Shown here in pieces: positions 1 through 64,000 of a stretch of DNA of 64,000 bases; within the stretch, counting starts at the first letter, position 1, and every line of letters starts with the position of its first letter. The DNA is from Phoronis australis (Eukaryota; Animalia; Phoronida). The notes beneath the pieces were generated by a model that saw only the letters and a list, made by a program, of their open reading frames with translations, was not told where the DNA came from and searched no databases. The position numbers were made by a program, and so were the translations under genes. The stretch spans positions 1,083,475-1,147,474 of the forward strand of contig NMRA01000057.1 of NCBI GenBank assembly GCA_002633005.1, read 5' to 3'.

Positions 1-1508
1 CTAAGGGTTAAACTCTGAAGCACTTTCTTTAGTCGTTGAAAGTCTCAATGTTCTTGTTGGTAACGGAAATAGAATAGTACCACAGTAAGGAATATTACAA
101 GACCAATTTTATGAGAGTAAAAGGTCTAATTCAAGTTTTCCCGTTGAACAGGGCGAAATACAGGTTTAAACTACTTATTACAAAACTAAAAAAAAGAACT
201 TGAATCCATACCGAAGTCTTCCAGAGAACAAACTTAAATTCCCCACTTCCTGTCTAAACAGTAAAAGTTCTTTAACTGCCTTCCTAAATGTGTTGTAAAC
301 ACCAATTGTCTAGAGGGAATACCTAAAATAGCTTACAGCAAATCCATCAATGAATTCTTGGCACATGAAGTCATGGCTTAGGTAGAACTGGTGAGGCAAA
401 GATTCCCCCACACAGACATCCAGACACATGTGGTTTGGCAGTTTAAACATGAGTAAGTTTTATGAATGAACTTGTAGACAGATGCTGAGCAACATTAAAT
501 ATCAACATGGACAACAGATGTCATTTGAGTCAACCTAGACAGATATAGAGTAGAGTTCAGTGTTGAACTTGGGTGACTTGGTATTATCTGGAGTAATATA
601 TTCATTGTGTTTCTAGATATTATCTAGTACCTGCTGTGTGCCTGAAAACTGCTGTAACAATTTTGCTGAAAGCTACAGTTACAGGAAAACTTAACTTATA
701 TGACCGCTCTTCCATAAGGTAGGATAATTTTTCAATTAAAGGCAAAAAACATTGTCACAGTGAAAAATTCTTCAATTTGAAACACAATACAAAAAATAGA
801 AACACGACAATTTTAGCAATTATTATTGTCACAAATTGTGAAGAATTTTTACTGTAATTATAGTAAATCTGTTCAGCGATTCTAGACCAGGTGAACAATG
901 TTCCTTCATCTTCTACATTAATCTTTAAAAGACTACTTTACAAGAGTTGTGGTTGATATAAAAAGGGTTTAATCGAAAAAGGTACAAGGGCGTGACCCTC
1001 TGTCTTCCAACTGCCACATCTAGATTATCACATTCATCCATAAACCAGGAGATAACCTACTCCCACACCTGAAATCCTAACAGATTACCTCAGTTTATTG
1101 ACTGTGTACAAAGAGGGCAGCATATTTTTGGACAAAGTAAACAAAATTCATCCCATTCTTTTTAGTTATCAAAATACCTTTGGTGTCAGGTGGTCACAGA
1201 CAGAATGTTATTCAAACAAATAAAAACATTTTACAACAGAATATCAATTTACCATATTAATAAACATGTCAATCAGTCATTCATGAAACATCAACTTCAA
1301 CAAAGCCCTATACTTGTTTCACTAGAAGACCTTGACCCACATGCCTGTATAGCAATGTTTCAAAGCAAGAGACAACAAACATGTATCAAACACTGGAATA
1401 TGCAACTGAGTGCATTTGCTTTAAAAAATACTGAACATCAACAGGGTCTAAATGTGTTCTTAACCCCCAACTGCTCACACAAGCACGCTCGGNGGGGGGG
1501 GAAGACCA

Positions 1509-2521
1509 CAGCTATTGTCATATGGACTCAAAGAAAGATCCCTACTCCAGACCGTGTGCATTCGGCTGGGGGATGGGGCAAGAGGCAGGCAACACGATTA
1601 ATTAATGTTGCTACAGAAACACAAACAATGCACTGTTTTCGTCTTATCTTTGCTTAAATTAAAAACAGTGAGTCTTATTCCTGACGTTATCAGAATTTAC
1701 CCTACAAACCTTCTCCACTGTCAGCTAGTTTTGTTCTACTTATGAGGGTATTATGCTTACCAAGTATATTAGTTTACAGGAAAGGCAAGTATACCCATAA
1801 ATGGTAAAATGCAGATGAGTGACTCATCTTCTAATAGTGGGGATACATAACACCATACTTGTCTGAGTATTCTACCAAACCACAGCTGGGTTAATTTCAG
1901 GCATTTTTAATCTTTTTAAACAAGAGGCAAACTCCCACAGGATTGGTTGACAACAACAGAATTCTATAGACATGACTGATTACTTGGCGGAATTCTTCGA
2001 ATTCCGTCAAGTATGTTGCTCTGACAGCAAGTTTTTTTTTTTTACTNCAGCTATTGTCATATGGACTCAAAGAAAGATCCCTACTCCAGACCGTGTGCAT
2101 TCGGCTGGGGGATGGGGCAAGAGGCAGGCAACACGATTAATTAATTTTGCTACAGAAACACAAACAATGCACTGTTTTCGTCTTATCTTTGCTTAAATTA
2201 AAAACAGCGAGTCTTATTCCTGACGTTATCAGAATTTACCCTACAAACCTTCTCCGCTGTCAGCTAGTTTTGTTCTACTTATGAGGGTATTATGCTTACC
2301 AAGTATATTAGTTTACAGGAAAGGCAAGTATACCCATAAATGGTAAAATGTAGATGAGTGACTCATCTTCTAATAGTGGGGATACATAACACCATACTTG
2401 TCTGAGTATTCTACCAAACCACAGCTGGGTTAATTTCAGGCATTTTTAATCTTTTTAAACAAGAGGCAAACACCCACAGCATTGGTTGACAATAACAGAA
2501 TTCTGTAGACATGACTGATTA
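1509..2521. repeat. Near-identical direct duplication (~475 bp unit, 539 bp offset)
   Basis: 1509-1982 (cagctattgtcatatggactc...gacatgactgatta) recurs at 2048-2521 with only a few substitutions. Both copies start close to an 'n' (1493, 2047), suggesting a contig or haplotype overlap. Confidence 0.9.
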
Positions 2522-5500
2522 TTAGATGGTTTTCAATGCTACTCCATAGGTTCGCCCCACAGAAACACAGAACACTTGATACTCAACAGCCACTGCATGA
2601 GGGTTTGAAATGAAGTGCACGAACCTGCTTTTCAGCTAAAACTATAATCTCACCTATTTACACCAAAGGTAATTGCCGAAATAACTTTTTATCACTATTA
2701 AAGGGTTCCAAACATTGATGTGAATGCCCACGCTTTTTCAAAACTGTTTTTGCTTGATGGTAGCTGGGGCACAATAACTTCCAATATGGACAAGCATTTT
2801 TTATTTGGTGCTTCATGTGGGAAGAAAAAACGAAAAAATAAAATTTCACTTGCTGACCACATTGTCTCCAAAATTGGTGACATTTTACGATACAGTAACC
2901 AACCAAGTTAAAATTTTCTATATCACGATGTCGCCATAAAACTGGTCTCCGCATGTTTCTTGCTCAGATGAGAATGCACTATTCCATGGGCCTATGCTAA
3001 AAAACTTCTTGCGTCCGGTACTAAAGAAATTCCAGCAATAGATTCACAAGCCCGAAATTCTCTGAAATCTACAAGGACAACAAAATTCACAAACTTTAGA
3101 CAACTGGTATGGTAGACAAAGGAATCTTTCATTTTTCAAGAAAAGTGCTCATCAAATAAATGCTTTATAACTGTGATGATTGAGAAATAAATGAGAAATA
3201 AACAAGCATTCACAACAATGCTAGAAATACTTGAAAAACAAAACAAAATCAATTTTAGCAATCAACTTTGTCCGAAATTGGTGAGATTTTCTTGGCACAA
3301 GGTAGAAACCGGTTTTGCAACAGAAAGAACTTGTCCAAATCAAAAGTCAAGCGAGTCATATGTTAGGTGAGGTGGGATTATAACTCGGCTTTACCATCAC
3401 TATCATCACCTCGCTGATTGTCATTAACACACTTTGTTATGATACTCTAGGGAAATATTATGAAGCCAGTGTTTTTGTTGTCCAAGAGAAAAACAAGCAA
3501 CAACTTCATCGTCCTCATCTGCAAAAGCAATACTTGTCCTCCGTCAAGTAAACACTTCCACTGAGAATGCTACTAAGTTCACACAAGAGGCGAAAACACT
3601 AGCAGTTTTTCCAGATTCAAAACCAAGCATTTTAGTCAGACACGAAGCGGTCATTCTCACCAGCAGTTGATTGCTCGTTGTTTCACCAACCGAATCCTTT
3701 TTAAAGTGAAAATGGATGTCATAATATGCCCACTGTCTGCAATAAAAAGCTACCACAAAGTCCTCTTCACAAAACAGCCCGTTTTCACTGCTGGCAATGA
3801 AGCTAGGGGAAACATTAAAATTTTACCCAGATTGTGTATGGGATATGGGGTTTTTTAACTTCACTCAAACATACTTGACAGCCAGACTCAATGACCACGA
3901 AATGGCGAATTAATGGGAAACAAAATCAAGGGTACCTTGCATTCTGTAAAACAAGAGCCCCACACGAAAAGCGAGATTGTGCAAAACCACATAAAATCCC
4001 AGGAGTATTTCTCGAGAAAGCTCATGATGAATACTGGGAAATAAAACCAAGGGTATGTTCCTTAAAATTGGTATCCCAAGAGAAAAGCAGGGTAGTGCAA
4101 AATCACAAAAATCGCCGAGTATTTCTTGAGTAAGCTCGAAACCTTAGGCATAATGACCGCCAGTGAAATGGTAGGTAGGTGAGGCTGTAACAAAGACTAC
4201 CAGAGGTAAGGTGCAAGTCAAAATTCTTTCATTCCATAAGCGAAGATTTCTAGCTGATAAAGTGTTGTTTTTATAGAATGCAGCCCTGGTAAATACTCAC
4301 TGCCTCACCTGCACAATAGAAACAGGTTCTAGACCAGTTTAATACCCTACAGTTAATCCTACTATAACATAACAAGATTAATCCCACCCTTCAATAGGAT
4401 AATCTGTATACTCTGACACACCTACTTTAATAAACTGCAACTACCCCTGCCTGCATCACAAACCACTCCAATCATTCCAGTAGATACCGGCCCTTCATTT
4501 AATGCTTCTAGCACCATATGCCTTTAACTAGACTGAGAAGACCAACGCAACAGTTGCCCAGTTATGTAGAGTTTCAATCAGTAGGAAAGCTTATGCTCCT
4601 GGACTTTAACTACTCTCAGAATACGAAAAGTTAAATCCAGTGTGACGAAAGTACGATAATCGCAAGATGTCAGACCACGGTATACAATCACGTGACAATC
4701 AACCATTCCATCCGGTGTTTGATCCAGCGAACTAGTGTAAACTCCTATATCACCAGTGGAGAGAAGATAATGGGAAAGGCGATTGAAATTATGAGAGTTT
4801 TAATAGACTGGTATTTCCCTAATGGGAAAGTAGCTAGCACTGAAACTACCCTTATTTAAAGGAGTTTCGCTCAGTGTGAAAGCGTAAATCCCGGGCTTAA
4901 AACTGACATTGCAGCTCCTCTCAAAACAGGCAGATTAAAGTGCTGAGTTGCAAAACTACCCTGCAGTGAAAAAAGTTAAATCCACTCAAACAGTAGTAAT
5001 CACCAACGGTTGATAGTGGTTGTTGCTACAAAGTTTCATTAGATCAAATTTTCTTTTATCGGAAACGAACAAAAGACAAGACTATACCCCATAGCACTGA
5101 AACGAAACATTTCATCAAGTGCTTTATTTTTGTTTTGAATGGTAAATTTCATATTTATTATCAGTTTTAAGCCATACCACAGACTTGTTCGAATGTGAAA
5201 ATTAATGTGGGGGCAGACCCCAAGTAACAACCTCTTATCCCATCACGATCATCACAAAGTTCCCAAGTGAGGCAGGGTCAACAGTTACCTCCTGAGAGGG
5301 CCAGTTGACCCTGCACACCTGAGTCGTCCAGCCCCAGGAACAAAATGATTGGATGAAAGCGACCATGCGGGAAAAATTCAACTGGAGTGACTCAATACCA
5401 GCGTGACAACATGCCCCTACTGTTGGTGGTATTGTAAGTTGCACCTCTTCAACTGCCACTCTCACACAGGTGACAGGCTTATCACGTGGATACTGTTCTG

Positions 5501-6620
5501 AGGGTGGGGGAGTTGACCCTGGGTGAACACATTCCTTGTAGTGTTCCTTTCTGGCACTGTTACTTTAAAAACTACTGACAATTAAATGCCTGTGGTGCAG
5601 CATTAGACACCTGGGATTATAGGTAACCAATTGATCTTGAGTCAGAACACCTGTTTAAAGTTGTATTAAAATGGAGAATAGTGTGTTTATACAGTTGTAT
5701 ACCATCACACTACTGACAGGAGAAATGCTACGGTAACAATTGGTTCAGAGAACAGTATGTGTTAAGTCGTGAGCCATTTCACAGCTTGTGAATGTACCCT
5801 GACAGGAAGATGTCCACACCACATGCATTAAAATTTAATTGCGAGCAGTTTCAAAGTAACAGCACTACAAAAGAACACCAGAGAAGACTGTGCAATCGAA
5901 AAATACTCAACACAGTTTGATAACCATTCAAAACACTTTTCCATCATCGGATATGACAAAGCTGATTTATATTTAAAACAGCTGATCCACTCCAACCCTG
6001 TATCCTTTATCAGAAATACATTGCATGCTGTTTTGTTTCATGTCCCCTGGTTTGACAGAAAATGCTATAGATCCAGTTCATAAGTCACAAAGATGTCTTC
6101 CAGAAATCTTTCAGGAGACATTTGCAATGATACTGCAGGTGTGGTCATGCAATTACAGTATCTATCAAGTGTGAAGTTGATGGTGTCATATCCTTTATAG
6201 AACAACCTTAAGAGATAAGAACAATAACTCTCAAAAACCTCCTCCAGGCCAATCACCACTTGACAGTAATGAAATTCTAAACCAATGGTCATCCTACAGT
6301 GGTCTGGCAAGCTAATTCAGTGCCTTGTTACTTGGCGAAATAAATTTCGCCAAGTATATTGCTNTTAATTTCCCTTACTTCTCAGTCATGAGGGAAGACT
6401 ACTCCCATGGGAATTCGGTTTCTGCCCAGCCGTGATGACTGGAGATTCCGAGTCATTAGGAGAATACCACCCAATTTAATTAGTCTTTTTACCATTTTAA
6501 TTAGTCCATATCCACATCGCCTCTTATACGGTCAACCTCAACTTGCCGAAAGGTGTCGCGTTAACCTGTGAGGAAGGTGAGAAACGACGCAGAGACGTCA
6601 CCGATTCATCTCCAGAGCGA

Positions 6621-6883
6621 ATGCCGCTATATTGCCGTGCATCATTCCCGCTTGTCCGAAGTATGAAGCTGCGAAGAAAGCGGGTATATCACTTTTTTGA
6701 CTTCCCCGAGAGTCCGAAATTCTTAGGAAGTGGCTCGCGGTAGTGAACAATGAAAAGTACGCTGTTAATAGCAAGTATGCAGCCGTGAAACATCTCCGTG
6801 TCTGTGGCCGGCATTTCGTCGACAGTGATTTTTCTGACGAATTCCAGCTTATCAAAGAACTATCCATACGTTCCGTTGCCTGA
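6621..6883 (+). pseudogene. THAP zinc-finger domain remnant (transposase-derived or THAP gene pseudogene)
   Basis: From 6638 the sequence reads CIIPACPKYEAAKKAGISLF*LPRESEILRKWLAVVNNEKYAVNSKYAAVKHLRVCGRHFVDSDF, matching the THAP C-x4-C...F-x-P...W...C-x2-HF signature. There is one in-frame stop and a frameshift after the ATG at 6621. Confidence 0.8.
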
Positions 6884-9234
6884 GCATGTTCACGGCACCT
6901 CTCTAGTATTTCTTGATCAGTGTATTCCAGTTCGAACTGATAGCCCTTGAAACCTAATGATCTGATCAGTAAAGTCTTCGACGGACGAGCTCTCGACTAA
7001 GTCCGGATTGGCGCCGGGCGAGTTGCCATGTAGACGTTTGTTATTCTGCGTTCCCTTTCAAAATAAATTATTCTCACCCTAACCAATGCTTATATAAAGC
7101 AGAAACAAAAGTCTGTCTCATTAGATACAATTTGTAATGCCTTTGGAGTATTCGTGAGTGCAAATGTTTTGAGAAGCCAGCAATGAATAAACCACCGTGT
7201 TACTGGCTTTAGACGCAACAAAGGTAACTGACCGGGCACCGAGACCGCGTGAGTGCATGCTAATTCAGTGTTTGCTAACAGAAACCTGTTGTGAAACAAT
7301 AACTTTATTTTATATGCTATGGTCACATGTTAGGGGAATCTTTATTTATATATACAAATACATTATTCAAATCATTGTTACTGACGGTTCTGTGAAGGGG
7401 AACCCGACTTCGCGGCCCCCGACAAGTAGATTTTCAGTTTCGTGGCTAATTCCCCTAAATAATTATGTACACATTATTTTTTTGGCTCACTATTATAGTG
7501 TTTTCGTGACTGGGAGTTTAGTTTCCAACTTACGCTGGTATATGTTCCTGACATCCATTTCCGGCGGCCGCGACTTGCCTGATCGGGTTCCGAGCCACTG
7601 GCGAGGAGTAACGAGCGTTTTGTGTGTTTAGAACTGATAAAATCGCAAGTCTAAAAGTACAACACACAGCTATGTTCCCCATCTGTATTTCATGGAAAAA
7701 TGATTCGAATTTATAACCAAACTTAATCCCTGTGATCGACCATGGTAAATTGGCCCGTTACAGGTGAACTCTGTAGACTACGGTACGTTCAAATACCTAT
7801 AAATCCGTAACAACAAAAAAATAAAACAAAACGTTTGTTCAAGAACTCTATGTATTTGTAAGGGGTTTACATCGAATTTTGATTATTTATTGGTGTTAAA
7901 CGATGAATTCAAGCAATAAGTTGACAAGTAAGTGTGTTGTGAAAGGCTGAACAGACTGCGTTTGAACCGATTATGTCATTGGTTAATTTCAACACCTCCG
8001 TCTACCGTTAGGTGTCAGGTAAAACAACTGAATTTGTTGTTAGCGAGTGGAATTACTCGATCTATATTGATACAAAATAGGTTGTTTATTGGGTGACATT
8101 CTCCTTGGCATGGACTGTAGTAAAGACGCATTATCAAATGTGTCGTGGGGTTGGGAAGCATCCAACTGTTGCACACAGGGTAGGTAGCGATATACTTAGT
8201 CACTTGCCCAGATGCCAATGTGAGTAAAAATGGTTGGGAGAGTAGAAATTTCCTTTTCCGGTCGCCCAAGCGGCAAGCGAATTTTTAGAGTGCACTAAAA
8301 ACTGTCGTTTGCAAGATTTATTTATTTTTTCTTTATTAATGTAATGATTATAATGAGGGTAGCCCCATCAGTTCACACTGCTTTCCATGGGGGTCCTCAA
8401 GATGAAAATTAATAAATTTTCTCTTCCCTGTGTTGTTTTATCATGAATTTAAGGTAACCGTTAATTTTGGCCAGCATCTCGATGCTCCAACAGTAAAAAA
8501 CATCGACGCAGTGTGCTCCTAGTGAGTCAGTACATGTTAACCGTTTTGCGATATGTCTGGACAAAAGGTCAGAGCGAGAGGTCCCTGCACAAAGGAATTT
8601 ATGGACTAGTCTGCAACAACGAAAATGGGGGAAGGCGGAAGACAGGTCCATGGGCTCACAGCGAGTGAAAAAAACATATTTCGTGGAACTGACACCTTAT
8701 TGTACAGTGTAATTTTAGCGAAGATTATTTAATAAATAATAACATTGAAGACATATATAAATTATAATGATTGTTCTTGTTATCGTTACAAGCATTTAGT
8801 AAAATAAAAATTTTCTGGCTAACTCGCCGAGCTGGCCAGCAGAGTTTTGAAACCTGAGTATATCCCTGAGTAACCACAATGACTATAACTACAGATTTTG
8901 CAAAACCCACTGACATTGACAAGTTGAACTTTTTTGCAAATTATGCCGCACACTGGCTAAACCATCAAAGTCAATGATTATTGTTAGTACATTTAGAGCT
9001 GTCAATGTCTTTAATTTACAACTCAGAACACATACTTCTGTACGAGATTTCTATCTGATACGCCTCTTTATTTGTCAACACACTCCATGAAACATATTGA
9101 CAAAAGTTATCTGCCTGACCACATGCTACAAACGCCATTCTTTAAGTCAAATTGAAGGGTGTTGTAGTATGGACAAAAATATTGAACAGGACCAGGTATC
9201 AAATCATTTCAGTGTAAAAACGGTAATTTGCCAA

Positions 9235-9670
9235 ATTAGGCAACTGAACGAAGGACTGCTTAAAAAAAGTTTGAATACAGGAGTAGTTGTTCGAGTTGAA
9301 ACGAATTAAAGATATCGGGGGCCTTCTGAGGTGGCGTTATTCAAAAACCCCATAACCACCTCGACCATGATCCTTTAACCCACGACTTGCGGCAATAGAG
9401 GTATCTTTGCACTTTTTACACATTTCATAACCCCTATGCACAAATGGTATTAATAGCAACAAGACTTTGATGGTTTAATCAGGGTGAGGCATAATTCGTC
9501 GAAAAGCTTCTGACGTATGACTGTAATTACTTATTTTCAAGTTACAAACTGGTTACTAGTGTACGAAGGCTCTACGTAAGCACCGCCGCTACTTAACCAA
9601 TACTTAACTTAGTTGATTTACTGACTACACCACTACTGCTAAGTAGAGACGATGGTGGCACTTTCTGATT
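9235..9670. mobile_element. Fragment of long-TIR MITE family (same family as 26460-27020)
   Basis: Shares gttcgagttgaa..gaattaaaga, ttaatcag.gtgaggcataattcg and agagacgatg blocks with 26787-27020. A further arm in opposite orientation lies at about 9795-9963. Confidence 0.65.
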
Positions 9671-9963
9671 TTAAAATCCTGAAACATGAACACTGAATGT
9701 TCGGTACAACTATATATAAGAGTGATTTCTATGAATAGACAGTGACCAGTGTCCCACAGGCAAGGAGGATGGTAGAGCTCCTATAGGTGCTACACATGCC
9801 GGAAGCTTTTCAGTGAATTATACCTTGCACTGACTAAAGAACGTTAACTCACCATTTTTAACATTGCACGCGCCAGGTGGTATGACGTCTTATCCCCTGG
9901 CGCGCGCAGTGTTAAAAATGGTGAGTTACTGATTTTGGGAACTGAATGAGGGACTGCTCGAAG

Positions 9964-10454
9964 CAGGCCTTTATCCAGGATTTTGAAAATAGGGTGTCCA
10001 AAATGGGGTTCCCAATATTCCAGGGCGTCCATGATTCCGACGCGTAACCCCCCACCCCCAGCAATACCCCCAAACACACAGATTTTTTTACAAAAAATGT
10101 ATAGATCAAGGTTTTTACATCTAAGTTTATAAAACAACCTTCTATGGTGAGCATTTTTACAAATAAAAACTGTGTAGACCAAGACTTTTACAATGCTGTC
10201 AATCAAGTGTCAAAATAGCAACAATGCATATACTTTGTATATACATTGTATATTTCTTCCTGCTTTGAAAAAGAGCCCCCACTGTGAGCCTTCAGAGGCT
10301 TCCTAGTATTCATTACAATGTGTGAGTCCAAACTTGAAAGGTTCCTATTGACAGTGGGCGGCCAAATGATACATTGGGCCTCCTTGCCAAGGCATCCAGA
10401 TTAGTGCTAGGGCGTCCATTTGGACGCTCAGGACGGACGCTGCATAAAGGCCTG
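9964..10454. mobile_element. MITE with 15-bp TIRs (hAT-like CAGG termini), nested in the preceding repeat
   Basis: caggcctttatccag ... ctgcataaaggcctg (14/15 inverted match). No clear TSD. Confidence 0.65.
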
Positions 10455-13400
10455 GACTGGAGTTGACCGTTTATACCGCACCACAGCGTAGATGCTGTGC
10501 ACTACAAAGTTACCTGGTTCTGTTTCCATCCAGGACAGAAGCAACCCCCCAAAACACCAATGCCTGGACATTATATGGTAGTATGAAAGGGCCAACAGAA
10601 AGTTTCCTTTGATATCAAGAACACTGATCTATCTCCCTCCCTTTGAGTGGAGCAGGGCAAATACCCAATTATCCATGACTTTAGGACAATAAAACACTAG
10701 GCCGAAATCAAATAAACTTCCTGGACAAAAACTGGTCATATTTTCTATCTATTTGACTTCTGACATTGAATTTCCTGTGAAAAGTTAAGCAGGCATCAGC
10801 TTTTTAAAAAAGAATTTTACAATAAATATCAATATAATAAATGTTAATATAATACATATTAATATAATAAATATTATGCCAAAAAGGTTAACCGATGGAT
10901 GTGGTAATTGCTTTATGACTTGTGACCTCTAACAAAGTATTGCCCAAAGGCTTCACCGTTATCTGATCTTGGAAATCACTTTAGTCTGGACTTGTAACAG
11001 TCATGGGTGAGAACTGGCCCCCATGTTGTTTCTCACTGGTGACAACAGGGGGAACATTTGTAATGGCTAAGACTAGTTTGTTCCTAAGAAGTGATTTCAG
11101 GTCTTGCAAACAAGCAATAACCAACTGTCAGGACGGTCTTTCCAAACCCAGGAATCGTATCTATTTTGACTAAAGGAGCAATTTATGCTATTTCATCACG
11201 ACAAGTGGTGTAAATCAAAATTTTCTTTACTGTGACGCAACACCCTTAGATGTTTTAACAAAAACCGGAACTGGTCACTGAAACAAACAGGTGGTTCAGC
11301 ATATAGTTAAACTACGCAGTTGTGTGGCAAGGAATAAGCACAAACTCACTTTGATTGGAAGGCGTATTATGCACCCCTCCATCCCCTCAATCTCCCTTGG
11401 TTTAATCTTATCCATGAATCACCTTTCCATTACAACACAGGATTCTCCATGGGAAAAATCCAAGCATGGTTAAAACTACAAATCCTGTTTTTGTCTCCTA
11501 ATCTCTCTTCCTACTAATTCATAACTTAACACCTAGAGTAACATGACAATTAAACTTACTGAGCATGTCACAATCGTTCCTAAAGCAGAAGAATTCACAA
11601 GAAACATCATGCAGTACCAAGTATTTCAACCATTTACCAAGTAATGCCCAGGCTTTTTCCATCAGGGCTGAAGATTTTGAAACATGGCTCATGGCTTATC
11701 AAATATGGCTCAGGGCATCTAAATATGATTCAGTATTACATGTACATGTATACCTACACACACATCCCATGGGGAACACTGTACCATTATGCCAAAAAGA
11801 ACCTTAACCATCACCACAATTTAACATCAGGCAGCCACTTGCCAGTTGGACTCACCTGTCTACCATTGCAATCCACTGGAAATGACCAAGACCCCCTGTG
11901 GACAGACAAAAACACTACTACCCCTGAGTGACTGCTGAAAGCAATACTGTCACAAATGTCTGTATAGGGCTTTGGGACCATGGCACCAAATGCAAGTGTA
12001 AACTATCCCCCAGGCTACTGTATGTGTTCAGCCTGTTATGTAACACTGTGTAGCAATGCCCTTTACATTAGACAACTGCCATTCACTGGTTCACAGTTCA
12101 ACACCAGGAACAGCAAATGACCATCCCACTCCTCTAAAGCCTGAACCATATTCCATCAACCACTGGCTACTGGACATTCTCAACATACCTACTTGGCATT
12201 GTACAACCTTTCTCTGATCATGACTGGCATTCTACCACCTCACTCTAACACTGCCCCTCACACCTATCAAGGAAGTGAGTTGTTCATTCAAGCTATAGGG
12301 TACTGGTACCATAGTACTGTAATTCCTTCAGGTGAAGTGTTCAGGAAAAGAGAAGGAAATTTCAAAGGGGCGGCATACAAGCCAACATAATAGGCTCGAT
12401 AATGCTTCAGTCCCTGACAAACTTCAAGGCAAATGCAAGTCTTTGAAGATCAGTTAATTTATTTACTTGCTTAACCATCATGGTGAAGTTAACACACCGA
12501 ATTGATACAAGATAAAACCAGGAGTGTTATACTGTATGCTTACCTGCAATGTTGGAAGACAGTGATTCTGTCATTGACAGTAACCAAGGCTGTTACAAGT
12601 AGGTATGTAAGTGTTAAAGTGCATGTCAAGACTGCTCAGTGTTCTTAACTATAAATTACCATTCATCCTGATTAACACTGAGAATGCTCAGGGCACTTAA
12701 ACTGAAAATTACAAAAATCAGGGAGTAGGCATTCGCACTGCAACTAACAGGTTCAAGGAGCTGCATTTTACAGATACCTTATCGGCATTTTGACCAAACC
12801 AATTTTGTGAAAACTTATTTGCAAAGGATATAATGGTATGTTTTCAAAATAAACACAATCAAAGCTGCATTTCACTGTTGATGACGCCTACCTATCAATG
12901 TTGATTACTTAACGGAAATACTAATGGGGTTAAAAAAGATTACAACACTCATATGATCTTGTGCTGCAACTCGAGTCTTTTCTCCAGTCGTTGACGGTTT
13001 CCTTGCTCTAGTTAAATATGGAATTTTCAAACTAATTTTAGAGTTTAGGGTGGTGCATGAACCAAATGTCTTAAGCTGAACTTCATTTTTTATGAATTTC
13101 TCGGTATAGATGCAAAAAAATGTGCAGAAATGTAATTTATGACCAGAAGTAGAGTTTAAGCGAACCAAAAAGTAATGCCACAAGGCCACTGTAATCGTCT
13201 GTAATAGATAGGCGGTGTGTTATCTCTCCTCGATATTTACCTACGCTGTTGTGTTTAGTTGTATTTGAATGTGTTACAGCTTTGGCCATTTTTTACCATT
13301 TATCAGTAAAACATTAGAGCTAAAAACATGAATGTCGATTCCAAAGGCATCCAACAGACGGATGGGTAGGGTAGGGTATTAGCAGTTGAAAACCCATAAG

Positions 13401-13591
13401 ATACCAACATTCCAAGTACTGTATGTTTGACCTTTGAACTCTGGGAGAGTTGACTTCTAAAGGGGTGAGCCATACAGAAGTTAGGGTTGGTTTATTGACT
13501 GTTGTCAACTTGATTTTTAATTTCACGCTTGTTTTATTTCACGTCATAGTTGACTACACTAGAAAACAGGACGCGAAATTAAATATATTAA

Positions 13592-13964
13592 AGGGGAAGG
13601 CAACCTTTTTTCTTGTCATTTTTAGCAAAAATAAGGTTCACTGGTTATCCCAGATATATTTTTCACTTAATTGCAGCTTTTCGCAACTTATTAATTAATT
13701 GACCAACTCGTAAACAAAAGCAAACAACAACCTAACTTATAACAACCAAAGTAGAGCACGGACTGACTGGCAGCTCTCACTGTAGTCAGTCCATACGAAA
13801 AGAAATTGGCGCAAAATTCTTGCCTCCCAAAACGTCACTTCAGGAGTAGAGGACGAGTAATTGTTTAAATTACAAAAAGCTGTAATTAACTGAAAAATAT
13901 GTCTGGGATAATCAACGAACCTAAATTTTTGCTAAAACTGACATGAAAGAAGGTTTCCTTTGCC
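13592..13964. mobile_element. Kolobok-like MITE
   Basis: Imperfect TIRs of about 110 bp (aggggaaggcaacctttttt...tcccagatatatttttcacttaattgcagcttt / aaagctgtaattaactgaaaaatatgtctggga...aaggtttcctttgcc) flanked by TTAA on both sides (13588-13591, 13965-13968). Confidence 0.7.
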
Positions 13965-16515
13965 TTAAAGTGAGCCTCACTTTCAGTTTCATGGTGTCAC
14001 TGTCAAGGACTGAGTATATTTTGTTTCGATACAACAGAAATTCTCCACTTATATCACACAAAAAATAACTGCAAAAATGATCATTTTTTAACAGTTGTTC
14101 AATTCCTGCAAATGATGGTAACTTAGTAAATTGAGTTTCCTCTTTTGTTCCTCAAGAGGTTCTCAGCCTACTGGAGCCCCACCTAGTGGTTCTAAACAAA
14201 CCATGTTTCTTCTTGTTTCACAGGTTATTTCCCCATCAGCAACTGTGACAGCCAACTGTCAACAACCAATTCTTAAAACCTAGTGATAATCGTCTGGCAG
14301 TTTATGGTTACATAGGACCTCACAAAATATACAAATTAGGCTAATTTCAGAACATCATTCATATCTCAGAAGTGGCTGATCGGATTCATCACATGCCATA
14401 TTTTTCATGTACTATTCTCCAAAACAACGACAGGATTTTTTGAAATGATCCAGTTTTGTAGGAACAGCTATCAAAAAGGACTTTTGTGACTTCCGTGCAA
14501 AAATTTAAAGATACATATAGCGAAGACGAAATGACAGTGGATATCGTTGTTTTGCTTTCAATATCTTCGTTTTTGCATAATTTTACTAACATGCCATCAT
14601 CACGGTCACACTGCATGGCCCACTAAGTTTGAGACAGATTGTTAAATGTAAAAACCAAATTCTCCAGGCTTTTTTCTTTCAGAAAATGCATGCTTTTACT
14701 GAGATCAAGCCTTTGTGAAGATTGGCTACATACAAGGCTTATTGATCACCATCTAAAGTTGAGACAAGACTGTTATGAAGATTCAGGGGTGTCAGCAATT
14801 TATAGGACAAAGAATGGGCAACAATTATTTCAACTTTAAGTAATATAGAGACTCCAGACACATGCATTCGTGAAGTACACCAACCTTTATACAAGTTTCA
14901 ACACCAACTTCACACTATTCATACCCTGGTTACACATGAATGGCACTGCTTAATTAGTTCCACATGACCGCCTATTTTACAATATTTCACCCCATCTGTT
15001 GAAAATACAACATGATCAATCCCTCTCTATGTAGTACTTTAAGAACGAGAAGAATCCAGTGTTTTACCTTCGCAGCGTACCACAAAAGGGACAAAAGCAC
15101 GGCCTCAAAATTACAATTGCCAGAAGTAAACCTCCAGACAAACCAACGGCTGCTAAGACACTAAAATTCCATACTTCAAAAAATTTACCCTGAAAAACTC
15201 TGGTGCAACTCTGATAAGGGTACAACCTCCTATCCAAGTTAGTCAGGAAAGTTCTGGTTACTATCAACAGGAAATGGAAAGAACCTTAATAAAACTGTTT
15301 ATGCAGACTATAATCACATTGTTGAAAAACACAGAACGATTAATCATGGCATACTTCAATGAGCAGCCAATCAGCAATGTGTGATATGTGATGTCTGACA
15401 TATATACAGATGGCTGTGTCATGAAAACCAATTTCAGACCAATCGACTGGAGTGACAAAATTGAAGAAAACAGGTAGATCAACATTATTCTCTCAAAATG
15501 AAAACAAACTCTGATCCACAGTCAATTGCTCAACAACATGACCTTGAACTTATATCATCAAGTATAAAAATCTACATAACAGACAGCACTAATGCTAGGC
15601 ATTTAAAAAGGCATATTCTAAAAATGTATTACAAAGACTAGTTATCTAACTAACACAGGTTCCTTCTGCGTTTACAAGAGGCACATTTGACATGGAGCAG
15701 CCAACATGGAACAGCTGAGAGGCGCAAGTATGTGACGTGTAAACATGACCGACACGGGGCACGTTGACACGGCGGCGGCCATGTTTGACACCGGTATGAG
15801 AGGTAGAGCAAGTTGCACTCAATCAGTTGCTTCAGTTCCAACGGTATATGCCTAAACATTAACTTAGGCATGACAGAAGAGATCATATTTTATTGCTCTT
15901 CAATAGTATACATATGGGTGACCACATTGTTTAGGACGTTCGCCAAGGTTAATCAGAACATTCCCAGACAGTCTTCGGAAAATAGATGTCTGTGCTGATA
16001 CAGATTCAGATAATGTTATGGACATTCAACTTAAGTGCAGCAACTTGTGAAAGGGACTAATAAACACAGCCAAAGCTACATAACGATTTGTGGCAATTGT
16101 GGGCAGTTGTGATATCACTTCTTGTATTAATCTTCAGATGAAATAAAGAGTTTGAAAAAATGGTACGTTTACACATCTTATGTCCACTTTTTCACTTCAT
16201 ACTTCCTGCTCAGCATTTTGCCTAACCAGTCCATTTGCTCAACAGGAAGCTCTAGTGTGTAGCCATACTGAACTGCTTAACTGAGATACCAGCATGCCAC
16301 TGGGAAACCTTATACCCTGCTATAGTTTGACCAGATGGTATACACAGACAAGAGATAAGGGATTCACATCATTCTAATTGAAGTCTGGCATCTGGCTAAA
16401 AATTTATGAGCAGGAATCCTGACAAAGGAAATTCAATGACTTTCTGTTTGGATGTTAGGTGACCTTTATTTTAGTATTTTGCATCACTACCTAAAGGAAA
16501 TGCCGGTGTTCTGTG

Positions 16516-16619
16516 TAAGTCATTTGCAGGGGACCCCACATTTTGAGAACCAGTTTTCTCCATTGAATAACGTGTATCAAACTGGTTCTTAAAATCCAGG
16601 GACCTCTGTAAGTGACTTA
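16516..16619. mobile_element. Small palindromic MITE
   Basis: aagtcatttgcaggggaccccacattttgagaaccagttt is an inverted match to aaactggttcttaaaatccagggacctctgtaagtgactt, with TA at both ends. Confidence 0.6.
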
Positions 16620-19600
16620 ATTCTTGTGTTGATAATACGTTCTCCACAACCTGTTTTGACTGTCCTAGTCACAAGTTTGAATTGCATCTGGACACATTTG
16701 CCTTGATTCGAGTTTGGAAAACTATACAACGACTTTTACTTTTGGAAGATTTTTTTCTTAACCAAATTTAGATATTATAGACTTTTGCCATCAGTATAAT
16801 TGCATATTTCCCAGGCTTAAATGAACAAGCTCCCCATAGAAAAGGCACTGACTTTCAATCATGTTCATGAATTTCTTAATTCCCCTAGAGTTTGAATTTT
16901 CTGAGGTGGAGAAGTCACTGGGTATTGTGATGGTATCAATTGGCAGTATCATATCAGCATTGGTATCAGCACTTGTGTAATTAGTTTCAGTATCAGTATC
17001 AGTCTGGGTATCTGAGTATATCGAGTATCATTTTCTTACAAATTATAAAATCATCATCCAACCTGTACATTCAGTCAGACATAAATGTAGGGGAATATTC
17101 CAGGAAGAAATGACTGACTGACCTTGGAGAAACCCTATTTTCACAGCTTGTATTGGCATCTCACAATTCAATGGATCAGCGCTATTTAGGACAAAGTTCT
17201 GTGACCACAACTACAGTAAGAATATAAATGTCTAACCAACACTGTAGGATTCCAATCAGACAAGATGTTCAACATTCCTGACAGTTGACTGCTGACAGAT
17301 ACCTACCCCTACTCCTGGTATATCCAGTTAATTGTCTGCAATAACATTCAATTGGTATGCATTCCTTGCACACCATCAGACCATGGTCTCCACTAATGAC
17401 AGAAGACAGCAGTGACAGTTTCTTTATACAACTCCAGCCTAGACAACTTATCAATGGAATGCAAAAATGACAGAAACACAATTTTCCAAGAAACAGATTT
17501 TACCCCACAGAAATGAGCAGCAGTTTACTGGACACTGTCTGAATGTTCCAATTAGAACAGAGGTCTACCATTCTTTCAGGACCACAAAACTGCACAATGC
17601 AAGAGAGGATTTGGAGCAGTCTAAACTTGGGATGATCCCCCACCTTATGGTGGACATGCCAGGACTCTAACACAAGGCATGAGACAGTCATGTGGTCATT
17701 ATCAAAGCCAGGTCTCCAGTAAATCTGACTGGTGATCCCCACCTTAGGATGTGCCATGTAGTCTTAACAAGTAGTAAAACCAATTTCATAACTTGATATG
17801 CATTTCTGTAAAACAAATATAATTTCATGGAATCTATCACAGGAAACCAGACAATGGTTGGTTTTGAGCTGATTTCACTATCATTGTGTAAACACTAGGT
17901 AAATGTCAATAATTTATGAAATAGAAACAATGGCCAGGTCCCTGTGATAAAATACCAAGTTAGTTTGAACCTCCACACCAAACAATGACAGGCCAAACAA
18001 ACTTGTGTCCCATGCACTCTAAACCCAAAGCAATAACTGTGACATTGTAGCAATCATTGAAACTTAAAATCCTTCAGCAATTCACATGTGTGAATTCAAT
18101 ACCCAAAAATACCGATAAGATACAACAATTCTCCACTTATTTAGCAGACTCACCTCATTTCGAACACTCAAAATTATTTCTAAAGAAAGTATTATTATAT
18201 ATTTTGTCTCTTACTTGTTTTGCAGGAGGCTTTGTACTTTGTTGGTGGGAATTTCTTGCTTCACCTAATTCGCACACAGTCAGTTTTGTACATAAGACAA
18301 CACTCACTCAAAATCCAGACATTAATTCCGGTAATAAACACCTCTTTAACTGCATTAATAAAATTTGAACATTGTATATTCACCAATCACCAGTTTCACC
18401 ACTTAATTCATCCATTTGACAATGGGATTTATCCTGCTGTAGTAAATACCAGGTGACCTGGAAGAGCCATGTGTCATCTAATATGTCCAAAAGAGAGTTT
18501 CATCAATGAAGAAGCAAAGAATTCCTTCTTATATTGGGCCAGGATAAAGTAATTAAGTTTCTGTTTATTGCATCATATTGGCAACCCCTGGCAGCATTTC
18601 ATTAAATTCGCACATGGGCAATGCTAACTCAGTTATCTCCCATACCCATAAACTATGAAGTCTATATATTCAGTTAATTTGACACACCTCGACTATCAGG
18701 AATTTTGTGCAAAGTGAGTGGAGAATTACCATATCTCGTTTTTCTTACAAATACATTTTCATAGTAAACCATACCACATTAGGGGTGTTCATTATACAAT
18801 ACGACTTTCTACAGTACATAACAACTAAAACGAAAAAGAACTCCCACCTCTACAGAAACTAATTTAAGAATTCTTGACAAAAAAACTACGAATGTCATTT
18901 TCCATCAAAAATTATGTTTGCGAGACCTATAAGGTCTTGCACACAGACACTTTAGCCATTATCCAGAGATTCCAACTGTCAACTGTATAGTAGTGACCAA
19001 GGATCTGTAGTCACATACTGACTCAGGATGAAAACAGACTGAGAGCGATCCTTCAGTCCCTGGCTCGGGATATCTCTGCTGAGGACAGTGAGGTATACGG
19101 AACAGACTGTACGCTTTCAAAACCAACCTGTCTGGGTGCATGTACAGACAGCGACTGCACACGCACCTTGCAGTCGGGAGGTAGCAATTAGTACGAAAAA
19201 TGTCCTTTTGTCTATCCCATCCTGAGGTCCCTTTTAATGCATTTTTTGTTTTTCTATATATAATTCAACTGACCGTAGTTAAACAATGACCATGGGTCTA
19301 TCTAGCACAAAAGATTTCCAAGCTTCGCATTTATCTTCTAGTACAGTTTTCTTATCATTACACACCCAATTCATTACAGTCAAGACGAGGCTGTCTCTTC
19401 CGTTCATGCAAATCTCAGGACGCGACTCACATTTCTATTGAAGAATGGACAGCGACTGCAACTTCACATTGCCAAATTCATCCGTGACAAGGCAAGTGGG
19501 AAAATAGAACGGTCACCAGATATTCAATAGATAACTTGTTCTCCAACTTTTAGTCACGTTACAACCCACAAAATGCAACAGACAATTTTTGGAAAAACGT

Positions 19601-21224
19601 TCTATTCTGGACTTCTGACTCTTTCAAAGATATTTTCTAATTTAACAGCCTATGAATGCCAAAGGGACCCTTGAACACCGATTTAAATCCAGTCATAACT
19701 TCAGATAAGACGAAAACATGCACTTCACATCCAATAAACCCCTAGACCTGTCTGTCTGCTCTCTTAAAATGCTTCCAGTGGATCCCAGTACCTTAATCTG
19801 AAACAAAAATGAACTTACCTTCAAGAAATTACAGCTAAATTACAGGCCAAACCATATACACAAGCACCGCAGTCACCACCTGAAAATCGAAATTAAAACA
19901 GCCTTCAGAGTTAACAGCTGACAGCTCAGTCAAGACTCAAAAGTCAGCATTCAGCAGTTCAATTATAAAATGACTCATAACAAGAGATAGCACATGACCC
20001 CATTTACAGGGGTCACAGTACCAGCAGGTTGTAGCTAGCGACACCTGGTGTTGTTGGGTAATAACAAGTGGTCCTTGCTGCAGGAGGGTGACATATGTAC
20101 ATGTAGGACACTAGAAAGATATCCGAATTTGGCTAACTTCAGAAGATCATATAACCGAAGTAGATGATCAGATTCAAACGAACTTTTGGATGATATGCTT
20201 TATACACTGTTTTCAAAACAGAGTTAAGGATGTTTTATAAATCCTTAATCCTTAATTAAAATTTTCAGATTGATCCACTTTTGCACGAGGGGCAATAAGA
20301 ACATGACTTACCTATGATATTTATAAAAAATTAATAAGCCCAACATAAAACAACAACAAAAATAGCATCTTTGACAATTCATCTTGAACATTTGTAACAA
20401 AAACAATATTTGGCCGTGTTACAGACACAGTAGCTTTGCCATAACTAATTGTTTTTTGCTAGATTATATAGCTTGAGTGTGTTATTAGAATGTGCATGAG
20501 ACAAAAGAACAATTTCATGTAATGAACATGGGTATTTAACTATTTTACCAGTCAAATAAGGCATTAGGAACAGCTGAATGTGACCAATCGTTACTCAAAG
20601 GTAGGCGAGAAGGGTGCATTTTCAGCAACAATTCAAATGACATTCACAAAGAAACAAGCACTTATAAGGAAGTGTCGGCTGGATAATTTGGGGGCAGGCG
20701 GAAAGTCGAGCATGGGTGTTTAAAAGCGTAAATTTGGAAATCTCAGGGGTGGGTGGTCAGTGAAGCATTGGTATTGACCAGGACGAGTACAATAAATAGT
20801 TTCCGTGCAATGAAACTCACTTCAAAAGCAATTTATTCCATAACTTTTGAGTTACAGACCAAATGAGGCAATACAACATTCCCTCCTGCCACACGGTAGA
20901 GATTCATGGCTGCCTAGCATCAAACCAGTCAAAATGGCCAACAGAGCTCTCAGAGCAGGATGAAGTAAGATGTTTCAATAAAGAATTACCGCGAATGATC
21001 ACCCATATTAACCTGTGCAGCATGAAAGATTCCTTTCTTCCACACTGGTATATCCCAGGCTCACAACAAGAATGGCCATTGTTCTGGGAATTCATTTCAC
21101 ATCACAAGACTCGTGTTTACTTTGACCAGCATTTGTTAGAAGAACTGATGAGAGTTCTGAAACAAAGGGCTGACACTTCTGGTTTAAGTACTGTGAGTGC
21201 ATGACATGTACATGTAAGTCTGGG

Positions 21225-21545
21225 TTAGACGTAGATAGTGCCACCATCTCTACTTAGCAGTAGCCGTGATACTCCTTCCTTTAGGGCCTTCATACGCGGG
21301 AAGCTTTTAGAGGAATTATGCCTCACACTGATTAAACCTCCTAAGTCAAGCTGTTTTAAGTACCGGCTTTTGCGCATGCAGGGGCAACTTAGGCGATGTC
21401 ATATCCCCTGGCATGTGCCGTGTAAAAATGGGCAGTTGCCGATTTGGGCGCAACTGAATGAAAGACTGCTCGAACAAAAGTTTGATTACAGGAATATTTG
21501 CTCGAGTTGGAAGAAATAAAAGACATTGACGGCCTTCTAATGTGA
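21225..21545. mobile_element. Fragment of long-TIR MITE family
   Basis: Contains gaagctttt..gaattatgcctcacactgattaaa and gactgctcgaacaaaagtttgattacaggaatatttgctcgagttggaagaaataaaagaca, shared with 26460-27020 and 9235-9963. Confidence 0.65.
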
Positions 21546-23099
21546 GACCAAGGTAACAGACTGTTTAGGTTTGCCAATATTTGATCATAAATTAATTACC
21601 ATTCGTGTTTACGAATGACAACGCGTCGTCCGTCTCCAGCTGCAAATTCAATTAACCTCCGACAGACGACACGACATCACATGCACTGAGCGGAGCTATC
21701 AGCCACAAGAATGGTGAAGCGACACTCAACTTAGTGAACTTTTGGAGAACGTGCGGAAGCAGGCAGACCGCCATGGTGCCTTAAGAGCCCAGTCTACTGG
21801 ACACAACTTTTTGAAAAAAGGAACACTTTTTGTCATCAAGTGTGCCCAAAGGGCACAGGTTCAAACCTGGTCACGAATGTTCCTGCTTTCTGGTTATATT
21901 CCTATCCTCCATGAAGCATGTCACGATACGAAAATAACTTCAAATGGCAAAGAACTCCAACCCAAGTTTTTTGCGTCACCATAAAGTTGGCACGCGACTT
22001 GCAAAAAGTACCATGGGAAGATATCCAATGAAATTTGTAAAATTTGTGTTCCTTAGAGTTTTGCTCATCAACAGGCGTAATTTTCAGTTTGCGTAACTTC
22101 CTCAAAAATGGCACCCGGTGACTGGGAAACTCGAGTGAACCACGGCAGATTTTTATGGATATGTTCATATTATGTTTCAGACTAAATTGTCTCCATAGTC
22201 ATGATTATGAGTTAATTACACATCAGTGTGTATATATGCATGTTTCGTTCGATGTTATTTTGTGATAAATAACTTTTTTATAGGGAAAATACTATCGCCT
22301 GCCTGCATGCGTATGCCCAAGGCGTACAAGACGATGCCTTTTGCCTTAGATTTTGCATACACCCTGCCCTGTAGTAAGCTCATGACGATGTGGAGCAGAG
22401 CCACTCGGGTGGTGTGAAATTTCGAGGTCTATCCCCTACAGTATCTGACTGTAAAAAGACTTAGGCCTAACTTCTACTTTTAAGCAGGTCACCTCCAGAA
22501 TCTCACCGACTTCAGAGTTGTCAGCCTTGACATTCACTGAAAATAACTAGTTCTCTACTGGCAAATCGAAACAGCTACAGCTAATTTTTACCTCCCGTTT
22601 TCATCGTCTTACCTGTTCAAATTGCAATTGCAAAATTTAAGAACAACAACACAGACAAAAAGTAAACATGCGTACAGCAATAATAGCACGCCTCTTTCTG
22701 GTGATGGCCGTCAAGATTTGGCCTTCCGGATATGCCCTCTTTTGTCAATATATGGAAGTATGCTGGAGGTTATCGGCAAACATCAAAAGCTCGGTGTTGT
22801 TCTCAGTGATATTTGATTAATCGATAACTACTTACAGTATTCGAAAAAACAAAAAAATGAGTTTAATTATGATCTGTACTGACTCTTGTTTATGAAGTGT
22901 CCAGCAGCGCATATATAGCGACCTCTTTCATCAATACCTGATAGAGAAATCAGCGTACCGGGTACGTTGCCGGCCGGGCTATCCCGGCATTGCGGCCAAA
23001 ATGACATGTACATATTGCTCGGAAGCATTGTCGAAGAAAAGTTCTTCGGTCGCTTGCAGTTTTATACGCTGCCATTTCAAGAAAGATCCGTCGCCACTA

Positions 23100-24053
23100 G
23101 TTGTCTAACAATGCCTTTTTAGCATCTGGTTTGGAAAGGAGTTCTAGTTCACTCAAGTGGGGACCAGTGTGTTGATATACCGAGGTATTTATAAACAATA
23201 TTTTTATGCCTTGCATGCCAAATGCAACTTCACAATGATGCAGATGACAATACAATTTTATATGTCGACCATAGTCAGGAAATGTTAAGAGAGCTAATGA
23301 TCTTTGTGAAGCTGGCAATTTTAGTTACAGTGGCTGTGTGTGCCTTTTCTGCGGCGCGACGTCGAACACTGCAAAACTCGAGCGCCTCCTGTACAGGGCA
23401 CTCATTTTCGTAGCATATACTATTGTAAGCCAGCACTGCGTGTATTATAAAGACTAGTTGCCAACCGACTAGAGCGACGTCTTTCATGAAAATGAGGTTT
23501 GTAGGACTGGAGTGCGAGCTACACTGAACTCCTTGCTAGAGAGCAGATCTCCCTACCCTTGAACTGTCTAGAAAGCGCGCGATCTTTCTAGAGGTGTACA
23601 AATCGTATCATCACTTGGCACCTGTGGGATCTCTTTGAGGAAAAAGTGTCTCATTATAATCTTAGCAATAAATCTGTGCTACGTGTGAAACAATGTAGAA
23701 AAGCCTGTGCGCCAAGGTTTAAACTCTTTGTCGGTGTACGGCGCTACTAAACTCTGGAACTCTCTTCCCAATGAGTCCAAGTTCATGGATTATAAACTTT
23801 TTAAGACTTTTATTAAATCTTGGACAGAACCACCGTGCAGGTGCGGTGCATGCAGATTTTAAATCCGGTGTGCATGTTTGCGTGTGTGTATGCCATACTT
23901 TCATGATATCTCATCTACATGTGTTTGGTTTTTCATTATTTTATTATTTATTCGTTTTATGTTATTATCTACAGTCGGTGATATTAGCCGTTGGCTAGTG
24001 TTTGTCTGTTTTGTCAAACTGACTATAAATAAAGAGATTGATTGATTGATTGA
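23100..24053 (+). mobile_element. 5'-truncated, decayed CR1/L2-group LINE
   Basis: Degenerate YADD motif (LHNDADDNTI, ~23228-23257) and C-terminal fragments LLERADLPTLEL, LEVYKS, KLWNSLPNE and FIKSWTEPPCRCGAC. These are followed by AATAAA and an (ATTG)n tail ending near 24053. Confidence 0.8.
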
Positions 24054-25996
24054 GATTCGTTACTTTGTGATGATGTCACGATTCCATTTGTGAATTTTGC
24101 ATGTGACTCCTAGTGGTGTCGCTAGAGCCCTTAAGCAGTAACTTTCCATAAATATGTTGATAAACGCCAAAGCAGTCCAATATGTTTGGATACTGAACGA
24201 TTCAGTTTCGTAATTAACAAAGTTCGTGTTTCATGGTCACCAATCTGAAATTCAAATTTGGTATTAAGGACAAACACTCTGCTTTTCCAATAGAGTTGAA
24301 TTTCACACGGAATGAGGTCAATAATTATAGAGCTTAAGCTACATAATTTGTGGCACATAAAAGTATTTTTAAAGTATTTCTTGAAACATCAGGCTGCGTT
24401 GGATTTGTCATTGATAGTGGCTCAAACTGATGTAAGGCATTACGGATAATTCAGGGGGTTTTATAGACTTCGCCGTTTTCGTCACAAAGAGCAGTGATCG
24501 TCGCATTTGTCAAGCGCCCAACCTTCAATGGCATTATTTTTCAGCATTTTTACCGCAATTTCACAGGCAGCTTCTATTGTTTGAGCCGTATCTATTGGCC
24601 ATGGCCGAGTCTTTCGTTTCAAATCGCTCTCTCTCTTTTCCTACCTCCTCCGTTGCAGATAGGCGACTTCAACTGAGAAATACTTTATAATCAAAGAAAT
24701 TAAACTTTTTCAACTGGGCTACTGTACTTATTAATCAAAATCTTTAGGCTCTACGTAACGTCTCGCTCTCATCTTGAGGAATGATTGAATGATTGGAATG
24801 GCGGGCCAAATGGAACGTCTCGCTGTATTCTCGCGAAATACGGTCTGTAGTAGGGGTCCGGGCAATAGACAGTGCATTCAAAACTCCTAAGAAGGGAGCG
24901 GGGCAGTCCCGAGAGCTTAAGGATTTTAGTTAGTAAGTACCATAGTCAAGCTGGTCAGTTTTAATTTCTTTGATAATGAACTTTCATGGATGGATAAAGA
25001 TTTGCGTACAGTTCACGAGAATTACTTTCTTTGTTTGTCAGTGCGCTATTAATTCCGTGGGTGATTGAACTCGGTGAGTCAGGTCGGAGTGATTTTTTTA
25101 GGCGGATTACGTATCATAATCATAGAAAAGTAAGATAACCACACTTTTCAAATTTTGCTACCATGAATATCCATGGTTACGTCGAACGACGGGACTTTAA
25201 TAATTGAAAGAATGTACATGAAAATGGAAAAGAACGTCTATGAGTGCCATCGCCTTCTGAAATGGACCCTTATGTTTAATTTCGAAAATGGGAACGAGCG
25301 AAAATCTTCAGGTCTTCGTACGTCAAGGGTCTCAGTATTAACTGATAATACTTTCAGAAAACGGAAAAGGGCGATTCGTTTATCCCACATCCGAGAGGGG
25401 TCCCTGGAGAAAGGGAATGTTGCACCAGCGTCTAAAAGTTTCTTTCCTGAATTTAAAAGTATGTATTAATATACATATTAAACTTTCTTGGCTGGTACTT
25501 GTAAGATGATAAAGAACTCGTGTCAGGACCATACATACTGCCAGGCATAATGCTTTCTAGCGCTTTCTGGGCTCAACTCTAGTATGCATTGTACATTGAG
25601 TTTTTTAAGTAATAAGCAATATAAAAAATACTACAGCCGAATTTCAACTCAAAGACTGGAGGCCCGGCCACCGATCAAAAATGCTCTGCCTGGCACTCTA
25701 AGAGTAAATTCGGCACGGGTTCACGGTTGATGAATGTTTTCTATCCTTATTCTACTCTATACCACGTGTTCCATTGGTTCCTTCTCTCAATGTTTCCCCA
25801 ATCTGGCAGGTAACTTTCCCTTAACATGTCTGTCATCGCCCAGCTTTCGACCCATACGCCTGCAAATTTTGGCGGCACGAGCACTCCGACACCCCGTGGT
25901 TCCTTGTTACCTAGGTACCGTGCTGATTGAGTGGGCATGCACTGATAACTGTTTCAAATACATCATGTATTTCGATTTGCCTAAAAAAACAGTTTC

Positions 25997-26157
25997 CAGG
26001 GGTGGATCCTGGATTTGTGTTAGGGGGGACCAGGGCAGAGTATTAGCGGGATTTTGCCCTTCAGATATTCTTACCCCCAAACTGCCAAATGGAATCTGGG
26101 AGAATTTTAGGGGGGGGGGGGCATAGCCCCGTTAGCCCCCTTCTAAATCCGACACTG
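25997..26157 (+). mobile_element. MITE, CAGGGG(C/T)GGATC family, 5-bp TSD gtttc
   Basis: caggggtggatcc...aaatccgacactg with gtttc immediately on both sides. Internal sequence is shared with the copies at 28364 and 39415. Confidence 0.75.
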
Positions 26158-26459
26158 GTTTCTTTCACGGATTCCACGCTTGAATTTATACGTTACGCAC
26201 CAACACACTTCACTCTAAGCTGAGTCCGCGTACAAGTAAAAAATTATCGCATTCCACATAGCTTCAGTTGTCAACTCGCCTTGCACCAGTAATTTTTTGG
26301 CATTAGAATGTCGTTCGGATGCCCTTGACTACTTCTCATGTACGATAATACTCCAAGCGTGGTGGTCCTACATGTACATGTATAACTAAATGATGAATAT
26401 AAGTGCACAATACTGCGCCAAGATTTAAAAGCACTCGTTGTAATAGACAGTGACCAACC

Positions 26460-27020
26460 GTACCGTCCCTAGCTGGCAGTAGACACGGAAGCTTTTCGCG
26501 AATTATGCCTCACACTGATTAAAACATCAAATTAAAGTCACGTTGTTATACTGAGGACCTCTTGCGCACAGAGGGACACTCAAATTAGGAGGCCGTTGAT
26601 GTCTTTAATTCCTTCCAACTCGAACAAATACTCTCGTTATTAAACTTTTTCTTTGAGCTCTCCTTCGTTTTCAGTGAGGTAACTTGCCATGTTTACACTG
26701 CGCGCCCTCCTATTTTTACCGCGCCCGCCAGGAGCATGCGCACTGTTAAAAATCATAGCAACCGATCGCTGGATCTGAACAGGACTGCTCAAAGAAAAAG
26801 TTTGATAACGGGAGTATTTGTTCGAGTTGGAAGGAATTAAAGACACCGAAGGCTTCCTAAAGTATCCTTCTCGCAAAAAACTTATAACAACGTGACTTAG
26901 ACGTTTTAATCAGTGTGAGGCATAATTCGCCGAGAAACTTTCGGCGTATGAAGCTCGCATGATAGGAGCTTTAGTCGCCGTCTCTACAACCAGCTAGAGA
27001 CGATGCTCACCGTCTAAATT
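26460..27020. mobile_element. Long-TIR MITE (most complete copy, arms ~170-200 bp)
   Basis: 26484-26658 (ggaagcttttcgcgaattatgcctcacactgattaaaac...ttccaactcgaacaaatactc...ctttgagc) is the inverted counterpart of 26787-26950. Confidence 0.75.
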
Positions 27021-28046
27021 CAGAATGGCACGCTGTAGGCTAAGGACGTACGTTGCTTTCACACACAAATTTGTGTGTGTGTGTGTGGGACATCATTGCG
27101 CATGCATTAGCTTGCACGGTCGTCATTGCGGCAGTGGTGCGGGAATGAGCCGGGAACGTATTGTGATTGTTTTAGTTGATGCCTTAATCACAGAGCACGA
27201 ACCTGTGAAATGCTGGCCGGAAGTATTCCTCAAATCCCAACCGTTCCAGAATGCAGAAGGTTGACCAAGACCCTACTTGTACCACTGACGTCACAGGGAT
27301 GCTGGCGCCCCTATTGTGTAGGTCAGGAAAATTCACGAGCCGAGTTCATGAACATTGGCCTGCCACTTACTATTAACAAGGAATGTAGTTCGCAAACTCC
27401 TTGCTATTAATGGATGTCAATTAAGCAGCATCAGACGATCGAGTCGCAGATATTTGTAACAAATAATGCTTTTTATCCCACACGCGTTGAATCAGTAAAG
27501 GGAAATACGGCCATGTATATGTTTTCCGCATTCACCTCCCGCACTACTTCAACGGCGAAAGTTTAAAAGGTAGGTCAATGTCTATATAGGTGGTTCGATC
27601 ATCAAACTTTCGGAAAATAGTTTAAAGTAATGCAATTGCAAAATTGTGAGTAACACTTAGCATGCAATCAGGTCTCAGTCGTAACATCCAGAACAGGGAC
27701 TGTTAATTACCGGGTGTATGACAGTTGTGTCACAGTTTTCAATTGCTAATAATAGGTCGTCTGCAACTCAGGCGCGGATTTCTCGGTAACTGCAACGTGA
27801 AATATTGTTGTTACTTAACTATTTTCGGGAAATGTTACCAGTTACCGTTGCTTTCATCTTTGTTATCTCTTTTCAAGTAGAAATCGTTACATTTAAAACT
27901 GTTTCTTTACTAGAGTAAACTTGCAACCTAACGCGCAAGTACAAAGATATAGGATGCGAACCAACGCGTGAATGGTCTGAGTGAAGTATTTGAAAAAATT
28001 GCCATAAAAATGAAGGAAACTTAGGAATTTGATGCGTATGGGATAA

Positions 28047-28180
28047 ACGTACCGAGAGTGGCGTAGATGAAGTAATATCCCACTCGACATTATTCCGCGT
28101 ATCTAGACCGAAGGTCGAGGTGGAGGCCGTGGATTAATGTCTCGTGGGATATTACTTCATCTACGCCACTCTCGGTATGT
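28047..28180. repeat. Near-perfect palindrome (~50 bp arms), possibly a Crypton-like non-autonomous element end
   Basis: taccgagagtggcgtagatgaagtaatatccca / tgggatattacttcatctacgccactctcggta is a perfect 33-bp inverted repeat, with gaccgaaggtcgagg in the loop. The Crypton assignment is tentative. Confidence 0.75.
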
Positions 28181-28363
28181 TTTGTGTATATGTTGCGCCC
28201 TTCATCAATCCTGAAAAGTTCAGAATTAAGAACATATTTGTGATATGTTACTTATAGTGAATTCTGAGGTTGTAAGAATAATTTTGCTCAGTTTCTTAAT
28301 TCTTGCGTCCGCATGTTGTTGGGGTAGGTTACGAGTATGCAGCAGTTGTGTTTACGTTTCATC

Positions 28364-28529
28364 CAGGGGTGGATCTAGGATTTTGAGTTGGGAGAGCAGA
28401 GCACGAGCCGAGTATTAGCCAGAATTTTGCCCGTCAGACACTCGCACCCCCGAACTAGTGCCAAATGTAATCTAAGAGAATTCTAGGAGGGGGCATGGCC
28501 CCCTTGGCCCCCCTCTAAATCCGCCACAG
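28364..28529 (+). mobile_element. MITE, CAGGGG(C/T)GGATC family, 5-bp TSD tcatc
   Basis: caggggtggatctagg...ctaaatccgccacag flanked by tcatc/tcatc. Homologous to 25997-26157. Confidence 0.75.
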
Positions 28530-30149
28530 TCATCTTCCCGTTTGATTTACGACAGTCAAGGCGTCCGCCTTCTGTGAGTGTGCCTGAACATTCGGTTATT
28601 TCAACTTTTGCATTTTCTGTTTAAGTTTGAAAGTTAATCATAAATTAGCGTACGCCGACTGGAGCGTTTTTGGTTAACGAAATCGACTAACATACATGTA
28701 TTTGCCAAAGATACGCCTACATATTCATAAATTGTTCCACTGAACTCAGATAGACTGTCTGAGCATTGAAGAACAGCATATAGTCTGTGGCCTGGCACAG
28801 ATGGTGTCATCACCCTGGGTCGAGTTACCAGTTGTGTAAACATACTGGGCACTATTGTCCTAATCGGATCTACTCTTGTGAAGTGAGGTCAGTCAGAGCC
28901 TGATTGCAATTATGACTAACTGCTAATATCCATTTCAATACATAATATCAATATCAGTCGGAACATAATTTCACAGAATGTTTCTAATGAATTACGAAAC
29001 CACAGATGTACTCGGGCATATTTTTCTAAACCCACAGCACTTTTTAGCACGCCATTCTTGCCTGATTTTCTTAGTAGACGAAAATATTTTGATTAATCGG
29101 TGCGAAAAAGTTTGTTTAGCACTTGATGTAGTAAATAGTGTTCTGCGATTCACTGGCATAGACAGAACTATTCACAAAAGTCGGTCGAAAACTCTGTAGT
29201 TTCATGGGGCCCCGGGCTTTAGCCAAATCTTCACAACACCTAACTAGTGTCTGATAATCATTAATATGAGAATTACAATTATCTACATATTATGTATCAT
29301 TCTTCCGGACATTATGTTTCTATAAAAAACAATCACTTAACGTTCTACATTACAAATCTGCTCTGCCAGGCTCCGTTGCAAGGCTTCCCACTTCCTGGTT
29401 CATGAACTCGGTTGGTGAAATTATCATGCTGTGACGTCAGCGGTACAAAAGGGTCTCGGTCACCATTCTGCAATCGGGATGCCCAGACGGTAGTTTTCCC
29501 CCAAGCGGAATGTCGTGTTAATCAATTAATGAGAAGTTAGATTCATCCACTGGCACTTGCTAGTAGCACTGGAAAAGTGTTAATTTAAATCCACCTGGTT
29601 TTGATTGTTCGGAACTCTGTGCTCTGTCTTCGAGGGCAATGTTCTATCAAAAAGTCTGCTGTCTAACCTTTACGTGTAGTGATGTGTTGCGGACGTCTTC
29701 ATCCGACAGAGAAGTCTTGTGATGAGAGGACAAAAAACGCCACCATTCCGAAATGGTCGTCCATCCCATATCCAAATCATGCAGACATCAGTATGCTTAT
29801 AAGCAAAGATTTTATAGTTACCTATGTAGTATCTTTGTTATCGGTATGCTTTTCCCATATATATTCGTTAACACTAAGCTTCAAGCAAAGCCACAGATAA
29901 CATAAAACAGCTGGTGAATAGTCCAACTCAAAAGTATTTTTGGCTGGAAGCAGGTGCGTAGACAACACGCGGGATTTCACGAATTACATAGTTTTGGTCC
30001 CATTAGTTTTCCATAAGATTAGATTGAATTGCTATCTTCATTGACACCCCCTCCCCCCCCCCTCCAGGCTAATTAATCTGCTAGGGCAATTCTGTCAAGG
30101 CGCGTTAATCATAAATAGCACTTGAAAATACATTCAGTTCTGGTATTCA

Positions 30150-31210
30150 TCAAAACACAGTTTCTGGCGTCTGGTGTGGACTTACTGACTTTTTTCTCAA
30201 CTCGTATTTTTTCTTCTTCGCAGCTTTTGAGTCAGGCCCATGTCTGCTTCCATGGCGACTCGCGAACATTTGCAACATAACCATGCTCACTAAAACAAAC
30301 AACGCAAAAGCCAAGCTGAAGTACATAACATAGTACGGACTTTTCTGAAACAAGTGACCGATCAGCCAGTCGAATCCAAATTTAAAAAGGACAGGGAATA
30401 TCCCAATCCACGCAGAGAAGGATGCGGTAATGGTGATGTAACGATTTGCCCAGGACAGACCTGAAGGCCAGTTAGGACCAGTAGTAAAACCGTAGACGCA
30501 AGCAAAGATCCAAAGATGGATCTGTGTGGGTAGCGCAAAGCTCAGGCAAGCGGTTGAGGCCACCACGAGCGTTAAACTGATAAACACTAGAATTTGAATT
30601 GGCACGCACAATGAGATGACCCCAACTAAAAGGCGACCAAGTGTGTAGAAGAGATTAAACAATGAATCCAAAAGCGCAGCATCTTGCTTGGAAAATTTCA
30701 ACTCGCTTTCAATGGCGAAAGAGAAAAGAAAGTATCGCACCGGGCCCTCATTTCCGTTTAGACCAACGTAATAAGACGTCATGCCAACTAGCATTATGAC
30801 ACCGAACGGTATGTCACCATCAGCCCAATTTCCTGGAGAAAAGAAAGACATGCAGTTCTTCTGATTGGATATTAAGCTGTCGGTGCGTTCACTTGCGAGA
30901 GCGATTGTTTTTGGTGGACCAACTAGCTGTAAAACAACAAAAGTCAAAGCACAAAAACTCCCGTATCCTCCTAATATGGCGTATGGTATTTCTATCTGTG
31001 ATTCGAACTCATTTTCGCTTTGTAACAGATGAGTATAAGCTGTAGCATTTCCAGTGCCATTCGCAACAACGCCATCTGTTGCATCTGGGGACAGAAACGA
31101 TCTCGCTACGAGAGGACAAATGAATGCTCCGATTCCAAAGCCAACATGCATAAAATGCATCGGTCCACTTGCGTGAGCTCCCCACAAATTTGCTATCATG
31201 TAATTACCAA
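30150..31210 (-). CDS. MFS transporter (MFSD4/sodium-dependent glucose transporter 1-like), coding exon 5 (last)
   Basis: Multi-TM ORF with LWGAHASGPMHFMHVGFGIGAFICPLVA, FYTLGRLLVGVIS and GPNWPSGLSWANRYI. Acceptor ttttctttcag at 31211; phase is consistent with the upstream exon. Confidence 0.9.
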
Positions 31211-31488
31211 CTGAAAGAAAAAATGGAGAAAAGTGACACCTTAGTTCACGTGCACAATTTCTAGCAACGAGCGCATTAAACTGAGACATTGTCATACATG
31301 TAGGGGTGTATAACAGCCATAAATGTCCACAGGCACTGGTACCGCTTTAGTGCACATGTTGCGGAGTCAACATGAACATGCAATAAACAGTAGATCATTA
31401 TTATACAATCTTCATACACGTGGATCATTGTTATACACTATCCATACATAAAACATTCGTTGATAGACTGACGTATGCACGTACTTAC

Positions 31489-31622
31489 TTGCGTTTTGAA
31501 GAGCAAATCCACAGAAAAAGAAAACGTTGGTTATCCCGTATTCAAAGAGAGATCGAGTCCACGGAAACAAGACACACGTGCCGGAAGTTAGCAGAAGAGA
31601 TGCACTCATCACGATATCTTGC
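31489..31622 (-). CDS. MFS transporter coding exon 4
   Basis: Reads (W)QDIVMSASLLLTSGTCVLFPWTRSLFEYGITNVFFFCGFALQNA, with tttcaag acceptor and gtaagt donor. Its 134 bp keep frame with both neighbours. Confidence 0.85.
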
Positions 31623-32779
31623 CTTGAAATAAATATACATGAATTTACCAGATCAAGAAATTACAAGCTGTAAATGCTCATTGCGGAACGTAGTCGTAAA
31701 GATTTGAGCATCTTTCAACTGTGCAAAATCGTTTACAGTTATTGGACACTGTTGGAACGGTGCCTTACAACTGTCACACAACAAGCATTCTAGATGTAGC
31801 TTAAGTTGAGTCCTAGAGCCTAGCATAGACGCAATATCGTCCTACTAAACTATACGTTGGATGCACAACAGACGTCGTTTTAATAGGCTTATCGTGCTAC
31901 TCGCGTACGGTTGCGCGATTCCAGGGTTGTTCTGCTAAATCTTTTTTTTTTCTCGCAACTCGTTATATATTTTGTACATGTATTTGAAGTTCCCCAGAAT
32001 ATAGATAAGGTATTGGACTAGACACTTGAAATATTGTAAAAATGGCTATTTCTTTAATAAGGTTTGAGACAACCTTAAGGGCAATAGGCGTGCGATATGT
32101 TTCCCATTGTTGCTAACATATTTTTGACCACATCATATGCCCTGTTGACTTCCTAAGGCGGTTGTGCGAGAATTTAGCCGTTCATAGGCCATTCATTTGA
32201 TAAGTTCGCGGACAAGTTGATAATTTTTGTCTATGATTTAAGTCTAATATGACATACTTCTCAAAAAAACTTCATAAATGGACGGCCGCATGAATGCCGG
32301 GCGAACATTGAATTAACTACGTAAGGTTTTATAGACTATTATGGGTCTATTACAAACCTTGCATGTACACCGTACATACATTGTATGATGACTCAACCGT
32401 ATAACTGAGTACGCATCAAGTTGTCCTTGGTGGACTTATATGCCGTTCGTAAGAAGGACTTTCCAACGGATATTAGGGTGGCGTTTGTGTGAAAAGCAAT
32501 CGTGAGGTGACCGTTTTGACTCCTTCCAGTGGTGTTAACACACGGCCGTGTTCTGTAAGCTGGGCACTCGCAAGAAAAGCTAGTGTGATTATTACTTCTT
32601 GCACGACGATATCTCACGAAGTCTTGCACGACCTTGCGTATTAGCACTTATTGCGTCTACGCATTGCAGTCCGACACTTCTTATCGTTCAGGGACCGCGA
32701 TATCTAATATTTGTACCGGAAATCAACCTGGAAATCATTAACATTTTCTATTCTACTTTCGTGCGAACACAACAATTAA

Positions 32780-32990
32780 CAATGTCCGCTCAAGTACATT
32801 ACAGTTTATGCTGTTGAGGTTCTAGTCCAAGTTCGCGCTTGATGACCCTTAGCTTCGAATGATAAATGCGAATAAAAACTCGAAATTTCGAGTTCAGACT
32901 CGAACTTCCAGCATCAATGCTGAGGTCATCAAGTGCAAGCTAAGACTAGACACCCATCCACATTAACCATAATGTACTCGAGCACAGCAT
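32780..32990. mobile_element. Palindromic MITE in MFS intron
   Basis: ctcaagtacattacagtttatg...tctagtccaagttcgcgcttgatgaccct is inverted against aggtcatcaagtgcaagctaagactaga...cattaaccataatgtactcgag. Confidence 0.55.
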
Positions 32991-33063
32991 AACAGACATG
33001 TAATTTGTAAATGATCCAATAAAACTATTAGTACAATTTTCATAAAGCACAAAGATCGCCTAC

Positions 33064-33218
33064 CATTTAGAAAATTTGTCGCAAATCATTGCAACTGCAA
33101 ACCCCACTATGGAAATCAGAGGTCCGAACGATCCCGCCTGAGTTATCGTCTCGTAGTTAGCCCCTATTCTAGGAAGCATATCTGGTATCGTTACGGATAT
33201 AATCGTCGCAGCCAATCC
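33064..33218 (-). CDS. MFS transporter coding exon 3
   Basis: Reads GLAATIISVTIPDMLPRIGANYETITQAGSFGPLISIVGFAVAMICDKFSK(W), with tttccag acceptor and gtaggc donor. The split TG|G Trp codon joins exon 4. Confidence 0.85.
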
Positions 33219-33599
33219 CTGGAAATGTGTAACAGTGTTACAATTAAAGACAGGCGCTGTCTGCTACTAGAAAGCAAGGTTTTGATCTCACGAGTAATTT
33301 CTTATTATTTCTATGATTTGGCTGGATATGACTAATGAATATGAATCAGTTCCACAGTCGATGTCCACGAAAGTAATCTCTGCTTAAAATTTCTCTGGTA
33401 AATCCAGGATCGTGGTAGAGTCCGCTTACAATGGTTCCGAATGAAAACCACCGTCGACGATTTCACAACTACAGAGTGACAGAAGCTCAAGAAATAAATT
33501 CTTGCAGAATGTACTATCTCGATCACCCTGTTCATAACTCACTGAAACACATATTATGCAGATCGAGGGCGTAGTGCAGGGATCCAATGGAGACAGTAG

Positions 33600-34810
33600 G
33601 CAGTCATGTTTGGGGCCTTGACATTAAGTCATGGCAGAGCTGACACGCTGCATTTTGACAATTAATTTTAGGGGGATTAGCTAAGTGGACGATGGAGTTC
33701 AAGCCTAGAGAAGTCAAGAGGTTTTGTAATTCAGAAACGAGTCCTTTAAGAAACTGAGGAAACCATTTGAACCTTTGGGGAGAAAAAGTTCCGTTCATCC
33801 TTATGAAATGCTTGGGAAAGGCCTACGATGGAACCTTGAAGAACGACAGCGATGTTAGAATTATGCTGGTGTTACCAGCATGGTCTTTTGCCAAGATTAC
33901 AGAGTCCATTTTTGATGTGCAAGGTTTAGTACTCAGCGGCTGCGGCAATGGAGAGAACATTGAGCAAATTTTGACAGAAAAGTACAGCCGTTCTCGCAAG
34001 TTTCAGTATTTTGGGGCTGTACAATAACTTATTATAAGTTGTTATACAAATTATACCAACTTTATCAACTCAAGAAGAATACACGGTGACCATTGTTCAA
34101 GTGGTGGTGACTCTGTGTGACACTGGCAGGGCAAGGCACACTTAGGTTGTAGAGATGAAATGCTGCCGAAGGCAGGGGTTGGAGGTACTCTTAGAACAAC
34201 TGAGCCAAGAATGTGACATTCAAGAAAGAGGGAAGAGCTCGCATAATACAGGATATGAGGACTTTTGGAGAAGACCGCAGGTATGCGGAGGCAATCCGTA
34301 TGGAGTAACACAGCTGCTGGACAAATTGGCCACATACGTTACAACCAGGAAGTTAGAATTGGTTGATGTCATGAGATTGAAAGCGACGCGGATGAGTTTT
34401 TTGTAGCGATTGTATGAAAACACCAACGCAGAATCTGATGGCCTGCGGTATACGTTCCCAGGTGCTGCAAGTTGTGGCAATGAACCTGTGCCCGGTTGCA
34501 TGAAACAGTCCCAAATAGAAACTCAACTAATTTCCCCAAATCTACTGCGTTTGTTGGGGCTTATTATTCTCAGATTCGTCGAGTCACGGTGGTTATTAAA
34601 TCAAAGATATCACGGGAGACGATAACGGAAGAAGGGCACCAACGCAAAAAAACTGAAGTATGGTAACCTCAGAGAATAAGGTGTCAAAAGGTTGAATGCG
34701 TATGGTCTTCCTAATTGGGGTCGCCTGCAGAAAGTTTCCTGCATGGTCATTGGTTCAAATGGTACAGAAATTGGGGTTTATCGCGGCTGCGAAATAAATC
34801 TTGGCTAAGG
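33600..34810 (+). mobile_element. Decayed non-LTR retrotransposon with restriction-like endonuclease (Hero/R2-group-like)
   Basis: Broken frames give MKCLGKAYDGTLK, RRQGL, LKATRMSFL*RLY, EEGHQRKK/LKYGNL and EIG..RG. The order matches the post-RT and REL regions of Hero-type elements. Many stops and frameshifts. Confidence 0.55.
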
Positions 34811-36102
34811 CAGCTGACGAACCAGAGAAGGGTTCCAGGTGGGTGTGGTTGAGAAAATAGCAGCAGCAACAGCAGCAGAACCCGGCGCTAGGCAAAGACT
34901 GGTCAGATCTCTATCGGCACGCGCGTTAGAAGTAGTCCTGCTGGGAAGGATCGAAAACTCCTGAGGACGATAACAGCCAGCTTCTCGATAGCTGTAGGAG
35001 CGCATCAAGACATGGAGGTAAATTGGTAAAGTAAAGGGCCAAGACTTCAGCAAATGCCTGGCAGACACTGAGTGAGAATTGGCTCATTTGTAATGAAATC
35101 ACGAAAATACAACGCATTTCATTGTTTTATACCTTTGGTCAAAGCTAGTAACTTCGAGAAGTCTGCAGCATCCAAGACTACTTACAAAATGTATTTCTAC
35201 CGCAAAAACGATACTGTCCCTCTCACGGTGCGCCTTCTTGTTGGCAAAGTATGAACTATAGCTAAGTAAAGGTGACAACAGACCACTGAAGAGGGAGCTG
35301 TCGCTGGCTGGCTTGACCTTTTCGGTTAGAGAGTTGTGACACGTCTTCAGTCGAATGTGGGATACGGTTTTCCAGTAAAATGTAAAAATAAACCACAGAA
35401 CGTACATCTGCAACCCCACCCAAGAGCTGGCGAGAAAAATGTATTTTCCGCAATTCCCTAGTCTCGAACACAGGCTCTTTCAGCAGGTACCTCACTAGAA
35501 AGGTAAATCTCGCGAGATTCCGCGACATACTGCCATGTATTCTCAAACGAGATCACCTGGTGTTGGCTAGATTTATCAGCAAGACTCCGCCCGCACACTA
35601 CCCTGATGTAGAGGCCATTTGGTCAGATTATCTGCCATACTAATGCGCCATCTGGTGTGCCTATTCAAATATTCTCAATCCAGAGTACATGTATGTTGGT
35701 GATCATTGCACAATTTAAATTTAGGGATAACTTTTGTGAGGGGCGAAACAGATGCACAGCAATCAAAATTGAGATTGTGATGAGCAGTACTGTGATGATC
35801 ACAACCCGTGTTTATCACATGGATTATGCGGCACATTTTACAGTAGTAAAAGTTGTAAAACAGGTTTTTTATGTCCAGATTTAAATACACCAGGCTTCCC
35901 GATCATTGTCGAATCAATTAAAAACCCGATGCCACAGATATACAATAGACGCAAATCCCAATACAGTCTTGGGTTCTAGACTAGCAATTCTCAAACTGCA
36001 TTAACTGTTAAAAAGGTTGCTTGTTTGCAGAGTCAGCTTATCATAAACCTCTATTCTAGAATCAACGTTTGGAGACCCATGAAGATGTCAATGAATGTTT
36101 AC

Positions 36103-36234
36103 CATATTGATCCATACATTGACAAGAGCGGCGGTTTTGCAAACGAGCAGACATTTCGATCCAAGGCCAACCGACGGGTCAAGTAATGGAAATCTTTTTG
36201 ACGTATTCACTTGGCCATCTGTTGTATCTTCCTT
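36103..36234 (-). CDS. MFS transporter coding exon 2
   Basis: Reads KEDTTDGQVNTSKRFPLLDPSVGLGSKCLLVCKTAALVNVWINM, with ttttttccaatag acceptor and gtaaac donor. Phase 0 join gives KTAALVNVWINM|GLAA, a plausible first TM helix. Confidence 0.75.
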
Positions 36235-37653
36235 CTATTGGAAAAAATAGATGTTATCAACAGTTGTGGCAAATTCAAACATGAAACCATAAACATTGTA
36301 AAAAATGGCGTTATGTGTTTGTATTTAAAGACAGCGAGTTTTCAGAAACCACGGGTCCCAAACATGGCTGTGATATTTACATGGACGTCAAGGAAAATAT
36401 TAAACTGATTTTTATACAAAAATTGGTCTTACGCTCCTATTTCACAAATACTGAAAAATTTTAGCCGAGTAATTATTAGTGCACCACACTCTAGAAAAGA
36501 ATATTGGAATTACGTCACTGGCTCACAATAATTAATGTTTACATTCTTGGAGACTGCTCATTCACTCAAGAGAACTTTTTCGGAAATAGTTGTGATGGAG
36601 CGTAAGACCACTTTTAAGACTTAAGTTAAACCTTAAGTCGTAACCGGTCCCTGAATCTTCCTATAAGTACAGACTATGTGAACTTAGACTGAAAGGATGC
36701 ACAAAATATACAAGTGACACTAGGCACGAACCGAGCTGAAAGAATGCAATGGACTTCGCCGCACTGATACATTCCAGTTGCTTGTAGGTTTAGGTAGAGA
36801 GCACTGGTTCGCCGGTATGATTCGAGCGGACAATTTTGGCTTATGATTCATTCAAGGAACGTGGTTGAATGATTTGGTACCCTTGATATAGTAAGCGAAG
36901 CGAACCGAGACATATGTATTCGTCAACTTGACAACCAATTAGATTTGCAGCCAAGAAGCAAATAATTATGTGGACATTAATTACGAAGTCGAGCACATTT
37001 CTGTCTGGGATCTCCCCACCCCACCTCACACACCCAAATAAGTCAGTTATCGGTTATCAGCCACGTACTACGACGTTTGACATTCAGTGATTTCTGACCT
37101 AGCCAATAACTGAATGAATGTTAATAGAAATGTTTAATTGTGTGTTATTATGGCGGCTACATGTACAAACTGCGTTCTGAGGACAAAACCAACTTTTGAT
37201 TTGGAACTCTTTTATCGCTGTAGAATTGGTCTCAACATGTTTCTTATTTAGACAAAGAGTGATGTTTAGTTTCCATTCTTTCACACCAAGCTCGGTGAAT
37301 AAGAGACAGCTTGACGACCTTGGACTAATACGGTTTCCCAGAAATCTGTTGGCCAGGAACGATTTGGTAAGTCAGTATGGTTTTTGAGATGGAATGTATG
37401 TTCGTAGCCGTTCTATTCTTGATCACTTATTTTGCCAGTAGGAATAAAGATTTCGCTAACCTGGGTCCAGGGTCTGTTCATATTAAATGACTCGAAATTC
37501 GATTCGAAGCCGGAATAAACATTCGCATAGCACGCTAACAGAACACAGATGTAAAATTGTACTCGAATAGTGCTGAGTATTATACATGTACGACTCGAGC
37601 TCGAATTTGGAGATTAAACCCTGACCCTTGGGAATATGTTACAGGATGCTCAC

Positions 37654-37698
37654 CTTTTCAGTTTTTCCCGAGATGCCATGCTCATGTGTATCCGTCAT
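37654..37698 (-). CDS. MFS transporter putative first coding exon
   Basis: ATG at 37698, reading MTDTHEHGISGKTEK, followed by a strong AAG|GTGAG donor in phase 0. The full model is about 508 aa. Confidence 0.55.
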
Positions 37699-38405
37699 AA
37701 TGAATGGGGTAAACCATACAGCTACTCTTTGATTTTAGGATACAATACTCACGTAATACTTCGGTGGGTATAAAGAGGTTGCAAACTAAACTTATCTGGT
37801 GTTGAACGTTGAACCGATAACCTTGCTTTGCATATCAGAAAAGAGACGTGCAAATAAATTCTGGATTTATTGGTTTAACAATTCCAACATTGACTTGATG
37901 GCCAGTCGTTCCACTGAATTCTTAGTCTCTGTAAAACAAAATACAATGCCATCGAAGATTTCGTATGGTCCTAATCTCGTTCTGAAACTTAAACCTAAAA
38001 GAAATTAAGGAACCCCAGGACGTTTGTTTTTGTCCAGCTGAACATTTATCTTGTCTAACACTCCCAAGGTCTTGTTAAAATTAGAAAAATTTTACCGGAG
38101 AGCTTTCAACTGAGATAACCCCAATATCTGTCCCAACGTACGTGATTGTTGTTTCTCAAAAGGAATCCGGTGACGAATTGGTATAAAAACGTTTATGTTA
38201 GATCTGTTTGAAACGTGCGTTACATCTTTCTTATTAAGTACACTTTAGAATAAAAAATAATGACATCTTGTTCAAATGGTTCAATTAAAATTGAAAAATG
38301 AAAAAATCCTCAATGTTGCCCTGTATTCATTGTTCAATGTAAATTGAATCTAGGAATCATGGAACATCCATCCGCCAACATTCCATTTCACGGGAGTAGA
38401 CTGAG

Positions 38406-38564
38406 CAGGGCTCGACGCTATTAAAATCGCCAGGTCGCATTTTGCGACCTAGCCAAAATTCCAGGTCGCATTTTGCGACATGATACGAGCTGACAAAAAT
38501 CTCAGCTCGCATTTGCAAATTTCAGGTCGCAAATGCAACCTGCAGCTTATTATGTCGAGCCCTG
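38406..38564. mobile_element. MITE with TIR cagggctcgac and 5-bp TSD ctgag
   Basis: Perfect 11-bp TIR cagggctcgac...gtcgagccctg, with ctgag on both sides and an internal repeated caggtcgca(ttttgcgac) motif. Confidence 0.8.
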
Positions 38565-39414
38565 CTGAGGCGTATTTGTCGGGCAGGAGCAGCACTGACA
38601 GCTCGAGTCACCAGATATGGGCAAAAGTTATGAATAGTTTTGACAAACAATTACGAAAAAAGTTTGGGTAGCGCAGCATCCAATGACAAAACACGGGCAA
38701 GCAGTCGTAGAAATCGCATCGACAGCGAAATATATAAAAGAGAGGTCAAAGTCATGACGAGAACTTATGTCAACGTTTGAAACTGGGAAATAAAAAAGTT
38801 TCACTAATGCCCAAAGACAAAGCATATTGCAGGGTACAACAGCCTCAATACATGTGGTCCAAACGTTTTAAGATTTTGACTGAGGCTGGTTTAAAATCCA
38901 CGCAAACCAAAATCGCAAGGAGGAAAGTTTGGCAAAGTTTAAGACCTGCATTTGGCAAAAATACATACATGTAGAAATGATACCGGATAACAACTTGAAT
39001 GAAATAACTTTTTCGCTATCACTGGAATGCAGAATACACAAGCTCGCGTTGAAGGGTGCCACATCCCATCCCACCCCACCAGCGGGATACCTCGATAGTT
39101 ATGGATTGTAGTTGTTTATACGTCAACTGATAAAATCTGGTGTAATCGAATTAAATACCCTTATCCATCAAACCCGTACCACGACTACTGCTCTCAGTTC
39201 AGCCTTAGGCGATTATTGTCATGTCATGCGCCGCACGGGGATGGTAGCGAATTAGATGTGATTTAAGTGGGCACCACTCTGTAATGGCAATGAAATCGAA
39301 TAAATCTGAAGTTTAGTCAACACGCCATGGATCTTATTTGTAATGCTCCCTATGGCTTACTCAAGTTCAGTCAATAGGTCACCCGGTCTACAATGCTGAC
39401 TCAGTGTTTGTTTG

Positions 39415-39564
39415 CAGTGGCGGATTTAGAGGGTGGCCAAAGCCCCCCCAAAATTCTCCCAGATTCCATTGGGCAGTTCGGAGGTGCGAATGTCTGACGG
39501 GCAAAATCCTGGCTATGAATATGCTGCCCTGCCCCCCCAACTCAAAATCCTGGATCCGCCCGTG
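39415..39564 (-). mobile_element. MITE, CAGGGG(C/T)GGATC family, 5-bp TSD gtttg
   Basis: Reverse-orientation copy of the 25997/28364 element, with gtttg on both sides. Confidence 0.75.
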
Positions 39565-39796
39565 GTTTGTGTAATATAGCTTAGTCAAATCAATGAGAAA
39601 TCGAATGGCAAGTGACTCCTTTACATAAACATTTTTCTTCGACAAAGCGATTTCACTGTGCATATCCAGCGTTGAATTATTGTGCACCCGGCGAGTCCAG
39701 AGTTACCAAATTGCGCCATAAGCGCACAGGGTAACTTCCTAGGTCACCGTAAGAGGACACTATGTGACGGGCATTCATTGCGTTGCGTGGTCGACT

Positions 39797-39840
39797 TCAC
39801 ACCAGCCTACTAAAAGCAGTTACTCACAATAGGATATATA
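39797..39840 (+). promoter_or_regulatory. Type 3 Pol III promoter of U6 (PSE-like element + TATA)
   Basis: TATATA at 39835-39840 (-29 to -24 from 39864). tcacaccagcctactaaaag at about -67 to -48 resembles the TCACC..TAAAAG PSE pattern. Confidence 0.65.
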
Positions 39841-39863
39841 CGAAGGTCAGATAATAAATGTTT

Positions 39864-39880
39864 GTACAGCTACGTGCTGT

Positions 39881-39920
<40 letters not shown>

Positions 39921-39972
39921 GGCCCCTGGCGCAAGGATGACACGCAAATTCGTGAAGCGTTCCAAATTTTTT
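39864..39972 (+). ncRNA. U6: U6 spliceosomal snRNA
   Basis: acatatactaaaattggaacgatacagagaagattagcatggcccctg(g)cgcaaggatgacacgcaaattcgtgaagcgttccaaattttt matches metazoan U6 (ACAGAGA box, AGC triad, oligo-T terminator). The 5' hairpin is GTACAGC-TACGT-GCTGTAC. Confidence 0.95.
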
Positions 39973-42366
39973 ACTGTTATTGCCATGATGTTATTAGTTT
40001 TCTGTTAATCCTACATTTTCAATGAGTTTGTGAGACTGTTACCAAGTTTGCATTCATTTTTGACAACACGCAGTCAATAGTGTAGCATTGGCAAAATTCA
40101 TAGTGTAGAGGAAGAATCGTCGCGTGGCAGAATATTTCATATTTTTTTCTTTTACTTTCTGCCTTTAACGTTAGGAGAATTGCCACGACTTCTGTTTTGA
40201 TATGCCGAGGAATAAAGTTACTCCAAACGAATACTAAGACAAACATTCTTATCTGTATTTACTGACCTCGTGTAATACAGTGGTTTCGAATACTCTCGTC
40301 AATTGGTATAGGTTTTAGAGGACTTTTTCAAAAAATGATGTTTAAAGAGTATCATTCAGCAAATCTTCCACACTATTTTTCCCGTCTCGCAGACACATTT
40401 CTGGGCTCGCGCACAGAGCAACCCTGCCCCGGCACATACTCCCTGCTAGTTGACAAGAGCTATTTCCGAGATACGCTCGCGCGATATTCTCTTCTCTCGG
40501 GCGACTTTACATATTAAGGTTATTTCAAACCTTATTTAGTGGCCTCTATTCTAACTCGTATATCAAAAAAACTAAGCTTTGTCAACTAGTAAAAGTACAT
40601 ATTTTCTGAAAGGGCAAAGACCAGGAAATATAAATATACTTTTTGTACTTATTGGTCATTATTATTTTTACATGTAGATATAAAATTTCTAAGCACAAAT
40701 CATCCCTCAAAAGTTTTATTTCCTCCAATATTTAATTGTTCGTTTTAACCATAATTATTTAACGACTGCTATGAAGGTATCAGATATCATATACTTGCGA
40801 TTTTGATTACAGTAGGCCATAGGCACATCTGTCCACCGTATTCGAAGCTGTGCCAATATAAAAAGTAAGCAAACCATTTCAGTAAAAGGAGCGGGGGGTT
40901 TGGTCGCAGTGGACTGGCTAAAAAAAAGGTTGGCTAAATTCACGCTCATTTCGGCACACGCACATGGGTACTTTTCCCGATTACTTGCCTGTGAAACAGT
41001 TTCTAAATTACAGTTTGTAGCGCATTGATCACCACTTTTCAGAATAACCTAAGGTGTTTAGTTGAGGGGCAAAGCACTCAGTAAAAAGATCCATTTAAAC
41101 AATAAAAAAGGTCCTTGCTGAACTTAAGTTATGTTATTACATGCCTAATATACACCTCATTTCTTAACAGAAAAACATATATGAAAAAAGTCTTTATGAA
41201 TCTGCACTAGACAATGTTTTACACCAGTCGATATATTCTAAACTATTAATGAAAGTTTTGAATAACTATTCATTGCAAGTGTTTGTGAACAGGTACCACC
41301 GTACTGTCAGCGAAAAAACCTTGAGTACCGTCAGCTCAACATGCTACGAAGTCAGTGCAGTCACCAAGTCCGCGCAAAAAACAACACGCTACGCAACTTA
41401 ATTGCAGTGTCAATTCCACGGTCCCTTGAATAAGACATTGTTTTTCTTTAGAATAACATGGCAAAAACAGATGTTTCCTTCTTTCAGAAACTACTTTTGT
41501 TCATGACAGCTCAGAATATGTCGCGGCAATTTTCAATTTTGACACACGCATGATCGTTGTAGTTATCAATCCTGCCGACTGCAGGTGTTGCAGTTTTATA
41601 ATGGCGGTCACTCGAGATCGGCTGCCGCAAATGAACACCTCATAAAAACGGTGAATGCGTGAATAAAAAGAGCCTAATCGGTACAAGTAATACATTTTTG
41701 GAGGATTCAGAAAATATTAATATCAAGAATGTACGTTAATGGAGTCAGATTGTAAACAATAAACCGGATCAGAGTATTTAGGCAAAAACTGTTGTTCTCT
41801 TTTTTCCATTTTCCTTGGACCCACGCCGGTGTCGTGTCCAATAATGCATCTTTTCCAATGATGAATACAGAGGTGGTTTGCGTGGTCTGCGCATGCGCCA
41901 GTTTTTCGGCTTCCGGTTTTTGCTCAATAGTGCATCCAAGCATAGATTATAGACAACAGATTCGCAACTCCGGCATATTCTTACGAGCTGAGTTGACCTC
42001 TAATGACCTATCTGCTGCAGTTTCCGGTCAGTTTTAATTTGACGAGAAATACCTGCATCTACTTTACTGTCCAAAACAGCGAAAAAAACATTAATTTATA
42101 TTATTTTCGGTATTGAAACGCTTTTAAAAGTCTTTCAATAGTAGAAGTGTTGGTATTGTGAGTACTTTTGGCAATGCTACTGGTAATTAATTTCAAAATT
42201 CAAACTTCGGTTCCGACCCTTTATGTCGTCTGCTTGCCCAATAGCAGCATAGTTATCGGACAGTTTTTGATTTACGGTTCACATAGGCCGCCTACTGAGA
42301 AAACTACGAAAGCGTGTTGATAAATCAACATTCTCAAGTGAGCAGTTCTTCTGGGAAGTGTTGAGT

Positions 42367-42427
42367 GGCCCTTAAAAGGGCCGTTGGTTGTAGGTATAGC
42401 GTGAAATGGTTCTTAAAAGAACCGTTG
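42367..42427 (-). promoter_or_regulatory. Two tandem replication-dependent histone mRNA 3' stem-loops
   Basis: The minus strand reads caac-GGTTCT-TTTA-AGAACC (42423-42408) then ccaac-GGCCCT-TTTA-AGGGCC-ac (42382-42367). A purine-rich cagaagaa follows about 13 nt downstream (HDE-like). Confidence 0.8.
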
Positions 42428-42454
42428 AATAATTCAACATAAATCACACAGTAT

Positions 42455-43260
42455 NNNNNNNNNNNNNNNNNNNNNNNNNNNNNNNNNNNNNNNNNNNNNN
42501 NNNNNNNNNNNNNNNNNNNNNNNNNNNNNNNNNNNNNNNNNNNNNNNNNNNNNNNNNNNNNNNNNNNNNNNNNNNNNNNNNNNNNNNNNNNNNNNNNNNN
42601 NNNNNNNNNNNNNNNNNNNNNNNNNNNNNNNNNNNNNNNNNNNNNNNNNNNNNNNNNNNNNNNNNNNNNNNNNNNNNNNNNNNNNNNNNNNNNNNNNNNN
42701 NNNNNNNNNNNNNNNNNNNNNNNNNNNNNNNNNNNNNNNNNNNNNNNNNNNNNNNNNNNNNNNNNNNNNNNNNNNNNNNNNNNNNNNNNNNNNNNNNNNN
42801 NNNNNNNNNNNNNNNNNNNNNNNNNNNNNNNNNNNNNNNNNNNNNNNNNNNNNNNNNNNNNNNNNNNNNNNNNNNNNNNNNNNNNNNNNNNNNNNNNNNN
42901 NNNNNNNNNNNNNNNNNNNNNNNNNNNNNNNNNNNNNNNNNNNNNNNNNNNNNNNNNNNNNNNNNNNNNNNNNNNNNNNNNNNNNNNNNNNNNNNNNNNN
43001 NNNNNNNNNNNNNNNNNNNNNNNNNNNNNNNNNNNNNNNNNNNNNNNNNNNNNNNNNNNNNNNNNNNNNNNNNNNNNNNNNNNNNNNNNNNNNNNNNNNN
43101 NNNNNNNNNNNNNNNNNNNNNNNNNNNNNNNNNNNNNNNNNNNNNNNNNNNNNNNNNNNNNNNNNNNNNNNNNNNNNNNNNNNNNNNNNNNNNNNNNNNN
43201 NNNNNNNNNNNNNNNNNNNNNNNNNNNNNNNNNNNNNNNNNNNNNNNNNNNNNNNNNNNN
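42455..43260. other. Assembly gap
   Basis: Run of about 806 N. Confidence 1.
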
Positions 43261-45083
43261 AATGGAATTCCTCATCATGACGGCGCAAGCGGAATTCTCT
43301 GTCGGCGTAGCTGTAATGATGAGTTTTGATGATTCGTTTGTCGTGACTGGTCTATACCACTCATGGTGGAGTAACTAGGGTTCAGTGTAGTGCTCTGTAT
43401 GTAGACAGAGGTCATGAGCCTTGCTGATTCTTTTTCAGTCAGCTGTAAGCAGTCAGGCATCTGAAAAGGTAGAAAATTGTGCCGGGGCGGTGGAGCAAAG
43501 CACTGATGAGTGGTGAGATATTTCAAACTAAGAGCAGACGTTAGAATTTACGAGTGTTAGATTGTTTGCATTCTGAGCTGTGGTATCAAGCATTTTTGCA
43601 TTTTGTATGGCTTTGTCTTTGTTTGCTTTCTCTGTGAGCTTGGGCTCAGCATTTGAGTATGGTAAAAACCATTGTCTGATGTCAGCTCAACATTTGAGTG
43701 TGGTGAAATCATGTGCTACTATTGTTTTAGCTCTAGTCAAAACACGGAGTCCTGTTTACCGTCTGGTTGTGCTAAAAAGAGGAAGTTAAAGGAAGATGAC
43801 ATTTTGGGTGACAAGTCGACGAAAGCTCCGCGCAAATCAGAGCAGACAGGGAGCAGTGTTCAGGTTTGCAATTTTTTCTGTTAGCATTGACGTGTATCAT
43901 TTATAAGTCGAGAAAAAGTTGCATTGGGGAAAACTGAAATTGGATGCTGAGCAACACAAGAACAGAGTTTTTAAATTAAAGTACTACATGGACTGTTTCA
44001 TAATAAAGAAGCCTTTTATATGCGTTTATCTTGTGTGATAACTCGACATGTCTGTTGAGGTTAATGGCTGCATCAGCTATTATGAAAGTGTTCTGATGTT
44101 CTTAATGTTGTTACAAGTCCATATTCTGTCAAAAGAACGTACTTTTAATTTGGACCACTTGCCACTTCTTGGTAGAATTTTGTTGTCTTTTTTCAGCCAA
44201 GTGTTTTGAGATTAAGAAGTCTTCGAAAGGCAAAACCTGACCTGGAGGATGGCGAGATACTTATTAACAAAAAGTACGTAGAATATGTAAACTGAGACTA
44301 ATTAGTTCCACGATTCAATGTTCTGATAGATTTCCATTTGCAGAAGATGATTAGAACTTGATGTGTGCTTTAAAGGCACATTATCGAAAAGAAACGTGGT
44401 TCTCTGATATCAGCTTCAGTGTGGAATCAAATGTGGAGCCCTCACAGTTGCGATCTAACGTTCTGTTGGCAGAGCTAAGTCCTGCCAGATAACTGGCCGA
44501 GTACTTTAAGCGTATGTAACTAGTAAAGTTACCGACATTCATTTCAGAAAATGTCTGGCTAGAATTGATGACTTGTAATGGAATCGCAAAAATTCAACGG
44601 ATTTAATCTATCCCCTCCAACAGTAATCTCAAAAATCCTTTTTTGGCTATAAAACAATATTTTCCCTTTAAAATGTAATGGCATATGTTAATTATTCATC
44701 TTGATTGAAATTTTAATACTTAATTACTTATGTCTTTTTCAGGCGTCGCAAGTGCTGTGTGAGTATAAATTTGAGGCTTAAGACTGATAGAGTATTATAT
44801 TATTATACGTCAATTTCACCAATTCATTTAACGTACGGGTCGTACGTGCATTCAGTTTGTGTTCGGTCATCTTTCACTTCTTTTGCACAAAAACAGTTCT
44901 CAAAATTGGCGGTTTGTTTTCCCGATAACGATTTTTCAAAGACTGATCACATTCCTACAAACAATGGGAAATTTACCAAATGTTGTTTTATAACATCTGC
45001 TAAAATTAGACTTAAACTAAATCATTATTTTGTATAAGAAAATAAATATCTCTTATTCGCCTTATTGTGGTCTAAATAGATGA

Positions 45084-45649
45084 GGGCTGTTCCAGCAAAA
45101 TCGTGTGGGAGGGGGGGAAGGCAACTGAAATAAAAATTTATGGGTGGTTGCGTTTGATTTAAATTCAAAATGGCTGGTGGTCGTACTTCAAAAAAATAAA
45201 AATTTACAGGTCGTTGTTTCATTGGGCCATAAATGTTTGATGGTGGGTAATTTTAGTAAATTTTATAAACAATCTGCACAGAATCAAAAACTGAAACAGA
45301 AATGGAACTTGCAAAAAGCTCCGACTTTTTCACTCCCTCCGATCTCCTCATCCGCATGCCCATAACTCCATTTAACCACAGGTGCTCGAATTTCTCGATG
45401 GCTAATAACTGTATATAAGAAACGTATGTTTCTTAGTAATGAATGACGTTAGTGGTGACGGAGGAACACATAAACTCAAGCACCTGTGCAGTCAACCACA
45501 AGAACAAAAAAAAATTACGGGTGGTTGCATTTCAAACTTATAAAAAATTACGGGTGGTAGGCTGAAGAAATAAAAGAAAAATATGGGTGGTGGGTGCGAA
45601 AAAAAGGTGCCTTCCCCCCCCTCCCATACAGATTTTACTGGAACAGCCC
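45084..45649. mobile_element. PIF/Harbinger-like MITE
   Basis: TIRs of about 40 bp (gggctgttccagcaaaatcgtgtgggaggggggaaggca / tgccttcccccccctcccatacagattttactggaacagccc) flanked by tga/tta. Internal repeated gggtggt motif. Confidence 0.7.
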
Positions 45650-45866
45650 TTATCTAAAAATTATAGTTCAGCTTCAGTTTAAACAATTTCTGTACATAAG
45701 TAAAAAATAACGGCATTTGTCTTATATGTTAATGAATTAATATATTTACACATTGATTAATACTGTTTTGTTGTCTTTCCTTGCAGTCCTGGCATCACAG
45801 AAAGATAAGCTGAGTTGCAGACTTTGTGAGCGACAACAAGAACAATGTGCATTGTCAGTCATGTCA

Positions 45867-46736
45867 GGCCTGAGTTATGCTAGTATTTTGGCTCTCGTAG
45901 TCGGCCAAGTTTAAAGACAATTGTTTTTAGTCTTCTAGGCTTTCATTAGACACTATAAATATGTTGTGTGCCAAATTTCATAGTTGTGCTCTTGATATTG
46001 TAGATTTTGGAAGCGATTTTGATTTGAGAATGCCTTATGGGCGAGAACTTCATATTTGGCCTGAGTCATGCTAGCTTTTTGGCTCTCTTAGTCAGCCAAG
46101 TTTAAAGACAATTGTTGTTGTCTGGTAGATTTTCATTAGACACTATAAATATGTTGTGTGCCAAATTTCATGATTGTCCTCTTGATATTGTGGATTTTGG
46201 AAGCGATTTTGCTTTGACTTTGCATAAAAATGAGCAAGAATTTCATGTGTAGCCTGAGTTACACTAGCTTTTTGGCTCTCATACTCAGCCAATTTGAAAG
46301 ACAATTGTTTTTGTCTTCTAGATTTTCATTAGACACTATAAATATGTTGTGTGCCAAATTTCATGATTGTGCTCGTGATATTGTAGATTTTGGAAACGAT
46401 TTTGATTTGACTTTGCATAAGAATGAGCTAAGAATTTCATGTGTGGCCTGAGTTATGCTAGCGTTTTGGCTCTCATAGTCAGCCAAGTTTAAAGACAATT
46501 GTTGTTGTCTTCTAGATTTTCATTAGACACTATAAATATGTTGTGTGCCAAATTTCGTAGTTGTGCTCTTGATTTTGTAGATTTCGGAAGCGATTTTGCT
46601 TTGACTTTGCATAAGAATGAGCAAGAATTTCATGTTTGGCCTGAGTTATGCTAGCTTTTTGGCTCTCATAGTCAGCCAAGTTTAAAGACAATTGTTGTCT
46701 TCTAAATTTTCATTAGACACTATAAATATGTTGTGT
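45867..46736. repeat. Satellite array, ~193-bp unit, ~4.5 copies
   Basis: Units start (g/a)gcctgagt at 45867, 46058, 46251, 46445 and 46638, with the conserved core ttcattagacactataaatatgttgtgtgccaaatttc. Confidence 0.95.
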
Positions 46737-47155
46737 AGCAAACTCGGCTTCAACACTCCTATTTTGAAAACTCTGTTATTCCACCAGTACATGACAGTTT
46801 TCTGAATCACTTCATAGAGCTGCAATAGTGTTATCTCTACGATTCGATCATTTCGAGTAACCGGGCCTCGAATTCTGAGATAGGAGTCCAGGGACTGTCG
46901 CCATCTGGATGCCACAGACTTGCACCACGGAAAAGCACATTCATCTTTTCAAACAATGTCTCAAGAAGCGCTCTGGTATCAACCTGTGTTGCTGATTACA
47001 TTCTGTCTCCAACCTTACGACACCTTGCATCACAGTCTGTAGCCAGCAGGATGCGAAACTGTGGACTGCTTCAGGGTTACTGATAATTTTTGCCAGGAAG
47101 CAATAATGGGATTGCTGGATATTGCCTCATTGACGGCATACCAGCCCTTAACCTT

Positions 47156-50100
47156 TTACAAGCTCAACAACAATTCTCTGAATTTCATTCCAACTAAACC
47201 CGGAATTCCACACGGATCAACTATATTCTGAAGAGATAATGCACACGCACCACTGGAGCAGGAAACACAAGGCCTGTAGTAGGCGATTGACTTAGGTGTC
47301 CTGGTGCAAGGAGTGGCTGTCTGCTGGCTCACAGAGGGCGGCGACACCGGTATTGTTGACGGCAGCCCAAAGTCATGAACCACAGGAGCAGGAAAAACAA
47401 GCCCTGGCTTGGGCAGCAGCTTCTTTGCAGGTGGCGTTGAAAACTTGGCAGCAATTTCAGGTTTTGGTGGCAAATCCTGTTCCAATACACGCTTTTCTAA
47501 AGCCTTTTGTCTGTTATTCCACCAGTATATTACCGTTTTTTGGTTCACCTCGTACAGTTGAATGTTTGTTTCATCCATAATTCTGTCATGTCGTGTGACG
47601 AAACCACAGATCCTGTGGTAGCAGTCCAACATCTGCCTCCATCTGAATGTCCCAGGTGTACCTGATGGAAAGAAACGTTCCAGCCATTCGAACAATGCCT
47701 CAACAAGAGGGCTGGCATCCAAGTGTGTTGTTGGACCACCACAGGAACCAATAGTGGCTTTTCTCAAGCTCACCACACCTGACGCCACCGTCTGGCTTCG
47801 TTTGGAGGCAAAGCGTCCTGTGTGCTTCTGGTTTTGCCTGAACCGACGAGGGTACATAACTCTTGACTCCTTCACGGACATGGGCAATTTCTGCCAGGCA
47901 GCAATGATGCGGGTGGCCATTGCTTCAGTGATGGCTTGACAGTTTCTAGCTTTAAAAATCTCATCCGCAAGACCCTGAATTTCGGCCCAACCCATGATTC
48001 CACGTGGACCGACGGCCTTCTGAAAGAATATTAGCGCACAGTTGAGACACTAGTTTAGTGCAAAACATGACAGTCAATACAAAACGGTAAAGATTATTAC
48101 TTACATCTGCAATGACTGTGTCTGTGAAGATAGTGGTATCTGTATCCTGTTCAATAAACCCCTCGTCTTCCTCACCCTCCACCTCCACCTGGTCAAGGTT
48201 GTCAGGCACCTAAATCCATGGAAAAACGTAAATACATAATTCTGTCCAAGTATTTGATAATGACGTAGTTTTTATACTAAATTTTCATTTATTTTGAGCT
48301 ATATTACCTCTGGGTCAATGGTGGGCTGGAGCCAAACCTTTCCAGTCTGTGAGTTCAGGTACTCTATACCCAGCAGCTCTCCTGTGTATTGGGCAGGTTC
48401 CTGGCGTCCTGTGTGGCTTGTCCTGTACAACACTTTGTGTAGCCTGTCAACTTCATGACAAAGGGCATTGTCAAAGGTCCTCATATGACCTTTTTCCACA
48501 GAAGCTGCCTCAGCCCTGAGGTCGTTCCATCGACCGATACCCTCCAGCAGATATGCCTGGAAATTGGCGTCACTGGCTTTGGTACCTGTAATACAGTCAC
48601 AAAGTATTTTCACATAATAGTAAGCACAAAACTAGGATAGGGTAGCTACCGATATCTCCCTAGTGTGTCAATATTTACAGCAATGATATTTCACCAAAGG
48701 TATTCTGAGTTTACACAGTATTTATCACAATGGTCTTCTCAAACCTGACTTACCAGGCACAAACCTGTTGATATGCAGGTGAAAACTCTCTAAGGAGGTT
48801 GAACCTCTAGCACACCTGTAAACAACCAGCTCTACACCTCCTATCGTCTTGGTGCCGATCTGTGTGTATAATTGCACTCTCTCTGGGTCTTGGATGCAGG
48901 GCAGATGGTGTTGCTGCTCTTTCAAGATTACTTGTGTCAGCTCCTTGTCCACAAGGACCACACCCATGGTGTCACGTCCTCTGTCTCCACTGAATGTTTC
49001 CAGCAGCTCAGTGATGAGTTCCATGGTAGCCTCCACACCACGAGTCCTTCGCTGGCAATGAAGTTGCAGCTCCATTTTTGTGATACTTCGAGCCACTAAG
49101 GAGTCATTGACCTCCCAAATGCCTTCAGCGGTCAACTTGGCCGATTTTGCCTGTCGCAACCTCTCCAAGTCTTCAGGATCCCACTCATAGATGGCAGCAG
49201 AGACATAAACGTGGGGTAAAGGGAGTGAGTCTCGGAGCACACAGACCCGGACAGTCTCCTAATGCAGTGCCTTTTGTCAAGCCGCCAATCACCAAACAAT
49301 TCATTTATACGCTGCGAGCAGCAATCCCGATCCACGTATAAAACACTAGAGGCCGTCACATTCGCATCACTATATCGCTTCATGAGACTATCGACCATGT
49401 CGCGCGGACCTTCTCCTTCGGACTCCGTTACCACAGAAACGAGTACTTGTCCAAACTCGTTTCCAACATTGGTTACCCACATGGCAGTGTCAGCAGCCCG
49501 GCCAGCAAGTTTCTTGGTCAACTGAAATAAACGAGCCATTTTGGTACCTAACACAATACAAAAGCAAACCTTACTTAACACAACCTACAACCTTACACTA
49601 CAATTCTTATTTTCTTTTTCTTTTTATTGATGATAAGCAATGTAACACCTTCAAAGATTTGCCCATAGTTGTTCATAATCTTCAACAGCGCGGGGGAATC
49701 ACAAACAGTAATGCCTCAAGCAATGGAAGTGATACCTTTTTCGTTGAATCCATTTTGAGCACCGACCCAAAAGTGGATGTTATCTTGGCCTTGACCTGGT
49801 CCAGTGACTGTACAACATCGAGGAGGTAGAGTTGCAGGAACCATGGGTACAGTGGTACTTTCACCATCTCTGGTAGGTTAGGCGGAGTTGGCAGTATAAT
49901 CATGCCCCTGTTAGCCTGACGCTTGTAAGGTTCCACTGCCTGAAGGAACAACAGCATCCTCTCAAGGTGGCACTCACTGTGTTGTTCCAGAATTTTGTTG
50001 TGGAGCTGGGATGAGGAGTTCCTCTCTCTCATTAGTTTCACCACCTTCAGGGCACATGACAACCTAGAATGTAATTCAAAATGAAACCAACATTTTTACT

Positions 50101-53100
50101 TGAGGGCTATTGAGCCAACTGAATGGCGATTTATACACCATATTCAATAACACCTAAGTTTATAAGAAATCAAGTGCTTTGTCAACTAGGAATTTTGACA
50201 TGGAGTCCGACTACCAGCAGCAGGCCTTACTTGTAGGTTAACAGAGCTGGGAAGAGATGTCTGAAGCCAAGGCTCAATTGTTAGTATGTGTGTCGACCAA
50301 GCCGGGAACTTCTTGCGGCACCGCTTGCATTCTAGGTACTCAGTGCCGATCAGATACCATTCACTGACATCCAGCACTCGTCTGAGTGTTCGGTACATGC
50401 CAGCTTGAGTGAGGTGAAGCTGTATAAGATATGGAAGTATACAACAGTGAAGAAATGAATTGGAAGATATGCAGTCAGACGCTATCATGCTAAGCTATCA
50501 CTTTAAAAAATACCGTCTGCTAAAGTAGTTTACTACAGCACTTGCCAATGGAGACGAAATGTAAACGAAGCAATTCAAGACTATGGAGCAATGTTGACTG
50601 GGCCCATAAGTCTATCAATGTGCTGTGTCCTGGTAAGACTTCAACTCCACATCTTTATATTGGGATGTGAATGTGACGCAACCAGACCACACTGCTTCCA
50701 CAATCCCTCTCAATACTTACATCTTCCTTGTTTTGCTTCTGTCGCGACCTGCACTCTTCATCGCAAAGAAACTTTAATCCCATGGAGCGCTGCAGAGTCC
50801 ACAGAAAGAGCTTTCGCATGAGAAAGCTTTCTGCACTTTTGGGAGACTGTGAAGGTTGGGTTCAGGTGGGTGGTACCACATTCTGAGATCCTGTCTGTTC
50901 TCTGACTTCTCAGTGCGAGAACTAACTGTGTACAGCTCCTTACATAACCATTTCTGCTCCGGAAGTGTGAGAACCTCCTGCCAGGTTTTTGGAAGAGCAT
51001 TCTGTAAAAGTGACAACACGAACATCAAAAACTTTCAACTTCAAATTTGTCTCAAGTGAAGAGCTACAGCTGGCATGATTTCGACGAAGCTTAACAGAAA
51101 ACACATCATCAATAAAAAAACAAAAACTTACACTACTAGCATAAAATATATCTATAATAGAAATGCATTATGAATACAAAGAAGCAATGTTGTTTGTCAC
51201 AATTACATCCGAGTGACTGCAACTCCTGTTGTTGAGACATTACCTCATCAATGGTGACTTGTGTTGGTGGCAGAGTAAATACTTGAGGCACGTCCACATT
51301 TGGAACTGAGGGTGGTAGACTAGGTATTCGGAACAAAGGGTCAACCAGCGGTGTATCCACTAGGACCTGGTACGGGTGTTTCTGCAAAAGGGGTACAAAT
51401 GCGGTTGAGGAATACCATATGACATCTGTATTGTGAACAGTTGTAAAATATTTTGTTGATTATTAAATAACAAGCATTTAATTAAGCTGGGTTTAAGAAA
51501 CTGCTTTCAGTCTCAACGAGCACACGTAAATGAGCAGTGCACCGGAGAGGAAAACAAGTGAACTCTTATGGAGATTAATTGGTTAATGTCAATAGTACAA
51601 AATTGTTCATACTCAAATAGGTATCAATGTATCATACAAGGAAGGTCTTTGCTTTTATATTCATGATTGTTCTACTAGCAGAACGTTACAAATTAATCTC
51701 ACGTTAGCTCTCGACTCACCACACAACAAGAGAAGTGAATACCAGAGGCTACACACTAACATAGTGTGAACCAAACTGAAAAATAATGGGCTGTAAATAT
51801 GAACATTATGGTACTAGTAATTAGTTTATGGTTGCTAATCAAAACTGAAATCCACATTCCCCGTGCATCATGCTTAAAACACGAGACAAAAGTAATCAGG
51901 CAAAATATCGGCTAAATTTGTGAACACCAAAAATTATTATAGCAATTGATTTCTGGCTTAGCCATTTTTACTAACCCTCCAGTTGTCATGACCTGTGAAT
52001 TCGTGTCACTTTGTTTAACTATTTTAGGCATGTATTGTTAGACAAAGATTAACCAAGACATCAAACAAAATACCATTATTTGAAATCAGTTAGTAAGACA
52101 CATAACCATGCAGTAAGAGGGTATGGACACAATACACTGGCTGTACTTAATAAATAACTTGAGCTCATCATTTAAATCACTTGGTGACAACAGTAGCAAA
52201 ATTCAATATCGCGCTTTGAGTAAGGCCATTGGAATTAGTATTTAGAAGTACCACCACTGTATAGTGTCCACACTGAGGACATGACATCTTCAGCAAGCAA
52301 ATCTCATATACCTTTGGGAATCTGCTGCTCTATTAGCTGGGCAGCCTTGACCAAACAGACATCGTCAAGGTCCTCATCTATCTGTGGTTGGCTACTCGCT
52401 TCAGATGCCCTGGTTTTCTCCACCCTTTCTCTCTCATCTTTTAGATAGCGGTACCGGTTCGCTTGTGTCACCAATGGGAACATGTTGCAGTATCTGCAAC
52501 AAAGCATTAATTGGTATCTTCTTCAAATGCTAGAACAATGTGTACATGAAGTAACAGCAATTCTTAAGTTGATCAGAAATAGTAAACATGAACTCAAATC
52601 CTATATTGTGTACATTGTATGTACCAAAATTATAATAATTAACAAAAGTTCACCTGAGCAGGGCTTCCTTGTTATCAAACTGTGGATCTGGGCACCGTGG
52701 GATTTTCCCCTGGGACTTAGAGAGCTGGTGAGATGCCATCACCATTGTCGTCTACCCCATGTCGTTTTTCAGTAGCCACATGAAAGTTTTCCCCCTGTAC
52801 ATGCCGAACTGGAGTTCACTCATTGACAGAACTGATTCTGCATCAGAAGTGTCTCCCCCGCAGTCTCTGACTCTCTTCTTTGCATCTTCTTCCACCTAGA
52901 TTGAGCGGAATGGGGATACACATATGAGGCAACTGGAAATTATATATACCGTACATATACATATACGTATATATATATATATTGACAAACTCAGGTCCTC
53001 ACAACCGATGTCATCAAGAACACAAATAATATCAGTAATGTTGTGTGTGGCCAGTGGATTTAAGTTACTCAGAAAGTTATAGTGAGATTGATGCCAATAA

Positions 53101-53303
53101 AGAATCATTACCCTTAGTATAAATTTTAACCAGATATTAATATGCGTTTATTAAATTACCCACCTGTTCTTTCATAAGTTGCTGACCAAAGGCTTTGTTC
53201 AGTTTTTGCTTTTTGATGTTGGCAGCAACAAGCTTGGACCTGTCTGTCCTGACAAGCCGCAACTGTCTTTGAACAACACAAAATTGGGCTTTCGTGCCAG
53301 CAT
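47156..53303 (-). pseudogene. Dada-type DDE transposase, ~11 exons, disabled
   Basis: Exons with GT-AG boundaries at about 53303-53160, 52895-52654 (QFGMYRGKTFMWLL), 52493-52312, 51381-51244, 51001-50721 (MWYHPPEP), 50419-50231 (YLECKRC), 50063-49736 (VLKMDSTKK), 49521-48754 (NEFGQVL, YVDRDCC, RLDKRH, YRCARGSTSLESFH), 48585-48308 (FQAYLLEGIGRWN), 48209-48105 and 48019-47156. There is a frameshift near 49200-49240 and an in-frame stop near 52753. Confidence 0.8.
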
Positions 53304-53502
53304 TTTCTATAAGAACAATGAACTCCAGCTTCGGTCAATTATTCTTGAGTGCTTACATGTGCCCGTGCCAAGGGCATGAGGTTTGCCGAGTAGAAAAGGC
53401 CTTTAGTAATTTGTTTCCCGGCCAAAGAGTCACATGGTCATGCTTTGGCGATGGCTTTGTAATCACGAACGTTTAGCCCCTAAACCTTTTGATTGCACTC
53501 CA

Positions 53503-53760
53503 ACAGCCGATTTCATAAAGGTGGTTTAAAGTTAAACCAGGTTTAAACTGGACTTAGACCAGGTTTAATGATAATCTGCATTTCATAAAGGTGGTTTAAC
53601 TTTTAGACCAGTGGTCTTGTAAAACCTGGTTTAACTCCAGTTTAGACCTGGTCTAAGTCAGTTTTCATTTCACCAACGAGGTCTATATTCTTTAGACCTG
53701 TATTAAGATCTTAAACCATGTTTAACTTTAGACTTGGTCAGACCCAGGTTTAACTGTTGA
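53503..53760 (+). mobile_element. Harbinger-like terminal fragment (TTAAACC/TTAGACC motif array)
   Basis: gatttcataaaggtggtttaa occurs twice, with many ttaaacc/ttagacc motifs in both orientations, as in Harbinger subterminal regions. No second TIR found. Confidence 0.4.
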
Positions 53761-53887
53761 ATATGTCAGACTTTCATGGTATAGGTACAACTGAACGATG
53801 TCGCGGTGTGCAATTACGACGCAGTTTTAGAGCGAAAATGGACTATTTTCATTATTTAGGTTTACTACGACACCAGATCAAACGTAA

Positions 53888-54044
53888 CAGGGGCGGATCC
53901 AGGATTTTTTAAAGGGGAGGGGACGGTCAAGGACTTTTTGAAAGGGGGACCAAGTCAACAATTTGAAAATTATAGATTTCATATCATTAAAATCAAGGAA
54001 AAAAGGGGGATCCGGACCCCTTGACCCCCCTGGATCCGCCTATG
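53888..54044 (+). mobile_element. MITE, CAGGGGCGGATCC termini (different interior), TSD cgtaa/cgtag
   Basis: caggggcggatccagg...cctggatccgcctatg with a 4/5 TSD match. Confidence 0.7.
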
Positions 54045-54219
54045 CGTAGACCAGTACGTGCTGGAGTGTGTCCTGCGGATTCCTCAGAATACGACTGGTC
54101 GAGCAGGGCGTCATCGTCGCAAGCCCTACGGATTTGACTTAAGACAGCATACTCTGATTCTTCTGACTGAGTTCCACCTACACTGTTCTCCGATTCAATG
54201 TTGCCGGGAAGTGGTCTNG

Positions 54220-54390
54220 TGACGGTTCCAAGATGGTTCTAAATTGGCTCGAAAATGTGTGATTGGCTGCTGACGGTTCCAAGATGGTTCTAAATTGGCT
54301 CGAAAATGTGTGATTGGCTGCTGACGGTTCCAAGATGGTTCTAAATTGGCTCGAAAATGTGTGATTGGCTGCTGATGGTTCTAAGATGGC
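54220..54390. repeat. 51-bp tandem repeat, ~3.3 copies, subterminal to the Dada element
   Basis: Unit tgacggttccaagatggttctaaattggctcgaaaatgtgtgattggctgc. It begins at an 'n', so the copy number may be collapsed. Confidence 0.95.
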
Positions 54391-54412
54391 TTTAATTTCT
54401 ATTAGGCACGCA

Positions 54413-54448
54413 GATGACACGCAAATTCGTGAAGCGTTCCAAATTTTT
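54413..54448 (+). pseudogene. 3' fragment of U6 snRNA (interrupted copy)
   Basis: gatgacacgcaaattcgtgaagcgttccaaattttt is identical to 39936-39971. The upstream U6 sequence is replaced by transposon end. Confidence 0.9.
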
Positions 54449-55223
54449 AACCGTTATTGCCATGATGTTATTAGTTTTCTGTTACTTCTACATTTTCAAT
54501 AAGTTTGTGGGACTGTTACCAAGTTTGCATTCATTTTTGACAACACGCATTTAATAGTGTAGCATTGGCCAAATTAATGGATTAGAGGAACAATCGTCGC
54601 GTGGCAAAATATTTCATCATTTTTTCTTTTACTTCCGACCTTTGACGTTAGGAGAATTGCCGCGACTTCTGTTTTGATATGGCGAGGAATAAAGTTGCTA
54701 CAAACGAATATACTATGACAAATATTGTTATCTGTATTTACTGATCACGTGTAAATACACGTGTTTCGAATACTCTCGTCTTTTGGTATAGGTTTTAGAG
54801 GACTTTTTTAAAAAAATGATGTTTAAAGACTAAGTATCATTCAGAAAATCTCCCAGACTATTGTTCGCGTCTCGCAGACACATTTCAAGGCTCGCACACA
54901 GACCGACCCTGCTCCGGCACATACTCCCTGCTAGTTAGTAAGAGCTATTTCCGAGATACGCTGGCGCGGTATTCTCTTCTCTCAGGCGACTTTACATGTT
55001 AACTAGATATAAAATTTCTGAGCACAAATCACCTCTCAAAAGTTTTATTTCCTCCAATATTTGATTATTCGTTTTAACCATAATTATTTAACGACTCAGT
55101 GCTTCGAAGCCATCAAATATCATATGTTTGCAATGTTGATTACAGTAGGCCATAGTCACATGCGTCGACCGTATTCGAAGCTGCGCCTATATAAAAAGTA
55201 AGCGAACTATTTCAGTAAAAGGA
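54413..55223 (+). repeat. Duplicated U6 3' end + downstream flank (paralogous to 39936-40890)
   Basis: Colinear similarity from gttattgccatgatgttattagttttctgtta to ttcagtaaaagga. About 155 bp present at ~40520-40675 is missing from this copy. Confidence 0.9.
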
Positions 55224-55849
55224 CACTTGGAATTGATTCTTTGCCGGGACATAGGCGCACTGAAATCCTATTTTGAATACTGACACACGGCCTTTTTGCT
55301 CTTGAAATAAACTACATAATCTTGCCAATGAATAAACATACTTAAATATACACAGTCGGCTTTTTGCAAAGTACAATGTGAGACTTAATTCTAACTCATA
55401 AGGTTTTTTAGTTGAATAATTTGGCATTTTCATTGGTTTATCTGGAAAGTGGACTGCATGGATTATGTCAATGATTCCCACTTTAAAATAAAATATCCCG
55501 AGAATCTCTGTATGTAATGCACCCTCTTTAGGTTTGGTCACACTGTGCTAGTTTTGTTCTTCCTAGTACACTAATACGACTAGAACCAATTTTGAAACAG
55601 TTATGAAATGGACTGTTAGCTGTCATTGTCACTAGTTTAACAAAACTTCCCAAGTAATTCGTTGCCTAGCAGAACGTCTCATCCCAATAACTCAGGAAAT
55701 GTGCTGTCAAAGTCCTCTTGTCCAGGACAATCAGTGCGCCTAACCCAGGCAAGGCTTGCGTCAGTATAAATGGCATTCATCCACCATCACCTATAAAGGA
55801 AACTTACGCGCACTGTGTGTGTGTGAAAAACAAATGAGTAGAGATAAAT

Positions 55850-56330
55850 GTATCTTTGTGAAAAATTATTAAATTTGAGAAAGGCACATGGACCAGAATA
55901 CACGCGTATACATGTACAGTACATACTCTTATTGCTTTTATACTTATGCCGTGATCCCCTGAACTCGAGTAGTGCGTAAGTAGGCCTATCCATAAATTTT
56001 CCATTACTTTGTAATCAACAGTGTATTGTGAGGAAACCCAACTGTCATTTGATTTCACTAAATTCAAATAGTTTATTGAAAAATAAAACTTTAAAAGAGG
56101 ACAATTCCAAGCCCTGTTTTTGTGAAAAAAGTATTAAATCTGAAAAAGGCACATGGACCAGAATACACGCGTATACATGCTCTTATACGTATGTCGTGAT
56201 CCCCTGAACTCGAGTACTGCGTAAGTATCCATATTTTTTCCAATACTTGGTAACCAACAGTGTATTGAGAGAGAAACCCAACTTTCATTTGATTTCACTA
56301 AATTCAAATAATTAATTGAAAAATGAAACC
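55850..56330. repeat. Diverged tandem duplication (~240-265 bp)
   Basis: aaaggcacatggaccagaatacacgcgtatacatg at ~55880 and ~56145; tcatttgatttcactaaattcaaata occurs twice. Confidence 0.85.
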
Positions 56331-56478
56331 TCAACAAGAAAATAGTCCAGCAGCTTGATGGACAAGTATTGGTCTGCTGGTGAGTAAAGAAATATGCCCA
56401 CGAGACACGAAAAGAGGTCTGAGAGGAAGGAACATGCATCAGACATGCAGACAGAAGAATATCCTAGGAAAGAGAAAA

Positions 56479-58204
56479 AACAAGAGCAACGCGGAGCGTT
56501 GAAATGCGCCCACGAATGCATCACAAATGGTGTGCTTTTGGGGTTATTTATTTGTATCATAAAAAGGCCACTAGATGGCGCAAAAACGTACAAGCCATCA
56601 GAAACGGAAACATGCCATATTTCATAAAAATTGTCAAAGAACTTTAGAGAAACAAAGGAAAACAGAACAAAATGAAACTGCCTCTTGTAGGCACAGCGTC
56701 CGTTCCATCTGCCTGAAAGTCGTCGTCTATTGTTATCTTCATATAAATTCACTTACTAAATTTAATAAAGATCCTGCAGTGGGTTTTGGAGATACTATTA
56801 TGGGCGCAAAACAAAACAAAACTACCTCTAGGAGGCGCCACAGTAGTCAGTCGCCATCAGCAAACGTCTTCTTCACACTGAAAACATATATGCCAATTTT
56901 CAAAACCATACCTAGAATTATTTGGTTGATCGAGGGGTGGACGCCAAAAACAAGATTTGAAAACAGCAAAAAATGGCCACCACATGGCGCAAAATACCTC
57001 GATTCACTCAAACACAGGATGATAGCGTCATCTCACCAATAGATGCCTATATTCAAAATTTTATGAAAATCTGTTGAGGACCTTTGAAGATACAGACTGG
57101 TAAACGTAAAAAACTAAAATTGCCACTAGGGGGCACACCACTAGTCAGATCCGTCCGAAAGTCGTGTCATCCATTGTCAACATGATATACATACACTTGC
57201 TAAATTAAGTAAAGATCCTGCAAACGGTTTAATAGATACAGCCATGAGCGCAAAAAAAACTGCCACTAGGAGGCGCCAAAGTAGTCGAACTCGTCGGAAA
57301 ATAGAAAAATCGTCGTCAGCCGTCCACTTCATAGCAAAATCATACATGCAAATTTTCACAATTATCCTGAAAGCGGTTTGGTTGATAGACGGGTGGACGC
57401 CAAAAAATAGACTCGAAAAAGTTAAAATGGCCCCTAGGTGGCGCAAACTAGGTCGAATCCATCTGAAAACGGAGAAATAGCGTCGTCTCATTAACAGATG
57501 CCTCTATGTCATATTCTGTGAAATTACGTTGAGGACCTTTGAACATACAGAGGTAAACGTAAAAAACTAAAATTGTCACTAGGTGGCACACCAGTAGTCA
57601 GATCCGTCTGAAAGTCGTCGTCCTCCCTTGTTAACATCATATAAATACACTTACTAAATCCTGCGAACGGTTTAGGGGATACAGCCATAGGCGCAAAAAA
57701 ACAATACTGCCACTAGGGGGCGCCACAGTAGTCTAAGTCGTCCGAAAATAATCGTCAGCCGTCCACTTCATAGTAACAGCATACATGCCAATTTTCACAA
57801 TCATCATTTGAGCGGTTTGGTTGATAGAGGGGTGTGGACGCAAAAAAACAGACTCGAAACTAGGTGGCGCAAACTACGTCAAATCCATCCGAAAATGGAG
57901 GAACAGCCTCATCTCACTAATAGGCGCCTATATACCAAATTTTAGGATAATCCGTTCAGTACTTTTGAAGATACAGAGGTAAACGTAAAAAAACTAAAAT
58001 TGAGGGGACACAGGTAGTCGGATCCGTCCGAAAGTTCGAGCATGCCGTCCCATCCACGGAAGGAACACATGTGCAAAGTTTCATGAACATACATGTACGT
58101 CAAGGCGTTTTGGAGATAGAGCAGCGGACACCGGGCGTCGGACGGACGGACGGACGGAGATGACGGCATAATGCTTCCACATATAAATATGTGGGCTCAT
58201 AAAA
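56479..58204 (-). mobile_element. Non-autonomous Helentron (HINE/DINE-1-like) with internal higher-order tandem repeats
   Basis: aacaagag terminus with hairpin caacgc-gga-gcgttg. SubTIRs atgcgcccac (~56504) / gtgggctcat (58191-58200). Hairpin ccacatat-aa-atatgtgg and (GACG)n microsatellite at 58141-58157. Internal ~430-456-bp repeats (aaacgtaaaaaactaaaattg at ~57102, 57555, 57981). Confidence 0.8.
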
Positions 58205-58849
58205 ATGTGCTGGTCAAGCCCCGAACACACAAGGCAGTGTAGTCTAGGTGCCTTGCCACACTAACACTTATAATGTTATTGATACCTGGCCCGAGTCATT
58301 ACACATAGTTACCATAGCAGATAACCAAGAACCGGGGCTTGGAATTACCAATGACAAAAAGAGGAAAGTGTGATGTATCGTTCCACAAATAAATAGGTTT
58401 GTACAATAGAAATACTTTTGGGTTGTAAAATTTAAGTGAAGTAAAAATTTTTTGCACGAATAAAGTCAAAATAACGGTACAAAAAGAGACGAAGGAACAG
58501 GAAACTGGAAACATATTGATAAGAATTAATAAAAACCAAAAAGAGGAAATCCTTTTAAAAAGGACAATTCCAAGCCCTGAGAACAGATACAAACAGAAAT
58601 AGCGACACTTAGCATGAAAAACTTACACTGAACATCAGATAATGGCCATACGAGAAGGAAGGTGACAATCACACCCACCGGGATACTCACTTTGCCTAGA
58701 GCAAAACCAACAAGGAATCACTTGTTCATTCCTTCTAACTAATTTCAGGACATTAATAACATTTACCACTGCGAAAGTCTATTATTCTACAAAAGACACA
58801 GAAGAGTTCCTTAATAACACAATAACGCAATCTAACACCGCATACCACA

Positions 58850-60530
58850 GATTACTTTTTCGGCTTCAGCGGAGAAATCTTTTTTCTCTCCAGCAGCCAC
58901 TCAGCTGGCTTTTTACCTCCAACAAAAGGTGTCCAACCCATTCACTCACGAATGACGGCTATGGCCAAACTCTTTCGTCCTCAGCTGGTGGCAGTTATTG
59001 TACGAGTTCTGATGTTTGTATTTTGTCAGGATGATCGCGTGACTTTCTTTCTCTCATTTTTGCCTGTAATTGGTACCAGACTTTGGTATTCTGGTGCAAG
59101 CAGATAATTGTTTTGAGATCTGCTGGCTAAGTGAAAGTGGTAGCTACAGTGCCGTTGCTGGTACCTAAGTCATGCACCAGAGTAACAGGATACACAAGGC
59201 CTGGCTTTGGTAGTAGCTGCTTGGGACCCGGTGTTGATGACTTGGCTGTCATATGACGCTTTGGAAGCAAACTCTGCTCCAACACTCGAATTTTGAAAAC
59301 TCTGTTATTCCACCAGAACATGACAGTTTTCCGATTCACTTTATAGAGCTGCAGATTTGCTATCTCTACGATTCGGTCATTTCGAGTAACCAGGCCTCAA
59401 ATTCTGAGATAGGAGTCCAGAGACTGTCGCCATCTACATGTAGATGCCACAGACTTGCACCACGGGAAAGCACATTCATCTTTTCAAACAATGCCTCAAG
59501 AAGCGCTCTGGTATCAACCTGTGTTGCCGGATCACCACAAGAACTGTTCTTTCCCTAAGCTTATAACACCTTGCATCACAGTCTGTAGTCAGAAACACGT
59601 GAAAGTGTGGACTGCTTCAGGGTTACTGATAATTTTTGCCAGGAAACAATAATGGGATTGCTGGACATTGCCTCATTGACGGCATACTAGCCCTTAACCT
59701 TTACAAGCTCACCAAAAATTCTCTGAATTTCATTCCAACCTAGAATTCCACAAGGATCAACTATTTTCTGAAGGAATAATGCACACGCACCACTGGAGCA
59801 AGAACACAGGGCCTGTAGTAGGCGATTGACTTACATGTAAGTGTCCTGGTGCAGAGAGTCGCTGTCTGCTGGCTCAAAGAGGGAGGGGACACCACAGTTG
59901 TTGATGGTAGCCCAAAGTCATGCACTGCAAGAACAGGAAAAACAAGACCTGGAAGCAGCTTCTTTGGGGCTGGTATTGACAAGTTGGCAGACATTTCAGA
60001 ATTTGGTGGCAAACCCTGCTCCAGCAATCACTTCTCCAAACCCTCCGCCAGTATATGACGTTTTTTGATTGATCCCATACAGCTGCATGTTGGTCAGGTC
60101 CATGATCTTTCCTGTTGTGTGACAAGACCTCGAATCCTGTGTTATCACTCCAGCATTTGTCTCCATCTGGATGCTCCGGTATACTAGATAGGAAGGCACG
60201 TTCCAACCTTTCGAACAATAATGCTTCAATAAGAGGGTTGGCATCCACGTGCGTTGCTGGTGCAATACAAGACCTAATTGTAGCTTTCCTCTAGCTCACC
60301 ATACGTTCTGTCGCTATCTGGCTTCGTTAGGATGCAAAGCGTTCTCTGTGGCTCTGGCTCAAAAGTCTTCTAAAAAAATAATGCACTGTTGAGACACTGC
60401 AGTTTCATGGAAAACACGTAGGTCAATAGAACACATTCAAGACTATTATTTATATCTGCTTAGACTGTACCTGTGAAGATCTGTTCAATAAACCCCTTGC
60501 CTTTCCTGGCTATCCATTTCAACCTGGTCA
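58850..60530 (-). mobile_element. Second, more decayed Dada transposase 3' fragment
   Basis: 59266-59830 aligns with 46737-47290, and 59750-60530 with ~47210-48200 (VMFWWNNR, KKLLPGLVFP). It extends further 3' to a C-terminal-like FVGGKKPAEWLLERKK near 58880-58927. Confidence 0.75.
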
Positions 60531-60534
60531 AAGT

Positions 60535-60855
60535 TATCAGATGTGGCCTTTTCCTCAACTCTGACAAGTTCAGGCACAACTTTAGTAATGTCTCTCCAAA
60601 ATGTAAATGTGGTGACCATCAATCGTATCCTCATATTTTCTTCAAATGTCCCCTCATCGAAAACCCGAGAGACTCATTCTTTCGTGCATTCAATGAAAAC
60701 CAATTGTTAACGCTCTCAATTCTTGTAACAATATTCCTACTAGAGTTACATTATTATTGAATGGTAGTCCTAACCTTGACCTCGTTCTCAACGAATATCT
60801 CCTAAGCAACGTTAGTAAATTTTTATGTACCGTTTATCAATATTGTTGCATCTGA
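60535..60855 (+). mobile_element. LINE ORF2 C-terminal fragment (CR1-like group)
   Basis: Reads IRCGLFLNSDKFRHNFSNVSPKCKCGDHQSYPHIFFKCP..., then LLLNGSPNLDLVLNEYLLSNVSKFL in another frame. This is the typical C-x-C-G..H-x-F-x-x-C-P LINE tail; it truncates the second Dada fragment. Confidence 0.65.
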
Positions 60856-63800
60856 TTTCCCTACATGAATCTGTACATATTTTTATTTTTATATATCTGT
60901 AATAGCATGTTTAAGTATTGGAATACTTATTTTAGGTATTACTTAATTGTATATACCTCTATGTACATGTATATTAGTTTCATTTATGAATTGTTAAAAC
61001 CCAGATATAATGCTTCGCGGTTTCTGGGTTTGTTATTATTTCTTTGTATGTTCTGTGTATTCTTCAATCAATATATATCGAAAATAATGTTAGCACTAGG
61101 AGTAAAAAGTGGGGTTACCAAGAGTAGACAGTATGCGAATCAATTGAAGTACAGAATATATCATCCATGTGTGATCATTTTTGTAGGCGGACTGTTCCAA
61201 GTCTGTTCTCAATTTGGTCTTAATCTGTTCCGAAATCGTGCAAGGATGACACACAACTTCGTAAACCGTTCCAAATTTTGTTACGATATAGTAAATAGTC
61301 CAACGCCACGGGGGCCATGTATAGTTATATCATAGACTAGGTTGTCTATGATATACTACTATATTCATTAAATTTAAGGCAGGCTGTTACAAAGTTTGTG
61401 GTAATATTTCTTGTTATAAATGATAAATAGACTAGAAAGACTGGTTCAATTTCGAAGCAAAATGTGTAATGCGATGAGGTACCTGTTGCCAAGTCTCACT
61501 GGTTACGTAACTCACAGGCATACATCTGGTGAAACGGAAGGCCTCTAAGACAAGGAGACAATAGCAATAGTTGCTAATAAAATACAAAAACTTGCCTTGC
61601 CGTGTACTGTAGGCTAAATATAACTGGAAAATTATGGAGTCGGGATGGGATGCATGTAGACGGTGGCGATGAAATTAATGAAGCAGACCTTAATTTCAAA
61701 TTTCACAGTCTGGACAACCTCTTACTGAAATTCCCAAATAAATATTCAAAACAAACGGCTTTTTATCCATTTAAACCCAATTTTCCAACCCACACTTACA
61801 ATTGTTAATTTTATTGCGTTTTTCTTTCCTTTGGTATGTCAGTGGGTTTCAAAAGAGTAGTCGCTTGAGAAGTTTGCAAAAGCTAGCTTAGCGACATTTT
61901 CTGAGTCACCTTTTTTCTCCCATACACCACCCTAATTGCAAACGAGTAAAACACAGCTTCTTAGTAATGTGTTTGATCTGTCTTGTGTAAAATTTAACCA
62001 CAAACCGGTGAATATTCCACTAATAAAATATTTCTATGACTCCAATTTTCTGTCAAAATATCAACCAAAAAAGAAATAGTAATAGAAACACAAGCTTTCC
62101 TTTTCAACGCAGAGTTTTCTTTTGCTTCAAAGTATACTTACCAATTCTCAAAAACGCCTCGAGTATCACCACTGAAGTAAACACAAAGTGCATACCTTCC
62201 ATCACCATTGGCAACCAATAGCTTGCAAGCCCTCCGTACATGGTTGGAAAACTTAACAGCGAATAAAATGAATCTCGCTAATACGATCGTTGTTTCATTT
62301 GCACGTGAAATTGAATTACTGTCATTATTTGGAATTTTTTAATTTACTAACTGCCAAATGTTCTTCTTAGGTCAATTACTTTCATATAAGAATGGTTCTG
62401 GCGTTAACAAACGTGTTATGAGGAACGAGGTTGTTTTTGGAAAAAATAGCAGTCGAAGGCAAATTGTTCCTCATTTTTGTGTGATATAAATACACCTAAC
62501 ATTTGCCATCTCTTATATATCTTCACTTCCTTCATGTTCATGCTTTTGGAACTACTTGTATGACGTCATAGGTCATCGGGTTAACACTAATGACCACAAA
62601 AATATAGGGACATTGGTCGCTTGCTCTTGTATTTTTGCATTATTATTTACCAGAATTGTTATTTATTCACCTACAATGCGTACTGTTTTTTAAAGTTTGA
62701 TTTGCTTGCGTACATTGCATGAGCGGCGCACCACAGGGAACTGGGGGGAGCTAGTTTCAGCAGCTTATTTCAGTGCTGCGCCCCTCAAGTATTGACAAAT
62801 AAATATTTGAAAGTTCCCATTTTACGCCAAGTAATGTTAAATTCAAATAATACGTCTCAGACATTGAGTATCCTTGCGCACAACTTGTTTATATACAACT
62901 TCCATTCTGCCTGTAGTGCACGTGCCGTGGCTTAGCGGTAAAGTGTGAGCTTGCAAATTGACCTATCGCCAGGATTATGGCGGACGGCTTAATTGACCAA
63001 TCAGAACAAAGCATTCTTGGCACACCTTCGTCTGTGTTTCCAAGCCGCCATTATACCCGACAAACCACACGTAGTCGAGTAAAACTTACTTTGGTCTATA
63101 GCTCAAGAAATTGTCCGCTAAGAATGGGGAAACGGTGTTGATATGGTGTGTGTAGCACCGAAAGCCGTTATGCTACTCCAGAATAATATCCCGTCATTTT
63201 TTGGCATGTCCTAAGCCGAAAAATGATGTCGAAAAGCGTAAACTATGGATCAAGCTGTGTTCGGCCACACGAGCAGCTGAACTTAACGATGTTTCTTGAT
63301 AACTCGAAGGCTATAATAAACACAAATATGTTAGTTCCAAGATACGCACTTTTCAGCTTGGTGGCTATGGTGAAGGGCTATCTCAGGCTCCCGAGTTTCC
63401 TACGTCTGGCCGCCTTTGTCTCGACACCTGGTGGATCTCAGCACTCTAGCGGTAGAGTCCCCAGAAATTGTTGTTTTCAAGGACATTTTTATTTTATTTT
63501 TTTTTTATTTATTTCATCCTAACAGAGGTACATTTTTGTTATTCATAAACCCGTAGGCTGGCGTTCAACTGAACTTCTCTCCCGGTCAAAATTCAGAGAT
63601 TCCATCGGCACAGGGAGGGCAACGGGATTACTGCCGGTAACTCAAAGCCCAGTGGTCGAGCTGTTGTCACTAAAAATAAACTGTTGAATTACTTTTTGAC
63701 GTGTACCTCTAGTATACACTATGTCTGTAGAGTTAGACAGAGCTCATTTTGATGTTGTTCAAACATGATATGTAGATTTATGAAGCTTTAAAAAAGAATT

Positions 63801-64000
63801 TGAGTTATTTTTGTAAATACCCTACTTTTGCAACTACCACACCAGACTTGTAATCTTTTGTAACCATACCACGACTTAATGATCATGCTACCTTCAAAAT
63901 TAAATGAAAGGTACCTTTATAGAATGAAACTACAAAAAAAATGCCAAGTTCGTAAGAAGGTAGGCCTAATTTAAACGGTCTTAATGGTGCAAACGGACAA

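Follow-up and report, generated by a model that had tools for sequence, protein, structure and literature searches.

The window analysed here, a stretch of 64,000 nucleotides, holds two dead copies of a Dada transposon whose 5′ ends lie against 3′ halves of U6 snRNA genes at the Dada-U6 site. We regard these, with a probability of roughly 80%, as the remains of what were likely two separate target-specific insertions, and it is likely that the lineage aims at U6 genes. The U6 sequences of the window are:

39864..39971, plus strand: intact U6 snRNA gene (Rfam RF00026, 104.7 bits, E 3e-26)
54408..54412, plus strand: putative decayed target word at junction 1, 4/6 positions matching the target word
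54413..54448, plus strand: U6 3′ half (nt 73-108) beside copy 1 (Rfam 23.9 bits, below the gathering score)
54449..55223, plus strand: genomic 3′ flank of U6 half 1, paralogous to 39972-40890
61238..61280, plus strand: second U6 3′ half, beginning in exact register at the target word (nt 66; 5/6 bases of the word)

In the intact gene the 6-bp target word of Dada-U6, published as U6 nt 65-70, occupies nt 66-71 (39929-39934). Both U6 fragments in the window (2/2) start at this word or 1-2 nt behind it, and at both junctions the element is oriented opposite to U6. U6 half 1 matches the intact gene throughout (0/36 mismatches), and its flank aligns to that of the intact gene at 89.5% over 590 nt and 86.7% over 233 nt in a window self-BLAST (90.3% over 545 nt when the two U6 flanks are compared). 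Since this genomic flank was kept, the U6 copy at junction 1 is a gene copy and a retrocopy is ruled out. Junction 1 is decayed and off register: two U6 bases are lost and the U6 match restarts at nt 73. U6 half 2 differs from the intact gene at 6/43 positions, and its 3′ flank is weakly homologous, with a score that none of 1436 tiles reached.

The earlier note had placed the element inside a U6 gene, its 5′ end abutting a broken U6 copy. The abutment holds, with a 3′ half matching at 36/36 positions within 2 nt of the site, although the junction has decayed; the enclosure does not, as the intact gene contains the only U6 5′ half of the window and the 3′ end of copy 1 is cut by a 193-bp repeat. 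The proposed search for a 5′-U6 junction with a target site duplication (TSD) found none in the window, where one side per copy survives (4/6 and 5/6 word matches); no TSD pair is visible because the 3′ end of copy 1 is cut at 46737. On the question whether the same terminal sequence sits at the same U6 nucleotide, the window offers the second U6 fragment with its homologous element end, agreement with the off-register junction 1 being approximate. The window contains no tRNA gene, and there is an 806-nt gap at 42455-43260.

Copy 1 spans 46737-54407 on the minus strand and has 11 coding exons, given here from its 5′ end with the features around them:

54220..54407, minus strand: 5′ terminal region, 3.3 copies of a 51-bp repeat (TRF)
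53889..54041, no strand assigned: small MITE-like element nested in copy 1, terminal inverted repeats (TIR) read
53164..53322, minus strand: first modelled coding exon with predicted start (AG/GT sites; aligns to P0276 from 53196)
52654..52895, minus strand: exon, N-terminal Dada domain (QFG.Y.G..F.WLL.ND.G; 42% to P0276, E 1e-24), in-frame stop at 52754
52312..52493, minus strand: exon (AG/GT sites, alignable to homologues)
51244..51381, minus strand: exon, low-complexity linker, probably frameshifted (~51350), the least certain exon
50721..51001, minus strand: exon, start of DUF6729 and first two CCCC-finger Cys (50765, 50753; PF20499 E 3e-8), frameshift near 50850
50231..50419, minus strand: exon, DUF6729 and last two finger Cys (50329, 50320; PF20499 E 5e-15), frameshift near 50280
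49736..50063, minus strand: exon with first catalytic D (49750; PF20499 E 2e-14)
48754..49521, minus strand: exon with second D (49332), DxxH (49278-49269) and E (48790), 492 homologues at E<=1e-5, frameshift near 49204 and five residues deleted before DxxH
48308..48585, minus strand: exon 3′ of the catalytic E
48105..48209, minus strand: exon, acidic linker, homologous piece present in copy 2
47262..48019, minus strand: last exon, module 1, C-terminal domain in open frame (45% to sea-cucumber P0167, E 6e-63)
46737..47261, minus strand: module 2, the last exon and its splice acceptor duplicated in tandem and decayed; truncated at 46737
45859..46736, no strand assigned: 193-bp tandem repeat, 4.6 copies (TRF score 1367); identity to copy 2 ends at 46737

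All 10 modelled introns are GT-AG by predicted splicing, in agreement with the multi-exon minus-strand transposase first described, and the coordinates then given for the catalytic D, D and E codons were right to within 1 nt. The DxxH motif, read at that time as RLDKRH, has its codons at 49278/49269 and is a mutated form: DKRH has both middle residues changed from the DIWH or DVWH found in 207/235 motif-bearing homologues. With one stop, 3-4 frameshifts, a damaged DxxH and a truncated 3′ end, the gene of copy 1 is a pseudogene. Two candidate upstream exon stretches (54200-54044 and 53505-53323) have no homologue among the fetched proteins. CCAAT boxes lie 40, 59, 91, 110, 142 and 161 nt from the junction, published Dada 5′ ends having them at similar distances (compared by eye), and no TIR was seen at this end. 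Module 2 is 68% identical to module 1, and the C-terminal domain occurs twice in one protein in 0/130 of the homologues that carry it. The 193-bp repeat that replaces the 3′ end is likely part of another element. Relatives of the nested MITE-like element lie at 39417-39565, 28363-28527 and 25995-26155; these three match each other, and their kinship to it was judged by eye.

Copy 2 (58850-61237) is an internally deleted Dada copy at another U6 3′ half, and consists of:

58850..60540, minus strand: 3′ part with the acidic exon, modules 1 and 2 and a C-terminal zinc-finger exon
60545..61080, plus strand: foreign insertion (translation read; 0 Pfam families)
61167..61237, minus strand: 5′ terminal region, homologous to the 51-bp repeat unit of copy 1

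Copy 2 is 80.6% identical to copy 1 over 1124 nt (window self-BLAST). Its C-terminal finger keeps three of four ligands (C 58993, H 58963, C 58924), the first Cys being lost, and the finger exon matches P0167 and P0168 (E 3e-10); the finger of copy 1 is gone with its 3′ end. The foreign insertion is likely the 3′ tail of a LINE, to judge by its C..C..H...C end motif. The 5′ end, which foreign sequence of ~540 nt separates from the coding remnant, probably belongs with it. At 58374-58385 a 12-nt match to U6 was considered as the lost 3′ end and rejected, as it lies inside a small TIR element (~58336-58578). The earlier note had lacked copy 2 and the second U6 3′ half (58850-61280), as well as the tandem duplicate of the last exon.

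The surviving ends of the two copies align with a local score of 36 for 120-nt queries, a value reached by 0/2070 window tiles and 0/2000 shuffles; this query length was chosen among three, and with 80-nt queries 10/3118 tiles and 9/2000 shuffles reach the score, while 60-nt queries give no significant homology. The U6-like subterminal 9-mer reported in all Dada-U6 families matches at 1-2 of 9 positions when sought in register (spacer 14-15) at both decayed ends, and its best match anywhere 8-39 nt from the ends is 5/9 and 3/9. Fig. S2 prints 20 nt of the Capitella end beside a U6 3′ half, and these too are without the 9-mer. Window self-BLAST, with one end per copy surviving, showed no inverted partner for these ends, and four 11-13 nt words from both ends were not found in 121 published fish families, in whose text line breaks may hide matches.

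The transposase is homologous to published Dada transposases as judged through its relatives' motifs: it is ~52% identical over 590-640 residues to Dada-group proteins, and the motifs ahead of the first D in the closest named matches equal those of published Dada families letter for letter or nearly. The first two catalytic residues are 68 apart, as in Dada-U6_DR (D567-D635) and in 107/123 homologues; the CCCC-finger spacings are 4, 41 and 3 against 5, 35 and 3 in Dada-U6_DR. Pfam finds DUF6729 alone. The best named full-length BLAST matches are of Dada-tA type, not U6 type (core 52-54%), and the best six matches of the N-terminal domain of copy 1 are all fish U6-like clade proteins. Of 318 proteins 159 covered the core, 104 remained after near-copy removal, and 36 plus the window protein entered the careful tree. 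There it groups with P0004 and P0011 (100/99) within a clade of fish U6-like proteins, fish tA proteins and amphioxus P0202 (100/98), and lies outside the tA clade (100/99); in a separate comparison it is sister to sea-cucumber P0167 (100/100). A placement inside the fish U6-like group is rejected (AU p=0.00117), and one of its whole branch as sister to that group is not (AU p=0.41). Lineages were labelled in these trees by short motifs taken by eye from the supplement, and among the rows none was recognised as an invertebrate Dada-U6 protein (Daphnia, Capitella, oyster); in the comparison with P0167 10/29 wanted rows were without one of the two domains. On sequence grounds the transposase forms its own branch with the sea-cucumber protein within the U6+tA group.

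A predicted IS256/hAT-like fold is seen in the closest relative, P0011 (model pLDDT 80), whose best match is the ISCth4 transposase (Z 12.1, rmsd 3.9, 269 aligned, Foldseek E 7e-5), followed by integrases, Hermes and P. Motifs, spacing, identity, tree and this fold together bear out the assignment to the Dada superfamily made in the earlier note. Its narrower assignment to Dada-U6 fits the U6 site, but not the rejected position inside the fish U6 group or the lack of an in-register 9-mer at the surviving ends.

The two junctions could also descend from one old U6 insertion that a tandem or segmental duplication multiplied afterwards, and would then record one event and say less on specificity. 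A distance of 12.5 kb separates the copies, which share one orientation. Module 2 is 91% identical between them and carries the same lesions in both, a level near the 90% found between the U6 flanks of junction 1 and the intact gene; the two are thus not fully independent. Module 1 tells against such a duplication: it differs by 21-25% with an excess at third positions (64 vs 31 and 30), and over 203 codons pS is 0.34 and pN 0.14 (dN/dS 0.36, Fisher p 8e-7), dN/dS spanning 0.23-0.36 overall. By this measure part of the two copies diverged under purifying selection, which points to two insertions. Given in addition that the element ends are only distantly alike, that the junction 2 flank is ~70% like the others over 86 nt, and that half 1 carries 0/36 changes vs 6/43 in half 2, we consider a single insertion unlikely. 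We think it quite improbable, too, that a Dada of another target or none came to lie beside the U6 halves by deletion or one-ended transposition. Such an origin is reported for Dada-tL and for Dada-tA, the latter carrying a U6-type word as a relic, and the mixed flanks on record, the degenerate junction 1, the absent subterminal 9-mer and a protein outside the fish U6 clade would suit it. It is at odds with the finding that the same site in two U6 copies adjoins diverged ends, each in canonical orientation, and with the lack of any tRNA gene in the window.

A domesticated, host-used Dada gene like carp dDada, whose DxxH is also changed, might account for the long open stretches and for introns with clean GT-AG borders. 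The stop at 52754, the frameshifts near 50850, 50280, 49204 and probably 51350, the five-residue deletion, the truncated 3′ end and the element's continued contact with its target make this very unlikely. That the transposase is a non-Dada member of the MuDR, hAT, P or Kolobok groups, which have DxxH and fold in common with it, is scarcely credible in the face of ~52% identity over 590-640 residues to proteins with published Dada motifs, DUF6729 as the sole Pfam family and surviving ends at which no TIR was seen.

On the reading of two U6-directed insertions, and by analogy with the family, the enzyme, a DDE transposase of the IS256/MuDR/hAT fold class encoded by a gene with introns, would excise the element and join it into U6 at the 6-bp word nt 66-71, opposite to U6 and with duplication of that word; spare U6 copies would spare the host from harm. 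As neither surviving end mimics U6, the target is likely read by the protein itself; the C-terminal helical bundle and the zinc finger may serve for this. The model of module 1 (pLDDT 80.6) predicts a three-helix Myb/HTH-like bundle in its second half, with weak fold matches (Z 4-5), and Foldseek with the C-terminal model returned nothing at E<=0.001. Both copies later decayed and received nested insertions, their 3′ parts likely being exchanged by recombination and their 3′ ends lost together with the U6 5′ halves.

Elsewhere in the window the sole host gene found is an MFS exon at 30153-31211, and Pfam gave 0 matches for 102 other ORFs. For the MFS exon none of 1883 candidates qualified as a homologue at E<=1e-20, and its Atlas clusters are eukaryotic, with Mollusca or Chordata the most frequent, too broad a spread to place it. 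The sequencing runs listed as carrying the sequence are four DNA runs of a single study, with no RNA run among them. A metagenome scan with P0011 returned two loci, both fish Dada-tA-type by motifs, with no U6 or tRNA there; in a C-terminal exon search for longer proteins 0/1540 candidates passed. Two papers describing Dada families were all that our literature search turned up, and a Repbase or Dfam entry is possible.

The element belongs to a separate branch of the known Dada group, not to a new system. Among eukaryotic DNA transposons Dada is the chief known example of strict sequence targeting; a lineage that shares only ~52% identity with the fish U6 and tA groups and still sits at U6 can be compared with them to locate the recognition domain and to ask which target is older. 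Being dead and one-ended, the window copies are useful for pointing to intact relatives, in sea cucumber and in the host, rather than as a working system. It is possible, though we hold it with less than even confidence, that this is an uncatalogued, echinoderm-associated third U6/tA branch using the same U6 nucleotide without a subterminal mimic, with U6 as the ancestral target of the entire clade, protein-based recognition and a range beyond the four phyla of the U6 targeting described in 2013. If so, it would test the proposal that Dada-tA arose from Dada-U6.

Among known systems, IS256-family ISCth4 (PDB 6xg8), Hermes (hAT) and the P element have in common with the modelled relative a predicted RNase H-like DDE core with a helical insertion, at ~10% identity. 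They bear TIRs and are not specific to small-RNA genes. The closest relatives are Apostichopus japonicus P0005, P0167 and P0168 and the unnamed ENA proteins P0004 and P0011, annotated as uncharacterized or hypothetical and with a single C-terminal module; in the C-terminal domain this group reaches 45% identity to the window protein, where fish proteins reach 35-39%, and its C-terminal finger shares the longer H-to-C spacing. Dada-tA of fish (tRNA-Ala; PMC3706591, PMC8869645) gives the top core BLAST scores, belongs to the same well-supported larger clade and has a CCAAT box ~40 nt from the 5′ end, but the window element sits at U6 on a separate branch, with no tRNA gene in the window. From Dada-U6 (Dada-U6_DR, _DPu, _CT, _CGi and fish families; PMC3706591, PMC8869645) it differs in its separate branch, rejected from inside the fish group, in ends with 51-bp terminal repeats and without the in-register 9-mer, in the duplicated last exon, in having two dead, one-ended copies (one-sided Dada-U6 copies are documented) and, by eye against Dada-U6_SpAu, in a CCCC finger split by an intron and a 3′ part with three introns fewer. 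Three intron positions are shared with Dada-U6_SpAu by eye, and Dada-U6_DR already has 11 predicted exons and the spacing of 68, so that the exon count proposed earlier as a novelty is none. With Dada-U6 the element has in common the same U6 site, a transposase opposite to U6 as in zebrafish, the CCCC finger, the DDE core with DxxH, a probable C-terminal zinc finger (copy 2, three of four ligands), an N-terminal domain nearest U6-clade proteins and, in copy 2, an internally deleted derivative like Dada-U6N1_DR.

The transposase gene of copy 1 (the transposon at 46737-54407), which lies on the minus strand to the left of a U6 3' half, is by its sequence a Dada gene, and the earlier note had assigned it correctly. 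A homologue-guided model predicts 11 coding exons spanning 53322 to 47262, with a provisional start to the first exon and GT-AG borders in 10 of 10 introns. The four catalytic motifs of the earlier note were all found, by motif reading, together with a CCCC finger:

49750, minus: first catalytic D
49332, minus: second catalytic D
49278-49269, minus: DxxH
48790, minus: catalytic E

A search with a single exon matched 843 cluster representatives and 492 proteins at E≤1e-5, the best 120 of which, from fish, molluscs, echinoderms and a shrimp, show 45-58% identity. The name "Dada" is absent among homologues whose names were displayed, and we labelled them via published families, using the residues before the first D (D1) as read by eye from the portion of the PMC8869645 supplement consulted. 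For Dada-tA these residues of the fetched proteins agree exactly with that portion; the agreement is close for U6, tL, tN, tR and tY. The D1-D2 spacing of 68 is found in 107/123 homologues and is that of Dada-U6_DR in the sections of PMC3706591 consulted, and three introns fall, by eye, at codons matching introns of Dada-U6_SpAu. The predicted model of P0011, the closest long relative (pLDDT 80.2), best matches ISCth4, an IS256-family transposase (Z 12.1, rmsd 3.9, 269 aligned), followed by retroviral integrases, Hermes and P, in agreement with what the 2013 motif alignment implies (PMC3706591, in part). The sole Pfam match of the copy 1 transposase is DUF6729, in three exons. Across our protein set (P0001-P0343) this domain (PF20499) is the CCCC-finger region of Dada transposases, and many "uncharacterized" fish and invertebrate proteins bearing it are Dada. 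Two Dada-tA-type copies of fish on metagenome-collection contigs (L001, L002) are likely host DNA.

Copy 1's gene is dead. Frameshift-aware alignment to three relatives mapped these lesions:

52754, minus: in-frame stop
near 50850, 50280 and 49204, minus: frameshifts

A fourth frameshift probably lies near 51350. Five residues are deleted immediately ahead of DxxH, which reads DKRH here and DIWH or DVWH in 207 of the 235 homologues having the motif. At 46737 a 193-bp tandem repeat takes over from the 3' end. That repeat element (45859-46736) and another with ~450-bp units (56619-58204), which ends with a GGAC microsatellite plus a short hairpin, are by their look presumably Helentron-associated non-autonomous elements.

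Both copies are very likely U6-targeting. The features concerned are:

39864-39971, plus: intact U6 gene (sequence and covariance match), the only complete U6 in the window
54413-54448, plus: U6 3' half 1, adjoining copy 1 (junction 1)
61238-61280, plus: U6 3' half 2, adjoining the end of copy 2 (junction 2)
53889-54041, unstranded: small element with terminal inverted repeats (TIRs) within copy 1

Both elements run opposite to U6, as Dada does in zebrafish, and the published Dada-U6 target, the 6-bp word GCGCAA (both PMC3706591, in part), corresponds to nt 66-71 of the window's U6. At junction 2 the U6 match begins at nt 66, with 5/6 bases of the word matching; at junction 1 it begins at nt 73, with a decayed word (4/6) ahead. 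The earlier note had placed copy 1 inside a U6 gene; it adjoins a 3' half, and a 5' half is missing from the window, where probes of 18-22 nt with 4-5 mismatches allowed found none besides the intact gene (an 806-nt gap occupies 42455-43260). U6 half 1 has 0/36 changes though its flank is 10% diverged from that of the intact gene, an outcome with a chance of about 0.025 at the flank identity (0.903 to the power 36, by hand), suggesting that the U6 copy at this junction remained conserved up to a fairly recent insertion. Going by what is published on the family and by the fold class, insertion would be by cut-and-paste into U6 at the 6-bp word, which would be duplicated, and the host would tolerate it because U6 is multicopy.

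Compared with the Rfam consensus, the intact U6 has an odd 5' stem-loop and one additional G right before the target word; a TATA-like box lies ~30 nt upstream. Two tandem histone 3' stem-loops (42341-42428, minus; 36 and 22.8 bits) adjoin the gap, and a histone gene may lie inside it, at 2.4 kb from the intact U6 gene. The stretch 43261-45000, which comes after the gap and ahead of the 193-bp repeat, holds exon-like pieces with no Dada-protein similarity and no Pfam match in the two frames checked. A long MFS transporter exon of MFSD4/sodium-dependent glucose transporter 1 type (30153-31211, minus) has no close homologue at E≤1e-20 among 1883 candidates. Small inverted-repeat elements, which we take to be MITE-like, form at least three families (53889-54041, 39417-39565, 28363-28527, 25995-26155; 45077-45656; 58336-58578; 53523-53733), and two are nested within Dada copies.

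In the core tree (IQ-TREE, 37 rows, 522 columns, LG+G4, no mixture model) the window protein groups with P0004 and P0011, unnamed ENA proteins (100/99), within a clade (100/98) that also has the fish U6-like group (100/99), fish tA (100/99) and the amphioxus protein P0202. Constraining just the window protein to fall within the U6-like group was rejected (p-AU 0.00117), whereas its whole branch as that group's sister is compatible with the data (p-AU 0.41). The six best matches of the N-terminal domain are all U6-clade proteins; in contrast, core BLAST favoured tA. In a second tree including the C-terminal domain (LG+G4) the window protein pairs with P0167 of Apostichopus japonicus (100/100), to which this domain is 45% identical, versus 35-39% to fish proteins; the C-terminal finger of copy 2 likewise has the longer spacing of the A. 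japonicus relatives. None of the tree rows was recognised as an invertebrate Dada-U6 protein from the 2013 paper, and the model was LG+G4 only, so the window branch may turn out to be Dada-U6's invertebrate arm. The oyster protein P0173 clusters with the fish tR lineage in the core tree.

According to the argument of a 2022 paper (PMC8869645, in part), it is the target's primary sequence that the protein reads. The window's C-terminal domain is modelled with a confident fold (pLDDT 80.6), its second half resembling Myb/SANT/trihelix DNA-binding domains at Z 4-5, below the tool's meaningful level; a contribution of this domain to target recognition is thus a lead.

The element-side sequences at the two junctions are homologous, with a significance that depends on query length: the score was reached by 0/2070 window tiles and 0/2000 shuffles with 120-nt queries, by 10/3118 tiles and 9/2000 shuffles with 80-nt queries, and was without significance with 60-nt queries. 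At the copy 1 end the shared motif recurs in tandem, as 3.3 repeats of 51 bp, and CCAAT boxes start 40 nt inward, a layout similar, by eye, to the published Dada 5' ends consulted. A 9-bp U6-like subterminal repeat is reported for all Dada-U6 families (PMC3706591, in part); unlike these, neither surviving end carries it in register (1-2/9 matches). Nor does it show at the Capitella end as given in Fig. S2 of that paper.

Copy 2 (58850-61237, minus) retains less:

58850-60540, minus: coding remnant (acidic exon, last exon, zinc-finger exon)

About 540 nt of foreign sequence, probably a LINE tail, separates this remnant from the end at junction 2. Because of that separation, copy 2 is like the internally deleted Dada-U6N1_DR (PMC3706591, in part). 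In both copies the last exon and its acceptor are tandemly duplicated and the duplicate decayed (46737-47261; 59120-59790), an arrangement found in 0/130 homologues having the domain. Between copies the last exon itself (47262-48019 in copy 1) is 21-25% different, with dN/dS 0.36 over 203 codons (p 8e-7), which would mark two once-active subfamilies, while the duplicates show 91% identity, with lesions in common and a slight codon bias (12, 14, 19). In the simplest reading, we infer, neighbouring copies recombined, joining a younger 5' part to an older 3' part.

What the window preserves is two decayed relics, each with a single end, of a transposon kind already known. In the sections consulted, PMC3706591 already describes U6 targeting by Dada in chordates, arthropods, molluscs and annelids, as well as an 11-exon Dada; the novelty here is at most a branch of its own, the ends of that branch and, perhaps, its host group.
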